Notes under the pieces: generated by a model
The model's database searches: none
What the model was told of the DNA's origin: nothing
What the model saw: only the letters and a program-made list of their open reading frames with translations
Made by a program: the position numbers and the translations under genes
Virus record (IMG/VR): IMGVR_UViG_3300022074_000002
DNA length: 64,000 nucleotides
Strand: one strand, 5' to 3'
Origin: a virus
Shown: positions 1 through 64,000 of the stretch, piece by piece
Numbering within the stretch: position 1 is the first letter of the stretch
How the letters are laid out: every line of letters starts with the position of its first letter

Positions 1-2
1 AT

Positions 3-140
3 CCAGACGAGTCTTTTCTTAATCACTTGAATATTGGAGACCCCGATTCAAGTAATCACCGTAGGGGTTTTGGTTCACCAGATGAAATAGTAGACTGGTT
101 TAAACCTGATAGATCTGATGATTGGAGACAACGTGATTGA
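3..140 (+). CDS. 3' end of conserved cyanophage/cyanobacterial hypothetical protein (partial)
   Basis: Frame 3 reads PDESFLNHLNIGDPDSSNHRRGFGSPDEIVDWFKPDRSDDWRQRD* (TGA 138-140); not in ORF track; C-terminal DWRQRD recalled from a cyanophage family. Confidence 0.7.
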   Translation, partial: PDESFLNHLNIGDPDSSNHRRGFGSPDEIVDWFKPDRSDDWRQRD

Positions 141-409
141 TTAAACTTATAAAAGCATATTGTAAATTTACAATAGAGACCTTGGGAAACTTAGTAGATC
201 CACAGTGGTGGGCAACACTAATTCTAAAGAAGACAGGTTTGTTGAGACGTTGTGAGAAGGTAGGGGAGAAAGTTGAAAAATGGAAGTCAAAGTTCTCACC
301 AAGACAACGACTTTTTATAGAGGTTTTAATGTTTACATTAATTGCACTAGCATTTGAACCATTGTTAAATATGGTAGGTATGTCAATGTTACCATGGAGG
401 TGGTTTTGA
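137..409 (+). CDS. hypothetical membrane protein
   Basis: 90 aa, TTG start overlapping upstream stop, C-terminal hydrophobic segment. Confidence 0.55.
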   Translation: MIKLIKAYCKFTIETLGNLVDPQWWATLILKKTGLLRRCEKVGEKVEKWKSKFSPRQRLFIEVLMFTLIALAFEPLLNMVGMSMLPWRWF

Positions 410-413
410 TTAA

Positions 414-737
414 ATGACAGGATATGATTGGCATGTCATGAGAGACATACCCCCTGCTCATGGTAGTGGTAAAGAACCCATGTATGGAAGCATGGGTAAG
501 TCATGTAAACCAGATCCAAATGCTAAGAGGGAATACCCTTATTTGTATGCTGTCTTTTGTCTTGACTCACACAACACCAGTTACTTTTATATAAGAGAGG
601 ATGGTACGTGCTATTGGTTACATTCTCGTAAGAATAAGGATGACATCGAGGTAAATGCTGATATAATACAAATGGATATGTTTGGGGAACCTGATCTATC
701 TAAAGATTTTGTTATGAAAGCGTTGTTCTCAGTATAA
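414..737 (+). CDS. hypothetical protein
   Basis: 107-aa ORF tightly packed between neighbours. Confidence 0.6.
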   Translation: MTGYDWHVMRDIPPAHGSGKEPMYGSMGKSCKPDPNAKREYPYLYAVFCLDSHNTSYFYIREDGTCYWLHSRKNKDDIEVNADIIQMDMFGEPDLSKDFVMKALFSV

Positions 738-740
738 ATA
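733..740 (+). promoter_or_regulatory. T4-type late promoter TATAAATA
   Basis: Exact TATAAATA 5 nt before the PTOX ATG. Confidence 0.65.
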
Positions 741-745
741 CCTAT

Positions 746-1246
746 ATGAAACAAATAAACACATTCGTCTTAGATACTACAATCTATATCTTAGACTTCC
801 TCTACAGAGGTAGAGATTTTCAGAGGTTCTGGGTTCTTGAAGTGATTGCCAGAGCACCTTACTTTGCTTTTATCAGTGTGTTACATTTTCGTGAAAGTCT
901 TGGACTTCGAGGTGAAGAACATGTATACTTAATGAAGGAACATTTTTACCAAGCATTAAATGAAACAGAGCATCTGGAGGAAATGGAACTTAGGGAAGGC
1001 AATAAGCATTGGATCGACAGGTTTTTTGCCAAACATCTTGTTCTACTTTATTATTGGATCATGGTTGTTTACTATCTCGTTGATCCTATGGACGCTTACG
1101 ACATCAACATGAAGATTGAAAAGCATGCATATGAAACTTATGTTAAGTATGGTGCATATCACCCAGAAGATGCTAAAATACAAGAAATAGCATCAGATGA
1201 ATTAGAACACGCAAGAGAATTACAACATGCAATGACAATGATATGA
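746..1246 (+). CDS. ptoX: plastoquinol terminal oxidase (PTOX, alternative oxidase family)
   Basis: RFWVLEVIARAPYFAFISVLH, NETEHL and DELEHA di-iron ExxH motifs; short cyanophage form. Confidence 0.93.
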   Translation: MKQINTFVLDTTIYILDFLYRGRDFQRFWVLEVIARAPYFAFISVLHFRESLGLRGEEHVYLMKEHFYQALNETEHLEEMELREGNKHWIDRFFAKHLVLLYYWIMVVYYLVDPMDAYDINMKIEKHAYETYVKYGAYHPEDAKIQEIASDELEHARELQHAMTMI

Positions 1247-1716
1247 GTGACATACATTTTAAGAGACACCGTGTGTTTCGTGAAACAGATGATGTAATAT
1301 TTTATGATATATCTGTAGAAGAATCAAATGCTAGTGATCTTGTGGTACACACAGGTCCTGCCATATCACCTCCACCTGACTGCGTGGGAGGTAAACAGTT
1401 CTATATCCATAGTTTTCAAGATGACTGTAATAGAGTATTGTCAGGTGAGAGAACTTTTGAGTTAGTCAATAGAGATTGGAGATATCAATACCATATAGTG
1501 CATCTTAATAGACATAGTGGTGCATTAATAATACCTCGTGGCACGTTCCATAGGTCTACATCAGGAGAGAATGGATCAATAGTAATTAATCAGGCAAAGA
1601 GATACGATGGGTTTGATCCCAGTGCTGAGTTCTATCCAGTATCTACTGCAGAGAATATGGAATTGTATAACATTTTAAAGAACGAAAAACCTGTTATACA
1701 TACTTTAGGTGAGTAA
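1243..1716 (+). CDS. cupin-fold (RmlC-like) conserved cyanobacterial/cyanophage protein
   Basis: YIHSFQDDCNRVLSGERTF and LIIPRGTFHRS match cupin motifs 1 and 2; ATGA overlap with ptoX. Confidence 0.7.
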   Translation: MSDIHFKRHRVFRETDDVIFYDISVEESNASDLVVHTGPAISPPPDCVGGKQFYIHSFQDDCNRVLSGERTFELVNRDWRYQYHIVHLNRHSGALIIPRGTFHRSTSGENGSIVINQAKRYDGFDPSAEFYPVSTAENMELYNILKNEKPVIHTLGE

Positions 1717-1726
1717 ATGAAGACAA

Positions 1727-2320
1727 ATGAATAAGTGGATTGGAATTAGTTTAGGAACTCTCGTAGGTGTATCACATATAGCTATGATAGGTGTCCTGTC
1801 AACTAGACAACAAAGTAAATTACCAGATTTAAAATTACCTGTAGGTGACTATACAACTTATCAGGCAGAGGTAACAGAGGATGGGTATAAAGTTGCTTAC
1901 AGAGCAAATGATCCTGCAACAGCATATATTACTAAAGATATTAAAGAGAAGGCAGGGTTCTTGGGACTTGCAACTAACACAACTAAGGTTGCTGAAGAAT
2001 ACTTTATGGATGGTAAGACCAACCAAGGTGGTGCAGTATCTAATACTAGATCATGGTTAGATCAGAAACCTGGTTTGACAGCAGGGCAGACAGCAGAGAT
2101 AGTTGCTGCTAGACAAAGTGAAGCATGTATAAAAGCAATAGGATCAGCAGAAGGAACTGGAAGACTTGTAGGCACTAGCGTTGGTGCAGCAGCAGCACCT
2201 ACTCTTAGCACTATACCATTCGTAGGATGGGTAGCAGCAGGATGGGTAGCAATGTTTGGTGGTAACCAAGGTGCAGAGATTGGTGGAAATATGGCAGAGG
2301 ATATGTCTAAAGATTGCTAA
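1727..2320 (+). CDS. conserved membrane-associated protein with glycine-zipper C-terminus
   Basis: N-terminal hydrophobic helix; GTSVGAAAAP..IPFVGWVAAGWVAMFGGNQGAEIGG. Confidence 0.7.
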   Translation: MNKWIGISLGTLVGVSHIAMIGVLSTRQQSKLPDLKLPVGDYTTYQAEVTEDGYKVAYRANDPATAYITKDIKEKAGFLGLATNTTKVAEEYFMDGKTNQGGAVSNTRSWLDQKPGLTAGQTAEIVAARQSEACIKAIGSAEGTGRLVGTSVGAAAAPTLSTIPFVGWVAAGWVAMFGGNQGAEIGGNMAEDMSKDC

Positions 2321-2352
2321 AAATACATATATTATAGGACTTACAATCAACC

Positions 2353-2583
2353 ATGCAACAGTCAGTCGTTTATTCTAATGGAAATCAAGAGTGTGAACGT
2401 GCAGTTTCACTTTTGCGAAGTCAAGGACATAGTTTCCACGAGTATGTGCTAGGAGAAGACTTCACTCAGACAGAGTTTGAAATGGAATTTGGTGGAGACG
2501 CTAAATACCCACAAGTTACAATAGGCAAAGACCATATTGGAACACTAAAAGAAACTTTACACGAGATGTTTCTTAAGACTTGA
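2353..2583 (+). CDS. glutaredoxin-like protein lacking CxxC
   Basis: VVYSNGNQECERA and YPQV..GKDHIG match Grx fold positions; a single Cys. Confidence 0.7.
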   Translation: MQQSVVYSNGNQECERAVSLLRSQGHSFHEYVLGEDFTQTEFEMEFGGDAKYPQVTIGKDHIGTLKETLHEMFLKT

Positions 2584-2608
2584 CAAAAACATGAGTGTTA
2601 TGTAGAAT
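2580..2608 (+). promoter_or_regulatory. sigma70-type promoter for the 2612-3739 operon (includes cpeT)
   Basis: TTGACA 2580-2585, 17-bp spacer, TAGAAT 2603-2608. Confidence 0.7.
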
Positions 2609-2611
2609 ATT

Positions 2612-2872
2612 ATGAAATACCCAATCGGCAAAAGACATGTATTTGTAGACAGTGAACCTGTTAGAATGTATTTTATTAATGATATACCCTTTGCATTTGA
2701 TGGTTTAGAAAATTATCAGAAGCAAGACAAGTGGATTCTTACAGAATGTGCTATTAATCCAGAGTATACATTAGAAGATATTTTGAGATGGGGTGACTAC
2801 CTGATGGAAGAAGAATGTCATCCAGTTTTATTTGAATTAGATCTTCTTAATCGAGAAATTTTACCCGAATGA
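2612..2872 (+). CDS. conserved cyanophage hypothetical protein
   Basis: 86 aa acidic ORF directly after the promoter; ATGA overlap with cpeT. Confidence 0.7.
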   Translation: MKYPIGKRHVFVDSEPVRMYFINDIPFAFDGLENYQKQDKWILTECAINPEYTLEDILRWGDYLMEEECHPVLFELDLLNREILPE

Positions 2873-3387
2873 ATGAATTTACTGAATTGTTAGTGGGAAC
2901 GTTTGCCAATAAAAGACAAGCACAATCCCACCCTACTCGTTATGCACATATACGTGTCTCTCATCGTTTAATTGGTGGGAATCGCATTTATGGGGAGCAA
3001 GCATACAACTATCTTTTGAACAGACCCTACAGACAGTTCGTAATTGATGTTGTACAAGAAAATGAAGAATATCGTCTGAAGAATTATGAGATTATAAATC
3101 CTCTACAATTCGCAGAGTGTAAGAATATAGATAAAATTACTGATGATATATTAAAATATCGTGAAGGGTGTGATGTCATCATGAGAAAGACAGGTAATAA
3201 AATATTTTTTGGTGGAACATCTACCTGTGAGTGTTGGGTAACATGGAATGGTATAAAAACATATGTTCAGAATGAAGTTATGTTGAGTGAGACAGAGTAT
3301 CAGGTAACAGATAAAGGATTACATGCAGAGAGTCGTACTAAGGTATGGGGTTCTGACTACGGTGCGTTTAAGTTTGTGAGACAGTAA
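2869..3387 (+). CDS. cpeT: T-type phycobiliprotein (bilin) lyase, CpcT/CpeT family
   Basis: GTFANKRQAQSHPTRYAHIRV, YGEQAYNY..NRPYRQ, GCDV, WGS..GAFKF: CpeT/CpcT signature motifs. Confidence 0.92.
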   Translation: MNEFTELLVGTFANKRQAQSHPTRYAHIRVSHRLIGGNRIYGEQAYNYLLNRPYRQFVIDVVQENEEYRLKNYEIINPLQFAECKNIDKITDDILKYREGCDVIMRKTGNKIFFGGTSTCECWVTWNGIKTYVQNEVMLSETEYQVTDKGLHAESRTKVWGSDYGAFKFVRQ

Positions 3388-3388
3388 C

Positions 3389-3739
3389 ATGCCTATCAAA
3401 GACAAAGAGGAAAATCGAAAATATCAACGGGAGTGGGCAAGAAAAAATTCCAAGACAAAAAAAGTAAATCAAGTCGGTGCAAAAAGAAGGAAACAAATGG
3501 TTGATGATGCTAAATCACACCCGTGTGTCATTTGCAATAAAGATTATCCCGTAGAAGTTATGGATCTATATCATATAGATCAGTCAGAGAAAGCATCAAG
3601 TATATCTAAGTTGATGTGTATATCAAGTTATACTGCATTAAAAGAAGAGATAGATAAGTGTGCTCCTCTATGTGCAAACTGCCATAGATTATTGGATCAT
3701 GGATACGTACAACTACCAGAATTAATCGTAATTACATAA
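3389..3739 (+). CDS. HNH endonuclease (Zn-binding, free-standing)
   Basis: CVIC...DLYHID..EK...EEIDKCAPLCANCHR; basic N-terminal helix. Confidence 0.8.
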   Translation: MPIKDKEENRKYQREWARKNSKTKKVNQVGAKRRKQMVDDAKSHPCVICNKDYPVEVMDLYHIDQSEKASSISKLMCISSYTALKEEIDKCAPLCANCHRLLDHGYVQLPELIVIT

Positions 3740-3769
3740 GGTTCAAATCTAACCTATACCATATCTTAG

Positions 3770-3795
3770 AACCCTCAGCAAAACTGGGGGTTTTG
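3770..3795 (+). terminator. intrinsic terminator
   Basis: AACCCTCAG-caaaa-CTGGGGGTT stem followed by TTG. Confidence 0.65.
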
Positions 3796-3799
3796 CGTG

Positions 3800-3807
3800 T
3801 ATAAATA
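3800..3807 (+). promoter_or_regulatory. T4-type late promoter TATAAATA
   Basis: Exact consensus 41 nt before the giant gene ATG. Confidence 0.8.
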
Positions 3808-3848
3808 AATCACGAGGAAAGTTTTAACTACAGGATCAGAGAGTAATC

Positions 3849-6800
3849 ATGCCATTATCACGTTTGGATAACCTTATCAGCAGTAAGACTGGTAAGTATC
3901 TTTATGTTTCGCCTGATGATTTTAATGCAACCGATGCATTATCTAACAGAGGTAATTCACCAGTTGTACCATTTAAAAGCATACAGAGAGCATTTTTAGA
4001 AATTGCTAGGTATTCATATCTACCAGGATTTGGAAATGATAGGTTCGACCAATTCACTATAATGTTGATGCCTGGCATCCATTATATTGATAATAGACCT
4101 GGTTTAGTAGACACAAGTGGCGTTGATATATTTGGTTTTGATCAAGCAAACAATGCTTGGACAGATGACAGCATCCTAGATTTATCTAATTCTGATAACG
4201 TATACTATAAGTTTAATAACACTGAAGGTGGTGCCATTATTCCTCGTGGTTCATCACTCGTTGGTTATGATTTAAGAAGAACTGTTGTAAGACCTCTTTA
4301 TGTTCCTGATCCTGCTGTAACAGAAAGAGAGATTCCTCGTACTGCTATGTTCAATGTAACTGGTGGTTGTTATTTCTGGCAGTTTACTCTTAAAGATGGT
4401 CAAACAACATCTGAATCTCCTCTATATGATGCTGCAGCTGGAACTGGTAAAGTTTACTACGATCCATCTGACTTTACTAGATTAGCAGCACCTAACTATT
4501 CTCACCACAAACTAACAGTATTTGAATATGCAGATACAGATGAGTTAAATCTATTCTACAGAAAAATTGCTAAGGCATTCTCTGCATATCAACCAACTAT
4601 TGATGATCCTGGCGAATTTGATACAAGAGTACAAGAAAACAGAATTGTAGGTCCTCTATCTGACTCTAGAATTATTGAGAGTTTGACTCTTACTGATGCT
4701 ACAACTGATCCTAGTATTCCTGCATCTACTACAGAAGTAACAGTAACAACTAAAGTTGACCATGGATATTTCCAAGGACAGTTTGTTGCTATTGCAAACA
4801 CAGAAATTGATGACGTATTAGAAGGTATCTTCGAGATCAAAGAGATTGATCAGAACGACGCCCGTAAATTTAAATATCTAGTTCCATTTGTAACAAGTGG
4901 AATTGGTAGTAATATTGTGTCTGGACAGACTGTAAGTGTTGACACAACACCAGCACTTGGACAGAATGCACAGGCATTAGCAGAAGTTGACTCAGTTGAA
5001 TCTGCATCACCATATGTCTTTAACGTATCAATCAGATCTACATGGGGTATTTGTGGTATCTGGGCAAATGGTTTGAAAGCCACTGGTTTCAAATCAATGG
5101 TTATCGCTCAGTACACTGGTGTATCTCTACAGAAAGATGATAGAGCATTCATTAGATACGACGAGTATACAAACACATGGAACCAAGCATCACTTGTAGA
5201 CGCATTTGCTACAGTTCCATATCATACAAAAGGTGACGCATACTATAAAGATGAGTGGAGAAACTTCCACGTTAGAGCATCTGAAGATTCATTCATTCAG
5301 TGTGTTAGTATCTTTGCTGTTGGTTTTGCTGATCACTTCTTGATGGAGTCAGGTGGTGACATGTCAATCACCAACTCTAACTCTAACTTTGGTAACACAT
5401 CCTTACATGCTATTGGTTTCAAAGGATTTGCATTCAACCAAGATAAGGGTGGATTCATCACAGATATTATTCCTCCTAAGACAGTTGTTGATAATACTGC
5501 CAGCACTAAAAAGATTTCCTATTATACTATTGATATACAAGGAACATTATCTACATCACAGAACTATACTAAATTATTCCTCGGCAACGAAGATATTGTA
5601 GATCCATTAGTCAGACCAGCAGCAACAATTGATGGTTATAGATTAGGTGCTAAGTCTGATGACAAATTATATGTTAAGTTAGATCCAGCACCTGGCACAG
5701 ATGAGTTCTTCAATGCATCACTAGAACCAACTGGTTTTGTTAAGTACATTGCAAAAGGATCTATTCTTAATCCTAGTGGTGGTGTAGTCAACAGTGTATA
5801 TGCTGATGCTGCTAACTTGATTGAAAGCAACAGACGCATGATCCAAGAAGAAGTATTTGGATATATTCTAGAAAAATATCCTAGACTTCAGAATATTCCT
5901 TATGTTAATCCTGGTTTAGATCCTGCTGGTAACAGATACTTTGATGCTCGTAACTTGATTGCAGCAAACAGACAGTATATTGTTGACACAGCATTTGATG
6001 ACATGATCAGAACTTATGGATCAGCAGTGATTCAAGGTATTGGTGATGGTAAGTGCAAGAGAGATATTGGTTTAGTTGTTGATGCTGTTGCAGAAGATTT
6101 AAGAGATGGTGGTAACGCAAACGTTATTGCAGCAACAAGAGAATACTTTGATGGTGATGGTAACCCACTAACTAATGGTCTAGTTGGTGAGGAGGACTAT
6201 GCAACCTACGCATTCCGTAGAGCAAGAGATCTATGTAAACTTGCTATTGCTAACTTACTACCAAACAAAGCAGATTTATATGATCCTGATCCTAACAGTA
6301 ACCTTGCACCATATGGTATTAATGTTGGTAAGACAGGTTCACAGGCAGAACTAGATGGTGACACAACAAATGGTGTTACTATTGACTTAGCACTTAAAGC
6401 AGATCCAGCATCCCGTTATAAAGACGCCCGTAACAGAATCGTTGCTAACAAAGATTTCATTCTTGATGCAGCAGTCGCAGAGATATCTGTATATCATCCT
6501 GACTTCTATCATCCTACTGATACACAGACAAACTCACAGTCAAGACTTGCTGATGCATTCCGTCTAATCAGAAGAAACTCATCTGAGATTAGAGATAAGG
6601 CACTTGCTCAGATTGCTGTTGATCATCCTAACTTCTATATTGATGGAGACAACCAGACTGATGAAGGATCAAGATACGCATCTGCATATCGTTTGATTTC
6701 AAAGAACAGAGATCAGATTGTTGACACAGCACTAGCAGAAACAACTGTACAACATCCAGACTATTATTTTGTTGGTGACCAAGCAACAGATGCACGTTCG

Positions 6801-9800
6801 AGATATGCTGACGGTTATCGTTTAATTGTACAGAACAGAGTAGAGATTGTAAACACAGCATGGAATGATACATTTGCACAGTATCCAAACCACGGACAGT
6901 ACGAAGCAAAATGTAAGCGTGACCTAGACATCTTCATAGAAGCAATAGGTTTAGACTTATTTGTTGGTGGTAATAAGTATGCACGTAAGTTTATCTCAGA
7001 ATATTTCAATGCTGCTGGTACTACATGGATCATTGGTGGTCTACAGGGTGAAGAAGCAGAAAGTGTATTTGCATTCAACAAAGCAAGAGACTACATGAAA
7101 CTTGCTGTAGCTAACCAGTTGAGTATACAAGATCTTAGTGTTACACCAGGTCCTGCACAGTATGGTGGAGGTGGTGGAGACATTCCTAACAACCAGTCTG
7201 GTGCATGCGATGATGTACAGTCTGCTATCGTTACTTTGACTGATATTGTTACTGCACAAATTACTGCTGGTAATCTATCTGGTCTTCCTTCAGAGACATC
7301 ATATATCTCAGGACCTGGCGAAGAGAAATGTCGTAGAGATATTGGTATCTTTGTTGACTCAGTTGCACTTGACTTATTCTGTAAGGGTAATGTTTACTCA
7401 CATAGATTTGCAGCAGAGTTCTTTACTGATAATACAACACCTGAGTTCTCATTCAACTCAGCAGTATACAACACGAACTTCAATAAAGCTCGTGACATGA
7501 TCAAGAAGGCAATAACTAACCAGTTATACTTCAAAGACAATGGTACACAAGGAGCGATTGATAGAACTGCAGACAATGCACCTGGCTCAGCATACGGTCA
7601 GGTATCTAGAGATTACACACCACATGGTGCTGCATATACTGCATCTACTGGTGATATGGTTCTTGATATTGCCAACCATGATTTAAGTACAGGAGACTAT
7701 ATTAAGATTGCAGATAACTCATTGACATTTACATGTTCAATGGATAACAATGCAACCAACCACACATATCCTCGTACAACCGACCCAGTATCTGGACAGT
7801 ATATCGAAATTACTTCATCTACAGCAGATACTATTACAGTCAATGTTGGTGCATCACCTATTGTAGAGTTCACACCAACCACAGGAACAACATATGATCC
7901 TAATACAGGATTGATGGTTCTTGAAATCGGTGCTCATAACTTGACTGCTGGTACAAATGTTAAGTTAAAAGAGGAATCATTAGTATTCAGTTGTGGATTT
8001 GGTGGTGCTACTGGTGCTGCTGCTGAGAAAGCATATCCTAGATCAAATGGTAATGACCCATTCTTCAATACTTCAATTGCAATTCAGTCAGTAACTGCTA
8101 CAACAATTACTCTCCAAGTATTAACAACTGTTCCTTCCACAAACACTGATCCACATACATTTGTATCTGCAACCACTGGTGCAGTTGAGAGTGGTGGTAA
8201 CTATGCACATACATTTGTGAGTGCTACATCTAACGCAGTCAACTTTGGTGGTAACACTGAGAATGAATTGATTGATGCACAATCAGCATTATGTTCTGAT
8301 GTACAAGCTGCAACTGATACACTAACAGGTATTGTTACTACAATTCTTGCTAATGGTAACCTTAGCACCATGCCAATAGAAGTTAACTATGGTACTGGTA
8401 GAGGACCTGGCGAAGTCAAGTGTGCTCGTGACTTAGGATACTTCATTGATGCTATTTCCGTTGACATGTATCACGAAGGTAACAAACATACCAGAGAATA
8501 CACAGAACAATACTTTACCAATGCAAGTACACCATTGCCAAATGGTCTACAGGGTGAAGAGTCAGAAAGTATAACTGCATATAATACTGCTATTGGTGAG
8601 ATGAAGAAAGCAATCACCAACCAGTTATACTACAAAGATCTAACAGTTACAGAAGGTGGATCTACTTATGCTGGATCAACTACTGACGTAGGAACTCCTA
8701 CTAACGTGACATATGATGCAACAACTGGAACTCTAGTAACAACTATTACAGGTCACGGACTTGCTAACGGAGATAAGATTAAGTTCTTAGAAAATTCATT
8801 GACACTATCATGTACAATGGATGGTAATACTGCTAACAAAACATATCCAAGACCAACTGATCCAACATTCAACACATGGTTGACTGTTGCAAATAAAACT
8901 AATGATACATTTGAAGTTAACGTAGGTACATCACCTCTAGTAACATACACACCAACTACAGGAACAACATATGATCCTAACACAGGACTAATGGTTCTTG
9001 AGATTGGTGCTCATGATTTAACTGCTGGTACATCTATTAAGTTAGCACCTAACTCATTAACATTCAGTTGTGGATATAACGGTGCTACAGGTGCTGCTGC
9101 AGAGAAATCATATCCTAGATCAAATGGTAATGACCCATTTTATAATACTGCAATTAACATTGAGTCAGTAACTGGAACTACAATTACACTTCAAGTATTA
9201 ACAACTGTTCCATCTACAAACACTGATCCACATACATTTGTATCAGCAACAGCTGGAGCAGTTATCGCTGGTGGTAACTACGCCCACACATTTGTATCTG
9301 CAACAGCAAACGCAGTTAGAAAACAGAACTCAGCAATTACAAGCAGAACAAGTTCAAGTGCATGTTCAGATGTACAGTCTGCTATTGACACACTAGGAAC
9401 TATCGTTACCGATGCTATCGCTGCTGGTAATATCACAGGTGGTATCTGGAATAACGCTGCCAATCCTGGCACACTGATACCTGGCGAAGCTAAGTGTCGT
9501 AGAGACTTGGGTATTGTAGTTGAGGCAGTTGCACAAGATCTTTGGTTTGGTGGTAACGAGTTTACTATCGCTGCAACTAAGGAATACTTCAAGGGTAACC
9601 AACTCATTGCTAACGGTGTTGACAATGAGGTTGCACCATCAGTTACTGCATTCAAACGTGCAGAAGATTTGATGCAACGTGCATTGAACAATCAATACTA
9701 TGATCGTGATCTAAACATTACACTTGACACTATTGGTGATCCTCCTATTGTTGGAGACATTGAGTGTGATGCACATGACATGGTTATATCTAATCAACTC

Positions 9801-12800
9801 TTTATTGCTAAGGAAGCATATGAGAGAATGAGAGCAGCATATCCATCATACACACCATCTACAGGAAATACAGCACAAGATTGCTTAGATGACATCTATG
9901 ATGTGTTACGTGATGTAATGTGGGATGTTAAGTTTGGTGGTAACTATAAGACATATTCTATTGCTAAAGGTTACATCACTAATGACTTTAATGGTAAGAC
10001 ATATCCACAGATCATTCAAGATGTAGAAAGAGACGAGGTAGCAAAGGTATTCCAAGAAGTTAAGAATGTTGCAATGCAAGTTATCAAGAATGAAACAGTC
10101 ACTGTTTCTGCTGGTAACGATCTAACACAAATCATTGACAATACAATCGTAGACGACTGGGATGATGAGGAACTATTACCTAAGTGTGGTTCAGCAGTCG
10201 CTGCTGTTGACTCATTGATGGACATCATCATCGGAGCAATCGGAACTGATGCTGGCGTTGGTAATCTTAATGGTATACAAAGGACAACTGCTGATGGTGC
10301 AGATCCTGGTTGGAACACAGCACTCAACATACTATCTGCAACTGCAACATCAATTACAATTAACGTTGGTGCATCACCAGCGGGCGAACAATACGCCCAT
10401 ACATTTGTTGCTGCACAGTCAGGTGCAGTCATATCTGGTGGTAACTATGATCATAAGTTTGTAAGTGCTACAACTGGTGCAGTCAATGTTGTTAACGGTG
10501 CACAAATAACACCAACCAACGCAACATATGATGCAACAAGTGGACTATTGGTAATGTACTTTGGATTTGCTCATGGCGTAACTACAGGTGATTCACTATC
10601 ATTAGATGATAACTCACTCACATTCTCATGTGGAATGGATCAGTATGGAACTACTAAGACATATCCTAGAGCAAGTGACCCAGTACAGGGACAGAATGTA
10701 AACCCAACTGCTGTTACAACTTATAGTATTACAATTAACGTTGGCACATCACCATTAGTTGAGCATAACGTATCAAATGCTGTATATGATCAAACAAGTG
10801 GACAACTTGCATTGACTATAGGTAACCATAGTCTAGCATCTGGTACATCAATTAAATTGAAGGAAGAGTCACTCATCTTTACATGTACTAAAGATCAGAA
10901 CAAGACATCACATGCATATCCAAGATCTGCTGGTAAGTATCAACCATCCACATATCAGGATGGTAACTGCTCTGATGTTTGTGCAACAGTCAATGCTTTA
11001 CTTGACATCCTTTGCAACTCTATTAATGATGGTAATTTAGATGCTCTACCTCCACTAAACAATGGTGAATGGGATTGTGCTAACGTTCGTAGTTCTATTG
11101 AGGTTCTATTTGATATTCTCAATGACGCAATCACTGACGGGACACTTGCTGGTCTACCCGTACTCAACACAGGTGACTTTACAATCAATAACGAAGCATC
11201 CAAGTGTTTCCGTGATGTCACATACATCGTTGATGCTGTTGTTAATGACCTTAGACTTGGTGGTAACTTAAACAGTATACAGGCTGGTGAAGCATATTAT
11301 GTTGGTAACAATCTAGAATACATTGATGGGGAGAAGACAGAAACACTAGACGCATGGGATTACGTTGGACAGATGGCAACTGCTGCCATGAGAAACTTCG
11401 ATGTTCTAGCATATAATTGTTCAACTAACTCTGGTTCTGCAATTGTAGATGTTAACGATACTCGTGGTATTATCATAGGTATGAGTGTTGTTGAATACAC
11501 TGCTGGATCTTATCGTGATGGAGACAATGCACCTGGCTTACTAGGTAACAGTCCAACTCCAGTTTACACAACAATACCACAAGGAACATATGTCAAGAGA
11601 ATTGTAAGTAACACACAAGTTGAACTTGGTGTCAATGGTTCTAGATTGACTGAGGGTGTGACTGTAAACGCACTACAGAATAGCACAACAATTGATCTAT
11701 ACTTTGTATATGAAAATGGTATCTGGGCAGACACATTACCAACAACTGTGACTGTAGGTCCTGAGTCAGAAGGTCCTGAAGTTATTGCTGATACAACCAC
11801 ATCACCATCAAGTAGAGAGTGTGCAGGAACAGCAAACGCCATTGAAACATTAGTCGGTAACATCACTACTATTATTAACAGTGGTCTTGGCACAGTCACT
11901 AGACAAGAACAAACAGTCAACACTGCACTGTTATCATCTAGAGCAACACTATTCACAATTGACGTTGCTGGTACAGGTCCTTCAAACCCACATAACTTTG
12001 AGACTGGAACTCCCGTAAGATTAGTTCCAAGACCCCGTTTCGATCAAGTAACTGGTAAGTATGTTGATGTTGACAAGCGTCTTGTTAGACTACCAAATGG
12101 ATTTGAAACTAACAGAACATATTATGTAATCGCACCAGGCAGAGTTACACAACCAGAAAACTATGGTGCAACAACACTATTCAATGGTAGTGATCAGACT
12201 AGATTGATGCTTGCAACATCCAAAGAAAATGCTGCTGCTGGTATCTACATCTATGCATCTGAGACAGATAGTATAGACAAGGATGTTGAGATTGATCTTT
12301 ATCAATTCGTTCTTGATGACAAGTATGATCTACACAACTACAGTGCAGAGTTAACAAATACAGTCAACGCTGGTATTATGACCAACGTTTCACATATATT
12401 TGACGTACCAAATGCAGGAACAACTCCACAGAAAGCATTCATCAGAGCAGTAGAAGGTGGTGTACTACCTCTAGTTTCTACAACTTATGCAAATGATTCA
12501 TCTGTTGCAGTTACTGATCCACAAAATTCTGCTATCGGTAGAATTAATCCTAACGTTGAGTTCTTCACTCGTTACCAGAACAGTAAGGTAATCACATTAC
12601 ACAAGTCACATGCTGATGCTATTAACAATGTAAATCCAATTACATTTGCATCTGGTCAGAGTGGAACTAAGTTTGATGTATTTGCTAACAAACGTCGTTC
12701 ACCAATGAAGTTTGATCCTGGCTTTACTGACGCTACCGCAACAAGTGGTAAATGGTACATTCAATGTAGGGATGAAGTTACTGGACAACCAGATAACGTC

Positions 12801-15800
12801 AAGAAAAATAATATATTCTGGAGAATTAAGGAGTCAGACTACGCAGACAGACAAAGATCCACTGACATGTGGTATCAGCGTCTAGAAGACAATCGTATTG
12901 CTGATGAGAGAACATACAAACTTCGTATGGTTATTCCTAGTTACTTACAGAACGCTAGAGATCCTATCAATGGATTTGTTATTAAGACTAGAACTGACGA
13001 CACACGTAAGTTAGTACCACAGAAGATCCTACTAAAACCAGTTGTTGGTAGTGTATATGGTGCTAGATTCCAGAACCCAGTTGATGCTGGTGAATTTATT
13101 GGTGATACATCTGGATCATACGATCCATACAGAAGAGACACAACAGGTGCTGGTATTGAATACAGAGCATTTGCTAAGTTCACATCTGGTATCCAAGCAA
13201 CAATCGAGTCTGGACGTAAAGTTAAGGACATATTAGATGACAGCATTGAATACTTAGAACTAACACTATTTGATCATGGTGTCGATACTAAGAACTTCCC
13301 TGGCTTAAGAAACGAGACATTTACTACAGTTAAGATCACATCACCACAGGGTGGTAACTTCGTAACAAGCAAAGTAAATAATCTTGCATCATCTACCAAC
13401 GCAGTTTCATTTGCTGGTAACTCATCAGGTCTTGCAAATATCCATGCTTACTACACCATAAATGGTGAGCATTATATTATCATCAAGAATATTCGTGGTG
13501 GTGATCTAGTTTATAGTGAGTACGCCAATACAAGATTTACTCAAGGCACAGTCTTTGCTGACATGCTAGAGGATCAGGATATGGGCAAATCACTACCTCT
13601 TAAGACCCAAATTGCAAAAAATAATCCCCAGTTTTTCTACAAGCAAAACGGTGCGAACGTTTACACAATCACACCTGGCGACAGAATACAAGATGACGCT
13701 GGTGTAGAATACTATGTTGATAGTGTTGATGATGTTGGTGTTATTGAAGATACATTCTATATCTTCGGATATGAGACATTACAACAACGTATCTCAGGTC
13801 AGCAGGATGGTATTTACTATCTAACTGCACTACGTGGTAATATCTCACCATTCCCAACTGGTGCTGGTGTAACTAACAACTTTAAGAAGTTTAAGTTCTC
13901 ACAACCAGTCGGTAAACTATATCCTCTAAACTATAGAAACGATCCTCTTTGGTTCAACAACTCTGGTACAACACAGAAAGAGAAAGATTACTATGCTGGA
14001 TTAATTGATCCACCACAAGCATACTCTGCTGCTGATAACTATGTACATGGTGCTGTTACAGTCAACGATTTCAAAGGATCAACAACCAGAGAAATGGTTG
14101 CAGACTTGACAGAACAACCAGCGTTTATCGAAAGATCATATACAATTGAAGCACAAAGTGGTAACGCTGCATCAGGATCTGAACAAAGAAAGATACCGAT
14201 TGGTGGTAATGGTGCTGTATCAATAACAGATACGAAATACTACGTCGAACTTAGACGACCATCTATCGCAAGAGCAGGAAACCACACATTTGAATACCTC
14301 GGTTTCGGTCCAGGTAACTACAGTACTGGTTTACCAGCAAGACAAGAAGTTGTACTCACACCAGACGAAGACTTCTACGCACAGTCCAAGAAACAAGACG
14401 GTGGTATTGTATTCTACACTGGTATCAACTCACAAGGTGACTTGTATATTGGTAACAGAAGAATCAATGCTATCACTGGTGAAGAGACATTCATAGACAG
14501 GGCAACACTTGTAGATGATGGAGATGAGGATGATACACTAGGAGGATTAGTTACTACCTTCGATACTCCTGTAACATTCAACCAGAATATTACAGTTGTT
14601 GGTGGTGACGGTGAATTGGTGAACACATTTGAATCACCTATCACCATTGCTGTTCAAGATTCTGATCTTACACAGGCACGTGATGCTTTGATCATTCGTT
14701 CAAATGTCACATCTGTTGATCCAGTTACACAACTAGAACAGGATGAAGGACTAGACAGAACTTCATTCTCACCTCCAACTGAGGGTGACATCAGAATTAG
14801 TAAGAACACAATTAAATCTGCTGTATTCCAGTTTAATGCTAGAGGTAATGGTCAGGGATACTTATTCCAGACACATACTGTAGCGGGTGTTGCTTCTAAC
14901 ATCACACCTAATCAATCTCCATTGATTGCAAACGGCGGATCTAGAATAAACGCAGGACAGTTTGTAAATTATGGTGGTGTATTAGCAAAAACAGGCGATG
15001 TATTACTTAAGGGATCTGAAATAGGTAAGAGTGGTTCTCTTGGTTGGATCCTCGCTAACTACTTTGCACAGATTGCTAACAATAGTATTGACAATATTGT
15101 GTTTGATGGATCAAACGTTGTTAAATTAGAGTTCAGAGACTTTAATAGTGGCGTTGCTCTTACTAACCAAGAGATTGGAATTACATCTAGTTCACAGATT
15201 AGAATTAAGAACTTCTACTATGATCCTAGATTAAATCTAACATGGCAGATATATGCTGCTAAACCTGGCGATCCATTCTCACCAACAAATAACTACTGTC
15301 ATTTCCAAGTTATTGATCAGATTCCACAGGCAACACAACCATGGGAGACAATCATTGCTGGAACTGCTGTAGGAGCGACAGCACCTACCATTGAGTTCTC
15401 TAACTCTAACTTCAAGGAAGTTGGTGTATTAGGTGGTGAAGCATTAAGAACAGAGACAGAAACTATTGGTGATTACAAGTTAGGTATTAACACAGTCGCA
15501 AGAGCACCACACAGTGCATATGAAAATGCGTTTGTTGATAACCTTACAACAGATCCACGTGCTAACTTAGATGTTGTTGGTACAGCATTCATCAGTGGTA
15601 GAACAACTGCTGACTTCTTACAGCATACACAGTTTGCTGATCGTGATAAGACTGCTGTTGACAATGCATTATTAGTTGGTGGAGATAGTTCTGCTCCTAA
15701 TGACATATCAGTATTCAGAATAGCAACTACAAACAGTGGTCGTGTTGGTATCAATGTAAGTAATGCTAACCTAGACAGAGCTCTGGTTGTAGCAGGAACA

Positions 15801-18800
15801 TCAAGATTCACTGCTGATGCTAGATTTGAGCATGACATCGAAGTTAATGGCGATGGTGTAATTGCTGAGATCAGAACATCACAGACAACAGGAACATTTA
15901 ACCTAGTCGATGATACTACATTCGTTGGTACATTAAACATAGGTAGTCAGGTTACAACTGCTAATCTATTCAATGATAGCACTGCAGATCAGTTCATATA
16001 TGTTGGTGGTTCATCTGCACACAGTAACCTATGGTTAGGTGCAACACCTGACAGTGCTGGCACTAGCATTTCTAAGGTAGAAATTGGTGGTGCATATGCT
16101 AACACTAACGAAGACTTATCATACACCAAGATCAAGACTAGAAACTTGAGAGTTGATGGTGATATGTGGTTAGGATTCCGCAGAGCAAGTGGTGATACTG
16201 TTGAACTTAAGTCTCAAGCATCACAGGTTGATTTCTTCTCCAACTCTGGAGGACCTTCAATCATTAACTTTGCTACTAACGCATCTGAAATTAATGTCGC
16301 TGGTCAGGGTGGTAAGACTACTATCAATAACCAGTTAGAAGTTATTGCATCTGCTAAGTTTAATGGTGATGTCCATCTTTGTGGTGGTGTTGCATCATTC
16401 GCATTTACTGGTGGAAGAGCACAGTTAGGAACAGATATAGTTTCACATGAAGATGGTATTATATCACAGGCATTATTCAATAAGAACGTTGACATCTTAA
16501 ATGTACTCGTAAAACAGACAAACGAAGAAGGATACAACCAAGTTGATACTGCTGGTGCAGGACAATGGGGTGGAGCATCATATCAGAACTCAATCAATAC
16601 TGGTGGAGCAGTTGAACCAATTATATTATCTGGTCTATCTGGCGATGAGTACTACTTACCACTTAAGTTTGCTCCAGTCAAAGCAAATGGCGATCCATAC
16701 TTTGGAACTAACGACTATATCATAGTTGATAGTGCTACTGTTGGTGCAGGATCATCTGCAACCAGTCATCCAGAGATTCTACAAGTTGTAGAACTTACAA
16801 GAATAAGTGAAGCACCTTACTACATCAAAGTCAAGCGTCAACCATTTGGTGCATTTGGTGGTGTATTAAGTAATCACGTTGATACTACACCAATATACAA
16901 GGTTAACGTACAGTTTGATGCTACATGGACAGAGCAAGCACTTGACAATGATACCAGTGCAACTGATAGTGTATACTTATCTGAGTTTGGTGGTAATCTA
17001 ACAAGCAATGATTACATCATTGTTGACAGAGATGATTCACCAAAAGTTCCAGAATATATCAAGGTTATTACATCATTAGATCAGCAAGTACAGAAGTTTA
17101 GAGTTTCTAATTGTGCTGACCCAGACTTAGATGTATTTGAAGTTAACTCTGTAACAGGTGAGGTACAAATTGGTAACCCAGCCGTACCTGGTTCTATTGT
17201 TACAATCAATTCATCACTCAATATGTCTGGTGGATGTGGTACTCTCAGTGATATTTCATTCTTAGGTGATGCTGCTGCTGGATCAAATGTAATTACTAAC
17301 GTATCAATTACAACTTCTGGTAAGACAATCAATGATATTAAGAAGGGCGATGTTCTATCTGTCGTTACAGATTCATCACCACTCTTTTTACTACAAGATA
17401 CTGCTGTTGACTTTGTATTTGGTGGTGCTATTTACTTAACATCCAATATTATTGGAGCACAGTCAGTAACTGGAACTACATTCAGAGCAAGCAGGAACGA
17501 AAGACTGACTACAACTGATGGTGGACTCAACACTACATTTGATGTTGATACATGCTCAGGAACAACAACAATCGGAACACATGCTGGTAGATTTGATGTC
17601 AACTTAGCATGGTCTAGCAGTGGTAGTATTCTTACAAATGCTGATCTACCAACAGCATTGAATGCATCAGAGATAATCACATATGGTTACTACGCAGATC
17701 CACAGTCAATACAGGGTAATGGTCCTAATACAACTATTATATCAACTGCTGCTGGTAACAGTGCATCTGTTTTACAGATTGCAGTTCAATCTCTTGGAGA
17801 AGGAACTGGTAAGTTTGCGATAGGAGACTTAATTGCTGTAGGACCTCTAGCATCATTCACAGGTGTAACTGGTCAGATTGAATTTATGACAATCACTGAT
17901 GTTGTAGATGGAACGAATACAATCGTTGCAACTAGAGCACAGGAAGGAACAGTCAACATGAGTCACAGTGCTGCTGATGTTGTTAGAAGAGTTATCAAAC
18001 ATGAGACACAATCTCTCGTAACTGATGCTCAGATCAGACAAAGATTAGTTGCTGGTGTAAGTAATGATTATCTCTCTGTAATACTAGAGAGAGGATATAT
18101 CTCACAATCTAAACTGGACTACAAACAGTGGTTAAGATTTAGAAATACAACTACTGGTGTTGAAATTCTTGGAATTGTAACTGGTAGATTATATGGTAAG
18201 ACTCATACATCAGTGATGAATGAGCAAGTTGGTGATGGTGCTAAGTCATATAGAGAGGGTAGTCTAAATGTCACAGATAACCTAACACTAGCGGGTGGTA
18301 ACTTTGTAATTTACGATAGTGTTAAACAGACAAAACTATTCCACTTTGTTAATGATGACGGACATGCTGATCACCAAGGTCTATTATATTGGGATGCTGG
18401 TGTACTTGCTAGAGGAGACTTCTTCTTATATCCATCATCCTGCCCAGAAAACGTTCTCCTAACATTAAATTGCACACCATCATTCTCAGTTGACAACTTA
18501 GGTAACGTAACTGCTAAGACAACTCTAACAGTCACAGGTGTATCATCAGCATCACCAACAGAGTCAGATGTATTCTCAGTACAGAATCTAGGTATAAATG
18601 GTGGTAGTGAATACACTATCAAACAAGATCGTTCGATTGATGCATTCGGATTAACAAACTTCACTACATCAAGTGGTGCAAGACATACAAGATACTTATC
18701 CGCAGCGTCACCAGAAGCAGATCTATCATTGATTGCAAATATAATATACATGGTCAATGTTCAGAATACACAAACATTAATTGTTACACTACCAGCAGCA

Positions 18801-19079
18801 CCACAAACAGGTGATGTTGTAAGAATGATTGATGTAGGTGGTAACTTGAAGTATGACACAACATTAGTTATCAGAACTCCTGAGACTAGTGGAACACCAA
18901 TACAAGGTGACTCAACAGGAACACTATTTGGAGATAGATTAACTCCATATCCATCTGGTGAACTTGTAGTTCAGACTCCTAACGCAGGATTCGCATTAGT
19001 ATATCTTGGTGCAACCGATAGTAATGATCAAATAGGCATCCCAACCAGCGTACAAGGTTGGTGGTTAATGGAGGTATAA
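3849..19079 (+). CDS. giant virion structural / tail-fibre-like protein (5076 aa) with seven phycobiliprotein-like helical domains and beta-rich modules
   Basis: N-terminus MPLSRLDN..YLYVSPDDFNATD..NRGNS...PFKSIQRA typical of cyanomyovirus giant structural proteins; C-terminal VTLPAAPQTGDVVRMID..GWWLME baseplate-attachment-like motif; late promoter. Confidence 0.85.
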   Translation: MPLSRLDNLISSKTGKYLYVSPDDFNATDALSNRGNSPVVPFKSIQRAFLEIARYSYLPGFGNDRFDQFTIMLMPGIHYIDNRPGLVDTSGVDIFGFDQANNAWTDDSILDLSNSDNVYYKFNNTEGGAIIPRGSSLVGYDLRRTVVRPLYVPDPAVTEREIPRTAMFNVTGGCYFWQFTLKDGQTTSESPLYDAAAGTGKVYYDPSDFTRLAAPNYSHHKLTVFEYADTDELNLFYRKIAKAFSAYQPTIDDPGEFDTRVQENRIVGPLSDSRIIESLTLTDATTDPSIPASTTEVTVTTKVDHGYFQGQFVAIANTEIDDVLEGIFEIKEIDQNDARKFKYLVPFVTSGIGSNIVSGQTVSVDTTPALGQNAQALAEVDSVESASPYVFNVSIRSTWGICGIWANGLKATGFKSMVIAQYTGVSLQKDDRAFIRYDEYTNTWNQASLVDAFATVPYHTKGDAYYKDEWRNFHVRASEDSFIQCVSIFAVGFADHFLMESGGDMSITNSNSNFGNTSLHAIGFKGFAFNQDKGGFITDIIPPKTVVDNTASTKKISYYTIDIQGTLSTSQNYTKLFLGNEDIVDPLVRPAATIDGYRLGAKSDDKLYVKLDPAPGTDEFFNASLEPTGFVKYIAKGSILNPSGGVVNSVYADAANLIESNRRMIQEEVFGYILEKYPRLQNIPYVNPGLDPAGNRYFDARNLIAANRQYIVDTAFDDMIRTYGSAVIQGIGDGKCKRDIGLVVDAVAEDLRDGGNANVIAATREYFDGDGNPLTNGLVGEEDYATYAFRRARDLCKLAIANLLPNKADLYDPDPNSNLAPYGINVGKTGSQAELDGDTTNGVTIDLALKADPASRYKDARNRIVANKDFILDAAVAEISVYHPDFYHPTDTQTNSQSRLADAFRLIRRNSSEIRDKALAQIAVDHPNFYIDGDNQTDEGSRYASAYRLISKNRDQIVDTALAETTVQHPDYYFVGDQATDARSRYADGYRLIVQNRVEIVNTAWNDTFAQYPNHGQYEAKCKRDLDIFIEAIGLDLFVGGNKYARKFISEYFNAAGTTWIIGGLQGEEAESVFAFNKARDYMKLAVANQLSIQDLSVTPGPAQYGGGGGDIPNNQSGACDDVQSAIVTLTDIVTAQITAGNLSGLPSETSYISGPGEEKCRRDIGIFVDSVALDLFCKGNVYSHRFAAEFFTDNTTPEFSFNSAVYNTNFNKARDMIKKAITNQLYFKDNGTQGAIDRTADNAPGSAYGQVSRDYTPHGAAYTASTGDMVLDIANHDLSTGDYIKIADNSLTFTCSMDNNATNHTYPRTTDPVSGQYIEITSSTADTITVNVGASPIVEFTPTTGTTYDPNTGLMVLEIGAHNLTAGTNVKLKEESLVFSCGFGGATGAAAEKAYPRSNGNDPFFNTSIAIQSVTATTITLQVLTTVPSTNTDPHTFVSATTGAVESGGNYAHTFVSATSNAVNFGGNTENELIDAQSALCSDVQAATDTLTGIVTTILANGNLSTMPIEVNYGTGRGPGEVKCARDLGYFIDAISVDMYHEGNKHTREYTEQYFTNASTPLPNGLQGEESESITAYNTAIGEMKKAITNQLYYKDLTVTEGGSTYAGSTTDVGTPTNVTYDATTGTLVTTITGHGLANGDKIKFLENSLTLSCTMDGNTANKTYPRPTDPTFNTWLTVANKTNDTFEVNVGTSPLVTYTPTTGTTYDPNTGLMVLEIGAHDLTAGTSIKLAPNSLTFSCGYNGATGAAAEKSYPRSNGNDPFYNTAINIESVTGTTITLQVLTTVPSTNTDPHTFVSATAGAVIAGGNYAHTFVSATANAVRKQNSAITSRTSSSACSDVQSAIDTLGTIVTDAIAAGNITGGIWNNAANPGTLIPGEAKCRRDLGIVVEAVAQDLWFGGNEFTIAATKEYFKGNQLIANGVDNEVAPSVTAFKRAEDLMQRALNNQYYDRDLNITLDTIGDPPIVGDIECDAHDMVISNQLFIAKEAYERMRAAYPSYTPSTGNTAQDCLDDIYDVLRDVMWDVKFGGNYKTYSIAKGYITNDFNGKTYPQIIQDVERDEVAKVFQEVKNVAMQVIKNETVTVSAGNDLTQIIDNTIVDDWDDEELLPKCGSAVAAVDSLMDIIIGAIGTDAGVGNLNGIQRTTADGADPGWNTALNILSATATSITINVGASPAGEQYAHTFVAAQSGAVISGGNYDHKFVSATTGAVNVVNGAQITPTNATYDATSGLLVMYFGFAHGVTTGDSLSLDDNSLTFSCGMDQYGTTKTYPRASDPVQGQNVNPTAVTTYSITINVGTSPLVEHNVSNAVYDQTSGQLALTIGNHSLASGTSIKLKEESLIFTCTKDQNKTSHAYPRSAGKYQPSTYQDGNCSDVCATVNALLDILCNSINDGNLDALPPLNNGEWDCANVRSSIEVLFDILNDAITDGTLAGLPVLNTGDFTINNEASKCFRDVTYIVDAVVNDLRLGGNLNSIQAGEAYYVGNNLEYIDGEKTETLDAWDYVGQMATAAMRNFDVLAYNCSTNSGSAIVDVNDTRGIIIGMSVVEYTAGSYRDGDNAPGLLGNSPTPVYTTIPQGTYVKRIVSNTQVELGVNGSRLTEGVTVNALQNSTTIDLYFVYENGIWADTLPTTVTVGPESEGPEVIADTTTSPSSRECAGTANAIETLVGNITTIINSGLGTVTRQEQTVNTALLSSRATLFTIDVAGTGPSNPHNFETGTPVRLVPRPRFDQVTGKYVDVDKRLVRLPNGFETNRTYYVIAPGRVTQPENYGATTLFNGSDQTRLMLATSKENAAAGIYIYASETDSIDKDVEIDLYQFVLDDKYDLHNYSAELTNTVNAGIMTNVSHIFDVPNAGTTPQKAFIRAVEGGVLPLVSTTYANDSSVAVTDPQNSAIGRINPNVEFFTRYQNSKVITLHKSHADAINNVNPITFASGQSGTKFDVFANKRRSPMKFDPGFTDATATSGKWYIQCRDEVTGQPDNVKKNNIFWRIKESDYADRQRSTDMWYQRLEDNRIADERTYKLRMVIPSYLQNARDPINGFVIKTRTDDTRKLVPQKILLKPVVGSVYGARFQNPVDAGEFIGDTSGSYDPYRRDTTGAGIEYRAFAKFTSGIQATIESGRKVKDILDDSIEYLELTLFDHGVDTKNFPGLRNETFTTVKITSPQGGNFVTSKVNNLASSTNAVSFAGNSSGLANIHAYYTINGEHYIIIKNIRGGDLVYSEYANTRFTQGTVFADMLEDQDMGKSLPLKTQIAKNNPQFFYKQNGANVYTITPGDRIQDDAGVEYYVDSVDDVGVIEDTFYIFGYETLQQRISGQQDGIYYLTALRGNISPFPTGAGVTNNFKKFKFSQPVGKLYPLNYRNDPLWFNNSGTTQKEKDYYAGLIDPPQAYSAADNYVHGAVTVNDFKGSTTREMVADLTEQPAFIERSYTIEAQSGNAASGSEQRKIPIGGNGAVSITDTKYYVELRRPSIARAGNHTFEYLGFGPGNYSTGLPARQEVVLTPDEDFYAQSKKQDGGIVFYTGINSQGDLYIGNRRINAITGEETFIDRATLVDDGDEDDTLGGLVTTFDTPVTFNQNITVVGGDGELVNTFESPITIAVQDSDLTQARDALIIRSNVTSVDPVTQLEQDEGLDRTSFSPPTEGDIRISKNTIKSAVFQFNARGNGQGYLFQTHTVAGVASNITPNQSPLIANGGSRINAGQFVNYGGVLAKTGDVLLKGSEIGKSGSLGWILANYFAQIANNSIDNIVFDGSNVVKLEFRDFNSGVALTNQEIGITSSSQIRIKNFYYDPRLNLTWQIYAAKPGDPFSPTNNYCHFQVIDQIPQATQPWETIIAGTAVGATAPTIEFSNSNFKEVGVLGGEALRTETETIGDYKLGINTVARAPHSAYENAFVDNLTTDPRANLDVVGTAFISGRTTADFLQHTQFADRDKTAVDNALLVGGDSSAPNDISVFRIATTNSGRVGINVSNANLDRALVVAGTSRFTADARFEHDIEVNGDGVIAEIRTSQTTGTFNLVDDTTFVGTLNIGSQVTTANLFNDSTADQFIYVGGSSAHSNLWLGATPDSAGTSISKVEIGGAYANTNEDLSYTKIKTRNLRVDGDMWLGFRRASGDTVELKSQASQVDFFSNSGGPSIINFATNASEINVAGQGGKTTINNQLEVIASAKFNGDVHLCGGVASFAFTGGRAQLGTDIVSHEDGIISQALFNKNVDILNVLVKQTNEEGYNQVDTAGAGQWGGASYQNSINTGGAVEPIILSGLSGDEYYLPLKFAPVKANGDPYFGTNDYIIVDSATVGAGSSATSHPEILQVVELTRISEAPYYIKVKRQPFGAFGGVLSNHVDTTPIYKVNVQFDATWTEQALDNDTSATDSVYLSEFGGNLTSNDYIIVDRDDSPKVPEYIKVITSLDQQVQKFRVSNCADPDLDVFEVNSVTGEVQIGNPAVPGSIVTINSSLNMSGGCGTLSDISFLGDAAAGSNVITNVSITTSGKTINDIKKGDVLSVVTDSSPLFLLQDTAVDFVFGGAIYLTSNIIGAQSVTGTTFRASRNERLTTTDGGLNTTFDVDTCSGTTTIGTHAGRFDVNLAWSSSGSILTNADLPTALNASEIITYGYYADPQSIQGNGPNTTIISTAAGNSASVLQIAVQSLGEGTGKFAIGDLIAVGPLASFTGVTGQIEFMTITDVVDGTNTIVATRAQEGTVNMSHSAADVVRRVIKHETQSLVTDAQIRQRLVAGVSNDYLSVILERGYISQSKLDYKQWLRFRNTTTGVEILGIVTGRLYGKTHTSVMNEQVGDGAKSYREGSLNVTDNLTLAGGNFVIYDSVKQTKLFHFVNDDGHADHQGLLYWDAGVLARGDFFLYPSSCPENVLLTLNCTPSFSVDNLGNVTAKTTLTVTGVSSASPTESDVFSVQNLGINGGSEYTIKQDRSIDAFGLTNFTTSSGARHTRYLSAASPEADLSLIANIIYMVNVQNTQTLIVTLPAAPQTGDVVRMIDVGGNLKYDTTLVIRTPETSGTPIQGDSTGTLFGDRLTPYPSGELVVQTPNAGFALVYLGATDSNDQIGIPTSVQGWWLMEV
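6414..6929 (+). repeat. four tandem 129-nt (43-aa) repeats
   Basis: Arg codons of RYKDA, RLADA, RYASA, RYADG at 6414, 6543, 6672, 6801. Confidence 0.85.
7329..9494 (+). repeat. ~1.08-kb intragenic tandem duplication
   Basis: 7871-8240 and 8948-9317 are near-identical at DNA level (offset 1077); KCxRD Cys codons at 7329, 8421, 9495. Confidence 0.85.
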
Positions 19080-19082
19080 TAA

Positions 19083-20390
19083 ATGCCAAGTTACAACCGT
19101 ATAAAAGCACAGAAAGCCAGTCCCATAGGCACAATAATGCCATGGACTGGTAGTACAAGTGAGTCAGCACTGTCTCCAGATGCCATACCGAAAGGTTGGA
19201 TCGTCTGTAATGGTAGTCAACTCAAAGCAAGAGATTATCCTTTATTGGCACAAATATTGGGTAATTTATACGGTCCTATAGTAGAGACTGGTCAACCATT
19301 TATTGGTATATCAAATTCATATCCATCCTATAACGATGATGATGTGTTTAATCTACCAACACTAAATCAACAAGCACTCATAGATTTAGAAAGTAATCAA
19401 TTAACTCCACAAGAATTACAGGTCATAGGACCTTATGTTTCACTGAATGGATTTGAGGGTCAGCAACCATTATCAAATGTACTATCATATATTGATGTAC
19501 AATTTCAAGCAGCAGTTGAGTCTGAACTAGCAGGAAAGATAAAAGGTATTACTCTCGAACCTCCATCATATTTTGATACCATTAGAACTATACCTAGAAA
19601 ACTAGGTGTTGAACATACTGCAACACATACACACCCAAGACCACCAGATGGTTTTTATCCATCAGTAGAAATAGGTGGTGGTTATCTTGGATTATTTGAT
19701 GCTGGATATTTTGAAGTTGCAAGTTCAGAATATACAACGGGATCTGACACGGGTGCTACCGCTGCTGAACCATTAGCAGATAGATATGATCCTGGTGTAG
19801 TTACATGGACTGCATATGACCCTGCTGTTGATTCACTTCCATCATTAAATAACCATAAACATTTTGGTAATGCTTCCAACGTAATTCCAGCAGTGCCATC
19901 AGTTCCTAGGACAGTACAGGCATATGGACAAACAGTTTCATATCAAGATGACAACTCATGTATTGTACCAGTACAACAACCAGCAGTTACTGCTCCATTT
20001 CCACCACCTGGCACATACTTAGGACAAAGAAACTATTATGTATCTGATCAAGTTCCATTAGCAAGAAGAGGTAATGGTTCTACTCCTCCAACTACTGATG
20101 AGGGAGATTATTTTGGCGTACCTCCAGAGGCAGTTGGTAGAGATTTTCCATATCCTACCACATTAAATCATACTGGTGATGCATTCACTGCTAACTCATT
20201 AGGATCTCACAATCATTTCACTATTGATATTGCAATGACGTTAGGACAAATGAATTTACCTAACACTATACTCATAAATAATATGACTACTGGAAACTTA
20301 GAACCAATAGATGTAGACAGAGGATTGAGTGTACAGATTAATCCTAACACACCATCCTTAGTCGTACTGTATATCATCAGAGCATACTAA
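19083..20390 (+). CDS. tail fibre protein with phage tail collar domain
   Basis: PIGTIMPWTG..P.GWIVCNG..L...DYPLLAQILG..YG...FNLP collar motif; HTH and HNH metal motifs; C-terminal VVLYIIRAY. Confidence 0.85.
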   Translation: MPSYNRIKAQKASPIGTIMPWTGSTSESALSPDAIPKGWIVCNGSQLKARDYPLLAQILGNLYGPIVETGQPFIGISNSYPSYNDDDVFNLPTLNQQALIDLESNQLTPQELQVIGPYVSLNGFEGQQPLSNVLSYIDVQFQAAVESELAGKIKGITLEPPSYFDTIRTIPRKLGVEHTATHTHPRPPDGFYPSVEIGGGYLGLFDAGYFEVASSEYTTGSDTGATAAEPLADRYDPGVVTWTAYDPAVDSLPSLNNHKHFGNASNVIPAVPSVPRTVQAYGQTVSYQDDNSCIVPVQQPAVTAPFPPPGTYLGQRNYYVSDQVPLARRGNGSTPPTTDEGDYFGVPPEAVGRDFPYPTTLNHTGDAFTANSLGSHNHFTIDIAMTLGQMNLPNTILINNMTTGNLEPIDVDRGLSVQINPNTPSLVVLYIIRAY

Positions 20391-21793
20391 TGGCAGTATT
20401 ATATTCAAAAGAAAAAGGAAAATTAGGAACTCTTACTGGTTCTATTATAAACTGGTCTAATCAATTATCATCATCAGACCCAGAGGATCCTACTTTAGCA
20501 CAAACTCTTCCTGCTGGTTATTTGAGATGTGATGGTGCAGTCTATCAGGCAGAAGTATTTCCAGAACTTGCTACCATATTAGGCACAGGTATAAACTGTA
20601 GATATAAAAAACCAGATACAACATTACTTGACAATCAATTTCAAGTGCCAGATCTTGGATCAAAGTCTACAAAGACATCATTTTCATCAAACTTAGGAAC
20701 TTATCTTGACACATATTTGGACAATGACGCAGGACAAGAGATAACTAAATCTGGTGTAGGACTAGATGTAACCAGTAATATTGGTACTACATTTACTGTA
20801 CAGTATCAAGGTAATTTCTTCCTGCCATCACAGACAATTGAAATTACAGGACAACCTGGATTCACTAAGTCTAGTGGTAACTACACAGAAGAGACAGAAG
20901 TATTAGCAACAGCATTCCAACCACATGCTCACTTCCATGATGGTAAAAGATCAAGGACTGCATCATCAACAAATGAATTTGGTTTGTTTGGTAGAAACTC
21001 ATACTCATCTAAGTCTAGTTTGTGTATCATGCCATGGGTAAATAACACTAAGCAACCATTATGTCAGGCAGCAGCATCAGCGATAGTTGCATCAAGACAA
21101 CAGAGAGTTATAACAGTATCATGTTTTGGATTCTTTAGTAGTCCTCCTCCTGAGGTTCACACATGGTTTGGTGGTTGTTGGTCAGGTTGTAACTTTGATC
21201 AGACATCTAAGTGTTTGATACCTGGTGATATCCCTGAGCTAGATCCAGCAGGATCTGGTGTACCAACAGGAACTACATTGCAATATGAATGTTCCACTCT
21301 AGGTACAAAATCTACTACAGGATTTCCAATCTACGTACCTGGCGGTGCTGCATCAGGACAATGTGGTAACATCACGTATAACGGTGAGATGTCATGTAAA
21401 ACTGAAAACAGATGTGGTATTGGTGGTGCTAGTTGTACACAGTTTGATGCTAGTATCAGTGGTAATGCTGCATGGGCATCATTAGTTCCAAACTATACAC
21501 CATCTTTAGTATCAGCAGCAACTCAAGTGCCATTTGATGGAACAGCAAACACTGTTTCATATGGTGCTCTTAATAATATTGTTACTGATGTAGAAGAGTT
21601 TGGTAATGAGTGTGTGCACAAACACTTGGTTCCTTTCAATCAAGAACCACACACATATCAAGTCAAGACACAACCAGCATATATTCCTGGTGGTAATATA
21701 ACATCAACACTTAACATTGATGTGAACGCAGAAAACAAAGCAGATGGTTACATACAACCATTTCTAGTCCAAGAATTTTTAATTAAGTATTAA
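20390..21793 (+). CDS. tail fibre protein with collar domain and Cys-rich insert
   Basis: GYLRCDGAVY....FPELATILG..FQVPDLG; HAHFH, HKH; ends PFLVQEFLIKY. Confidence 0.85.
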   Translation: MAVLYSKEKGKLGTLTGSIINWSNQLSSSDPEDPTLAQTLPAGYLRCDGAVYQAEVFPELATILGTGINCRYKKPDTTLLDNQFQVPDLGSKSTKTSFSSNLGTYLDTYLDNDAGQEITKSGVGLDVTSNIGTTFTVQYQGNFFLPSQTIEITGQPGFTKSSGNYTEETEVLATAFQPHAHFHDGKRSRTASSTNEFGLFGRNSYSSKSSLCIMPWVNNTKQPLCQAAASAIVASRQQRVITVSCFGFFSSPPPEVHTWFGGCWSGCNFDQTSKCLIPGDIPELDPAGSGVPTGTTLQYECSTLGTKSTTGFPIYVPGGAASGQCGNITYNGEMSCKTENRCGIGGASCTQFDASISGNAAWASLVPNYTPSLVSAATQVPFDGTANTVSYGALNNIVTDVEEFGNECVHKHLVPFNQEPHTYQVKTQPAYIPGGNITSTLNIDVNAENKADGYIQPFLVQEFLIKY

Positions 21794-21794
21794 G

Positions 21795-24700
21795 ATGGCA
21801 ACATACAGGAATTCATTTGCAAATTATTTTTCCGATAAGACTGGTAATCATTCTCCTGTCGGATCAATTCTTCCTGTCTTTGCTGACCTTAACTTAGCAT
21901 CAGAAGAACCTGAGTACACATATCCACAGCATCTATATTGTGATGGTAAAGAACTATTGATTCGTGACTATCCAGAATTATACAGCATCATACAAAATAG
22001 ATATGGTGGATCTGCAAGTGTAGCAAAAACACAGAACAATCAGCCAGGTGGATTAAGAAGATCATATATTATAAACAATAAATTATTTTTCCAGTTTTAT
22101 TATGATAGCACTAACGATAAGGCAAATGTAAAGAGACCATATCCTTTTGGATCAGTGTTTAGATTTGCTACGTCTGGAACTGGTGTGTTTGGTGCATTTC
22201 CAGGTGGTGTTGTATTTAATCAAAACACATTCTATTCATTAATACAACCAACAGAAGACGTCACTGCACAAGCACAGGCAAATGAATTTACATATGAGTT
22301 GACACTACCAGATAATGTTGACTTATCAACTGTTACAGCATCAGATTATACAAAAGATTTTACAGGTAGTGATGCTCATCCTCTTATTATTATACAGAAA
22401 TCATTTACTCTACAAGACTATCCATATAATGTTGGTACGTTTAATCTACCAGACTATAGACAAAAAAAGATACTTGGATTTGGTAACGTAAACGGAGCAG
22501 GAACATCAACACCAGAGAATGCAGTCAACAACTTTGTTGGACAGACTGGTGGTAATTGGTACATTCCTAAGTCAACACTAATTGATAGTGGAGAGTTCTT
22601 TGTTATTGGTGATGTTAGAACTACAGGATATACTACAATAACTGCTGACATTGCTGCATATATTACAGGAACTGTCAAGTATCAGATAGGACCTATGGAT
22701 GACTATGTTTTTCCATTCCCTCCTACACATGGTCATAGAATATTATCTGTTGAGGTTGATCAAACAAAACAGGCAGAGCAAGGACCTACAGAGATTGATA
22801 AGTTTGCAGTCAATTATATTGATAGTAGAGCAAATATTAATATATTTGAACCACAAGGAACAGCTGGTGGTGCGTTAGGTCACTCACATGGTTTGATTGG
22901 TGTACCATTACAGAACTCACAGGCAGCAACATATGGTAATAGTAATGGTATCGGTGACAGAGCAGGAACATCTGGTGATCAACAATATCAATACTTGGTA
23001 TCAGAGTCAGCAAGTGTAGTCGTAACTGCTATAACATATGATGCTAATACTAACTACATCACTATCAATACAGACGGATCACATAATTTATCAGTCGGTG
23101 ATATAATAACAGTCGAAGGTTCACTACAAAGTTTTTATAATGGTAACTTTACAGTTATAGCAGACGCATTCTCTAATGATAGTCTTAATGTATTACCAAG
23201 AGATGGTGAGACACCATCATCATCCCCTGCTACAGGGAGTATGAGAGTTAAATTAGCAAATGGTTATTTTGTAGAGACACCAACAACAGCACCACCAAGA
23301 GCATATGTAGTTGATAACAATACACTGGTTGGTGGAAAGCAAGTAGTATATGAAATACCTGGCAACGCTATTACTATTAAAGAAGAAACATTTATTACAC
23401 CACAAGCATCAGTCGTAACAGCACCCGCTGCTAGTGAAGGAGACGTAACTGGAACATATATTCAAGTACAGGCACCAGGCGGTGGTGGTGCAGATAGTGA
23501 TACAGATGGAGCAACCGCAGGATATTGTGAGATAGGTCTAACAGTCGATAATAACTTCTATATTATTAAAGTTAATGGTGGTAATGGTGCAACATCAGGT
23601 GCTGGAGGTGGTGCTGGAGGAGCAGGAGGTAGTGTTGAAGTACCACAAGCATTATTAGATGACACTAGATTTCAAATATCAGTTACCGATGGAGACGCAG
23701 GAGACGATGGTGGTGTTACAGGTAATGGAAGTAACGATCCAGCTGGTGGTGGAGTTGGAGGTTTTGTTCAAGCAGGAGACTATACTACAGGTGGATATGG
23801 AACTGCACAAATAAAAGAACAAACAAATAGTCAATCACAAACAACATATACAAATAATGGATCATGGACAATACCATCAGTGCCTGGTAATGAAGTTTCA
23901 AGAAGCATAACAGTTGAAATATCAGGTGGTGGTGGAGGTGCTGGTAATGCTAACGCTAACTCTGGATGTACAGGACAATGGCCAGGTTGGCCACAAGCAC
24001 TAACAGGTAGAACTGGTGCACTTGGTGGATATGGTGGTAGAGGATCAAGATTAGTTGGTACATTAACATATGGTGCTGGAACTCTTAGTTGGGAACTAGG
24101 TAATGGTGGTAATAGTGGTTTCAACAGGAGATCAGGAACATCTGGTGCGGGAACAACTGGTAATGACCCTGCTACAGGACAACCATGGGGACCTCCATGG
24201 CCAGGTGGTGTTGGTACAGGTGGAGAACCTAATGGTTCAACTGCATCAGTTACTGGTGCATCTGGATGTATCTCTGGTATTGGAGGACCTGGTGCATGGG
24301 GTAATGGTGCTACTGCTGGTTCTGGTGGTGGTGTTACAGGTTTATTTTATGATGGAGTTTGCATCGCTGGAGCTGGCGGTGGAGGCGGTGGCGGTGGATC
24401 AGGTGGTGGTAACAACGGTGGTGGTACTGTTGATGGTTGCTATCCTGGTGGTGACGCTACAGGACCTGCACAGGCACTCATTGCTACATCTGGAGTTTTA
24501 GACTTTGCCAATGGTGGTAATGGTTCTGGTGGTGGATGCTCTGCTGGTGGTGGTGGAGGTGGTGGATCCGCATGTGGTATCATCAACGTAACACCTGGTG
24601 GTGTTGGTGGACAAGCGGGTGTCGGACACAATGGTAATGGTGGTGGTACTGGTGGACGTAGAGGTATATCTGCATATAGAACAACATATTGGTCTGGTGG

Positions 24701-25817
24701 TGTATCTGAATCAGCAGATGGTGCGTTACCAACAGAAAAAGGATATGTAAAAATACAATTCTCAAACGTCACAACATATTATGACAACACAGGTGGTGGT
24801 GGAGGACAAGGTGGTGCTTGTACCATATCATTCACAGGAATAACAACTAACGTCACAGTCAACTTACAAGACAGAGGTCTAGGTGGTGGTACTGGTGGTG
24901 ATGGTGCGGGTGGAAACATATATGTAAGATACTTTGGACAAGAGGAAGGAACAACATTACCTGGCGATATCACTGTACCAACAGGAGTATACTATGAGTG
25001 TGATACAAGTGGTGATGCACAAGGAACAGCATTTGATGCAGACGTATGGTTATCATCAACAGATGCTGGCATTAAACAAAAACAATTTGGTATAGGAACA
25101 GGAAATAATAGTGGTTTTAGTGGTAGTGTAATACCATTTAATACTAATCAAAAAATACAAAGGTACATAGAATTTACAGGCAGTGCATCAGATGCAGGGG
25201 GTAAGAGACAGTTAGAGGTAGGAACATTTGATTTTACAAATGTCAATGCTATTAGATTTACTGTAATTAGAGGTAGTGATCAAAATGGTGGAGAGAATCC
25301 AGACCAAGCACTGAATATATTCTATAAGAGAGGATCATCTAACAATGTCACATTATTCAGTCAAATATTATTAGCAGCAGATGTTAATCCTAATTGGCAA
25401 GATGTAACCATTCCAATAGCAGAAGGAGATGCTTTCAGAGCTAATGAAATAACATTAATTATTGAACAGGATAGAGGACCTACGTATCAAACAGCAACAT
25501 CAACAGATGATAACTATGGACTAGCAGCAATAACAACATTCTTTGCTTCAACAACAACCAATACATTCATATCTACTGGTGGAGCAACACTAACAGGTAA
25601 CTTAGATCTTGGTGGTAATGATATTAATTCTGATGATGGTATTGATCAGGTAAGAAGAGAAGTATCAGCAGTTGGTGCAGCACTCACAGTTGGTGATGGT
25701 ACATTTACAATGTCATCATCTACACCTATAACTACGACTGCAACCGTGACTGCAGAGAATAACATTCCTCTCATCACTAAATACCATAGGGTAAAGTATT
25801 TAATTAAGGCACTATAA
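21795..25817 (+). CDS. tail fibre protein with split collar domain and glycine-rich region
   Basis: PVGSILP..LYCDG..L.IRDYPELYSII...FNLPDYR; HGH, HSH; long GGGG runs; ends VKYLIKAL. Confidence 0.85.
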   Translation: MATYRNSFANYFSDKTGNHSPVGSILPVFADLNLASEEPEYTYPQHLYCDGKELLIRDYPELYSIIQNRYGGSASVAKTQNNQPGGLRRSYIINNKLFFQFYYDSTNDKANVKRPYPFGSVFRFATSGTGVFGAFPGGVVFNQNTFYSLIQPTEDVTAQAQANEFTYELTLPDNVDLSTVTASDYTKDFTGSDAHPLIIIQKSFTLQDYPYNVGTFNLPDYRQKKILGFGNVNGAGTSTPENAVNNFVGQTGGNWYIPKSTLIDSGEFFVIGDVRTTGYTTITADIAAYITGTVKYQIGPMDDYVFPFPPTHGHRILSVEVDQTKQAEQGPTEIDKFAVNYIDSRANINIFEPQGTAGGALGHSHGLIGVPLQNSQAATYGNSNGIGDRAGTSGDQQYQYLVSESASVVVTAITYDANTNYITINTDGSHNLSVGDIITVEGSLQSFYNGNFTVIADAFSNDSLNVLPRDGETPSSSPATGSMRVKLANGYFVETPTTAPPRAYVVDNNTLVGGKQVVYEIPGNAITIKEETFITPQASVVTAPAASEGDVTGTYIQVQAPGGGGADSDTDGATAGYCEIGLTVDNNFYIIKVNGGNGATSGAGGGAGGAGGSVEVPQALLDDTRFQISVTDGDAGDDGGVTGNGSNDPAGGGVGGFVQAGDYTTGGYGTAQIKEQTNSQSQTTYTNNGSWTIPSVPGNEVSRSITVEISGGGGGAGNANANSGCTGQWPGWPQALTGRTGALGGYGGRGSRLVGTLTYGAGTLSWELGNGGNSGFNRRSGTSGAGTTGNDPATGQPWGPPWPGGVGTGGEPNGSTASVTGASGCISGIGGPGAWGNGATAGSGGGVTGLFYDGVCIAGAGGGGGGGGSGGGNNGGGTVDGCYPGGDATGPAQALIATSGVLDFANGGNGSGGGCSAGGGGGGGSACGIINVTPGGVGGQAGVGHNGNGGGTGGRRGISAYRTTYWSGGVSESADGALPTEKGYVKIQFSNVTTYYDNTGGGGGQGGACTISFTGITTNVTVNLQDRGLGGGTGGDGAGGNIYVRYFGQEEGTTLPGDITVPTGVYYECDTSGDAQGTAFDADVWLSSTDAGIKQKQFGIGTGNNSGFSGSVIPFNTNQKIQRYIEFTGSASDAGGKRQLEVGTFDFTNVNAIRFTVIRGSDQNGGENPDQALNIFYKRGSSNNVTLFSQILLAADVNPNWQDVTIPIAEGDAFRANEITLIIEQDRGPTYQTATSTDDNYGLAAITTFFASTTTNTFISTGGATLTGNLDLGGNDINSDDGIDQVRREVSAVGAALTVGDGTFTMSSSTPITTTATVTAENNIPLITKYHRVKYLIKAL

Positions 25818-26660
25818 ATGGCAACTATGGCATCACCATCAGAAACATCACTATACTTGAATGCCTTTGATAAGACCATTCAATTTGAAGGAGTGATGAA
25901 AACTATAGACGATGATTATTGGACTAGCGATATAGTTCCAATATTATATCCTCTATGGGATTCTGATAAGGATAAATTAGAATTATTTGTACAGTATAAA
26001 GATAATACTGTCAAGATGAATAAGACTAAGTATCAGAGAAATCAAAAGACTGGAGCATATAAATGGGTATCATATCAGTTTGACCTAGCACCATTCCCAA
26101 CAGAGGTTAATGATTTATATACTAGGATAGTAGAGAAATGGACAGAGTATAGAGTAGGACAAGAGAATGATTTAGAAAGGGCACTAGCAGCATCTTTCTC
26201 TAAGTCAACGATACTTAACTGGACTAAGGTTACATTAATGAGAAACTTTTTATTAATGGACAGTGACTGGACACAGCTCGGCGACGCTCCTCTATCTACA
26301 GAAGAAAAGGCAAAGTGGGTGACATATAGACAGAAACTAAGAGATATACCATCAGAACAGAAAGATAATGCTGCCAATGCAGTAGTATTTCCAATCACAC
26401 CATCAAAGCATACTAAGTTAGGTGATGGAATCACATATCTTGGTGATGTATCACATTTCTATACCATACCACAGTCAGTGTATAGTAAGTTCTCAACTAG
26501 AATTGTAAACTATCTTGCACTAGCAATAGGTACAGCAGCAATAGATGAGATGCCTGTAACCAGTATCGCAAGACCAAATACAAGTCTTGATCCTAATACA
26601 GGTGACAATGATCTTGATAATATACTCAAGATGATTGATGAAGGTGACTTTGGAGAATAA
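25818..26660 (+). CDS. tail fibre assembly chaperone-like protein
   Basis: RNFLLMDSDWTQLGDAPLS.E.KAKW..YRQKLRDIP is the phage tail assembly chaperone motif. Confidence 0.8.
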   Translation: MATMASPSETSLYLNAFDKTIQFEGVMKTIDDDYWTSDIVPILYPLWDSDKDKLELFVQYKDNTVKMNKTKYQRNQKTGAYKWVSYQFDLAPFPTEVNDLYTRIVEKWTEYRVGQENDLERALAASFSKSTILNWTKVTLMRNFLLMDSDWTQLGDAPLSTEEKAKWVTYRQKLRDIPSEQKDNAANAVVFPITPSKHTKLGDGITYLGDVSHFYTIPQSVYSKFSTRIVNYLALAIGTAAIDEMPVTSIARPNTSLDPNTGDNDLDNILKMIDEGDFGE

Positions 26661-26662
26661 CT

Positions 26663-27025
26663 ATGCCACTCATAACATTAAATCCTAAGTCAACTAACAT
26701 GTTGATCGCTGACTATGCAAAGTTAAGCAATAAGTTTCTATTGGTAATTGATAACAGTAAATACCATACACTTGCAGCAGATAAGAAAGCAACTGTATTA
26801 GCATACTATGATGGCATCATACCAGAGGCAGAGATTGATAGAATATTTGAACTAGAACACATATATTATTATTTTGACCAAGAATTAGCAGCAACAGACG
26901 CTGCATACGAGTGGTTCCCACAACCACAGAACGTACCAGACGCAGATCATTATATAAAAGCATACGTTATAAGACCAAATGGTACAATACCATACGAGAA
27001 CGCAGATCCTACACCACCTGGTTGA
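26663..27025 (+). CDS. hypothetical protein (tail module)
   Basis: 120 aa ORF 2 nt after the chaperone gene. Confidence 0.7.
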   Translation: MPLITLNPKSTNMLIADYAKLSNKFLLVIDNSKYHTLAADKKATVLAYYDGIIPEAEIDRIFELEHIYYYFDQELAATDAAYEWFPQPQNVPDADHYIKAYVIRPNGTIPYENADPTPPG

Positions 27026-27049
27026 CAACATCTAAAAGTGTGATAGAAT
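27022..27049 (+). promoter_or_regulatory. sigma70 promoter, extended -10
   Basis: TTGACA 27022-27027, 16-bp spacer, TG-a-TAGAAT 27041-27049. Confidence 0.7.
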
Positions 27050-27070
27050 AGGCGTAGTTATCACTCATCA

Positions 27071-27304
27071 ATGAACGTACCAGACCCTTGGATGCTTCAG
27101 CACTTGCAATTGCAAGCGATACTCAGGGATCACCCAATTCCTGCTAATCAAATGCAGTATCTAGGAGAAAGAGAATATACAACAGAATACGCTGCACACC
27201 CAGAATATCATGGTAAGAAAATGCCATGGTATTTAATTGGTGGTGAGCATGAAGTTCCAGTTTGTGACATTCAAGACGTTCAAGGCACTGATGAGGATAT
27301 ATAA
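27071..27304 (+). CDS. hypothetical protein
   Basis: 77 aa, first ORF after the promoter. Confidence 0.65.
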   Translation: MNVPDPWMLQHLQLQAILRDHPIPANQMQYLGEREYTTEYAAHPEYHGKKMPWYLIGGEHEVPVCDIQDVQGTDEDI

Positions 27305-27322
27305 AAAAACTTACATAAAACT

Positions 27323-27640
27323 ATGAGAGATCAAGGTTCGGTAGGAAAGGAAAGTCCAGAAGTGAAATATGATAGAGCACTTGCTTTATTCACAGAGTCA
27401 GTGATGGAACCCAATCATCATCTAAGAGGTTGTGCACACAACCAAGGGTGCTTTGATGAACTCATGGAGATCAGGAAGCACGTATTGGAGTATCTCAAAA
27501 CAATGAGAGAAGTTACACATCACACTAATGCCGATGAAAGTGATGAAATAGAAAGTGCAAAGGTCATGGAAGCAAAATATGTAACGCACCATGATAAAAC
27601 AATGCAGTTCATGCGTGATTCTATACCAAATAGATATTAA
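27323..27640 (+). CDS. conserved cyanophage hypothetical protein
   Basis: 105 aa helical ORF. Confidence 0.65.
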   Translation: MRDQGSVGKESPEVKYDRALALFTESVMEPNHHLRGCAHNQGCFDELMEIRKHVLEYLKTMREVTHHTNADESDEIESAKVMEAKYVTHHDKTMQFMRDSIPNRY

Positions 27641-27882
27641 TGGACAAAAAGACAAGATTGATCACTGCACTGTCACAACTTGATAGTGTGGGTAAAATGA
27701 TAATTGATGAAGATTATCGAGGATACATGGGTAACCACTTACTCATGGTTGAAATAGAACTTCAAAGACAACTACAAAAACTTACCAATGAAAGAAGAAG
27801 AATTCCGATCCGCAATAAACAACATCTTAATGATGCAAAGCAACAACGACCAGAACTTCCAGATTTTACAGGCACAGATTGA
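27640..27882 (+). CDS. hypothetical protein
   Basis: TAATG coupling to the upstream gene. Confidence 0.55.
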   Translation: MDKKTRLITALSQLDSVGKMIIDEDYRGYMGNHLLMVEIELQRQLQKLTNERRRIPIRNKQHLNDAKQQRPELPDFTGTD

Positions 27883-27985
27883 TAATTTACAAAAGCAACT
27901 AGATGATCTAAACGATCTTAAAGAGATGTTTAGACTACCCAACCCCGCTAACAAGGATAGGGAAAAGTTCGATGTTGTTGAGTGA
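27788..27985 (+). CDS. coiled-coil hypothetical protein
   Basis: 65 aa heptad pattern LQAQIDNLQKQLDDL. Confidence 0.6.
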   Translation: MKEEEFRSAINNILMMQSNNDQNFQILQAQIDNLQKQLDDLNDLKEMFRLPNPANKDREKFDVVE

Positions 27986-28307
27986 TTTTCAGTTACTACA
28001 ACCAATAGTATGTGATGGTGTTATTGGTTACATCAATTTTATATGCGAAGACTATGTTACCATGACATTCATGGACACACCACTACCCGCATCTATGAAT
28101 AGTAGATGGGGAAGACATCAAGTGGCAATGTGCATATATCCGCAGGACTTACCAAAGGTAAGAGTAGATCTTACGGAGAAAGAGTTAGAGCATCCTGTAT
28201 TGCACCGCACCAGTGATCCTCTATCTAATCATCATAGAAAGAATAACCCAAAATTTATACGAAGACCCGCCCCTGATCGCAACAGTAGATCACATCCATA
28301 CCAGTAA
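27972..28307 (+). CDS. hypothetical protein
   Basis: 111 aa ORF. Confidence 0.5.
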   Translation: MLLSDFQLLQPIVCDGVIGYINFICEDYVTMTFMDTPLPASMNSRWGRHQVAMCIYPQDLPKVRVDLTEKELEHPVLHRTSDPLSNHHRKNNPKFIRRPAPDRNSRSHPYQ

Positions 28308-28322
28308 TTCCGCAATTGCGGA

Positions 28323-28380
28323 GTGGACAGTTAGGAAAGTGTAACAATCTCTTGCACAGGGGATTTTTATGCTCTATAAT
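28323..28380 (+). promoter_or_regulatory. early promoter with upstream palindrome
   Basis: GTGGACAGTTaggAAAGTGTAAC; TTGCAC 28352, 17-bp spacer, TATAAT 28375. Confidence 0.75.
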
Positions 28381-28444
28381 AAGAGTGGGAAAACAACCAG
28401 ATTAACTTCTAGGTTTGTTTTCTCGCACCCTATTACACTTGACA

Positions 28445-28621
28445 ATGAAGAAAAAGTATCCTAGAATGTCTGTTACTATCACACCAGATCATGTAACTAT
28501 GGAAAACAAGTTCTCACTTACAGAGATTAAGTATCTCATGAATCTAATGATGGGTGACTATCATTCAAAGCACTCTAGACTATATGCTAAACTAGAGAGA
28601 ATGCTAGACGCATACGAGTAG
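28445..28621 (+). CDS. hypothetical early protein
   Basis: ATG 28445 preferred over the track's alternative start. Confidence 0.55.
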   Translation: MKKKYPRMSVTITPDHVTMENKFSLTEIKYLMNLMMGDYHSKHSRLYAKLERMLDAYE

Positions 28622-28676
28622 ACAGTTATATTAGTGGCACAAGAGAGGTAGAAACGTTGTTTATATCGACTATAAT
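28618..28676 (+). promoter_or_regulatory. early promoter with upstream palindrome
   Basis: GTAGACAGTTatatTAGTGGCAC; GTAGAA 28648, 17-bp spacer, TATAAT 28671. Confidence 0.75.
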
Positions 28677-28703
28677 AAGTACATACACAAAAGAGCACCA
28701 CTC

Positions 28704-29162
28704 ATGACAAACACAGCACTATTCAAGAAAGCAGCAGTAGAGATCGAAGAGTACGCACAGACACTATGTGAAACTCTAGAGGAGAACTTCAAGCAAGACT
28801 CTATAGATTCATACAGAGCAATGATGATGAGAGATGGATACAGCATCTATGCAGCAAAGAGACTAGAGGACATCGAGGAAGGCACTGCTAACCTTTACAA
28901 GTATGTGATACACAAAGGACGTAAGTATCTAAAGATCGTACAGCAGCAGTTTGATGACATGGGTCCTAATCCATCAATGAAGTACAGAGATGGTTCAGTA
29001 CATGCATTCATAGACAGAGAGACAGGAGATGTATACAAACCCGCAGGATGGGCAAAACCTGCGAAGCACGTAAGATATAATCTACTAGAGAGAAAGGATA
29101 GAGAGTTTCTATTCGATTACAAAAACGTTGGTTGGGCAGGAGGTTATCTCTACATGAGATAA
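28704..29162 (+). CDS. conserved phage early hypothetical protein
   Basis: GRKYLKIV..GSVHAFIDRETGDVYKPAGWAKPAKHVRYNL, a family recalled as widespread in phages. Confidence 0.8.
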   Translation: MTNTALFKKAAVEIEEYAQTLCETLEENFKQDSIDSYRAMMMRDGYSIYAAKRLEDIEEGTANLYKYVIHKGRKYLKIVQQQFDDMGPNPSMKYRDGSVHAFIDRETGDVYKPAGWAKPAKHVRYNLLERKDREFLFDYKNVGWAGGYLYMR

Positions 29163-29194
29163 TCCACCCACCATGTACTCTTATACATAACCAC

Positions 29195-29446
29195 ATGAAT
29201 CTTCTATCTGACCACATTAAGGATTACATTCAACCATACCCTCGTCTTAGATACACTAAGGGAGAGTATGAGTTACGTGTATTACCACGTGAAGAACTAG
29301 ACATGGACGAAGAGAAGAAATTTTGGAGAATGTTCCGTAAGTTTCCTAACGAGTTCGCTGCAGCAGCAGTATCCATGTTACCTAAGGACGTAGAGTTTAA
29401 GCAATATGATCATTTGAACAACACACTATTCCTCACTAAAAAGTAA
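29195..29446 (+). CDS. hypothetical early protein
   Basis: ATG 29195 inside track ORF 29132-29446. Confidence 0.55.
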   Translation: MNLLSDHIKDYIQPYPRLRYTKGEYELRVLPREELDMDEEKKFWRMFRKFPNEFAAAAVSMLPKDVEFKQYDHLNNTLFLTKK

Positions 29447-29450
29447 AATC

Positions 29451-29690
29451 ATGCCAACAGAAGAATTCAACAACGAACGTGCACGCATCTCTAAACAACG
29501 TGATGATATCATGGATATTATGACGGAGAAGTTTAAAGAGCACACCGCAAACAACGACATGAATAGTGCTATGGCACTTGCAGATGAGTATTTTGAGTGG
29601 TTACACCCAGATATTGCGACGCACGAAGATACACTTTACTCAGATGAAACAGAACTCAGAAGAACATACCTCGAACTCACAACTCGATGA
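29451..29690 (+). CDS. acidic hypothetical protein
   Basis: 79 aa ORF. Confidence 0.6.
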   Translation: MPTEEFNNERARISKQRDDIMDIMTEKFKEHTANNDMNSAMALADEYFEWLHPDIATHEDTLYSDETELRRTYLELTTR

Positions 29691-29694
29691 TAGT

Positions 29695-29808
29695 ATGAAA
29701 GATCTAGTCTTAGCGTATATCAAAGCAAAGAATGCGGATGATGACGCTAAGGCAGAGGTCATACTCGATGAAATCAATGAACTCAGACGTTTAACCAATG
29801 ACAAATGA
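29695..29808 (+). CDS. small hypothetical protein
   Basis: MKDLVLAY..TNDK*, 37 aa; ATGA overlap with the next gene. Confidence 0.5.
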   Translation: MKDLVLAYIKAKNADDDAKAEVILDEINELRRLTNDK

Positions 29809-30272
29809 AGAAGAGTACAACAGCGAACGCACTGAAGGAGAATCTCAAGGGGTTAACATCTACGACGAGATCAAAAAAGAAATCCAACGTGTCATCGACT
29901 CGGAAAACCCAAACGACAAAGGGCAAGACAACCTCCCAGAACCGTACCAAACGTACGAGCAAAGGAACGACCTCCTCCCAGAAGACTTCTACAACTCGCA
30001 AAGCGAAGGTAAAGACTTCAACTAAGATAACAATCACACAATCACGTAAGAAGGACATGTTCCCACATATGGGTATAGCACATAAGTTTCCTTATTACTT
30101 TGAACCAATGCCAGAGATACAAGATAAACTCAACAAAGCATGGTTCGATCAGTATTTCGGCGAAGAACGTATGATTGATCACATAAGGAAACATAAACTG
30201 AAGTCACATCAGTACAAAGCATATGTCAACTATTGGTGGTTAAAAGAAACCAAAGCAAGAACTGTCACATAG
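29805..30272 (+). CDS. protein with Lys/Thr/Ser-rich basic N-terminus
   Basis: ATGA coupling; low-complexity basic tail then FPHM..FPYYFE domain. Confidence 0.7.
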   Translation: MKKSTTANALKENLKGLTSTTRSKKKSNVSSTRKTQTTKGKTTSQNRTKRTSKGTTSSQKTSTTRKAKVKTSTKITITQSRKKDMFPHMGIAHKFPYYFEPMPEIQDKLNKAWFDQYFGEERMIDHIRKHKLKSHQYKAYVNYWWLKETKARTVT

Positions 30273-30304
30273 ACCTGTACACATGCACACATATGGACTA
30301 TAAT
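30260..30304 (+). promoter_or_regulatory. early promoter with palindrome half-site
   Basis: AACTGTCAC 30260-30268; TATAAT 30299. Confidence 0.6.
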
Positions 30305-30329
30305 AAGTACATACACAACAAATCACATC

Positions 30330-30581
30330 ATGACAGCATTAGAACTCGCATCACAAGTAGATCAACTCTTCTCTTTCTATGATTATGTTCACTCATTCTA
30401 TGGTAAAGATGGTATCTACCCAGAGAACGAAAGAACAATACCACAGATAGCAGACGCTACCGCTGAGTACTTTGAAAGATGCTTCGACCCTAATGACACA
30501 TGGACATGGGGTGATGGTGACTCACTCGACAGAGAAAGAGTCAGAGACATTATGAATTTTAACCTAGGTAAAGCACTATGA
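30330..30581 (+). CDS. hypothetical early protein
   Basis: FYDYVHSFYGKDGIYP..W.WGDGDSLDRERVRD. Confidence 0.7.
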   Translation: MTALELASQVDQLFSFYDYVHSFYGKDGIYPENERTIPQIADATAEYFERCFDPNDTWTWGDGDSLDRERVRDIMNFNLGKAL

Positions 30582-31366
30582 ACCAAGCAGGAATCCCATT
30601 CTACGACTTCCCACACTCACCTATACTATGGATAGGATTAGGTGGTATACTATTCACACTGGTATTATACTTTGTAACTAACAGAGCGTATACCATATCA
30701 CCATTCAATGAAGACAATGAACTTCGACAAAAATGATCCTGATAATGAAGTGTTCAAGATTACATGGTGGGAAGGCGATAACCTGTCTCCCCATCATAAG
30801 TCAGGAGAACAAATAGTATACAGCATAAAAGAAGGTGCTGAACTAATCGAATACTTATCATCAAACAACTGGAGTTACACAGTACAATGAAACCTTACAT
30901 ACTATACATTATCATAGGACTATTCTTTATGACACTGATAAGGACAACACTAACAATTGATAGGAGCGAAAGAAACCAAAGACTATATGATGAACTATGT
31001 CAAGTAGATGAATCATATTGTATAGAGGAGAAGTCATGACTAATTGGAATGATCGTGAATCAATTCGTAATCACGTAAGACATGAGAACAAGATTAGATT
31101 CAAGAAGTGGGAGATGGAGAAACCAATGCCTATCAAAAATAGAAAGTATCCAAAGAAGATAGATGATAACACCAACACTTAAAACATTCACAAGTACATC
31201 AAATAGATCATATGACAGACACAAATATGAGTTAGTATTCAGTGATGGAAGGTCAGTTGTGATTGATGATTATTCTGCTATGAAACAAGCATGGATGCAG
31301 CATACCAGTGTGTGTTCTCATGTAAATATACTGGATAAGAAGAAGAGTAGAGGTGGAGGATTTTAG
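30578..31366 (+). CDS. chain of five small overlapping ORFs (30578-30736, 30708-30890, 30887-31039, 31036-31182, 31163-31366)
   Basis: Translated by hand; ATGA overlaps; 30578 and 30887 have transmembrane-like stretches. Confidence 0.5.
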
Positions 31367-31542
31367 AGTACTTTTGCGTACGTGAGAGCGTCAGTGGTAG
31401 ACAGGGATTCTTGGAGGTAGTATAGGGTAGTATCCTTGAGATTAAGAAAGGTTAATTAAATATAGGTAAGGTGCTCTCTTGTTGTTGTCTTAGGCTGGTA
31501 TGTATGAGAAGTCAAGTGCGGATATCTTTATGTCCCGAAACC

Positions 31543-31685
31543 CTCAAAAAGACTCAAAAACACTCAGAGGTGTGCTACAATTAATACAGAAAGTCAGAAA
31601 AGTCACTTTTTTGGTTTTTTAAGTTTTTCAGAAAGTTAAAAAAGTCATTTTTTTAATATTCTGAGTTTTTTAAGAATTTTTAATT
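31543..31685. repeat. phased A/T-tract intergenic region with direct repeats
   Basis: CTCAAAAA(G/C)A with 10-bp period at 31543; 26-mers at 31587 and 31629 match 23/26. Confidence 0.7.
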
Positions 31686-31689
31686 TTAA

Positions 31690-31926
31690 ATGTTTGTGAA
31701 AACCTTCGAGAACCTCGGTAGTTCAGCATTATATGTCATAAAAATAGGAGAAAACTCTGTATTTGCAACATATAATACAAATATCGACAAAGAATACGAA
31801 TTTATGTGTGAAAACCCACAAAATTTCGAGAATAAACTGTCAAAGTCCCTAGAGAAGGGAGAATCAGTAGGTAAACTATTCCATGCCAGTATAAAGGATG
31901 GTGAACTAGTACCCGCTGACAAATAA
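31690..31926 (+). CDS. KTSC-like small protein
   Basis: SSAL..I near the N-terminus; ESVGKLFH..IK near the C-terminus. Confidence 0.5.
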   Translation: MFVKTFENLGSSALYVIKIGENSVFATYNTNIDKEYEFMCENPQNFENKLSKSLEKGESVGKLFHASIKDGELVPADK

Positions 31927-32061
31927 ATGAGTAAAAAGTATAATATAGACCAAGGAGACGCTAATTCAGACGACCTTGAGACATATGGATATCAAATTAA
32001 AAGTATAAACAGATCTAATAAGAAAAAGGTAACACGAATAAAGAAAGAAAAGGACAGATAG
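31927..32061 (+). CDS. small basic hypothetical protein
   Basis: MSKKYNIDQ..KEKDR*, 44 aa, immediately after the upstream stop. Confidence 0.5.
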   Translation: MSKKYNIDQGDANSDDLETYGYQIKSINRSNKKKVTRIKKEKDR

Positions 32062-32121
32062 TGTGCCGATATTATTAGTGGCACACAAGTGGTTGAATTA
32101 TGCATATATTATTGCAATAAT
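32061..32121 (+). promoter_or_regulatory. early promoter with upstream palindrome
   Basis: GTGTGCCGATattatTAGTGGCAC; TTGAAT 32093; AATAAT 32116. Confidence 0.65.
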
Positions 32122-32149
32122 AGAGTATACACAAATTCAGAAACCATTT

Positions 32150-32335
32150 ATGTCATTCTTCAAGCACGTAGCACTTCACAAATACGACTTAACAGATAAA
32201 GGAGTATCTCAAGCATGCTACGACGAAATGAAAGCAGAGGGTTATGACCTCGTAATTTCAGAAAAGGAAATGCAAGTTCTTGCCAAGCACAGATGCGAGG
32301 AATTCAAGAACTATATGAGACCTCTCTTCGCTTAG
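32150..32335 (+). CDS. hypothetical early protein
   Basis: ATG 32150; the track's upstream start runs through the promoter. Confidence 0.65.
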   Translation: MSFFKHVALHKYDLTDKGVSQACYDEMKAEGYDLVISEKEMQVLAKHRCEEFKNYMRPLFA

Positions 32336-32346
32336 GGGTCTTTTTC
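32317..32346 (+). terminator. intrinsic terminator
   Basis: GAGACCTCT-cttcgctt-AGGGGTCTT then TTTT. Confidence 0.6.
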
Positions 32347-32347
32347 A

Positions 32348-32572
32348 ATGCCAGAAAATACATGGATCTACGACACTGTATGGGAAGAGTACAGAGAAGA
32401 GCACGGTCATACTATAGACGAGATGAACGAATTCATCTGGCAAGGTAACCGAACCGTGATCCAAGATCTCGAACAGAGAGCAAACAAGATGATGTGGCAA
32501 TTCGATCAGCGGAGTGCATGGATGTGTGGCGATGAACCACAATACAGAGTACCCGAAGATTGCCCATTCTAA
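32348..32572 (+). CDS. hypothetical protein
   Basis: 74 aa ORF. Confidence 0.55.
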   Translation: MPENTWIYDTVWEEYREEHGHTIDEMNEFIWQGNRTVIQDLEQRANKMMWQFDQRSAWMCGDEPQYRVPEDCPF

Positions 32573-32629
32573 GACAGTTGACAAAGTGGCACACTCACCC
32601 GTTGACACACTGCCACCAACTGCTATAAT
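32573..32629 (+). promoter_or_regulatory. early promoter with upstream palindrome
   Basis: GACAGTTgacaAAGTGGCAC; TTGACA 32602; TATAAT 32624. Confidence 0.8.
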
Positions 32630-32654
32630 AAGTACATAACAATCAATCAGACAA

Positions 32655-32828
32655 ATGCCTTTACACATCGCAACCGACCTCATCTCATTTCTACAAGACA
32701 TGAGTTCAGACAACGACAACCTTGTACCTGACCTAGACCTAGCAACAGACTACTTAGAGTCACAAGGTGTAGAACTCACAGATGCAGTTATCAGACATGC
32801 TGCTCGCCTTATCGACATCAACTTCTAA
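32655..32828 (+). CDS. small acidic early protein
   Basis: MPLHIATDLISFLQDMSSDNDNLVPDLDLATDYLESQGVELTDAVIRHAARLIDINF*, not in track. Confidence 0.65.
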   Translation: MPLHIATDLISFLQDMSSDNDNLVPDLDLATDYLESQGVELTDAVIRHAARLIDINF

Positions 32829-32871
32829 TCTATTGTACACTCTCTTATTCACCCTATTCTTTTTAATCACC

Positions 32872-33186
32872 ATGCGTAAAGTTGAAATGCAAATGAACAC
32901 AGCGATCAGAAACAGAGTTAACTGGGCGGGATCCAATACAACTGTTATGATCAACGAGAATAACAACAAAGCAAGAGTATTCTTACACGGTAACTTAATT
33001 GCTGAAGTATGCAATGAGTTTGTAGCAATCTTCGACGGTGGTTGGCAGTCCAACACTACGAAGAGCAGACTTAACGCATTACTTACAGAGTTCAGACCAC
33101 AGGCGGGAGTATTTCAAAAAGACTGGACATGGTTCATTAGACATGGAAACTCAGTTTTCCCATTCAAATCAGGGTCGCTAGTTTAA
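32872..33186 (+). CDS. conserved phage early hypothetical protein
   Basis: MRKVEMQMNTAIR..NT.V..VFLHGNLIAE..GGWQSNTTKSRLNAL..FQKDW.W. Confidence 0.75.
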   Translation: MRKVEMQMNTAIRNRVNWAGSNTTVMINENNNKARVFLHGNLIAEVCNEFVAIFDGGWQSNTTKSRLNALLTEFRPQAGVFQKDWTWFIRHGNSVFPFKSGSLV

Positions 33187-33254
33187 GCGATCCTCTGGGC
33201 GTACATCTCGCAGTTTTCTGATTTATGCCAATTGTTGTAAGTCCCAGAAACGAC

Positions 33255-33322
33255 AAAAAGTTAAAAACCTAGGTTTTCTGATTTTCTAGGTTTTTGACTT
33301 TTTTAGTTTTTTATATTATAAT
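33255..33322 (+). promoter_or_regulatory. 18-bp inverted repeat overlapping a sigma70 promoter
   Basis: Arms 33255-33272 and 33286-33303 (17/18); TTGACT 33294, 17-bp spacer, TATAAT 33317. Confidence 0.7.
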
Positions 33323-33349
33323 TAGTTCTTACAAGCGGGGGTTATTCTA

Positions 33350-33520
33350 ATGTCTATGAGTATTGCGGATATGTATCAGGAGATGATAGATCAGTATACT
33401 GAACTGTATATGTATCAAAAGGCACAAAGAAGGGATGGCATCCGCAGGGACACCACAAAAGATATCCTCGACGACATGTCAGCCGTCGAGGTAGATGTAG
33501 AATATACTAGTGAGACCTAG
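33350..33520 (+). CDS. small hypothetical protein
   Basis: MSMSIADMYQEMIDQY..SET*, 56 aa, follows the promoter. Confidence 0.55.
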   Translation: MSMSIADMYQEMIDQYTELYMYQKAQRRDGIRRDTTKDILDDMSAVEVDVEYTSET

Positions 33521-33726
33521 TGATTACAGTTGTGGTCTCGATAGCAATCCTCGTTCCAATGTTCGTTATCATCTAGTACACCTAGGCGAGTCATGATCAT
33601 ATCATATATTTCCATACCACTGCGGGACATTCTACCCGCTGTGTAATCCCAACCTAAATCTGCTAGGTCGTTACATAGATCAGTTTTGTTCTTGTAACGA
33701 GGAAATTTGGTGTCTGTTTTAGGCAT
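33517..33726 (-). CDS. hypothetical protein
   Basis: 69 aa; last gene of a 3-gene minus-strand operon. Confidence 0.65.
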   Translation of the reverse strand: MPKTDTKFPRYKNKTDLCNDLADLGWDYTAGRMSRSGMEIYDMIMTRLGVLDDNEHWNEDCYRDHNCNH

Positions 33727-33892
33727 TGAGTTGATTCTCCCAGATTTGAGTTTTAAAACGTTTAACTGCCTTGTCTAACAGTTTGATGTCGCCATCGCAA
33801 ATATTTGCTTGCTCTTCATTATCATATTCTAAATGACAGAAGGCGTTATTGATGTCGCCTATGAGAGTGAGCAATGCATTGTAATTATTCAT
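33719..33892 (-). CDS. hypothetical protein
   Basis: MNNYNALLTLIGDINNAFCHLEY..QLNA*, 57 aa; TAATG coupling. Confidence 0.6.
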   Translation of the reverse strand: MNNYNALLTLIGDINNAFCHLEYDNEEQANICDGDIKLLDKAVKRFKTQIWENQLNA

Positions 33893-34053
33893 TACGCTAC
33901 CTCGTACTCAGGGTACACAACTGGATTAGTTTCTTCAACTGCTACGACATAACCTGTCTCGTTGAAATAGTCATCTGCAATCTGACATGCTTCAGAAAAA
34001 TCATTAACGATCTTAACTGGCGATGTGTAGACGACATACTGATTAATTCTCAT
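33892..34053 (-). CDS. hypothetical protein
   Basis: MRINQYVVYTSPVKIVNDFSEACQIADDYFNETGYVVAVEE..*, 53 aa. Confidence 0.65.
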   Translation of the reverse strand: MRINQYVVYTSPVKIVNDFSEACQIADDYFNETGYVVAVEETNPVVYPEYEVA

Positions 34054-34078
34054 AATCTGATTTGTATATTACTCTTAC

Positions 34079-34173
34079 ATTATAATCAGACATATATTAA
34101 ATGCAACCACTCAGTGTGACAGTAATATTACTGGCACATCATGTATTGTATTCCTGCTCTTAACATATAGAAT
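34079..34173. promoter_or_regulatory. divergent sigma70 promoter pair around one palindrome
   Basis: GTGTGACAGTAATATTACTGGCAC 34114-34137; + strand TTGTAT 34145/TAGAAT 34168; - strand TTGCAT (34106-34101)/TATAAT (34084-34079). Confidence 0.75.
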
Positions 34174-34193
34174 ACGTATAGTTACGCAAATCT

Positions 34194-34412
34194 ATGCATT
34201 ACTACAACGTTATTAGTTTTTTAAACGATGATGAACTGCACCAAGTGTGGGACATTTGTGCCGAAGCACTAGAACGCAAAGGATGGGACTGCGACAACTC
34301 AGAGTTGTCTATCCGTGCCTTTGATCAGAATCTAAAATCAAACATTGATTCAGACACGGTATGCGACCCAGAACCATGTGGCACATCTCACCCTTATTAT
34401 TATGAATATTAA
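34194..34412 (+). CDS. hypothetical early protein
   Basis: 72 aa after the promoter. Confidence 0.65.
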   Translation: MHYYNVISFLNDDELHQVWDICAEALERKGWDCDNSELSIRAFDQNLKSNIDSDTVCDPEPCGTSHPYYYEY

Positions 34413-34430
34413 GACACGGATCGCCACAGA

Positions 34431-34491
34431 GTGTGACAATCTTTTTTGTGGCATACTCAAGGTTGCAGGATACGCACCCACCCTCTACAAT
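34431..34491 (+). promoter_or_regulatory. early promoter with upstream palindrome
   Basis: GTGTGACAATctttTTTGTGGCA; TTGCAG 34463, 17-bp spacer, TACAAT 34486. Confidence 0.7.
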
Positions 34492-34518
34492 ACAACTAGT
34501 CAAACAAATCAGAACACT

Positions 34519-34773
34519 ATGACAACAGCAACTTATCAAGCGAACCTAACCGACACTGAGTATAACGGTTGGACTAACTACGAGACTTGGAATGTCGGTC
34601 TTTGGTTAGGCGGTGACGAAGGTTTATATGATATCGCTAGACGTGCCTTGGATTATGATCACCTAGTTGAGATGCTCACATGCATAGGATCCGAGACAAC
34701 TGGCGACGGTGTGCGATGGGATGACCCAAAGGTGAACACATGCGAAATAGATGAGATGCTGGAGGATATCTAA
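34519..34773 (+). CDS. conserved phage early protein (YNGWTNYETW family)
   Basis: YNGWTNYETWNVGLWL..DEGLY..T.DGVRWDDP; start at ATG 34519. Confidence 0.75.
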   Translation: MTTATYQANLTDTEYNGWTNYETWNVGLWLGGDEGLYDIARRALDYDHLVEMLTCIGSETTGDGVRWDDPKVNTCEIDEMLEDI

Positions 34774-34854
34774 ATGAGCAGCAACAACTTCCCGCACCAC
34801 GAAAACTATAGCACAGTTGGATCACCCGCTGTGCTATGGGTACTCAGCCGCATT

Positions 34855-34912
34855 GTGCCACTTATCAAACTGTCCATTACATGTAGCAGGAGTATATTCC
34901 ATGCTCTATAAT
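34855..34912 (+). promoter_or_regulatory. early promoter with upstream palindrome
   Basis: GTGCCACTTatcaAACTGTCCAT; TATAAT 34907. Confidence 0.75.
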
Positions 34913-34937
34913 TTAATCATAGCATACAACACACTTC

Positions 34938-35243
34938 ATGAAAAGACTCGAACTAATAATGGGAAGAAACATTCCCAACGCAGGAAAGGTTTCAGACAAC
35001 ATGATAAACGACTTTATTAAGTCAGAGATCATTCCTCATTTTGAGTATGGCACATTTATTGATGGCGAGGGGTTATGGAAAGGAGAATTTGAAAACACTA
35101 AGATTTTTTATATCGAGGTGCCTGATCATGAAGCAATCGCTACATCAGTTTTATTAAAGCACATTGCCGACAGATACCGCAAGGCATTTAGGCAAGAGAG
35201 TGTGCTAGTTTCAGAGGTGTCTACTCAAACAACATTTGTTTGA
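34938..35243 (+). CDS. DUF3574-like protein
   Basis: GRNIP..G.VSD..I..FI...I.PHF..GT..DG.G.WKG..E.TKI..YRKAFRQESVL. Confidence 0.7.
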   Translation: MKRLELIMGRNIPNAGKVSDNMINDFIKSEIIPHFEYGTFIDGEGLWKGEFENTKIFYIEVPDHEAIATSVLLKHIADRYRKAFRQESVLVSEVSTQTTFV

Positions 35244-35283
35244 GTACATGCCTTATAATGTAATTAATTAAACAAATCAGACT

Positions 35284-35760
35284 ATGCCAAATCATTGCTA
35301 CAACAGAGTGAGTGTCTATTCAGATAATGAGCAGGACATACAAACACTCTTCGACATATTCGAGAATGGAACTAACCCGAAGAATGATCTAACAGTATTT
35401 GGTCAGATCATTCCCGAACCAAATTGGAAAGAGATCCCAGTCGGGGGTAAACTGCCTGTAATGGATAAACGTGAATTTGGAATGGGTTTATCCTTTGAAT
35501 CTACAGACGAAGAAGGACGTCCGCAACTGACACAAGATGCCAGATGGTATGACTGGCGAATTCAAAACTGGGGTACTAAATGGGATTGCTACGACTTAAC
35601 CATTGACGAAAGCGAATTGCCTAATGGTTTTGAAGCATCATTTAATACTGCATGGTCACCGCCAGAAGACATTTATAATGCACTCAAAGAAAAATTTGAA
35701 GGCATGAGCATTAGTTGGTTCTATGACGAACCAGGTATGGAGATCGCTGGTTATCTGTAG
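35284..35760 (+). CDS. DUF1281/YubB ferredoxin-like protein
   Basis: MPNHCYN..WYDWRIQNWGTKWD..F.TAWSPPE..WFYDEPGM. Confidence 0.8.
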   Translation: MPNHCYNRVSVYSDNEQDIQTLFDIFENGTNPKNDLTVFGQIIPEPNWKEIPVGGKLPVMDKREFGMGLSFESTDEEGRPQLTQDARWYDWRIQNWGTKWDCYDLTIDESELPNGFEASFNTAWSPPEDIYNALKEKFEGMSISWFYDEPGMEIAGYL

Positions 35761-35815
35761 ACAATTTACAAACTGTCCACTACCTATTGCACAGTCAAAC
35801 GTAGTGGACTATAAT
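35757..35815 (+). promoter_or_regulatory. early promoter with upstream palindrome
   Basis: GTAGACAATTtacaAACTGTCCAC; TTGCAC 35787, 17-bp spacer, TATAAT 35810. Confidence 0.8.
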
Positions 35816-35838
35816 AAGAATATAAATCAAACAACATT

Positions 35839-35991
35839 ATGTCAACTCTACATCACGAATCAATCTTTGAAACAATCCTTGACGAAGTATGCGAGGAATT
35901 CGGTATCGAATACGATCCAATGGGCGACCCAGACGTTAACAACGTTATCGACGAAATGGTCATGGAAAAATTCTTAAGCATGGGAGGGTAA
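35839..35991 (+). CDS. small acidic early protein (MSTLHHE family)
   Basis: MSTLHHESIFETILDEVCEEFGIEYDPMGDPDVNNVIDEMVMEKFLSMGG*. Confidence 0.7.
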   Translation: MSTLHHESIFETILDEVCEEFGIEYDPMGDPDVNNVIDEMVMEKFLSMGG

Positions 35992-35992
35992 T

Positions 35993-36173
35993 ATATGGGC
36001 AGTAGGCAGGGGTTGCGTTAACTAATCGCATTTAAATCGAACCTCTACGTAAGACCCAATATCTTCACCTGACCCGTGAACAGTGCACAGACCTGTAACT
36101 CTGATAGGCATGGAATTTGCTAGGAGGGTCGGTCAATCCTCCGCCAACCACACAACACGGCAGCTGGCACCTT
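35993..36173 (+). ncRNA. candidate structured non-coding RNA
   Basis: 180-nt ORF-free segment, higher GC, several possible stems. Confidence 0.3.
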
Positions 36174-36231
36174 GTGCCAGTTGTCAAACTGTCCACTAGA
36201 TTGTTGACATAAGCATCTAGTGGATTATACT
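36174..36231 (+). promoter_or_regulatory. early promoter with upstream palindrome
   Basis: GTGCCAGTTgtcaAACTGTCCAC; TTGACA 36204; TATACT 36226. Confidence 0.8.
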
Positions 36232-36254
36232 TAAGTTAATCAGACAAAAGTATT

Positions 36255-36422
36255 ATGTTCGACAATCAACTAAGACCTTACTTCGACGGGCGAGTATTAG
36301 CAAACTCTTCAGCGATGCAAGACCCCGCAGTTAAGGCAGCACTTGCAGCAATGGCAGCAAGAAACTTTGAACCACTTCCAACACCTAACGAGGGAGTTTG
36401 GAATATATCCGATAGGCACTAA
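36255..36422 (+). CDS. small early hypothetical protein
   Basis: MFDNQLRPYFDGRVLANSSAMQDPAVKAALAAMAARNF..*, 55 aa. Confidence 0.65.
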   Translation: MFDNQLRPYFDGRVLANSSAMQDPAVKAALAAMAARNFEPLPTPNEGVWNISDRH

Positions 36423-36423
36423 T

Positions 36424-36482
36424 GTGCCAGTTGGCAAACTGTCCACTGGGGTTGTTGACAACCAATCCCTAGGGACTATAAT
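36424..36482 (+). promoter_or_regulatory. early promoter with upstream palindrome
   Basis: GTGCCAGTTggcaAACTGTCCAC; TTGACA 36455; TATAAT 36477. Confidence 0.8.
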
Positions 36483-36510
36483 AAAAACATAAATCAGAAA
36501 CAAACACATC

Positions 36511-37119
36511 ATGGGCAAAGGCAGAATCGAACTCAACACAGCAGGCGGTCTCTACATTATGTTCGCTACTGAGGAGCATTACGAGAGAGCAACTGGAAAC
36601 GGTAAAATCAAGATCGGTCTATCATACTCTTGTGAGTGGGGAACAATCCAGAGATACAAAGAGCATAGCACCTCATGTGCAGACAAGATACATAACATTG
36701 CTCTATGGGCATGTGATGAGGGAACAGACATTCCAACACCCGAAGGAACTAAAGGCGGTGTATTTGAAATGGAACAGTATCTCCACTCAGTGTGCAAGTC
36801 TTACGGATGGGAGCAGATCGGATCAGGCAAAGAGTGGTTCGCTGTACCTATGTCAGTCATCCAGATGATTAACGACATCACAGCAGGAGAGAGTTTTGAT
36901 TACACAGCATGTCCAGAGATCGCACGCAGCATGTACTATGCACCTAAATTTGAAGACATGCCAAGCATGGACGAGACACGCAGAAGGACATGGTGTAAGA
37001 AGAGCAGAGACAGAAAGATCAGCACATGCGACAGATCACCAATGCAGATGTCAAAGGACACAGCAGCAGAGAGAACATATGCCAGAGACTACATGTTAAA
37101 CAGGGGCGAGGTTAAATAA
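36511..37119 (+). CDS. T5orf172/GIY-YIG-like nuclease domain protein
   Basis: IKIGLS...QRYKEH...FEMEQYLH...GKEWF. Confidence 0.7.
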   Translation: MGKGRIELNTAGGLYIMFATEEHYERATGNGKIKIGLSYSCEWGTIQRYKEHSTSCADKIHNIALWACDEGTDIPTPEGTKGGVFEMEQYLHSVCKSYGWEQIGSGKEWFAVPMSVIQMINDITAGESFDYTACPEIARSMYYAPKFEDMPSMDETRRRTWCKKSRDRKISTCDRSPMQMSKDTAAERTYARDYMLNRGEVK

Positions 37120-37146
37120 CCCCTGTTTACATTCCGTGACATATGG

Positions 37147-37175
37147 TTGACTTCCCTAGGGATATCCTTTATAAT
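37147..37175 (+). promoter_or_regulatory. sigma70 promoter
   Basis: TTGACT 37147, 17-bp spacer, TATAAT 37170; spacer TCCCTAGGGA shared with the 36455 promoter. Confidence 0.7.
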
Positions 37176-37203
37176 TAGAATATAAATCAGTTCAGTTTTT
37201 ATT

Positions 37204-37413
37204 ATGTTTACATACACAGTCACCGCTTATAACAAGTTCGGCAAACCAATGGCAACAGAGGTTGTAACAGACACTTGGGAAGCAACCGAGTTAAGTCTTA
37301 GCATGAGTGAGTGCTTCGGATACGCAGAGACCATTTGCGATAACTTCCAAACACATGAGGGTGAGTATGGTGAGAGACCAGCAGCACTAGGCGACAGACA
37401 GTATAACTTCTGA
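37204..37413 (+). CDS. conserved early hypothetical protein
   Basis: 69 aa; A.EL...MSE.FGYAE..H.GEYGERP..LG. Confidence 0.7.
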   Translation: MFTYTVTAYNKFGKPMATEVVTDTWEATELSLSMSECFGYAETICDNFQTHEGEYGERPAALGDRQYNF

Positions 37414-37425
37414 TCGCCCAGACAG

Positions 37426-37460
37426 CGACCCCGCCCCTGACTGTATGTTGGGGGTTTTTT
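37426..37460 (+). terminator. terminator-like element ending the early island
   Basis: C-rich then GGGGG-TTTTTT. Confidence 0.4.
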
Positions 37461-37596
37461 GATGGGGGGTTCGGTGCCAAGCAAAATTAGAAAACGCTAA
37501 CCTACAAAAGTATCCACTTGACCGAGAAATAAATATTAAAAGGAAAATGAAAAACCAAAACCAAAAAAACCCAAAAAATTTTCCTGGTAAAAAAAC

Positions 37597-37863
37597 ATGA
37601 AAAAAGTCGCACACCAATTCTTTGAAGATGACGGACTAGATTACGAAGACATGCTGAATGACTTCGATACTTTCTGTGATCAGTTCGAGAAGAGGGCATC
37701 TGAATCATATAATGGAGGTGATCCAAACAATGGAAGAGTTATCAAAGAAATTGAACGAATTGGAGGAGACACTCCTATGGCAGTCCGAGAAGTTAAACAC
37801 CCTAGAGAAGACTTTGGAGAGACTGGCGAACCCGTCATTGATGTACAAGCGACCAACGGGTGA
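37597..37863 (+). CDS. acidic hypothetical protein
   Basis: 88 aa ORF. Confidence 0.55.
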   Translation: MKKVAHQFFEDDGLDYEDMLNDFDTFCDQFEKRASESYNGGDPNNGRVIKEIERIGGDTPMAVREVKHPREDFGETGEPVIDVQATNG

Positions 37864-37957
37864 GGATTATGAGACTGTCGCTCAGACACTCGACTATCTT
37901 CACAATAATATCGAAGGTCTCAAAGAAGATCTCACAAAAGTAGCGAGGGCAGTATAA
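37712..37957 (+). CDS. coiled-coil hypothetical protein
   Basis: ATG 37712 or 37730; YKRP..EDYETVAQTLDYLHNNIEG; TAATG coupling to the next gene. Confidence 0.6.
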   Translation: MEVIQTMEELSKKLNELEETLLWQSEKLNTLEKTLERLANPSLMYKRPTGEDYETVAQTLDYLHNNIEGLKEDLTKVARAV

Positions 37958-38121
37958 TGTCACATTACACAGTAGGTTATCATGACCAACAAAGACATCA
38001 CTTTGAAATCTGCGAATATGCAGAGAGTACATTTGATGCAATTCAACATGCTAAGGAAGACGTTCCTTTTCTGAAAGAACATCCTCAGTATATTGATGAA
38101 GTACTATTAGAAAACATATGA
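37957..38121 (+). CDS. small conserved cyanobacterial/cyanophage protein
   Basis: MSHYTVGYHDQQRHHFEICEYAESTFDAIQHAKEDVPFLKEHP..*, 54 aa, not in track. Confidence 0.7.
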   Translation: MSHYTVGYHDQQRHHFEICEYAESTFDAIQHAKEDVPFLKEHPQYIDEVLLENI

Positions 38122-38430
38122 GTATCAAAGCACCAGACAAATTACCTTATGATGAATGGTTTGATGACAATCCTCTGAAGGATTCAAAGTATATTGACAC
38201 ACCTTTATATGCATCATCTGATATATCGGTACATCAACAGATGTATGAATTTTGTACTAGAATGTTAAGTAAAATCGGTGGATCTGAAAATGCTTATTGA
38301 TGTAACTAAAGAAGAACTCGAAGTCATTGTACTACAGTTATGGAAGTCTCGGAAATCTGAAGAGAAAGTACGAGTGGTATATGAGAAGATGGAACCACTT
38401 CTAAATATTTGTAACTGTCAGGAGAAGTAA
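38118..38430 (+). CDS. two small hypothetical ORFs (38118-38300, 38290-38430)
   Basis: Overlapping starts and stops; second reads MLIDVTKEELEVIVLQLWKSRK.. Confidence 0.55.
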
Positions 38431-38807
38431 TGGCATTTCTAATTAAAAAGGAGACAATAGATACAGAGTCGGTAGGACCGTTCTGTGATTATCCTGCACA
38501 GACATTAGATGGTACTCCGTTCATGTCACCGAATGTGAAGGTTGGTCAGAGACCTGTACCGATATATGATGCAACAAGTTTACCAAGTATAGTGCCAGGC
38601 ATTAGGAGAGGTATACCACAGTGTACTAGCACAGGTCAACGGATTATTACTCCTGCTGTCAATACGACAGTTATGATTAATGGGAGACTACCCGCTGTTC
38701 AAGGTGATAATGCAACACTGGATGGAATTAGTACACCTAGACCCTTGACAGGACCATGGTTAAGTAGTACAATACAGATAGGAACTTCTGGAGGACAGAA
38801 TATTTAA
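38430..38807 (+). CDS. PAAR-like spike tip protein (gp5.4-like)
   Basis: VNTTVMINGRLPAVQGD resembles the PAAR core (TV.INGKPAARVGD); upstream of gp25/gp6. Confidence 0.55.
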   Translation: MAFLIKKETIDTESVGPFCDYPAQTLDGTPFMSPNVKVGQRPVPIYDATSLPSIVPGIRRGIPQCTSTGQRIITPAVNTTVMINGRLPAVQGDNATLDGISTPRPLTGPWLSSTIQIGTSGGQNI

Positions 38808-38953
38808 TGGCGAAAGCAAAAGGTGGTTTTGGTGTATCTCAGACTATAGAAGCAACACCAAAGAAAACAAGACAGGGTACAGGATCACATACAAAGTATT
38901 CTGCGACTAGTAGAAATAAAGCAAGGAAGAGATATAGAGGACAAGGAAAGTGA
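38807..38953 (+). CDS. small basic conserved protein
   Basis: MAKAKGG..KKTRQGTGSHTKYSATSRNKARKRYRGQGK*, 48 aa. Confidence 0.7.
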   Translation: MAKAKGGFGVSQTIEATPKKTRQGTGSHTKYSATSRNKARKRYRGQGK

Positions 38954-39171
38954 CTGAGAAGAACTATATTACTAAAGCGAAGAATCAATTCAAGTCATCT
39001 GCATATTACACATTCTGGGGTGTTGCTACAATTGCTGTAGTTGCAGGACAGGTGTATGTTGGCACTGGTTATAGAGCGATGAGCAGTAGTATTGAAGAAC
39101 TTATCGACGCTTATACAGATAGACCGAAGATAGCACCAGCAGACCTTTACTCCATGCCGATAATACGATGA
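38950..39171 (+). CDS. small membrane protein
   Basis: YYTFWGVATIAVVAGQVYVGTGYR; GTG start. Confidence 0.65.
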   Translation: MTEKNYITKAKNQFKSSAYYTFWGVATIAVVAGQVYVGTGYRAMSSSIEELIDAYTDRPKIAPADLYSMPIIR

Positions 39172-39320
39172 AGTGTTGGCACTGTAATACTGAGTTGATT
39201 TGGGGTGGGGATAACTCCATGGAAGAGTTGAATGATGGCGATGAGTCTGAGTATGACTTCTGGTCTAACTTCACTTGTCCAAAATGTCAAGCATACGTTG
39301 AGGTATTTCATCACAAATGA
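39168..39320 (+). CDS. small zinc-ribbon protein
   Basis: MKCWHC...CPKC, 50 aa, ATGA overlaps on both sides. Confidence 0.65.
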   Translation: MKCWHCNTELIWGGDNSMEELNDGDESEYDFWSNFTCPKCQAYVEVFHHK

Positions 39321-39973
39321 ATTTGATTTGTAATTTGCCTTCTGAGAAGGTGTGGGTACGAAAAGAATATTTAACTGATCATCAAAGTGGATTTGGTGAG
39401 TTTGTCGAGGGCGTCTGGGTTGCTTGTAAGAGTATACCTGGTCGTGCTTTTTATTTTGAGACTTACTTACCTGAGTATGGTGCGATGTATGATAAACTTC
39501 CTATAAGTGCCTTTCTCCGAGCACCGAAAACGCCGACGCCCGATATGAGTCTAGAGAATCTGCAATTTTGGAATTGTATGGACTATGGTGTGATGGCAAT
39601 CAATAAAGGTTTCGTATCTTCTATGGATGCGGAGATACGGACAAGAGACCATGGTCTGATGAAAGGTCAGTATATCTTTACTCTTGATAACTACCATGCG
39701 AACCCTGATGTGATAGATAATAATGTAAGTGAAGTGCCACAAGAGCATAAGAGTCATAATTGTATCCAACTAGAGAATGGACAGTATGCATTGTATCCTA
39801 ATAATAGAATGCGTTTGTATGACCTCTCTATCACCCCTCAAGAACCGAAGACACCAGACTTTAAGGTTTCTACCATAGAGTACCAAGTCGAGAATGGGAC
39901 TGAGTGGGGACGGTTAGGAGATACCGATGATTATTTCTGGGAAACACCAAAGGAGAAAACAAATGGTAATTAA
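39317..39973 (+). CDS. conserved marine phage hypothetical protein
   Basis: NLP..VWVRKEYL..FETYLPEYGAMYDKLPISAF..LQFWNC..HKS.N. Confidence 0.75.
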   Translation: MNLICNLPSEKVWVRKEYLTDHQSGFGEFVEGVWVACKSIPGRAFYFETYLPEYGAMYDKLPISAFLRAPKTPTPDMSLENLQFWNCMDYGVMAINKGFVSSMDAEIRTRDHGLMKGQYIFTLDNYHANPDVIDNNVSEVPQEHKSHNCIQLENGQYALYPNNRMRLYDLSITPQEPKTPDFKVSTIEYQVENGTEWGRLGDTDDYFWETPKEKTNGN

Positions 39974-40142
39974 AGTAGACAAATCTGAGGAATTTATAAA
40001 AAGTGGGAAGAAACTCATCTCTGAGTACGATGCACAAGAATGGATAGACAAAATTGAAAAGAATGACGAAAGAGAATTGTTTGAGATGAAGAGAAAGAAG
40101 GAATTCCTTGACGAGTGCACTAAGTTCAGAAAAGATGGATAA
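39963..40142 (+). CDS. small hypothetical protein
   Basis: MVIKVDKSEEFIKSGKKLISEY.. Confidence 0.6.
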   Translation: MVIKVDKSEEFIKSGKKLISEYDAQEWIDKIEKNDERELFEMKRKKEFLDECTKFRKDG

Positions 40143-40145
40143 ATA
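40138..40145 (+). promoter_or_regulatory. late promoter variant GATAAATA
   Basis: 1 mismatch to TATAAATA, upstream of gp25. Confidence 0.5.
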
Positions 40146-40168
40146 AAAGCAGCCCATGCTGTCTTTAA

Positions 40169-40561
40169 ATGCCAGAAGTCTCAACCTTCAAAGATTTGAG
40201 TATTACATTCAAAAAACATCCTGTTACTAACGATTTGGTAACAGTGAAGGATAAGGCTGCTGTTGCACAATCAATAAAAGGATTATTACTTACTAGAAGA
40301 GGTGAAAGACCATTCCAACCAGAAATAGGAAGTGGTCTACAGGATCTATTGTTTGAACCATTAGATTATGGTACTGCTGGATTAATTAAAAAAGAAATTA
40401 AAGAAACTCTCAATAGGTACGAACCTAGAATATCAATTCAAGGACTTAACTGCTATCCACGAACTGACGAGAATGGATATGAAGTGCAATTAGAGTATAT
40501 GATCTTAGGTAGAGAAGACAGAGCAGTTGGGATAGATATATTTCTAGAGCGTACACGATAA
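40169..40561 (+). CDS. gp25: baseplate wedge subunit gp25
   Basis: FKDLS..F..HPVTND..AV.QSIK.LLLT..GERPFQP.IGS..L..LLFEP..YEPRI. Confidence 0.93.
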   Translation: MPEVSTFKDLSITFKKHPVTNDLVTVKDKAAVAQSIKGLLLTRRGERPFQPEIGSGLQDLLFEPLDYGTAGLIKKEIKETLNRYEPRISIQGLNCYPRTDENGYEVQLEYMILGREDRAVGIDIFLERTR

Positions 40562-42357
40562 TGCCTTATACTCAGGTTGCCAATTTAGATTTTGATAATA
40601 TCAAAACTCAACTCAAAGAATATTTGAGGAGTCAGAATGATTTTACTGATTATGATTTTGAAGGGTCTGCACTAGCAACTCTGATAGACACTCTTGCTTA
40701 TAATACCTACTATACAGCGTTCAATACGAACATGGTAGTCAATGAACTGTTCCTTGATTCAGCAACGCTAAGAGACAACGTAGTAGCACTAGCAAAGCAA
40801 TTAGGATATAGACCAAAGAGTGCAACATCTCCTACAGCATATATTTCATTTACTGTTACCTATACTAATGCAACAACTGATAAAGAATTAAATTTAAAAC
40901 AAGGAACAGGATTTATTAGTAACTATGATAATGTCATTTACAATTATATTGTTACAAGTGATGTAAAGGCACAAGTAATAAATGGTGTTGCAACATTTAG
41001 TAACGTACCAATTAGAGAAGGAACACTATTAACAAACGAATTTGTAATAAACACTGCATCTAAGAGTCAAAGATTTATATTAGATAACCCTAACATTGAT
41101 ACTAATACAGTCTCAGTCACTGTATATCCTACTGGTGGATCTTTTAATGAACCATATTTACTTGCTGATAACATATTAGGAGTTGATGGTGCATCAAAAG
41201 TCTTCTTCTTAGATGAAATTGAGGACGGTAGGTATGAAATTTTAATGGGTGATGGTGTTCTAGGTAAGAAACTAGAGAACAATGCACGTATTGATGTATC
41301 ATATGTAACAACATCAGGTCCTGTAAGTAATGGTGTTAAGGCATTTGTATTTTCTGGTGTGATAGAAAACGAATTTGGAGTTTCTCCTAATGCGTTTACA
41401 ACAACAATTGTATCAAGCGTTGCTGCATCGGGCGGTGAAGAGATAGAAACAACTGCTAAGATAAAATACACTGCTCCAAAAGCATATGGCACACAAGACC
41501 GTGCAGTGACCGCTAACGACTACGAAACAATTGTAAGAAAAGTATATCCAGCAACAAGTGATATTATCATATTTGGTGGAGAGGATCAAGAACCACCAGA
41601 ATATGGAAAAGTATTCATTGTATTGAAACCAACTGATGCTAGTTACCTTACATCGTTGACTAAATCACAGATCATTGCTGATCTTAAAAAATATGTTGTT
41701 GCATCTGTAGAACCACAGATAGTAGATCCTTCTATTCTATTTGTTGAAATGACAAGTAAGATCTATTATAACGGAGGTATGACAGATCAGACTCCTTCTA
41801 ATATTAGAGATAGCGTAATCACTTCTATACAAGGTTATATTAATGAAAGTGATACTGAGAAATTTAATGGTAAGTTTAGGTATAGTAAGTTTGTGGGTGT
41901 TATAGATGATGCTGATGTTAGTATCAATTCTAATCTCACTAGTCTCATGATGAGAAAAGACTTCTATCCTCAGTTAAATTCTACCTTCTATTATGAGGTA
42001 TGTTTCCAGAATGCCTTTGATGAAGACTGTGACGATCCAGTCTTATCATCTACTGGTTTTAGAGTAACAGAATATCCTAATTTTGATGTCTATGTTGAAG
42101 ATAGAAATAAGAAAATTGTCCTATATAGACTAGATAGCGTAACTGGTGAGAAAGTTGTTCTAGACAGTGATATTGGCGACATAGATTATGTAAAAGGTGA
42201 GTTGAAGATGTATGCTTTGACAATTATTAAAGGTAGTTTCTTTGATAATCGTATTTCACTAAGAGTAAAACCACTATCAAACGACATTAAGGCAATGCGT
42301 GAGGTATACCTTGACGTTGACGTTCCTAATTCATCCTTCACTGCATATAAAGAGTAA
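40561..42357 (+). CDS. gp6: baseplate wedge subunit gp6
   Basis: LDFDNIK..LK.YLRSQ..FTDYDFEGS.L..L.D.LAYNTYY..FLDSATLRDNVV.LAK.LGY.PKS. Confidence 0.93.
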   Translation: MPYTQVANLDFDNIKTQLKEYLRSQNDFTDYDFEGSALATLIDTLAYNTYYTAFNTNMVVNELFLDSATLRDNVVALAKQLGYRPKSATSPTAYISFTVTYTNATTDKELNLKQGTGFISNYDNVIYNYIVTSDVKAQVINGVATFSNVPIREGTLLTNEFVINTASKSQRFILDNPNIDTNTVSVTVYPTGGSFNEPYLLADNILGVDGASKVFFLDEIEDGRYEILMGDGVLGKKLENNARIDVSYVTTSGPVSNGVKAFVFSGVIENEFGVSPNAFTTTIVSSVAASGGEEIETTAKIKYTAPKAYGTQDRAVTANDYETIVRKVYPATSDIIIFGGEDQEPPEYGKVFIVLKPTDASYLTSLTKSQIIADLKKYVVASVEPQIVDPSILFVEMTSKIYYNGGMTDQTPSNIRDSVITSIQGYINESDTEKFNGKFRYSKFVGVIDDADVSINSNLTSLMMRKDFYPQLNSTFYYEVCFQNAFDEDCDDPVLSSTGFRVTEYPNFDVYVEDRNKKIVLYRLDSVTGEKVVLDSDIGDIDYVKGELKMYALTIIKGSFFDNRISLRVKPLSNDIKAMREVYLDVDVPNSSFTAYKE

Positions 42358-42361
42358 GTAA

Positions 42362-45300
42362 ATGGTTGCTGTAAAAACAAAGAGAATATCTACTCTGATA
42401 GAGACACAGCTTCCTGAGTTCATTAGTACAGAATACGAACTTTTTAGTAAGTTTGTAACGAAGTATTATGAAGCACAGGAGGTACAGGGTGGTACTCTAG
42501 ACATTATTAATAATATTCAAAAATATGCAGACATTGATTACTATGAAAAGAACTTACTTAGACAACACGATACTTTGGATGTTAGTATCACTAATAGTAG
42601 CGACACAATTGTACTACAAGATGCAAGGAGTTTTCCAGAAAAAGACGGATATATTAGAATAGATGATGAGATAATATTTTACGCAACTAGAACTGATACA
42701 ACCTTAAGTGGATGTTCTAGAGGTGTTAGTGGTAATACAAAAATTGGTGATCTATACAGTAAAAGTAATTTTGTAAGTACAACTGCTACAGCACATGCTG
42801 CTGGTCAAACAGTTTACAATATTAGTAATCTTTTTCTTTATGCATTAGTAAAGAATTTTGAGAAACAATATCTAGGTTCATTCCCTGAGAAATATCTTAG
42901 AGGTAGTGTTGATAAAAGAACCTTAATAAAGAACATACAGAATTTCTATAAAGCGAAAGGAACTGATAGTTCTATTAAGTTTGTTTTCAATAGTATTATT
43001 GATAAGGACTTTGATCCTCTTGATCGTACTAACTTAGCACAGTTTGAGTGGTTTATAAAATCTGAGTTTGATAATATTGCCATAGATGTTACAAGTCCAA
43101 ATGGTCAATTTTTAGTTGGTGATAGAATCAAAACCACTACTGCTAGTGGAGAGATTGCTAAGATTGTTAGAAATGATCAGAACGTAATTACAAGAGTATA
43201 TTTAAGACAAGTATCCAGCACCTTCTCTCTTGGAGATAGTGTTACTGGCACTACAGGATCAACATTTACTGCTAGTACAGTATATACATTCCCTAATGGT
43301 ATTTTCTACATCAACTTTGGTAAATTGCCACAGTTATTTGGAGATTTTGAATATGGCAAATATTATTTTGCACCAGAAGGAATAAGGATCTTCCAAAACT
43401 GGCAAATTATATGGAATCAATCTGACCCTTCTAACTTACCGATGCCTATCCATCCAGATGGTCATCCTATGAAGTTTAGTACCACTAGAGAAGGTACATT
43501 ACTTGGTGGTCAACAATATTACAACAGCAAACCTGTTCTTGGTGTCAAGACAAACTACGATAATGAATTCCAACCAGAATTCATGATGAATGTTGATGAG
43601 TCTAATAAGATTTACTATTATTGTGCTTATCATCGTTACATGTCAGGTCTTGATGGTGATGAAGGTTACATGGAGTTGGTTGCTAATACAAGACCAAGAA
43701 AAATTGTAAAACCTGAGGTATACAAACCAAGAGATTTTACATATAAAGCATCTAATGCAGATTGGATAAACGTATATGCACTTAAGTGTAAAGTTATATC
43801 TGGTGATGTAAAAAGTTTAGTAGGAAAGAAAATAGTTCAATCTGATACAGAAGAGTATGACTATGCAGATGCTGTTGTAGACAATGTATATGCAGATGGA
43901 ACTAGAGATGATGAGGTAATCTATAATATAGTTTTAGCACCAGAGACAGTTAATGGTACATTTGGTGTCTCAACTAAGACTCAACTTGAGAAAGTGCTAA
44001 TAGGCACTAAGTCTAAAGGAGATAGGATTGATGTATTCTCTACTACTGGTTGGGATAATACAGGATCAGTATTGATTGGTGATGAGACAATTACATTTAG
44101 TGAAAAGACTGTAGGTCAATTTATTATTGACAATAGATTAGCACAGACTGCTGTGCAGCACGATGTTGGTACACCAGTATACAAACCTGTTACAATAGCA
44201 GGATCTGGTGTCACGTTGTTGACGATGGGTATTGTTTATAATTTACAACCATCAGATCCACAACCATACTCTTTTGTAGGAGATAAGATACAAGTATCTA
44301 ATCCTGGTTTTGAGACTTCTGATTCTAAGATTGTAAACGTAGGAACAAATCAGACTAGATGGATATTAGGAACTGGTGCAGCAGTTAATGTTCCTACATT
44401 ATCTGCAGTTGCTACATCATTAGATCAAGTACCAACAAATGTATCTGCTATACTTGCAGATGATCAGTATTATTATATTGCTAGTTCTAGTTTCCCATCA
44501 CATAAAATTTTAGATGGTTCTACTGTGACACAAACAGTATTGGATCAGAAACTTCTTCGTATTATTAGAAAACAAGCAACTAGAACTACAGAAACATATC
44601 CTACACCTAAGAGAGATATTGGTATTGGATTAAATGGTGTTCCTTTTTATGGTTATAAAGATGCAGAAAGTATTAGATATGGTAAGTTAGAACAAATCAA
44701 GGTTGATCTTCGTGGAACTGGATATGTAAGACCACCATTTGTATTGATTGATCAAGTACCTAATAAAGCAAGAGCAATATTAGCAGGACAAGTTGTAGAA
44801 AGCATAAGTGTGGATACTACTGATGTATTTCCTAGAACTCCAGACGTATTAATTACATCTGGTAGAAATGCTGCTGTTCGTGCTGTAGTAACTGGTGGTA
44901 AGGTCACAAGTCTTATACTTGATAATGCTGGTGAGTTCTATTCTTCACCTCCACAAGTTGTAATTAGAGATAATGCTGGTAGAGGTAGGTTTGCTGAGTT
45001 TGAAGCAGTTGTTAATACTGATGGACAGATTACTGGATTTAATAAGATTGCAGAGGGTAACTTCTATAATCAAAATACTGTAATAGTTGAAATAGTTCCA
45101 GTGGGCAGTGGTGCAACTGGTATACCTCTTCTTAAAGAATGGAATTTTAATAGATATAAAAAATTAGAAACTAAATTAGACACAGAGAATGGTTATGTAT
45201 TTGGAAACAGCAATAACGTATTGGAGTATGGTTATGGTTATGCTGCAAACCCGAAAGCACTTCGTGTTTCTCTTAGTGATAACCTAAACAGTGCTGGAAC

Positions 45301-48300
45301 AGAACCAGCATCTAAATCACACTCACCTATTATTGGTTTTGCTTATGATGGTAATCCAATCTATGGTGCGTTTGGTTATCAAGATCCTTTAGATTCTACG
45401 TCATCTATTACTAGAATGACATCTAGTTATTCTATTAATGGAAATCGTTCTGAAGGACCTGACTTGACAACCTATCCTATCGGAACTTTTGTCAATGACT
45501 ATACCTATACCCACAAAAGTGGCACACTAGATGAAAACAATGGAAGATTTTGCACCACCCCAGAATTTCCGCAAGGAACTTATGCTTATTTCATTACTAT
45601 TGATAGCAATCAAGTACCGCAGTATCCATACATTATAGGAGAGAATTTTTATTCTCTTCCTGTAGATAGTAATTACAATTCTGATATTAACCAGAACGAC
45701 ATTCCTAAAAAAGCAAGACGTTTTTACCAAGCAGGAATGCCACGTAATGGTGATGGTTTTATTGCACAAATAGAAGAAGTAAAACAAGGTAATGTTGAGA
45801 GTGTTAGTGTATTAGATACATCTGCTAACTTCTCTATCAACTCGCAGTTATATTTTGACAATACAGGAACACAAGGTTCAGAAGCAGAAGCAATCGTTAG
45901 TTCTGTAAAAGGTAAAGATGTATCTTACTTACAATCAAAAGAAAACAAGGTTGTTAAACTAACAATCATTCAAAGTGCATACTTATTTGCAGATGATACG
46001 TTATCACAACCGACGTCTGGTGCATCTGGAACTATTGTTGGAACAGTTAAGAATGATAGTACAATTGTATTGAAAAATGTAACTGGTACATTCAATAATA
46101 CTGGTACATTCTCTGCTGCTATTAAGACATTTGATATTTTATTAGATCAAAGAAGTTCTTACACTAAAGGTGCAATATTAAGTTTGACTGATGGTGTAAA
46201 TGCTCCTATTGCTACTGCCGAAGTATTAGAAGGAACGTCTGCCCAAAACGTAGTCCAGATCAAGGTTTTGACAGGTACATGGACTACTGATAACACATAT
46301 TTCATACAGTCTAATGATTTGTTCAATACATCTGGAACTAGAATAGTAACACTCACATCATTGAGTGATGGATTAGAACCATTTGAAGTAAATCAAAGTG
46401 TAGCACTAATAGAAACCACATCCAATCATGGATTGGGAATTGGAGACAATGTAACTATTGACATCAACCCTGATGATGCAACTAAAACAAAAACATACTA
46501 CATTAGAAAGAGATTATATCAAGAGGCAGTTCTAATACCTCCTAATGCAAAGACCAATATTAATTTTACAGGAATAGGAAGATATGAAATCCTTAATGGT
46601 GGTGCTGATTACACAGCTGGCACTTACACTAGCATTGCTCTTACTGGTGGATCGGGATCTGGAGCAACTGCTACCTTTACTGTATCTTCTGCAGGGGTAG
46701 TTTCTGGTATACAGATACAAGATGCTGGTGTAGGATATGCAAGAGGAGATTATCTTGGAGTTGCAGATGAGGATCTAGTAAGATCTGGTGCATCACAATC
46801 AACATCAAGGTTTACAATCTATGTTGGTCATGTAGGTGTTGCTGTTGGTGCAACAAAAGTTACTGTAGATAACGCACAAGGATTTGCAACAGATGACTTT
46901 ATACAAATAGGTCAAGAAGTTTTAAAGATTGCTGGTATTAATGGAAACGATCTTTCTGTAACTAGAGGACAAGAGGGAACTACAGATGTAGATCATTTTG
47001 ATGGACAGGAAGTATCTCTTTACAATGCTCAATATAACTTTACAAATAATTACCAGATCTTTAGTGGTTCACTATCAGGTTACATACAATCCTATGATCC
47101 TATAACACATAAGATAGTTGTTGTATATGATTATGCAACATTAAACACTAATGCAAATAAAGTTGTATTGAGTTCTAGTTTCTTTGATACTAGCACACCA
47201 CAAAGATTGGTTGCTGTTAGATCTGCTGAAGATGTAGTATACAAATTTGAATTCTCAGAAGATAATAGTACATTTGTACCTAACCCTAACATAGATCTAC
47301 AAGAATTTTACAAGTATAAGTTTGATACGTCTCATTCTAGTCTCACTGGGACTTACTTTGATATTAGTCCAAGTAGTAATTACAATTTAATTACAGTAGA
47401 GAAAATTGAATCAACTATATTACCTGGTAATGCTGGTGCATTTACAGATGTTAAGTTTGGATTTGGTTCTAGACTTACTACTAATACATATCAAACAAAA
47501 ACTGGAACAGATTTTACAAACTTCTATTACTTTGATAATAAGAATGTAGTAAACTCTGGAGGATCATACTTTAAACTTGTAACTGATCCTCTACAAGGAA
47601 CTAAGACTATCAATTATGTTACACCAAATCGTTTTGTTTATGATGTTACCAGTACTCCTCTTTGGGATGGTTCTGGATCCATTTCTTATACTACTAATGG
47701 TCAGTTCGCTATCGGTAAGATTAATACAGTCGGAATTATAAATTTAGGATTAAACTATAAGAAAGTTCCAGTTATCACTGGTGTTGATCCTGCAGAGTCT
47801 TACAGAGCAGCAGCAACTGTAACATTTGATGCAGCATCACAAACTATTACAGGAGTTGACATTACAAATGAAGGATCTAACTATGTAAATCCTAAAATTG
47901 TAATAACTAAGTCTGATGGATCAGATGTAAAATTCAATGTTCTTGTAAGAGAAGGTAAAGTCACATCTATTACTGTAGAAAAACCAGGCAGAGGTTATAC
48001 ATATGCACCTGAGATTCTTATTGTAGAAGGTGAGGTAGAAGCATTTGTTGAGAGTACATCTATAGGTGTACCACAGAGTGTAAGAATAACATCTAACGGT
48101 GGAGCATTCCATTTAGATGAAACTGTGTCATCTACATTCCGATCTAACTATGTTCTTGCATTGAAAAATTATAATGGCAACTTTAGAATTGGTGAACAAG
48201 TAGTTCAAAAAATTAATGGTGTAGAAGTATTCAGAGCAACAGTTGTAGATTGGAGATTTGGATCTAATTTACTTAAGGTAGAAAATTCTACTGGTATAGT

Positions 48301-51300
48301 TCGTGAAGATGTTTCTATAGAATCTACAATTATGCCAGTATCTGGTATAGTACAATCTATATTTGTAACTACATTTAGTGAAGAGATTTCTAGTTTTTAT
48401 GATAACTTAGGTTTCTATCAATCAGACAAAGGAAAACTAGGTGTACAAAATCAAAAGATAATAGACAGTTTATTCTATCAAGATTATTCTTATGTTATTA
48501 AGTCAGGAACATCTATTGAGCAATGGCGTGATCTTATCAAAGCAACTACACACCCTGCTGGTTTCAAATTATTTGGTCAAGTTGATATTGAAGCAACTGC
48601 TAATTTTGCAACAAGAGATCAAGGTTCATTAGTTGAGTTGCCTAAAGATCGTACACCTGATGCAACACACTTCACCGTTGTACAACTTTGGGATCCTGAG
48701 AAGAATAAGATTACAGTTGAGAACTCAAGTAGAATTGTTACACAGACTGTACAGAAAGTTGAGAACCAAAGAATACGTAAAGGATTTGGTACTGCTGCAA
48801 CAAGTGAGTTTAATTTTAACGAAGCAGAGGCATTTGAGTTTACATTAGGTGCAGTATTTGATGGAGCATTTGATAATGATGGTAGATTACAAGGAACTAC
48901 TGCATTTACAACTAAGAAAGATGGTGTGGCATTTAACTTAGCAGATAATAAGTTAAAAAATATGATTGTGACTCTTGATGGAGTTATACAAGAACCTGGC
49001 ATTGCATATACTATAAATTCTGGAAATATTACATTCTCACAACCACCTCTTGTTGGCGTTACATTCTATGGTAAGGTCTTTAAATTTAAAGATGAACAAT
49101 ACAATACAAAATACTTTAAAAAATTAAGAAATATATTCCAACGTGGTGGTACATGGATAGATTCTGCAAATCAAATTGAAAGAAATGTACAGTTTATTAT
49201 TGATGAGACTATTGGATATGGTAAAGCAACTCACCCATCATTAGACTGGAGTACCAAACAAGATGATTATGAGGCAAACATCAGAGCAATCTTAGATGCT
49301 TATCAACATGATATTAGATTTGGTGGAAATATCAAGACAATTGATTATGCATCAATCTTTAGTTCGGGTAGTGCTTATCTTTACATTAGGAATTATAAGA
49401 CACAATCTAATGATATATTTGAGTATGCAACTAGATTAGCAAAACTTGCAATTAGGAACTGGGACTTTGTTGATGTAAACATTGCATATGTTCAAGGTCA
49501 GAAAACAATGACTGTCAGCAGCACTAAGAATCTTGCTGTTGGTTTGTTTGTAAGTTCTGGTAAATCATATCCAACAGGAACTAAGATTGTATCTATTGAT
49601 AGTGATACACAGGTCACATTAAACAATGCTGCACTTGCAAACTCTGGTGGTGGCGGTGGTGCTCCATCTGGTACCACTCCTGTATCTGGCACAGGTAGTA
49701 CAACTACTATTGGCACTAGCACTGCACAAGTTCCATTAGGAAGCACATTCACTGTGCCACCTGGTGCAACTGTCACAGTACCTCTTTCTTTCTCAGGTAC
49801 AACACAAGCTAAGTTTGGTTGGAGTGCATTGAACAATGGTATGTTCTATAAAGCAGGAGAGTTGATAGAGAAGAATGAAACAGAAATTATTCAATTAGCA
49901 TTGAATGCAACTCAAACACAGTATCCAAACTTAGGTTGGGGTGGAGGTCCTGGTGTAGCACCATATTATCCTCTTCAAATGAGACCATTGATACAGGCGT
50001 ATGTTTATCATCTTAAGATGGGTGGTAATTTTAAAATTGTAGAGAATGCACAAGCATACTATAAACAAAATGATTATCCTTATGGTGAAGAGTTGTATTA
50101 CGATGCATCATCTTTAGGTGAAGTCCAGAAGGGAATTACTGGAACTGTGGAGTCAACAATTTTCATAATGAATGAAGTTAAAAATAATTGTATACAGGCA
50201 ATGAGAAATCAGTTGTCAATCACAGATCCTAATGTTCTTGTAGATTCTCTAAGTCCTGTATGTGCAGAAGTAGAGAGTACACTTAACACATACCATGATA
50301 TTACTGAGACTATTATTACAGAAGGGCGTGGACTTGTAGAGAAGACACCAGTTAATCAAAATAAGTCTGGTTATTGGACTGGTACAGTAACATATTCTAA
50401 TTACAATATACTTGGTGATCCTTTACTTCCTGTAGAGGAATGCACTACTGTCATCTCTGCAATGGATTCACTGTATGAAAATTTAAGTGATGTTGTAAAA
50501 GAAGAGTCTGTAACAAGAAGTCTACCTGATTATATTGATGGTGAGACCACAGACTTTGAATTATATTGGGATGATAATACTGAAGTAAACACAGAAGAAG
50601 ATGAAGATTTATTCCTTACAATCAATTCAGTATTACAAAGACCTAAGTTTACAGAAAACTATCCATTAAAAGATGCTTACTGGATTGATAGAACTGTTAT
50701 TCCTAACGTAATTAAATTTGATACTGCTCCTATATGGGATCAAGACTTAGGTGCTAAGAGTATTGGTGAACCAACTGCTGTAGAAAAAGTTGTAGGTATT
50801 GGTGTTTCTAATTACAAGAGATTGACAATTGATTTTGAATTGGTAGATGGTGTTAGAAACGGACCTTTCTTAATTCTTGATGTATTAGATGGAACTGTTC
50901 AAAGCATTGAATCCGAAGATAGTTTGTATGTATTCTTAGATGGTGTACTACAAGTAAATGGAAAGGCGTATACTGTTTCAGGTCCTAATATCACATTCCA
51001 TGATTCTATCAAGAAAGATATGCAGATTGACATGCGTTACATCTATGGTAGAGACGTAGGTCAAATATTAAACATATATGACTTTGCACCTGACACTTAT
51101 TTCAGTCAAGGAACTTTCTCATTTGTTGCTTCCCAACAAAACATGGATACTTTGTTAAGTTATACATGGATGGGTGAAAAGATAGGTAATCCTATACATG
51201 TGTGGCAAACAAGAGCAAATGGTACTAAGAATGTAATAGGTGAACTTTCAAACCCAATTAGAACTGGAAACACTGTAGTATTTGAATTAAAATCTCAAAA

Positions 51301-53392
51301 CTCAAATATCGAGTCGGGACTAGATTATACATTTGCATCAAAAGGAAATTACAATAATAGTTTTGTACTAACAGATGCAGATATAACAAATGAGATTTTA
51401 AATCTCAAGAAAGATAGTGATGGTAGAAATATATTAAAAGATCCTAACTCTGATTGGTTTGGAACAGTAGTTGGTAAAACATATGTTGCACCATTTGTAT
51501 ATTTGTCTAATGGAGACAATATTAAAGTAGAAGGTGAGACAGGTTTTAGAAAAATTAAAACTCTCCCTACTGAAACTACAAGTAAAGATGGAAGACCTAA
51601 CGAACAGACATCTGATGATATCTTTGGTTCAGTCTCAGTTGAGACTTATACTGGAATCACGAGAGGAGAAGGTCTTTCTGTCGTTGCAGAAATTCAGAAT
51701 GGATCTGTAATATCTCTTACATGGAACCAGCGTAGTTATGATCCAATTACACAACCAACTGCATATCAGTATTATACACCTCCTGTACTTAAGTTTGAGA
51801 CATTAGATGGTAATGGTGGTGGTGCTAAAGCAAATGTATTAGTAAGTAAGGGTCAGGTAATTAGTGTTGATCTACTTGATGGTGGTTCTGGATATACCAA
51901 AGCACCTAAGGTTATCACAACTAGAAGATTTGATATCTTAAGTGAAAGAGACGTTGGTGTTTCTCTAATCAATGTTGCTATCAATCCATTTGTGGAAACT
52001 GGTGGAATGACTGCTTTATCAGTTGTTACTGAGATTGATGAGTCTGGTCTTACAGGTATTACAGGTGTTAGTTCTCTATCAGTACAGGTAGCGGGTGATG
52101 CTGAGATTGTTCTCGAAAGAGAATTTACTCCTGACGAGATAGAGGTATTCTCTATTGGTGGAGCATTAGATCCACAAAGAGATTATCTAGAACTTAATAC
52201 TAACAGACCTACTCCTGCTAGTGAAGTTCAAGTATTTGAAGGTCCTACTTATGAAGCAACTGTTGTTTCTGCAGAGGTTCAAGATATTGTATCTCTCAAT
52301 TCTATATCTACTGTTTCTAAAGTAATCACACAGACTCAGCAGATTGAGATTCCTAATAATGCAATCAGCAATGTCAACTACTTTGAGAATGCTGCACTAT
52401 TGGATCTTGACTTCCTCATCGGTGATGTTATTGCTTACATTGCTGATACATCTAAGTTTGCTCCTAGTGGTAGATTGATGATTGGTGATGAGGTTATATA
52501 CTATGAGAAGAAGATTAATGATAGATTCTATCAAATCATTAGAGGATATCAAGGAACAACTGAACAAGATTGGGTTGCTGGAACTTACCTCAGACAGATT
52601 GAAGATGTAACAGTTATATCTGCTGGTCTTGTTGAAGTTGAGTCTGAAAGCGATGTTAGAATGGTTAACATTGGACTCGTCGGTTCTGGATTTGAAAGAC
52701 AAGTATTCAGACAAGTAACATCTCCTGATGACTTAGACATTACTAAGGAATCAACTGAAGTTCTTATTGTACCTCCACCTGGCGGTGCAGTTGATGGATA
52801 TGAAGAGACAGCGTTCATTAATGATCCTATACAACAGAGAAATCAGAACCAAGTTGATTTGATTGAAAATGCTCTTGGTAACTATACTGTTACTCAACGT
52901 GATGGAACAATCATTGAAGTAAGAAACGAACTATTTGGAACTAACGAATATATCGGTTCATATATAAAGACTACTGTAGGTTCTAATATAGGAAACTGGC
53001 AGTACATAGCATTTGATGATGGAACTGCTGACGTATCTAACCTAACAATCGCTGATATATCAACATACTATCCATCATTGACTCTTGGTGATTTTGTAGA
53101 TAGAGCAAACTCCTCCTTCACAAAGGCAGGAGATAAGTTCAATCTTGCATTACCATCAATACAAAATCCTGTCGCTATTAGTTCTACAGTAGGAACTATT
53201 GGTGGAAATATTGTTGTACAAGATACAACTTACTTCCCAACAACAGGGTATATTTTACATAACAATGGTACATATACAGGTATAATTAAGTATACTGGTA
53301 AGACTGCTAATACCTTCACTGGTTGTACTAGACATAATGGTGATAATCAGATTGCGTCTGGATCTGAGATAGTACCTATATCAATCGTATAA
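42362..53392 (+). CDS. gp7: baseplate wedge initiator gp7-like giant protein (3676 aa) with inserted domains
   Basis: Between gp6 and gp8; QLPEFI..EY..F..F...YY, IKNI..FYKAKGT..S.KF, HPAGFKLFG gp7 motifs. Confidence 0.8.
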   Translation: MVAVKTKRISTLIETQLPEFISTEYELFSKFVTKYYEAQEVQGGTLDIINNIQKYADIDYYEKNLLRQHDTLDVSITNSSDTIVLQDARSFPEKDGYIRIDDEIIFYATRTDTTLSGCSRGVSGNTKIGDLYSKSNFVSTTATAHAAGQTVYNISNLFLYALVKNFEKQYLGSFPEKYLRGSVDKRTLIKNIQNFYKAKGTDSSIKFVFNSIIDKDFDPLDRTNLAQFEWFIKSEFDNIAIDVTSPNGQFLVGDRIKTTTASGEIAKIVRNDQNVITRVYLRQVSSTFSLGDSVTGTTGSTFTASTVYTFPNGIFYINFGKLPQLFGDFEYGKYYFAPEGIRIFQNWQIIWNQSDPSNLPMPIHPDGHPMKFSTTREGTLLGGQQYYNSKPVLGVKTNYDNEFQPEFMMNVDESNKIYYYCAYHRYMSGLDGDEGYMELVANTRPRKIVKPEVYKPRDFTYKASNADWINVYALKCKVISGDVKSLVGKKIVQSDTEEYDYADAVVDNVYADGTRDDEVIYNIVLAPETVNGTFGVSTKTQLEKVLIGTKSKGDRIDVFSTTGWDNTGSVLIGDETITFSEKTVGQFIIDNRLAQTAVQHDVGTPVYKPVTIAGSGVTLLTMGIVYNLQPSDPQPYSFVGDKIQVSNPGFETSDSKIVNVGTNQTRWILGTGAAVNVPTLSAVATSLDQVPTNVSAILADDQYYYIASSSFPSHKILDGSTVTQTVLDQKLLRIIRKQATRTTETYPTPKRDIGIGLNGVPFYGYKDAESIRYGKLEQIKVDLRGTGYVRPPFVLIDQVPNKARAILAGQVVESISVDTTDVFPRTPDVLITSGRNAAVRAVVTGGKVTSLILDNAGEFYSSPPQVVIRDNAGRGRFAEFEAVVNTDGQITGFNKIAEGNFYNQNTVIVEIVPVGSGATGIPLLKEWNFNRYKKLETKLDTENGYVFGNSNNVLEYGYGYAANPKALRVSLSDNLNSAGTEPASKSHSPIIGFAYDGNPIYGAFGYQDPLDSTSSITRMTSSYSINGNRSEGPDLTTYPIGTFVNDYTYTHKSGTLDENNGRFCTTPEFPQGTYAYFITIDSNQVPQYPYIIGENFYSLPVDSNYNSDINQNDIPKKARRFYQAGMPRNGDGFIAQIEEVKQGNVESVSVLDTSANFSINSQLYFDNTGTQGSEAEAIVSSVKGKDVSYLQSKENKVVKLTIIQSAYLFADDTLSQPTSGASGTIVGTVKNDSTIVLKNVTGTFNNTGTFSAAIKTFDILLDQRSSYTKGAILSLTDGVNAPIATAEVLEGTSAQNVVQIKVLTGTWTTDNTYFIQSNDLFNTSGTRIVTLTSLSDGLEPFEVNQSVALIETTSNHGLGIGDNVTIDINPDDATKTKTYYIRKRLYQEAVLIPPNAKTNINFTGIGRYEILNGGADYTAGTYTSIALTGGSGSGATATFTVSSAGVVSGIQIQDAGVGYARGDYLGVADEDLVRSGASQSTSRFTIYVGHVGVAVGATKVTVDNAQGFATDDFIQIGQEVLKIAGINGNDLSVTRGQEGTTDVDHFDGQEVSLYNAQYNFTNNYQIFSGSLSGYIQSYDPITHKIVVVYDYATLNTNANKVVLSSSFFDTSTPQRLVAVRSAEDVVYKFEFSEDNSTFVPNPNIDLQEFYKYKFDTSHSSLTGTYFDISPSSNYNLITVEKIESTILPGNAGAFTDVKFGFGSRLTTNTYQTKTGTDFTNFYYFDNKNVVNSGGSYFKLVTDPLQGTKTINYVTPNRFVYDVTSTPLWDGSGSISYTTNGQFAIGKINTVGIINLGLNYKKVPVITGVDPAESYRAAATVTFDAASQTITGVDITNEGSNYVNPKIVITKSDGSDVKFNVLVREGKVTSITVEKPGRGYTYAPEILIVEGEVEAFVESTSIGVPQSVRITSNGGAFHLDETVSSTFRSNYVLALKNYNGNFRIGEQVVQKINGVEVFRATVVDWRFGSNLLKVENSTGIVREDVSIESTIMPVSGIVQSIFVTTFSEEISSFYDNLGFYQSDKGKLGVQNQKIIDSLFYQDYSYVIKSGTSIEQWRDLIKATTHPAGFKLFGQVDIEATANFATRDQGSLVELPKDRTPDATHFTVVQLWDPEKNKITVENSSRIVTQTVQKVENQRIRKGFGTAATSEFNFNEAEAFEFTLGAVFDGAFDNDGRLQGTTAFTTKKDGVAFNLADNKLKNMIVTLDGVIQEPGIAYTINSGNITFSQPPLVGVTFYGKVFKFKDEQYNTKYFKKLRNIFQRGGTWIDSANQIERNVQFIIDETIGYGKATHPSLDWSTKQDDYEANIRAILDAYQHDIRFGGNIKTIDYASIFSSGSAYLYIRNYKTQSNDIFEYATRLAKLAIRNWDFVDVNIAYVQGQKTMTVSSTKNLAVGLFVSSGKSYPTGTKIVSIDSDTQVTLNNAALANSGGGGGAPSGTTPVSGTGSTTTIGTSTAQVPLGSTFTVPPGATVTVPLSFSGTTQAKFGWSALNNGMFYKAGELIEKNETEIIQLALNATQTQYPNLGWGGGPGVAPYYPLQMRPLIQAYVYHLKMGGNFKIVENAQAYYKQNDYPYGEELYYDASSLGEVQKGITGTVESTIFIMNEVKNNCIQAMRNQLSITDPNVLVDSLSPVCAEVESTLNTYHDITETIITEGRGLVEKTPVNQNKSGYWTGTVTYSNYNILGDPLLPVEECTTVISAMDSLYENLSDVVKEESVTRSLPDYIDGETTDFELYWDDNTEVNTEEDEDLFLTINSVLQRPKFTENYPLKDAYWIDRTVIPNVIKFDTAPIWDQDLGAKSIGEPTAVEKVVGIGVSNYKRLTIDFELVDGVRNGPFLILDVLDGTVQSIESEDSLYVFLDGVLQVNGKAYTVSGPNITFHDSIKKDMQIDMRYIYGRDVGQILNIYDFAPDTYFSQGTFSFVASQQNMDTLLSYTWMGEKIGNPIHVWQTRANGTKNVIGELSNPIRTGNTVVFELKSQNSNIESGLDYTFASKGNYNNSFVLTDADITNEILNLKKDSDGRNILKDPNSDWFGTVVGKTYVAPFVYLSNGDNIKVEGETGFRKIKTLPTETTSKDGRPNEQTSDDIFGSVSVETYTGITRGEGLSVVAEIQNGSVISLTWNQRSYDPITQPTAYQYYTPPVLKFETLDGNGGGAKANVLVSKGQVISVDLLDGGSGYTKAPKVITTRRFDILSERDVGVSLINVAINPFVETGGMTALSVVTEIDESGLTGITGVSSLSVQVAGDAEIVLEREFTPDEIEVFSIGGALDPQRDYLELNTNRPTPASEVQVFEGPTYEATVVSAEVQDIVSLNSISTVSKVITQTQQIEIPNNAISNVNYFENAALLDLDFLIGDVIAYIADTSKFAPSGRLMIGDEVIYYEKKINDRFYQIIRGYQGTTEQDWVAGTYLRQIEDVTVISAGLVEVESESDVRMVNIGLVGSGFERQVFRQVTSPDDLDITKESTEVLIVPPPGGAVDGYEETAFINDPIQQRNQNQVDLIENALGNYTVTQRDGTIIEVRNELFGTNEYIGSYIKTTVGSNIGNWQYIAFDDGTADVSNLTIADISTYYPSLTLGDFVDRANSSFTKAGDKFNLALPSIQNPVAISSTVGTIGGNIVVQDTTYFPTTGYILHNNGTYTGIIKYTGKTANTFTGCTRHNGDNQIASGSEIVPISIV

Positions 53393-53407
53393 ATAAACGT
53401 ATAAATA
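53388..53407 (+). promoter_or_regulatory. tandem late promoters
   Basis: TATAAATA at 53388 and 53400. Confidence 0.8.
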
Positions 53408-53448
53408 ACTCAGGCACTTAATACAATAACGTCGGAACAGGAAAAACA

Positions 53449-55263
53449 ATGGCTGCTATTATCTCTGATAAGTTTAGAATTTTTAACGCTAAACAATTTT
53501 TAGAATCTTTAACCGAAGGACCCAACGATACGAGTTCGGAAAGATCAAGAATGTATTTCTTTGTGGGAAGACCACAACCATGGAAGGCATATTTAGAAAT
53601 ACATACCAAGAACTCAACGGCTTTCGTAGTCGGAAATGAAGTTTATGTGGGTACATATGGATCGACTGCTTTTCGTGCCACAGTTGCAGCAGTATATGAC
53701 ACCGCTTTATTATTAACCGACGTTTTTGGAAGTTCTGGTGTTAACTCTGCTCCTCCTCTTGGATCTGCATTAAAAGGTAGAACAGGTGGTGCTGGCGGTT
53801 CTGACACAGGTGCTACAGCAGTCTCTGGTGTATATCGTTACGCTACTGAAGATGTTCCACCACTTCCTCTAGATAATCAGAGAGAAAAGATTACTCTATA
53901 CGACGAATTAATTGCTGCCAAACGTATTACTGATTCTTTTGCAAGAACAGTTATCCGCCGTTACAACTGGGATCTAGTTGCTAACCCTAAGTATGACATG
54001 TTCAAACCAGACTACTCTGCTACACCAGGTGGCGGTGGTCAAGTTGGTAAACAAGCAGCGACTGGTGCTACAAGCATCTCAGATGCTAAGTTCTATGTAA
54101 TGAACACATACTACGAAGTATTTAAGTGTCTCTATAACGGAGAGAACCCTAGCAACACTACAGGACAGAACGCAACCGAAGAACCATATACTGCTGGTGG
54201 TAACTATGATTCTGCAACTGGTCTTTATACAGAGACAACTGGTGCAGGATACATCTGGAAGTATATGTACACTATTCCTACTGATGATGTTCTTAAGTTC
54301 TTATCATCAGACTTTATGCCAATCGTTCTTCCTGCTAACGTAAGTAGAACCGCAGTTGCTGGTATTGCAGTTTCTGGTGCTATTGATGTAGCACTTATTG
54401 AGAATGCTGGATCAGGTCTTCCTGCTTCACAGACTCTATACACTGCTATTGTTGGTGATGGAACAGGTGGTAAGGTTAAGTTTGTAACAAACGGTGCTGG
54501 TACAATCACATCTGCTGAAATTGAAGCACGTGGATCAGGTTACACTTATGGTAACGTACTATTAGGAAATGGTAACTTATTCTCTAACGCTGGTTTATCA
54601 TCTGCTGTAACAACTGGTGCTTCTGCTGTTGGTGCTATCGAAGTTGTTCTACCTCCACAAGGTGGACATGGTTCTGATCAAGAAGTAGAACTTAATGGTA
54701 AGCGTGTTATGACTAACATTCGTCTTACATATTCAGAAGGTTCTGGAGACTTCCCTGTAGATAACGACTTCCGTAGAATTGGAATTATTCAAGACCCATT
54801 TAACTGGGGTACTACAACATTCTCTACTTCTGATACATTATCTGGATTAAAAGCAGTTAAGATTACTGGTGCTTCTGCAGACTTCTCTGTTGACGAGAAG
54901 ATTACACAGACTGTAACTGGTGGTACAGCATATGGTACAGTTGTATCATGGACATTAGACAGTGGTTCTACAACTGCTGGAGTTCTTAAGTACATCCAAA
55001 CAAACGATGCACACACAGACTCTGGTGTAGTAAGAGGATTTGAGTCTAATGGTTCTAACGCAATCACTGGAGAACTTTCTACTGCATCTGGTAACGTAGA
55101 TACTGCATATGGTTCTACATTATTAGGCGTTACATTCTCATCTGGACTTGCTGCTCCTGAGATCGAAAATAACTCAGGTGAGGTAATTTATGTTGAGAAC
55201 AGAAGACTAATCACTCGTGCACCTGACCAGATCGAAGATATCAAGTTAGTAATTGAATTCTAA
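53449..55263 (+). CDS. gp8: baseplate wedge subunit gp8
   Basis: MAAIISDKFRIFNAKQF..YFFVGRPQPW..YKCLYNG..YIWKYMY..NDFRRIG..YVENR..I.RA.DQ.EDIK. Confidence 0.9.
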   Translation: MAAIISDKFRIFNAKQFLESLTEGPNDTSSERSRMYFFVGRPQPWKAYLEIHTKNSTAFVVGNEVYVGTYGSTAFRATVAAVYDTALLLTDVFGSSGVNSAPPLGSALKGRTGGAGGSDTGATAVSGVYRYATEDVPPLPLDNQREKITLYDELIAAKRITDSFARTVIRRYNWDLVANPKYDMFKPDYSATPGGGGQVGKQAATGATSISDAKFYVMNTYYEVFKCLYNGENPSNTTGQNATEEPYTAGGNYDSATGLYTETTGAGYIWKYMYTIPTDDVLKFLSSDFMPIVLPANVSRTAVAGIAVSGAIDVALIENAGSGLPASQTLYTAIVGDGTGGKVKFVTNGAGTITSAEIEARGSGYTYGNVLLGNGNLFSNAGLSSAVTTGASAVGAIEVVLPPQGGHGSDQEVELNGKRVMTNIRLTYSEGSGDFPVDNDFRRIGIIQDPFNWGTTTFSTSDTLSGLKAVKITGASADFSVDEKITQTVTGGTAYGTVVSWTLDSGSTTAGVLKYIQTNDAHTDSGVVRGFESNGSNAITGELSTASGNVDTAYGSTLLGVTFSSGLAAPEIENNSGEVIYVENRRLITRAPDQIEDIKLVIEF

Positions 55264-55279
55264 GCATTATAAAACTTCG

Positions 55280-55286
55280 CTAAATA
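55280..55286 (+). promoter_or_regulatory. late promoter variant CTAAATA
   Basis: Intergenic, upstream of the VrlC-like gene. Confidence 0.45.
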
Positions 55287-55322
55287 ATATGACGAGAATA
55301 CTAGTATTATTGGCGGAGTAAG

Positions 55323-58300
55323 ATGCCTCAGAAGACGAACCTAAACGTAAGCCCATATTACGAAGATTTTGATGCGAAAAAGAATTTTTATAAGATTCTT
55401 TTCAGACCTGGCTATTCTATCCAAGGTAGAGAACTAACACAGGTTCAATCAATTCTTCAAAACCAAGTAGAGAGCTTCGGTAAATATGCCTTCAAGCAAG
55501 GCGAACTTGTTATTCCTGGTGAAGTAGGACTTAACACAAAATTAGATTACGTAAAATTATCATCTGTTTCAGAAGTTGCAGTAAACGATGGTAATAATAA
55601 TATTGTTTATAAAAAATATGATATATCCCAATTAGTTGGAGAAGAACTACTTGGGTTAACTTCTGGTGTCAAGGGAAGAATAGTTTCTACGAAACTGGCA
55701 ACAGAAAGCACAGCAGATACTTTGTTTGTAAATTACGTCAATAGTGGTTCGTCTAACACTGAGACTACATTTAGACAAGGTGAGACTCTAGAAGTTGTTG
55801 ATGGTGTTAATACACCTTTACTCGTTGTAGGTACAGATGGTAGTGTTCTACCAACCAGTATTCAAGTAACTAATCCTGATACAAATGAGGTAACTTCATT
55901 AGAAAGTCCTGCTATGGGATTTGGTTCTGCTGTTAAGGTAGAAGAAGGTATTTACTTTGTCAATGGTTATTTTGTTCGTTGTGAATCAGAACTATTAGTT
56001 ATTGATGAGTATTATAATAAACCATCTGCAAAAGTTGGTTTTACAATTAAAGAAGAGATTGTTACTCCAGAAGAAGATCCATCATTATATGATAATGCAA
56101 TAGGATCATCTAACTATACTGCACCTGGTGGACATAGATTAAAAATATCTCTCATATTAAAAGAGTTTGCTCTTAATGCAATTACTGATAAGAACTTTAT
56201 ACAACTTCTTACAGTATCAAGAGGAGTAATCCAAAGAAAGGTTGAGTCTACAGACTTTAGTGTATTAGAACAAACACTTGCTCGTAGGACATTTGATGAG
56301 TCAGGTGATTATGTTGTAGATAATTTTTCTGTAGACATTAGAGAATGGGCACAGAAAGATGGTAACAGAGGTTTGTATGCTGTAGATGAATTTGGTTTAT
56401 ACAATGGATATAATGCAACTGAGTCTTCTAGAAAGATGGTTGCAAGTATAGGTCCTGGTAAAGCATATATTAAAGGTTATGAGATTGTCAATAAAGAGAC
56501 TAAGTATCTTGAGATTGATAAAGCAAGAGAGAGTCTTTCTACTGACAATGTAAATTTAAAATCTCAGGGTCTTCCATCATTTAGTGTTACCAATGTATTT
56601 GGTAGTGTTCCTTTAAACAAAGAGGGATCTGATCTTACTGCATATCCTGACGTATTTTTATACAATACATTTAATGATGGTTCTGTTGGATTAAACAATA
56701 CAGAATTATCTACAGATCATAGACAAACAATTAGTAGAAGAGGTCTTAACTTTACTCCCGATGATGGTATAAAGACCATAACACTTCAAATAACAAACAC
56801 TACAACTCTTATAGGTGCTGTAACAGATGCAACTTTCCAAAGTCAGTTTGGTGAATTGTTCTACATCAAAACTAGAAGTGATCTTGGCACACCAACAGCA
56901 ATTGGTTCTTTCAAAACATTATCTTTTGCCACTACTAATAAACCACTTATCAATCCATCAACATCTGTTCAATTTTTAGAAATCACAGTATTCGGTCCTA
57001 AAAATGAATTAGAACAGTTATTGTTAGAGTATGATTTATCTGATACTGAATTTAAGAGAAAGGTTTTCTTAACAGAAGCAAATGCACAGACAAACTCAGG
57101 GGATGAGTTTGGATTTGTGGTAGATTATTCTCCTACTATCACTCCTGTAATAGGTAAAGTAAAACCTAACAACTTCTTCTTGAAGCAAAGAGGTTCTGGT
57201 TTTAACTCAGACTCAGATATCATTCTTTCTAGAGGTCGTCTTGCTGCAGGAACTAATGCATACAATACAACATTTGGATTCTCTTACTTTGATCCACAGT
57301 TCTTTACTAAGATAGTTTTAGAATCTGTTCCTACAGGAACTAATGCATTTGATGAAGGTAAATATGTATTTGGTATTACAAGTGGTGCTTATGGTGTTGT
57401 AGAAGGAACTGCATCTGGTGTTTATAGTACAGGTGTACTACTATATGTGAAGACTCTATCTGGTAGATTCTTACCTGGTGAAACAATTAGAGATGAGGGT
57501 GGTGTAACTGTAAGAATTGCAAAAGAAAATACAATATCACATTTCATAATTCAAAATAGAGGACTAGGATATGCTGATGGTGCTACTCTATTAATTAATG
57601 GTCTAGAGTTTGATAGTTCTAAGATAGATCTTTCAAGAACTACAGATGGTAAACTTTATAAAGCATCTGTTGCTAATAGATCTGCTGTAGGTATTGAGTA
57701 TGCTCAACCTCCTGCTATCACTGTAAAAAATCCAGAGGGTTCATCTGCTCCTAATGCTGCTGCAAGTATTGTTCCTATCTTGTATAGAAACACAGTCACT
57801 ACATATACACCACAAAATGTTAAGTCTATTGGTTGTGCTTATGGTTCTGGAAATGCAAATGATTTCTCTGCTGATGTTGTCGTAGATAGTCAAAAGTATT
57901 CTGAGATTAAGACTGTAACTGACTATACATTTTTTGGTTCACAAGGATCTACATTTATTGAATCAACAAGTTTCAGTGCTGATGCATCAACTGCTGTACA
58001 GCAAGGTGACCTTGTACAATTCTCAGATGATGATAATAATCTTGTTAGATCTATTGTTCAGTATGCAACAGAACAAGAAGGAGCATACAAATCTAGAATT
58101 TACTTAGACACAGCTTTGCCTGGTGCAGTTACTAATGCTAGTATTGTAAGATTACGTCCAAAGGTAGACAATGCTGCAAAGGGCACATTACTATTTTCTA
58201 CTGGTAGTAAGCAAGTATCTCAAATATCTTCTGGTGGAGATGATACTAAAATTAAATATTACTTCCGTAGAGATTTTGTAACTACTGCAACTACAGGTGG

Positions 58301-61300
58301 TGGTACAATTACATTCGCTGCACAGTTACCATTTGGTACACAAAGATTTGCTGCATACAGTGAAGAGAATTATATCATTACTGTATTAGATCCTGGTGAT
58401 GCACCTGACATAATAAAAGGTGATATCATTTATGTTCCAACAGATGTTGTAGATATTTCATCTGCTACTGATACTGCTAGTGGACTAACATCAGGTAGTA
58501 TTAGTTTACAGTTATCATCAGCATATTTTGGAAATATACCATCTAATGGTACTTTCCCTAAACTTAAGTTAACCGCAACACTAGAAGTATCTAATGCAAA
58601 ACCAAGACTTAAGACTGTAGTAAAAAATAAGAGAATCACAGTTACATCTGCTGGTGATCGTGTTGTGCCATTAAGAGGTACAGACTATGATACAGAAGTT
58701 GTAGAAATTTTATCTTATGCAGATGCTTTTAAATTAAACTACGTTTATGAAGGAACATCATCACAACCTCCTGAGATTGATACTGCTGGTAATATAATTT
58801 CTGGTACTGATGTAACATCAAGATATACATTTGATGATGGACAAAGAGATACAATCTATGATGTATCACGTATTGTTTTAAAACCAGGTTTTGAAGAAAC
58901 AACTGGTCAACTTGTTATTTCTTTCGATTACTTCGAGCATTCACAAGGAGATTTCTGTACTATTGATAGTTACTTACATGAGGCAGGAGTTTCAGAAGAT
59001 GAGATTCCAACATTCGACTCATCTGTTCTTGGTATTACAGAACTCAAGAACGTAATTGACTTTAGACCAAAGGTTGATAGCACTGCTATTATACCAGGTT
59101 TCCTTGATACATCAACACTAGAAAGAACAGAAGGATCATTCTCTGGTGCTGGTGCTATTGTTGCAAGTAGTCCTGCTCCTGATAAGAATTTAGAATATAC
59201 ATTCTCATTCAGTCAAGTTCAATACTTAGATCGTATTGATGGTATCTTCTTAGATAAGAAAGGTAATTTTGTAGTTAATGAGGGTAACTCATCTCTTAAC
59301 CCAACTAAACCAGATCCAATAGAAGATGCAGTACCATTGTTCTATGCATATATTCCTGCATTTACCAAGACAAGTAAAGATGTAAGAATAACTCCAGTTG
59401 ATAATAAACGTTACACAATGCGTGACATTGGTAAATTAGAGAAACGTATTGAAAGATTAGAATACTACACAACACTTAGCATACTAGAACAGCAAGCACT
59501 TAACATGCAAGTTAAGGATGAGATAGGTCTTGACAGATTTAAGTCTGGTTTTGTTGTTGATAATTTTGAAGCACATAAAGTTGGTAATCTTAAATCATTA
59601 GATTATCGTTGTGCTGTTGATGCTCAACAATCTGTACTACGTCCACAATCTAAAGAAGATTCTGTAGGATTAGTAGAAGTTAATACAAGAGAAGATCAAA
59701 GAGCAGTTTCTGGATATAAGAAGACAGGACATATGGTTACACTACCATATTCTCCATTGTCTTTATTAGGAAATAGTTTTGCATCATCTACAGTAAATCC
59801 AAACCCATTTGTTGTACTTCAGTATGTTGGTGATAGTGATGTATCTCCATCAATAGATCAGTGGTATGATTCAAGTATAGAACCAGTTGTTGTAGATACA
59901 AATACAGATCTATTCAATATATTCTTGGCAAAAGAAAGTGTAAAAGAAAGTTTCTCTAGTTTACATAATTCATTTGTTATTAACTGGGTAGGTGCTACAT
60001 CATCATTTACTGCTATTAATTCATTAGGCAATGTCAATACACAAGTTGCTAATACATCAGTTCAAACTGCATCTGTTGGAAGTTCTTCTAACATCAGTCC
60101 ACAAAACAATGAAGTAGGTAAAGGTCTACAGACTAAATCTGTAGGTGATAGTATTGTTTCTACATCATTATCATTCTTTGCAAGAAGTGTACCTATCAAA
60201 TTTAAAGTTGGTAGGATGAAACCTAATACAAGATTATATGTTTTCTTAGAAGGTAGAGATATTAGTCGTTGGGTAAATCCTGACCTTAGATATACTGGTA
60301 TTGCAGGAAACTCTCTATCAGCATTTAATGGATCTATTACTACAGATGAGTATGGTAATGCTAGTGGTTTGATTATACTACCAGCAGGAACACCTCCTAA
60401 TGAAAATGCTATATGGGGTGGAGACATTGATACTGTTGGATATGATGCATCAGCAGAATCTTTAAACTTCACTGTAGGAACTCTAACATTTAGATTTACA
60501 TCTAGTGCTACTAATGCAGCAAAAACAGATGTTGATAGTTACACAGAAGTTAAGTATTATGCTACAGGTATTCTTCCAGAGAATCCTTCAAGTATTGTGT
60601 CTACAAAACCATCTGTCTTTAAATCTAATGAGGGTGTACAGTTAATCGAAAGTAATACTGACAATCCTGTAAGACCTAATCCTCTTGCACAAACATTTAA
60701 AGTAGAAAATCTAGATGGTGGTTGTTTTGTAACTGGTATTGATTTGTATTTCAGTAAGAAGAGTACAACAATTCCTATTAAAACATATATCACAAATGTG
60801 GATGCTGAAAAACCAGCAAAAAATATTGTACCTGGCAGTGAAAAAACATTAACACCCAACACATTCCTTAAGTGTTTTGCTAGTGGTAACATGTCAATAC
60901 TCAAGGGTGAAAATGTTACTGGTGCATCTTCTACTGCGTCAGGTCCTATACTCAAAGTGTTTGATAAGAATAATGTAGAATTAGTTGCAACTGCATCTGG
61001 TAGATATAGTCTTACTAACGAACAAGTTTATACTGTTGTTCTTAGCAATCATAATGGTAAATCATTCCTACCAAATGAAGATCTAATTATTCCATCTGTA
61101 ACTCTTGCTAATGATACAGGTGGCACAGATTTTGTTCTTGCTATTGCAAAAAATAGTGGTAAGTTATCAGGTATCAGAGTTACAAATCCTGGTCTTAATT
61201 ACGACAGTGCAATTCTAACAATAGAGAGTCCACAATTACCTGGCGGATCTACTGCTACAGCAAGCATAGAAGTTTCTGGTGGTAAGATTTACAATGCTGA

Positions 61301-63425
61301 GGTATCACTATCTGGATTTGGATATACAGAAGCACCATCAGTTGTTGTCAAAGGCGTCGGAAATGGTGCTGGAGGATGCGAAATCGTGACATCTATAGAA
61401 ATAGATACACCAGCAGTTAGAATGGGTGTAGCGGTTGATACGGATGGTGTTACACAATCAACAACTCCTACACATTTTGGATTTGATTATCCAGTGTATC
61501 TACAAAATGATACAGAATATGCTCTTGTAATTGAGACAGATTCTATTGACTATGAGTTATGGTCATCTAAGTTGGGAGAAACCGACATAGCAACAAGTAC
61601 GGTCATCACAACTCAACCAGGTTTAGGTTCGGTTTACCGTTCTCAAAACACTGAGAGTTGGACAGAGGATATATTTGAAGATCTTAAGTTTACAATGTAT
61701 CGTGCAGAGTTCAATACATCTAGACCAGCAGAACTTTTAGTTAAGAATGAAAATCTTGGTTATGAACTTCTAGAAACAAATCCATTTGAAACAAATGCTA
61801 GTGCTAACACTAACTCAACTTCTAAGTTATTCAAAAATAACAACTCTATTGTTAAAGTAAATCATAGAGATCATGGATTTGAGACCACTGGAAATTCTTA
61901 TGTGTTCTACAGATCTGCTAAAGAAATTGGTGGTGTTACTGCATCTATTTTAAACAGCACATTATTCCAAGTAAGTAATTCTGGTGTTGACACATATAAT
62001 ATACAGTCGAGTTCTCAAGCTGCTGGTAATGCTATTGGTGGTGGAGATATGGTATATGCTACTTTCAATAGAAAGTTTGAAACATTATATCCACAAGTAT
62101 CATACTTGTCATTTACAGGCACAACTTTAAACACAGAAGTTAAGACAACTAATGTAGTTCCTGTAGATTCTGGATCTGTAAATTATACATCATACGCACA
62201 AGCAAGTTATGAGAAAACATTTTTAAATGAACCACATTACTTTACTAATCAAAAATTCATTGCATCCAGTATCAATGAAACTTTGAACAATGTATCTGAG
62301 TCACTTACTTATAAAATGTCTATATCGTCTAGTGTGTCTCATTTAAGTCCAATAATAGACTTGTCAAGTGCTACTGTGAAAACAGTATCAAACAGAATTG
62401 AAAATGCTACTGGACAAGAAGATAGATTTGGTAGAAGAGATCAAGTTATTGAATTCTATCCTGTATATCAATTTAATCTTGCAGGAAATGGTGGTACACA
62501 ATTACAAGCAGATCAAACAATTAAGGGTGTAACTACAAAAACAACTGGTACTATTGCTAGAGTCAATGGTCAGGTTGTATATGTTAGAGTTAAGACAAGT
62601 CAGTTCTTCCAAAAAGGAGAGACAGTAACACTAGGAAATCAATTGGGTCTTAGTGCAGTTACAGTAGATTCAAATCCATCACAGGTATTTGCTTCTATTG
62701 ATGATGCTGCTACTGTCGTGGCACGTAATCCAAACATATTAAATGAGACTTATGACAACGTGATTACTGGTAAAGCAACTATATGGAATAGTCAAACTCA
62801 ACAGTTAACTTTGAGAAATGATGTACAACCAATAAACGATGACTTTACTGGTAGAATAATTGATAATGTTCTCTTCAATAGAAATGCAGTTACTGGTGAT
62901 CAACTTGCTGATATATTCCGTGTTGGTGATTTTGTTAAGTATCCAAATCAACCAGACGAAGAGAATGCATATCTTGAGGTTGGAAAGGTAATGTACACTA
63001 ATGGTTTAGACTTTGTTGCTGAAGATACATCTAAGAATGGTTCTTCTATTGCTAAGTATGTAACTAAAGAAGTTACTATTACAAATCCAGCAACTGCGAT
63101 TGATGTACACTTACTAGCAAATGTCAAAGACATTGGTGACCTTACAGTGTTCTTTAAATATAAGAAAGCATCTAGTCAAGAGAATTTTGAAGATATTGAT
63201 TGGATATACTTTAACACATCAGGTGAACCAGATTCATTTGAAATCGCAACAAGTGAAAATACAATATCAGGTATTGTAGAGAAACAATCTTCTTATCAAG
63301 ATTTAAAATATAGTGTTTCAGATCTTCCAGAATATTCATCATTTGCTATTAAAATTGTGATGTCTGGATCAGATCCTGCATTTGTTCCCAAGGTTCAAGA
63401 TATAAGAGCAGTCGCTGCGTTCTAA
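55323..63425 (+). CDS. VrlC-like / DUF4815 virion structural protein (2700 aa)
   Basis: MPQKTNLNVSPYYEDFD..FYKILFRPG..IQGRELTQ.QSILQNQ; LARRTFDESGDY; RYTMRDIGKLEKRIERLEYYT.LS.LE; PLAQTF. Confidence 0.88.
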   Translation: MPQKTNLNVSPYYEDFDAKKNFYKILFRPGYSIQGRELTQVQSILQNQVESFGKYAFKQGELVIPGEVGLNTKLDYVKLSSVSEVAVNDGNNNIVYKKYDISQLVGEELLGLTSGVKGRIVSTKLATESTADTLFVNYVNSGSSNTETTFRQGETLEVVDGVNTPLLVVGTDGSVLPTSIQVTNPDTNEVTSLESPAMGFGSAVKVEEGIYFVNGYFVRCESELLVIDEYYNKPSAKVGFTIKEEIVTPEEDPSLYDNAIGSSNYTAPGGHRLKISLILKEFALNAITDKNFIQLLTVSRGVIQRKVESTDFSVLEQTLARRTFDESGDYVVDNFSVDIREWAQKDGNRGLYAVDEFGLYNGYNATESSRKMVASIGPGKAYIKGYEIVNKETKYLEIDKARESLSTDNVNLKSQGLPSFSVTNVFGSVPLNKEGSDLTAYPDVFLYNTFNDGSVGLNNTELSTDHRQTISRRGLNFTPDDGIKTITLQITNTTTLIGAVTDATFQSQFGELFYIKTRSDLGTPTAIGSFKTLSFATTNKPLINPSTSVQFLEITVFGPKNELEQLLLEYDLSDTEFKRKVFLTEANAQTNSGDEFGFVVDYSPTITPVIGKVKPNNFFLKQRGSGFNSDSDIILSRGRLAAGTNAYNTTFGFSYFDPQFFTKIVLESVPTGTNAFDEGKYVFGITSGAYGVVEGTASGVYSTGVLLYVKTLSGRFLPGETIRDEGGVTVRIAKENTISHFIIQNRGLGYADGATLLINGLEFDSSKIDLSRTTDGKLYKASVANRSAVGIEYAQPPAITVKNPEGSSAPNAAASIVPILYRNTVTTYTPQNVKSIGCAYGSGNANDFSADVVVDSQKYSEIKTVTDYTFFGSQGSTFIESTSFSADASTAVQQGDLVQFSDDDNNLVRSIVQYATEQEGAYKSRIYLDTALPGAVTNASIVRLRPKVDNAAKGTLLFSTGSKQVSQISSGGDDTKIKYYFRRDFVTTATTGGGTITFAAQLPFGTQRFAAYSEENYIITVLDPGDAPDIIKGDIIYVPTDVVDISSATDTASGLTSGSISLQLSSAYFGNIPSNGTFPKLKLTATLEVSNAKPRLKTVVKNKRITVTSAGDRVVPLRGTDYDTEVVEILSYADAFKLNYVYEGTSSQPPEIDTAGNIISGTDVTSRYTFDDGQRDTIYDVSRIVLKPGFEETTGQLVISFDYFEHSQGDFCTIDSYLHEAGVSEDEIPTFDSSVLGITELKNVIDFRPKVDSTAIIPGFLDTSTLERTEGSFSGAGAIVASSPAPDKNLEYTFSFSQVQYLDRIDGIFLDKKGNFVVNEGNSSLNPTKPDPIEDAVPLFYAYIPAFTKTSKDVRITPVDNKRYTMRDIGKLEKRIERLEYYTTLSILEQQALNMQVKDEIGLDRFKSGFVVDNFEAHKVGNLKSLDYRCAVDAQQSVLRPQSKEDSVGLVEVNTREDQRAVSGYKKTGHMVTLPYSPLSLLGNSFASSTVNPNPFVVLQYVGDSDVSPSIDQWYDSSIEPVVVDTNTDLFNIFLAKESVKESFSSLHNSFVINWVGATSSFTAINSLGNVNTQVANTSVQTASVGSSSNISPQNNEVGKGLQTKSVGDSIVSTSLSFFARSVPIKFKVGRMKPNTRLYVFLEGRDISRWVNPDLRYTGIAGNSLSAFNGSITTDEYGNASGLIILPAGTPPNENAIWGGDIDTVGYDASAESLNFTVGTLTFRFTSSATNAAKTDVDSYTEVKYYATGILPENPSSIVSTKPSVFKSNEGVQLIESNTDNPVRPNPLAQTFKVENLDGGCFVTGIDLYFSKKSTTIPIKTYITNVDAEKPAKNIVPGSEKTLTPNTFLKCFASGNMSILKGENVTGASSTASGPILKVFDKNNVELVATASGRYSLTNEQVYTVVLSNHNGKSFLPNEDLIIPSVTLANDTGGTDFVLAIAKNSGKLSGIRVTNPGLNYDSAILTIESPQLPGGSTATASIEVSGGKIYNAEVSLSGFGYTEAPSVVVKGVGNGAGGCEIVTSIEIDTPAVRMGVAVDTDGVTQSTTPTHFGFDYPVYLQNDTEYALVIETDSIDYELWSSKLGETDIATSTVITTQPGLGSVYRSQNTESWTEDIFEDLKFTMYRAEFNTSRPAELLVKNENLGYELLETNPFETNASANTNSTSKLFKNNNSIVKVNHRDHGFETTGNSYVFYRSAKEIGGVTASILNSTLFQVSNSGVDTYNIQSSSQAAGNAIGGGDMVYATFNRKFETLYPQVSYLSFTGTTLNTEVKTTNVVPVDSGSVNYTSYAQASYEKTFLNEPHYFTNQKFIASSINETLNNVSESLTYKMSISSSVSHLSPIIDLSSATVKTVSNRIENATGQEDRFGRRDQVIEFYPVYQFNLAGNGGTQLQADQTIKGVTTKTTGTIARVNGQVVYVRVKTSQFFQKGETVTLGNQLGLSAVTVDSNPSQVFASIDDAATVVARNPNILNETYDNVITGKATIWNSQTQQLTLRNDVQPINDDFTGRIIDNVLFNRNAVTGDQLADIFRVGDFVKYPNQPDEENAYLEVGKVMYTNGLDFVAEDTSKNGSSIAKYVTKEVTITNPATAIDVHLLANVKDIGDLTVFFKYKKASSQENFEDIDWIYFNTSGEPDSFEIATSENTISGIVEKQSSYQDLKYSVSDLPEYSSFAIKIVMSGSDPAFVPKVQDIRAVAAF

Positions 63426-63434
63426 TTTCCGCAT

Positions 63435-63641
63435 ATGAAATTTGTCAAAGTGTCTGGACATGATGGTCTAGTGAGAGACCAAAAGACTGGTGCAATCATT
63501 AATCTTGATGATTCTGCCATAGAGTCTAGACGCAAATCAAAACAACTAGGTTCCGCACTGGACGACATAAATAAGTTGAAGAATGAAGTCTCTGAACTTA
63601 AGTCCTTATTAAGAGAGTTAATCCAAAATGCCAGCAGTTAA
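63435..63641 (+). CDS. small conserved coiled-coil protein
   Basis: VKVSGH..LVRD..TGAIIN..INKLKNEVSELK.LL. Confidence 0.75.
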   Translation: MKFVKVSGHDGLVRDQKTGAIINLDDSAIESRRKSKQLGSALDDINKLKNEVSELKSLLRELIQNASS

Positions 63642-63999
63642 TGTAGCACGTACTGATACCTTTGAACAGCAAAGGGTCAAAATAAATGATATAAGTACCC
63701 AAATATTTACAGTTACCGCTGGAGGTTCAGACCTTTCAACAGGTAATTTAAAACTAGGAGATGGTTTAGTATCTGCTCCTAGTTTAGCATTTGTAAATGA
63801 TGTCTCGCTTGGAATATACCGTAATGGTACAGGTGTACTAGGTTTTGCTAGTGCAGGAAAGAAATTATCAGATCTTGCTGCGACAAGTGTCAAATATTAT
63901 AGAGACTTTATAATTGAGAAAAACAGTCTTGATACATTAGGTATTTCAATTACTAATACTGGTTCTAACTATGATGGAGGAACTTACTCTGAAATTCCT
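63628..63999 (+). CDS. start of baseplate/fibre-connector structural protein (partial)
   Basis: MPAVNVARTDTFEQQRVKINDI..LGDG..SAPSLAF; open to the window end. Confidence 0.75.
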   Translation, partial: MPAVNVARTDTFEQQRVKINDISTQIFTVTAGGSDLSTGNLKLGDGLVSAPSLAFVNDVSLGIYRNGTGVLGFASAGKKLSDLAATSVKYYRDFIIEKNSLDTLGISITNTGSNYDGGTYSEIP

Positions 64000-64000
64000 G

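Follow-up and report, generated by a model that had tools for sequence, protein, structure and literature searches.

We find that residues 651-2690 of a giant virion protein from a T4-like cyanophage very probably form seven nested domains with a phycobiliprotein-like globin fold, in which recursion reaches up to six levels. Five of these domains would be discontinuous because their B-E or G-H loop accommodates another complete domain with that fold. Four components of this proposal are directly supported: the grammar of the helix motifs, the coupling of motif copy numbers among homologues, the phycobiliprotein fold of domain D6, and discontinuous folding in the model of a homologous nest.

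The protein (5,076 aa) is of a fibre or baseplate type and is encoded by an open reading frame at positions 3849..19079 (plus strand, as are all parts of the nest given below) of the 64,000-nucleotide stretch of DNA that was analysed, hereafter called the window. PHROG 4527 (“short tail fiber”) matches its N- and C-terminal parts with E=0, and its homologues are annotated as short tail fiber, tail protein or virion structural protein. Pfam gave no match to the N- and C-terminal thirds. The name short tail fibre comes only from the PHROG 4527 label and the record annotations, and we do not assign the protein to gp12. Identity with gp7 was rejected, since a separate gp6-gp7-gp8 module is located at 40561-55263 of the window. 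The nest spans 2,040 residues and is flanked by a conserved N-terminal region of 650 residues and a C-terminal region of 2,380 residues.

Three helix motifs recur within the nest: AB (RYxDAxxLIxxNRxxIVxxA...YP), E (KCxRDxGxxVDAxxxDLxxGGN) and H (CxDVxxAIxxLxxIVxxxIxxGNL). The original prediction had listed 21 helix positions, and all of these fall in frame 0 of the one open reading frame, each on the first residues of a recognisable motif. It had also counted seven helices of each kind. Motif HMMs built from those same copies recover exactly 7/7/7 in the whole protein, as do HMMs later iterated on homologues, and scanning the 5,076 residues gave only noise outside the nest (i-E-values of 0.12-0.16, negative scores). 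The motifs occur in the order AB AB E AB AB AB AB E H E H E H E AB E H H H E H. The grammar D -> AB S E S H parses this string as D1[D2[D3[D4[D5[D6]]][D7]]], in which D7 is the second domain hosted by D3, and this is exactly the full nesting that had been predicted. Among the 399,072,960 orderings of 7+7+7 tokens, 7,752 are balanced (2e-5). Random order is a weak null, and thus the comparison of homologues described below is the real test of the bracket order. Tandem Repeats Finder detected no DNA-level repeats in window positions 5700-12000, which indicates that the domain copies are old.

Following the chain from the outside inward, helices A-B of D1 (5799..5900, aa 651-684) form the outermost opening bracket. 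Helices A-B of D2 (5934..6035, aa 696-729) are followed by its helices E-F-G (6036..6257, aa 730-803, Cys736), and the G-H loop of D2 contains helices A-B of D3 (6414..6515, aa 856-889). Next are helices A-B of D4 (6540..6623, aa 898-925; AlphaFold2 helices, here and below in model residues, 2-13 and 15-29, pLDDT 74-88) and of D5 (6666..6752, aa 940-968; AlphaFold2 helices 44-56 and 58-72, pLDDT 87-90). The hairpins that form the run of four tandem AB copies have an exact period of 43 aa. The innermost domain, D6 (6795..7268, aa 983-1140, model residues 85-243), is contiguous and carries helices A, B, E, F, G and H. Helices of the other six domains were located by HMM.

On the return path, helices E-F-G of D5 (7314..7514, aa 1156-1222, Cys1161; AlphaFold2 helices 260-282, 286-293 and 308-326) precede an insert in the G-H loop (7608..8246, aa 1254-1466) that is all-beta in the model and weakly resembles an endosialidase beta-barrel and the Uba1 FCCH domain (Z 7.3-7.5). 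Helix H of D5 (8277..8354, aa 1477-1502, Cys1482; AlphaFold2 helix 587-606) then leads to helices E-F-G of D4 (8406..8615, aa 1520-1589, Cys1525; AlphaFold2 helices 624-646, 650-657 and 675-693), a second G-H loop insert that is all-beta in the model (8679..9326, aa 1611-1826), and helix H of D4 (9354..9425, aa 1836-1859, Cys1839; AlphaFold2 helix 940-963). Helices E-F-G of D3 (9477..9698, aa 1877-1950, Cys1883) are followed within the D3 G-H loop by D7 (9762..10277, aa 1972-2143), which is contiguous but divergent in that its E motif reads DCLDD instead of KCxRD, and by a putative beta repeat (10296..10943, aa 2150-2365) that, as read from sequence, is of the type shared with the D4 and D5 inserts. 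The closing brackets are helix H of D3 (10959..11066, aa 2371-2406, Cys2374), helix H of D2 (11067..11174, aa 2407-2442, Cys2410), helices E-F-G of D1 (11187..11408, aa 2447-2520, Cys2453), a beta insert in the D1 G-H loop that was likewise read from sequence (11421..11798, aa 2525-2650), and the outermost closing helix, H of D1 (11811..11918, aa 2655-2690, Cys2658). The predicted insertion sites are borne out in that D2, D4, D5 and D6 occupy the B-E loops of their hosts, and D3 and D7 (the latter plus a beta module) occupy G-H loops.

The repeated unit is, according to structure models, a phycobiliprotein-like globin fold with helices A, B, E, F, G and H. In the AlphaFold2 model of the window protein, D6 superimposes on residues 32-176 of phycobiliprotein beta chains (Z 16.8, rmsd 2.0-2.3 A, 130-137 aa) and on ApcE (4xxi_A) with Z 14.1, whereas no other globin exceeds Z 11. 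When a profile of 21 contiguous domains was searched against the PDB, the best match was a phycobiliprotein (E 1.7e-5), and phycobiliproteins account for all of the 60 listed matches (out of 146 with E up to 10). This profile aligns the cysteine of KCxRD with Cys82 of CpcA, CpcB and CpeB. The Cys82-type cysteine and the Asp following it are present in 7/7 window domains, and the Arg in 6/7, the exception being D7. Helix H begins with a second invariant cysteine, whose possible equivalence to beta-153 comes from one non-significant second aligned stretch. The nest thus has a helical core in common with phycobiliproteins (CpcB, CpeB and cryptophyte beta chains; PF00502) and with the bilin-binding domain of ApcE, whose B and E helices are likewise separated by an inserted loop. 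The N-terminal X-Y helical hairpin, which builds the alpha-beta monomer of phycobiliproteins, is absent: the domains begin at helix A, and structural matches begin at chain residue 32-34. Phycobiliproteins are free alpha-beta subunits with this hairpin, whereas the phage domains lack it and are covalently chained and nested within a 5,076-aa protein.

It had been proposed that linear domain searches would miss such a nest, and this largely holds, as precomputed Pfam results for nested relatives give a “faint” PF00502 match or none. It does not hold entirely, however: in the window protein, Pfam scores the contiguous AB-E stretches of D6 and D7 at 15.9 and 16.3 bits, below the cut-off of 22.2. 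The sum over a 2,067-aa region reaches 41.5 bits (E 1.7e-10) and passes, but each individual stretch stays below the threshold. Searches of the open-access literature brought up no mention of phycobiliprotein-like domains in structural proteins of phages, which is not proof of their absence.

The motifs are conserved across 1,430 representative proteins (clusters), and homologues couple the numbers of opening and closing motifs. A tandem run of k AB hairpins is always closed by k E..H units, where k is 2 (L025, L055, L078, L079 and ACG-2014i), 3 (L024, L028 and L054) or 4 (the window and L021). L031 has a different topology, which one undetected closing H would balance. The same balanced 21-token string is present in eight orthologues, with insert sizes that differ by hundreds of residues. 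Among the 150 best representatives (50% identity clusters), 20 have equal AB, E and H counts; 19 of these are strictly balanced, with depths of 1-6, and one is not. Many distant homologues appear unbalanced to the motif HMMs, an effect that probably reflects diverged H helices, as judged by eye in L073. Unbalanced homologues, which had been named as an outcome that would contradict nesting, were not what the k-coupling and the equal-count representatives revealed.

A naturally “stitched” version of the outermost domain is found in the L073 family, where the D1 AB and E motifs are separated by 37 aa rather than the approximately 1,760 aa of the window. The window D1 pieces find their best L073 matches in AB675 (78 vs 39 for the next), E712 (263 vs 131) and the H-like helix 1543 (42 vs 30); the first two are orthologous to their window counterparts, and the D1 beta insert of the window is collinear with L073 aa 780-860. 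In L073 the nest is placed in the G-H region of D1. Furthermore, a mirror-tree permutation test of AB and E co-descent ranked the nested pairing 35 of 5,040. Overall, this test supports the nested pairing only moderately: the ranks for AB-H (206) and E-H (249, again of 5,040) are modest, the best permutation was not the nested one, and the order of D3-D6 was not resolved.

One alternative is that packing is purely local, with the tandem AB hairpins assembling into a separate helical rod and each adjacent H-E-F-G forming a local four-helix unit, so that the brackets are a bookkeeping coincidence of two repeat arrays. The gap of only about 15-20 residues between H(i+1) and E(i), the exact 43-aa AB period, and the fact that nearly all structural matches of the window model fall on the contiguous D6 are consistent with this arrangement. 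However, local packing leaves unexplained both the equality of AB and E..H copies (k = 2, 3, 4; 19/20 representatives) and the adjacency of the D1 AB and E motifs in L073, and AB alone or E-H alone is a mere part of the D6 fold. It is also at odds with the model of the L054 nest described next, in which whole phycobiliprotein chains align (rmsd 2.1 A) over stretches that span 688 and 871 residues. We therefore judge it very unlikely.

Nesting with discontinuous domains is the reading favored by structure prediction. We chose L054 for folding over L021 (a compact 4-nest) and L017 (a single split domain) because none of its levels is contiguous. The AlphaFold2 inputs were shallow alignments of 15-16 sequences, the models have pTM values of 0.54-0.63, and bracket pairings were deduced from where the structural alignments start and stop rather than from contacts. 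The three-level L054 nest was modelled with pLDDT 76 and pTM 0.63. Its middle bracket (residues 42..729) matches phycoerythrin beta 5aqd_M (Z 15.9, rmsd 2.1 A, 142 aa), its outer bracket (residues 1..871) matches allophycocyanin 8or7_A (Z 13.9, rmsd 2.1 A, 125 aa), and its inner bracket (residues 87..580) matches 9fb1_A (Z 9.1). Foldseek-ranked matches of this model were flavohaemoglobins (Z 4.8-5.7) and included no phycobiliproteins, which were recovered by a wider search.

The 979-residue model of the window protein itself recovers D6 strongly and, weakly, the closure of D4, whose bracket (residues 1..966) matches haemoglobin 8wix_B (Z 7.1, rmsd 4.0 A, 139 aa), below the level of about 13 that is safe for helical folds. 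All 50 listed Foldseek-ranked matches of this model fall on D6. Likeness of the whole model to Cry and Vip3 toxins, also suggested by Foldseek, was rejected (TM 0.07), as only the local D6 matches are real. Closure of D1, D2, D3 and D5 in the window protein is probable by homology and from the grammar. Taken together, the k-coupling, the adjacent D1 pieces of L073, the L054 model and, weakly, D4 of the window support the claim of discontinuous domains, and the predicted helices did not pack only with their sequence neighbours. Of the “hairpin stack” that had also been proposed, only the out-and-back topology of the chain follows; the geometry of a stack lies beyond models with pTM 0.54-0.63.

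When AB1 was predicted in complex with E1..H1, the pairing was weakly supported, with a score of 0.38 (best control 0.10), at a mark that is reached by 58/80 solved complexes and 2/110 mismatched pairs and where scores up to 0.60 comprise only 7/80 solved complexes and both mismatches. At least 20% of contacts agree between runs, with a partner pLDDT of 38 or more. Since the phycobiliprotein fold is known to AlphaFold2, the program may impose it on models; likewise, the pass of AB1 with E1..H1 may reflect memory of solved phycobiliproteins.

Generic amphipathic helices and a forced parse could in principle generate an artefact of motif calling, given motif lengths of only about 30-60 aa and first HMMs that had been trained on the copies originally noticed. 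This explanation is exceedingly improbable, since the motifs are conserved in so many representatives, align to specific phycobiliprotein helices including Cys82, do not occur beyond the nest region, and have an order that would rarely be balanced at random. The HMM counts, the PDB profile matches, the L054 model and the 19/20 balanced representatives refute it for practical purposes.

Balanced counts fit domain swapping as well as they fit nesting. Tail fibres are usually trimers, and the relative P0023 has a Peptidase_S74 domain, an intramolecular chaperone characteristic of fibres that form trimers; the AB hairpin of one chain might then complete the E..H segment of a neighbour, and the monomer would not be a Russian doll. 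Nonetheless, monomer predictions close the domains inside one chain, the 13-20-residue linkers at every junction suit simple loop insertion, and the contiguous domains (D6, D7, P-HM2 gp7 and L030) indicate that the fold is self-sufficient. Swapping is thus improbable, if somewhat less so than local packing.

In a nested monomer, the chain would run outward through six AB hairpins and return through six E-F-G...H segments, with beta-barrel modules also present in the G-H loops of D5, D4, D3 and D1. A single domain, D1, would serve as both entrance to and exit from the entire 2,040-residue tree, making the nest topologically one plug-in between the N-terminal 650 and the C-terminal 2,380 residues. 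Levels and beta modules could then be gained or lost without shifting the flanking parts of the fibre, as homologues display such variation. A role of the nest as an evolvable display or extension module of the fibre, like the three-dimensional arrangement of its domains, is inferred.

Both phycobiliprotein-type cysteines appear to be kept in all seven domains, giving 14 candidate bilin sites per chain. A T-type lyase gene (cpeT-like) is located just upstream of the giant open reading frame (window 2869-3387), as is also the case in S-WAM2 and ACG-2014i. Light-dependent adsorption has been reported in some cyanomyoviruses (PMC6628666), and bilins attached to the fibre, if real, could underlie it. 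That the nest is the first helical case of deep self-recursive insertion and also a pigment-carrying, light-responsive part of a virion is a speculative reading that we regard as rather unlikely. If the nesting holds, a large family of phage virion proteins (1,430 representative clusters) would use recursion as an evolvable module whose depth and inserts differ even between close relatives. Annotation and structure-prediction pipelines that assume contiguous domains would overlook most nested ones, which would explain why giant proteins of cyanophages have thousands of unannotated residues. With the exact domain boundaries defined here, stitched constructs make it possible to test the fold, how its pieces pair and whether bilins bind.

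Chains that run as hairpins, with outer domains built from N- and C-terminal segments, occur in flagellin (D0-D1-D2-D3) and GroEL (equatorial-intermediate-apical). Those proteins nest domains of different folds to a depth of 3-4, whereas in the phage protein one fold would host itself to depth six. The only close precedent that we found, by analogy of architecture, is Si3 of the cyanobacterial RNA polymerase beta' subunit (RpoC2), which comprises eight sandwich-barrel hybrid motif domains nested six levels deep, with forks; several of these domains are put together from chain segments that lie far apart (PMC10895346, PMC13114784). Both systems share recursive insertion of the same fold, a depth of six, a fork, a there-and-back run of the chain and a single host loop. 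In contrast, Si3 is an all-beta element of a cellular enzyme with domains of about 80 residues and solved structures, whereas the phage nest is a predicted, helical part of a virion protein with domains of about 150 residues. Unlike Si3, its levels bear unrelated beta modules, and depth ranges from 2 to 6 or more among close relatives. Six-level recursion of one fold is therefore already known from Si3; what would be new here is the helical fold and its location in a virion protein, such that recursive self-insertion, documented for a small beta motif, would also work to equal depth with a 150-residue helical fold.

The giant open reading frame of this T4-like cyanomyovirus (window 3849-19079, + strand; 5,076 residues) carries the whole of a nest for which the original prediction proposed a Russian-doll order: seven AB, seven E, and seven H helices arranged as balanced brackets between window positions 5799 and 11900. 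All 21 predicted coordinates are in frame, and each marks the start of one of the three motif types. HMMs built from the copies recovered seven motifs of each type and returned only noise from the rest of the protein, and the same counts were obtained again with homologue-iterated HMMs. When the grammar D -> AB S E S H was applied to the token order, its exact output was the proposed parse, D1[D2[D3[D4[D5[D6]]][D7]]], in which each bracket runs from the AB of a domain to its own H. The observation is confirmed. The probability of a balanced string among random orderings of 7+7+7 tokens is 2e-5, although we regard this null as weak.

To test the nesting against relatives, the AB, E, and H HMMs were run on every long ORF of 77 viral loci from metagenomes and of three phage records. 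Eight orthologues carry the identical balanced 21-token string, with beta inserts of ~100 to 835 residues between E and H. The other architectures obey one rule, in which the number k of AB hairpins in tandem equals the number of E..H units that close them: five groups have k=2, three have k=3, and both the window type and locus L021 have k=4. Locus L031 has a different tree and falls a single detectable final H short of balance, and the ‘missing’ H helices of locus L073 were located by eye. A profile search of 1.84 billion proteins yielded 1,430 representatives at E<=1e-3, mostly of 1,000-8,000 residues and with up to 36 matched stretches. Counts of AB, E, and H are equal in 20 of the best 150 representatives, and 19 of these 20 are strictly balanced at depths of 1 to 6; the others are fragmentary, or their helices have diverged too far for these HMMs.

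Other arrangements were also encountered. In locus L017 (IMGVR_UViG_3300006565_000008), an ORF carries one phycobiliprotein-like domain (aa 3262-4410) that is split twice, by ~650 residues of beta repeats in the B-E loop and by ~300 residues in the G-H loop; therefore, these loops accept unrelated inserts too. A six-domain nest, six deep, occurs in locus L082 (protein P0023, 4001-14794), which ends in Mtd_N and Peptidase_S74, the latter an intramolecular chaperone. Both domains are characteristic of trimeric fibres and spikes.

The repeated unit was identified by profile and structure comparisons. Pfam PF00502 (Phycobilisome protein) totals 41.5 bits across the nest region, and on the contiguous domains D6 and D7 it scores 15.9 and 16.3 bits, both below the cut-off of 22.2. 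Nested relatives are likewise flagged ‘faint’ or unflagged in precomputed Pfam results. A profile (A2) made from 21 contiguous domains of the window and its metagenomic relatives matched only phycobiliproteins among the 60 PDB chains listed out of 146 with E-values up to 10; the top E-value was 1.7e-5. Its alignment places helices A-B on residues 34-63 and the KCxRD cysteine on the bilin-binding Cys82. We also folded window residues 897-1875 from a 16-sequence alignment (pLDDT 77, pTM 0.54). In this model, D6 superimposes on phycobiliprotein beta chains with Z 16.8 and an rmsd of 2.0-2.3 A over 130-137 residues, and ordinary globins reach Z 11 or less. The predicted fold is a phycobiliprotein core without the X-Y hairpin, whose absence is indicated because the superposition starts only at chain residue 32.

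In the window model, the best placement of every phycobiliprotein chain is the contiguous D6, which masks the outer levels. Therefore, we folded the homologous three-level nest of metagenomic locus L054 (pLDDT 76, pTM 0.63), which is 41% identical to the D4-D6 region and has an insert in its innermost domain, so that no level is contiguous. Levels were matched by exhaustive structural search, and closure was read from the aligned range. The middle level matched phycoerythrin beta 5aqd_M (model 42..729; Z 15.9, 2.1 A over 142 aa) and ApcE 4xxi_A (43..730; Z 14.2, 2.0 A over 117 aa), the outer level matched allophycocyanin 8or7_A (1..871; Z 13.9, 2.1 A over 125 aa), and the inner level matched 9fb1_A (87..580; Z 9.1, 3.8 A over 136 aa). 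Each aligned range starts at an AB hairpin and ends at the H helix assigned to that AB by the bracket parse. The same search of the window model gave one bracket-range match, a weak one to haemoglobin 8wix_B (Z 7.1, rmsd 4.0 A, 139 residues) covering model residues 1..966, the range of the D4 bracket, and found no match for D5. With 19 of the 20 equal-count homologue strings balanced and the predicted L054 levels matching the bracket ranges, the proposed reading of the motifs as nested discontinuous domains is supported.

The G-H loop modules of D5 (window 7608-8246, +) and D4 (8679-9326, +) are all-beta and weakly resemble the phage endosialidase beta-barrel and the Uba1 FCCH domain (Z 7.1-7.5). 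The L054 insert matches both likewise (Z 7.6-8.1).

For the outermost domain, relatives provide informative comparisons. AB675 and E712 of the first domain in the L073 family are only 37 residues apart, and its pieces are, in comparisons that included BLAST, the best matches to those of window D1 (best vs next-best score: AB 78 vs 39, E 263 vs 131, H 42 vs 30). The nest in this family lies within the G-H region of D1. A compact 4-nest in L021 is preceded by a fully contiguous first domain, whose E helix is D1-like and whose AB and H pieces score higher on other levels. Because the D1 pieces are adjacent in L073 and a contiguous domain with a D1-like E occurs in L021, window AB651 and E2453, which lie ~1,760 residues apart, appear from these sequence comparisons to be pieces of one ancestral domain. 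Complex prediction of the D1 AB hairpin with D1 E..H lends weak support (score 0.38, best control 0.10), with at least 20% of contacts agreeing between runs and a partner pLDDT of at least 38. Of the solved complexes, 58 of 80 attained this mark, as did 2 of 110 mismatched pairs, but both of those mismatches and only 7 of the 80 did so with a score of 0.60 or less. The pass could also stem from solved phycobiliproteins that the predictor had memorised.

This phage lacks a close sequenced relative, its best DNA match being 81% across 300 bases. PHROG 4527 ‘short tail fiber’ matches the N- and C-terminal thirds of the giant protein (E=0), and the annotations of its homologues in 378 phage records read short tail fiber, tail protein, or virion structural protein, with gp7 used in P-HM2. 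Fibre-like genes follow downstream, encoding a 435-aa short-tail-fibre type protein, a tail-collar type protein, a 1,340-aa virion protein, and a fibre assembly chaperone. Identity with gp7 was rejected, given the separate gp6-gp7-gp8 baseplate module at window 40561-55263. On the basis of these matches, names, neighbours, and the separate module, the giant protein is assigned as a fibre or baseplate-associated virion protein.

The gp7-type baseplate protein (3,676 aa, window 42362-53392, +) itself has four motifs of the nest family, two AB and two E, which alternate as AB E AB E (49160, 49283, 49853, and 49991), with H helices below the HMM threshold; it looks like a second, shallower nest. 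Downstream of gp8, a 2,700-aa ORF (55323-63425, +) matches PHROG 358, a function-unknown family, and the P-HM2 gene in this position is annotated VrlC.

Whether the nest bears pigment is a question separate from its architecture. Every nest domain has two invariant cysteines, one of Cys82 type and one where helix H begins. Upstream of the giant gene, at a distance of 460 bases, is a cpeT-like bilin lyase gene (window 2869-3387, +; PHROG 488, E 7e-40), an order also annotated in S-WAM2 and ACG-2014i, and adsorption of P-HM2 is reported to be light-dependent (PMC6628666). A pigment-bearing nest, suggested by these three observations, is the more speculative proposal. The cpeT-like and giant genes flank an HNH endonuclease gene (3389-3739, +; PHROG 3106, E 1e-29), and the corresponding place in S-WAM2 holds two HNH genes together with several for tRNAs.

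The most likely chain path is as follows. After the N-terminal 650-residue module, the chain would lay down D1 AB, D2 AB, and D2 E-F-G, then the AB hairpins of D3 to D6, and then complete D6. The return leg would complete D5, D4, D3 (also the host of D7), D2, and D1 in turn, with beta-barrel modules gained in G-H loops. Domain swapping within a trimer, in place of nesting within one chain, is a minor alternative. With intrachain nesting, the tree is rooted in D1, and it follows from this topology that the flanking fibre parts would remain neighbours at any number of levels, which fits the free variation of depth and insert size in relatives. Candidate shapes include a rod, a knob, or a platform displaying beta modules.

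We found no paper in the open-access literature that describes phage virion proteins with phycobiliprotein-like domains. Recursive domain insertion has been described for Si3 of cyanobacterial RNA polymerase, a six-level insertion whose eight sandwich-barrel hybrid motif domains include four formed from distant chain segments (PMC10895346, PMC13114784). Si3 is the closest precedent to the phage nest, although the phage version is helical and virion-borne. Flagellin and GroEL also have a there-and-back chain topology in common with the nest, but their folds differ from one another. On the supported interpretation, the nest is a new form of recursive domain insertion, helical and carried by a virion protein.

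What the first reader, a model, noticed from the sequence alone, without database searches (positions are those of the whole stretch)
49154..50480. Two more nested phycobiliprotein-like domains in gp7 that keep only the beta155-type cysteine
SEEN: WIDSANQIERNVQFIIDETIGYGKATHP..AILDAYQHDIRFGGN (49154-49330) and MFYKAGELIEKNETEIIQLALNATQTQYP..LIQAYVYHLKMGGN (49841-50030) are followed by two H-type helices, CAEVESTL (Cys 50261) and CTTVISAM (Cys 50441). The KCxRD cysteine is absent in both. A beta insert (VSSTKNLAVG..PTGTKIVSIDSDTQVTL) resembles the insert in D1 of the giant protein. INFERENCE: the module has moved between virion proteins. The Cys retained in all nine domains is the one matching the T-lyase target, which argues against a simple E-H disulfide.
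Basis: partly seen in the sequence, partly recalled or inferred. Interest (0 to 1): 0.72.

Follow-up and report, generated by a model that had tools for sequence, protein, structure and literature searches.

The report
Nested phycobiliprotein-fold domains in cyanophage gp7
The giant baseplate protein (gp7) of this T4-like cyanophage contains two domains, one nested inside the other, that are distant relatives of the host's light-harvesting pigment proteins; they keep one of the two pigment-attachment sites, so it can now be tested whether the virus particle carries pigment.

Summary
The 3676-aa gp7-like ORF (42362-53392) lies between gp6 and gp8. It holds two copies of a helical module.
- D2 (residues 2490-2656) and a beta-rich insert sit inside the G-H loop of D1 (2260-2368 plus 2686-2715).
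- D1 spliced versus D2: HHalign 99.8%, E 1e-27.
- Both copies model as the phycobiliprotein fold (D2 Z about 15, rmsd 2.4 A over 139 residues; D1 Z 12.1). Profile searches of PDB sequences listed only phycobiliproteins among the rows shown (best E 0.002).
- Cys2634 and Cys2694 are invariant in 101 orthologs and map to beta-Cys153/155.

- D2 keeps KCxRD in 89 of 101 orthologs. Its loss is local to this phage's lineage.
- Across 150 representative proteins of the family, the KCxRD Cys is 96% conserved and the H-helix Cys only 40%.
- The H-Cys covaries almost perfectly with an Asp at the beta-Asp39 position, the residue that holds the beta153 bilin.

In 20 phage genomes, the module and CpeT occurred together in 12 and were both absent in 6. 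Two genomes had the module only and none had CpeT only. All CpeT-less cyanomyoviruses form a single clade, so this is about one independent event.

Bilin attachment is inferred, not shown. The scan had already noted the same thing in this genome's fibre proteins and in gp7 of another genome.

The parts
42362..53392 (+). gp7-like giant baseplate wedge protein, 3676 aa (P0001)
   Evidence: It is a single ORF. It lies between a gp6-like ORF (40561-42357; PF21379, PF21871, PF21387) and a gp8-like ORF (53449-55263; PF09215). It matches PHROG baseplate wedge and virion structural families. It has a YHYH domain at residues 927-1086.
49139..49465 (+). D1 N-part, residues 2260-2368: helices A to G of a phycobiliprotein-type globin fold
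   Evidence: Folded alone it gives pLDDT 81. The top 9 of 48,161 PDB representatives are phycobiliprotein-family chains; the best is 8imk_G with Z 12.1, rmsd 2.7 A, 106 residues aligned, model 1-108 to chain 32-145. HHalign to D2 is 99.8%.
49160..49162 (+). Asp2267 codon, equivalent of beta-Asp39
   Evidence: It is invariant in 101 orthologs. Profile position 8 aligns to CpcB Asp39. Family-wide this Asp covaries with the H-helix Cys.
49268..49270 (+). Tyr2303 codon, at the position of the KCxRD (Cys84-type) cysteine in D1
   Evidence: It lies 18 residues before the first G of GGN, the same spacing as in the giant protein's KCxRD units. It is Tyr in 101 of 101 orthologs.
49466..49828 (+). Beta-rich insert plus Gly/Ser/Thr-rich linker, residues 2369-2489, inserted in the G-H loop of D1
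   Evidence: The AF2 model shows short strands here. The first 30 or so residues align with the insert after giant-protein module 2445-2518. No other relative was found in the window.
49829..50329 (+). D2, residues 2490-2656: a complete contiguous phycobiliprotein-fold module nested inside D1
   Evidence: Model residues 240-403 match phycobiliprotein beta chains 31-177 with Z 14-15, rmsd 2.4 A over 139 residues. All listed Foldseek hits are phycobiliproteins. HHalign to CpcA is 90.5%, E 1.3e-6. The A2 profile against PDB gives best E 0.0023, and all 60 rows shown are phycobiliproteins.
49967..49969 (+). Tyr2536 codon, at the position of the KCxRD cysteine in D2 (lost in this lineage)
   Evidence: This position is Cys in 89 of 101 orthologs, within the motif KC(G)RDIG. 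Here and in a few close relatives the stretch is replaced. The replacement is not a frameshift pair.
50261..50263 (+). Cys2634 codon, start of helix H of D2 (beta153/155-type)
   Evidence: It is invariant in 101 orthologs. Model residue 384 lies 19 residues before residue 403, which aligns to chain residue 172 (PC beta) or 177 (PE beta), so it maps to Cys153 or Cys158.
50417..50506 (+). Helix H of D1, residues 2686-2715, with Cys2694 (codon 50441-50443)
   Evidence: It aligns to helix H of D2 when spliced to the D1 N-part. Cys2694 is invariant in 101 orthologs. A weak local HHalign match puts it on CpcB Cys153 (P 0.059).
2869..3387 (+). Phage CpeT (T-type bilin lyase family), candidate partner
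   Evidence: PF06206 matches with E 1e-36. The gene lies 460 bp upstream of the 5076-aa module-bearing protein. In 46 of 54 related IMG/VR loci a module is encoded downstream on the same strand.
3849..19079 (+). 5076-aa virion protein with seven modules of the same family
   Evidence: The D2 and A2 profiles match many pieces of it. It has seven E sites (six KCxRD, one DCLDD) and seven H-type Cys.

Best explanation
SHOWN: residues 2260-2715 of the gp7-like baseplate protein are two phycobiliprotein-fold (globin-like) domains derived from the light-harvesting protein family. D2 and a beta-rich insert are inserted into the G-H loop of D1, just upstream of D1's helix-H cysteine. The two domains belong to a large module family that my searches found only in cyanophages. 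It occurs in baseplate and fibre proteins.

INFERRED, as the most likely mechanism: the modules are still bilin-binding units. In gp7 the Cys84-type site (C-x-R-D) has been given up, always in D1 and in this lineage also in D2. The beta155-type site is kept: an Asp at the beta39 position plus the Cys at the start of helix H. That site is complete in D1 (Asp2267 and Cys2694). In D2 it is Cys-only (Lys2497 and Cys2634).

A T-type lyase would attach a host-made bilin to these cysteines during virion assembly. The lyase could be the phage's own CpeT (2869-3387) or the host's. The baseplate would then carry pigment. A plausible use is light-gated adsorption.
For: Homology and fold:
- every PDB sequence hit shown is a phycobiliprotein, best E 0.0023.
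- HHalign of D2 to CpcA gives 90.5%.
- D2 scores Z about 15, rmsd 2.4 A over 139 residues.
- D1 scores Z 12.1 in a search that does not depend on Foldseek.

Nesting.

Site conservation:
- Cys2634, Cys2694 and Asp2267 are invariant in 101 orthologs.
- Over 1511 module pieces family-wide, the three residues that contact the 84-bilin in phycobiliproteins are 96% (C), 93% (R) and 99% (D) conserved. Overall identity to phycobiliproteins is only 12-16%.
- The H-Cys is accompanied by Asp at the beta39 position in 94 of 96 modules. Only 17 of 187 modules without the H-Cys have that Asp. This is the strongest covariation of any position.
- Beta-Asp39 hydrogen-bonds the pyrrole nitrogens of the Cys153-bound bilin (PMC6614406).

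Partner:
- CpeT is encoded in the window and is syntenic with module genes.
- In 20 genomes both are present in 12, neither in 6, the module alone in 2 and CpeT alone in 0 (naive Fisher p 7e-4).

Phenotype hint:
- P-HM1 and P-HM2 (both features present) do not adsorb in the dark.
- P-SSM2 and P-SSP7 (neither feature) do adsorb in the dark (preprint 10.1101/167650).
Against: - No chromophore, attachment or lyase activity was tested.
- Both gp7 domains here lack the family's best-conserved site, so the fold does not need a bilin at that site.
- 59% of family modules have no H-helix Cys.
- D2 here has Lys, not Asp, at the beta39 position.
- All six CpeT-less myoviruses form one clade on a gp6 tree (100/99 support). 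The co-occurrence therefore amounts to about one evolutionary event plus the outgroups.
- S-SKS1 has a module with Asp and Cys but no CpeT.
- The covariation of Asp and Cys is confounded by subfamily structure, because many other positions also covary.
- Pfam PF00502 scores stay below the gathering threshold.
- The residue mapping of the Cys rests on alignment ranges, not on a residue-by-residue superposition.
- As far as I know, pigmented cyanophage particles have never been reported.
Confidence: 0.42

Rival explanations
1. The domains are a pigment-free structural hub. They descend from phycobiliproteins but now serve only as rigid helical scaffolds that tolerate insertions, spacing and displaying beta-rich domains in the baseplate. 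The conserved Cys and Asp stabilise the local fold, for example by capping helix H.
For: The module accepts large inserts in at least three loops: the G-H loop (here), the B-E loop (P0054 and relatives) and the F-G region (P0041). Both gp7 domains here have lost C-x-R-D. 59% of modules lack the H Cys. Modules occur up to 33 times in a single fibre protein, which fits a building-block role. S-SKS1 has a module without CpeT.
Against: A pure scaffold does not explain 93-99% conservation of exactly the three bilin-contacting residues C, R and D at 12-16% overall identity. It does not explain the invariant Cys in 101 orthologs. It does not explain the tight Asp39-type and Cys155-type pairing or the association with CpeT.
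Confidence: 0.36
2. The helix-H cysteines are reactive for another purpose. Possibilities are an intermolecular disulfide or other cross-link that locks baseplate subunits together outside the cell, or a Cys/Asp metal site.
For: The Cys are invariant in an extracellular, oxidising setting. The Cys-Asp pairing could equally well be a metal or catalytic dyad. The site is solvent-exposed in phycobiliproteins (PMC6614406).
Against: An E-H intradomain disulfide is excluded as a general rule, since 307 of 516 modules have the E Cys without the H Cys. No second conserved Cys is available within gp7 residues 2250-2720 in this phage apart from Cys2610, which is Met in most orthologs. This reading does not explain the link with CpeT.
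Confidence: 0.15
3. The resemblance to phycobiliproteins is convergent or an artefact of helical-bundle matching, and the domains are unrelated helical repeats.
For: Single-sequence and Pfam scores are sub-threshold (13-16 bits against a 22.2 cut-off). HHalign of D2 to CpcB is only 8%, and the D1 N-part to CpcA or CpcB about 1%. Helical models can reach Z 13-14 by chance, according to the tool's own note.
Against: All 12 PDB sequence hits and all 60 shown are phycobiliproteins out of 177,635 sequences. The KCxRDIG...GG motif aligns in register with Cys84, Arg86 and Asp87. Two separately predicted models both rank phycobiliproteins first, one of them in a search of 48,161 chains that does not use Foldseek. 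Ordinary globins score clearly lower, at Z 8.7 or less.
Confidence: 0.04

Closest known systems
Phycobiliprotein beta subunits (CpcB, CpeB, cryptophyte PE/PC beta; Pfam PF00502)
   Same: The fold is the same globin-like helices A to H (D2: Z about 15, rmsd 2.4 A, chain residues 31-177). A Cys at the start of helix H sits at the beta153/158 position. An Asp sits at the beta39 position (D1, and most family modules that have the H Cys). In most D2 orthologs the C-x-R-D motif is in register with Cys82/84, Arg86 and Asp87.
   Different: The domains are embedded in a 3676-aa virion protein. The N-terminal X-Y helices that build the alpha-beta dimer have no match. One domain is split by another. Both domains here lack the Cys84-type site, which as far as I know every light-harvesting phycobiliprotein keeps. 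Scores are below the Pfam threshold. No chromophore has been shown.
ApcE (core-membrane linker) phycobiliprotein-like domain
   Same: It is a phycobiliprotein-fold domain built into a large multidomain protein and interrupted by a loop insertion. It ranks third to eighth among structural matches of D1 (4xxi_A: Z 11.1, rmsd 2.5 A over 99 residues). From my own knowledge, ApcE binds its bilin without a separate lyase and at a non-canonical Cys. That shows both features are possible in this fold.
   Different: ApcE is a host phycobilisome protein. Its insertion is a loop rather than whole domains, and it lies in another position. It is not nested within a second phycobiliprotein domain.
T-type bilin lyases and their target (CpcT/CpeT acting on beta-Cys153/155)
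   Same: The phage encodes a CpeT family member (PF06206, E 1e-36). The Cys kept in gp7 is at the position this lyase type serves (review PMC10452541).
   Different: The known substrates are host phycocyanin and phycoerythrin beta subunits. A virion protein as substrate is a hypothesis only.
T4 gp7 baseplate wedge protein
   Same: The gene lies between gp6 and gp8 homologs and matches PHROG baseplate wedge families.
   Different: It is about 3.5 times longer than T4 gp7 and has added YHYH, Ig-like and phycobiliprotein-fold domains. The Pfam Baseplate_wedge hit is below threshold (15 bits against 27).

Membership tests
Phycobiliprotein superfamily (PF00502, globin-like fold) | Globin-like core of helices A, B, E, F', F, G, H | tested here: met
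   D2: Z 14-15, rmsd 2.4 A, 139 residues aligned, chain 31-177. D1 N-part (helices A to G): Z 12.1, rmsd 2.7 A, 106 residues aligned, chain 32-145, first of 48,161 chains. Helix H of D1 is assigned by HHalign to D2.
Phycobiliprotein superfamily (PF00502, globin-like fold) | Score above Pfam's gathering threshold (22.2 bits) | tested here: not met
   Scores are 13.0 bits for the gp7 stretch and 15.9 bits for a giant-protein unit. Three of the 19 A2 members hit with best E 0.014. Profile-level evidence is stronger.
Phycobiliprotein superfamily (PF00502, globin-like fold) | Cys84-type attachment site with Arg86 and Asp87 (C-x-R-D) | tested here: not met
   D1 has Y-E-A-N and D2 has Y-P-L-Q in this phage. 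The site is present in D2 of 89 of 101 orthologs and in 96% of family modules.
Phycobiliprotein superfamily (PF00502, globin-like fold) | Beta-type second site: Cys153/155 before helix H, with Asp39 | tested here: met
   D1 has Asp2267 and Cys2694, both invariant. D2 has Cys2634 invariant but Lys2497 (Asp in 57 of 101 orthologs). The mapping rests.
Phycobiliprotein superfamily (PF00502, globin-like fold) | N-terminal X-Y helices and alpha-beta monomer or trimer assembly | tested here: inconclusive
   The best alignments start at chain residue 30-34, after the X-Y helices. Oligomer assembly was not tested.
Phycobiliprotein superfamily (PF00502, globin-like fold) | Covalently bound bilin | not testable with these tools
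   This needs spectroscopy or mass spectrometry of virions or of recombinant protein.
Substrate of a T-type bilin lyase (CpcT/CpeT) | Target Cys at the beta153/155 position and a T-type lyase available | tested here: met
   For the Cys position. CpeT is encoded at 2869-3387. The two co-occur in 12 of 14 module-bearing genomes tested.
Substrate of a T-type bilin lyase (CpcT/CpeT) | Lyase-dependent bilin transfer to that Cys | not testable with these tools
A biochemical assay is needed.
T4-type gp7 baseplate wedge subunit | Position between gp6 and gp8, and similarity to gp7 families | tested here: met
   gp6 and gp8 Pfam domains are in the flanking ORFs. phrog_708 and phrog_2885 (baseplate wedge subunit) match with E 8e-120 and 2e-206.

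The most novel reading that the evidence does not exclude
Cyanomyovirus particles carry covalently bound bilins on phycobiliprotein-derived modules of the baseplate (gp7) and fibres. The beta155-type sites are loaded by the phage's own CpeT, whose physiological substrate has never been settled. These pigments act as the light sensor behind the long-known light-dependent adsorption of phages such as S-PM2 and P-HM1/P-HM2.
Probability: 0.22. Interest if true: 0.95.

Novelty: new variant of a known kind. Interest (0 to 1): 0.78.

Why it matters
Phycobiliproteins are known as antenna proteins of cyanobacteria and algae. I found no paper in the searchable library that describes them as parts of a virus particle.

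Two open questions become testable:
- What is cyanophage CpeT for? It is currently read as an auxiliary metabolic gene that helps the host antenna.
- Why do some cyanomyoviruses adsorb only in the light?

gp7 is a useful test case because D1 is a natural single-site variant. It has the beta155-type Asp and Cys without the Cys84-type site, which separates the two candidate attachment chemistries.

The nesting, together with inserts at three different loops in orthologs, shows that the fold is used as an insertion-tolerant hub. That is of interest for protein architecture.

Tried and rejected
- Direct Pfam scans give only sub-threshold PF00502 hits.
- HHalign of the D1 N-part against CpcA or CpcB is not significant (about 1%), and D2 against CpcB reaches only 8%. 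Forced global HHalign of D2 to CpcB failed.
- The loss of KCxRD in D2 is not a compensated frameshift. The other two frames hold stops and no KCxRD.
- Beyond the first 30 or so residues, the beta insert has no detectable relative in the giant protein or any other window ORF.
- No whole genome is held for this window.
- The paper on phage CpeT (Gasper et al. 2017) is not held. What I recall of it is not used as evidence.
- tblastn with this phage's CpeT underestimates the distribution of CpeT: 78 records, against HMM hits in four phages it had not listed. The BLAST-based counts were therefore dropped as a co-occurrence test.
- The co-occurrence statistic (Fisher p 7e-4) is not taken as strong support, because the gp6 tree shows one CpeT-less clade.
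Full report
WHAT IS THERE. The finding lies in a single 3676-aa ORF (42362-53392, + strand). The ORF before it carries gp6 domains and the one after it a gp8 domain. The ORF itself matches PHROG baseplate-wedge and virion-structural families. It is therefore the cyanomyovirus gp7 homolog. The window is a T4-like cyanophage with no close isolate: the best megablast hit covers only 9% of the query.

TWO COPIES, ONE INSIDE THE OTHER. The two N-terminal stretches are paralogs (BLASTP E 1e-4). I built alignments from 101 orthologs. I joined the D1 N-part (2260-2368) to the last helix (2686-2715) and compared the result with D2 (2490-2656). HHalign gave 99.8% probability, E 1e-27, over 137 columns. 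The alignment runs straight across the splice and matches the two helix-H motifs, each C-x-x-V-x-S. D1 is therefore a split copy. A beta-rich insert (2369-2489) and the whole of D2 sit in its G-H loop. The AF2 model of 2251-2720 (pLDDT 70) has the matching order of helices. I could not read inter-residue contacts from the model, so the nesting rests on sequence logic.

RELATION TO PHYCOBILIPROTEINS. There are three lines of evidence that do not depend on one another.
- Sequence profiles. A profile of the gp7 stretch hit 12 PDB sequences, all phycobiliproteins. A module profile (A2: D2 orthologs plus two units of the giant protein) hit 84, and the 60 shown are all phycobiliproteins (best E 0.0023). 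KCxRDIG...GG(N) aligns in register with Cys84, Arg86, Asp87 and GG(T).
- Profile against profile. I fetched cpcBA operons from cyanobacterial genomes. HHalign of D2 against CpcA gave 90.5%, E 1.3e-6.
- Predicted fold. D2 matches beta subunits at Z 14-15, rmsd 2.4 A over 139 residues (chain 31-177). The D1 N-part folded alone (pLDDT 81) ranks allophycocyanin, ApcE and phycoerythrin chains first among 48,161 representatives (Z 12.1 down to 9.4). Ordinary globin sensors follow at Z 8.7 or less.

Pfam itself stays below its threshold. I therefore call these domains distant relatives, not members of PF00502 by its own cut-off.

THE CYSTEINES. Cys2634 and Cys2694 are invariant in 101 orthologs that go down to about 48% identity. 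In the structural alignments the model's residue 403 pairs with the last residue of phycocyanin beta (172) or phycoerythrin beta (177). Cys2634 lies 19 residues earlier in the same helix. It therefore maps to Cys153 or Cys158, which is the beta155-type site. A weak local HHalign match puts Cys2694 on CpcB Cys153.

- D2's lack of KCxRD is a local event. 89 of 101 orthologs have KC(G)RDIG at that place. This phage and a few close relatives have a replaced stretch with Tyr2536, and the replacement is not a frameshift. D1 always has Tyr2303 there.
- The family is much larger than this window. The A2 profile found 1211 cluster representatives at E up to 1e-3, with up to 33 pieces per protein.
- In the 150 best proteins (1511 pieces), the E-helix Cys, Arg and Asp are 96%, 93% and 99% conserved. 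The H-helix Cys is present in only 212 of 531 pieces, and 300 of 511 have no Cys anywhere near the start of helix H. The H Cys is universal in this window (nine of nine) and in gp7, but not in the family.
- An obligate E-H disulfide is excluded, because 307 of 516 complete modules have the E Cys alone.

A NEW OBSERVATION. Among complete modules, the H-helix Cys goes with an Asp at profile position 8. That Asp is present in 94 of 96 modules with the Cys and in 17 of 187 without it (p 2.5e-54), the strongest association of any position. Position 8 aligns with CpcB Asp39 and fits the structural register (model 242 to chain 34). In phycocyanin, beta-Asp39 hydrogen-bonds the pyrrole nitrogens of the bilin bound to Cys153 (PMC6614406). 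Modules therefore come in an alpha-like form (84-type site only) and a beta-like form (84-type site plus an Asp39/Cys155-type site). gp7 D1 is a third form with the beta155-type site only: Asp2267 and Cys2694 are both invariant. D2 here has the Cys but Lys2497, where 57 of 101 orthologs have Asp. One caveat applies. Many positions covary with the H Cys, so subfamily history contributes to the signal.

DISTRIBUTION AND CpeT.
- tblastn with the gp7 stretch hit 75 phage records, all cyanophages.
- A 22-piece family protein hit 415 records. By the first word of the organism name these were 328 Synechococcus, 60 Cyanophage, 14 Prochlorococcus, 11 Marine, 1 uncultured and 1 Pelagibacter.
- The profile finds no module in pelagiphage HTVC008M.
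- In BFVD, all named proteins with a good structural match are from Synechococcus phages. The rest are unnamed or from uncultured phages.
- ORF 2869-3387 is a CpeT. In 46 of 54 related IMG/VR loci a module gene follows it on the same strand.

I then ran HMM searches of 20 phage genomes.
- Both module and CpeT: S-RIM2, Syn19, ACG-2014d, S-RIM8, P-SSM4, Syn9, P-SSM7, P-RSM4, P-HM1, P-HM2, S-PM2 and S-SM1.
- Neither: HTVC008M, P-SSM2, S-SSM7, S-CAM9, S-SM2 and P-SSP7.
- Module only: S-SKS1 and ACG-2014f (its CpeT hit is sub-threshold, E 0.039).
- CpeT only: none.

The naive Fisher p is 7e-4. However, on a gp6 tree all six CpeT-less myoviruses form one well-supported clade. The association may therefore reflect a single loss, and I picked some of the genomes knowing their BLAST patterns. 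The criterion 'the H Cys is conserved' fails for the family at large.

MECHANISM. The homology, the nesting and the residue conservation are shown. Bilin attachment is inferred. I think it the most likely reading (about 0.4) because a mere scaffold does not explain the near-absolute conservation of exactly the bilin-contacting residues, the Asp-Cys pairing, or the link with a T-type lyase. The main rival (about 0.36) is a pigment-free, insertion-tolerant hub. In its favour, orthologs carry 300-440-aa inserts in the B-E loop or the F-G region of D2, and gp7 here has shed the family's best-conserved site. A cross-link or metal role for the Cys remains possible.

One published phenotype fits a light-sensing role. 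P-HM1 and P-HM2 do not adsorb in the dark, whereas P-SSM2 and P-SSP7 do (preprint 10.1101/167650). The first two have the module and CpeT, and the last two have neither. From my own knowledge, S-PM2 also shows light-dependent adsorption, and it has 12 module matches and a CpeT. This is a handful of phages, so it is a lead and not a test.

NOVELTY. Searches of the paper library found no description of phycobiliprotein-like domains in phage structural proteins. Earlier notes of this scan reached the same reading for this genome's fibre proteins and for gp7 of another genome. I treated them as leads and re-derived the evidence here. New in this report:
- the ortholog-level correction for D2;
- the family-wide reversal of which Cys is conserved;
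- the Asp39-type and Cys155-type covariation;
- the HMM-based CpeT table with its phylogenetic caveat;
- the match to published dark-adsorption data.

Noticed in passing
P0041, P0043, P0046 (insert at D2 profile positions 88-92); P0054, P0055, P0057 and others (insert at positions 39-44): Some gp7 orthologs split D2 itself with inserts of 300-440 aa that the module profile does not match. One type looks like beta-propeller repeats: P0046 carries PF06739 in the precomputed Pfam list. The other type sits just before KCxRD. The module therefore tolerates inserts in at least three loops.
   Followed up: partly
window 49940-49990 (residues 2527-2542): In this phage and a few close relatives (P0002, P0004, P0006, P0017) the D2 stretch that holds KCGRDIG in other orthologs is replaced by a Gly/Pro-rich stretch with Tyr at the Cys position. 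The other reading frames do not encode the lost motif.
   Followed up: yes
Syn19 54654-74105, S-RIM2 55238-74374, ACG-2014d 45306-65759, S-RIM8 48430-67617 (loci L162-L165): In a large clade of cyanomyoviruses the modules lie in one annotated CDS of about 6400-6800 aa just after gp6. Six-frame search shows similar open frames of 6076-7312 aa in Syn9, P-RSM4, P-SSM7 and P-SSM4. Each is far longer than the 3676-aa gp7 here, as if gp7 were fused with further structural proteins.
   Followed up: no
gp6 tree of 20 phages: S-SSM7, S-CAM9, S-SM2, S-SKS1, P-SSM2 and ACG-2014f form one clade (100/99 support) that lacks CpeT. Four of the six also lack the module. S-SKS1 and ACG-2014f keep it in other proteins (open frames of 928 aa and 3973 aa).
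   Followed up: partly
L186 (P-RSM4 75798-76271), L187 (P-SSM4 74694-75167): These two modules have no H-helix Cys, and the P-SSM4 one also lacks the E-helix Cys (K-K-T-D). Both phages nevertheless encode CpeT.
   Followed up: no
window 45140-45619 (gp7 residues 927-1086): A YHYH domain (PF14240, E 9e-32) lies in the N-terminal third of gp7. Its role in a baseplate protein is unexplained.
   Followed up: no
window 21795-25817: A 1340-aa ORF with long Gly-rich runs follows two ORFs with tail-collar domains. I did not examine it.
   Followed up: no
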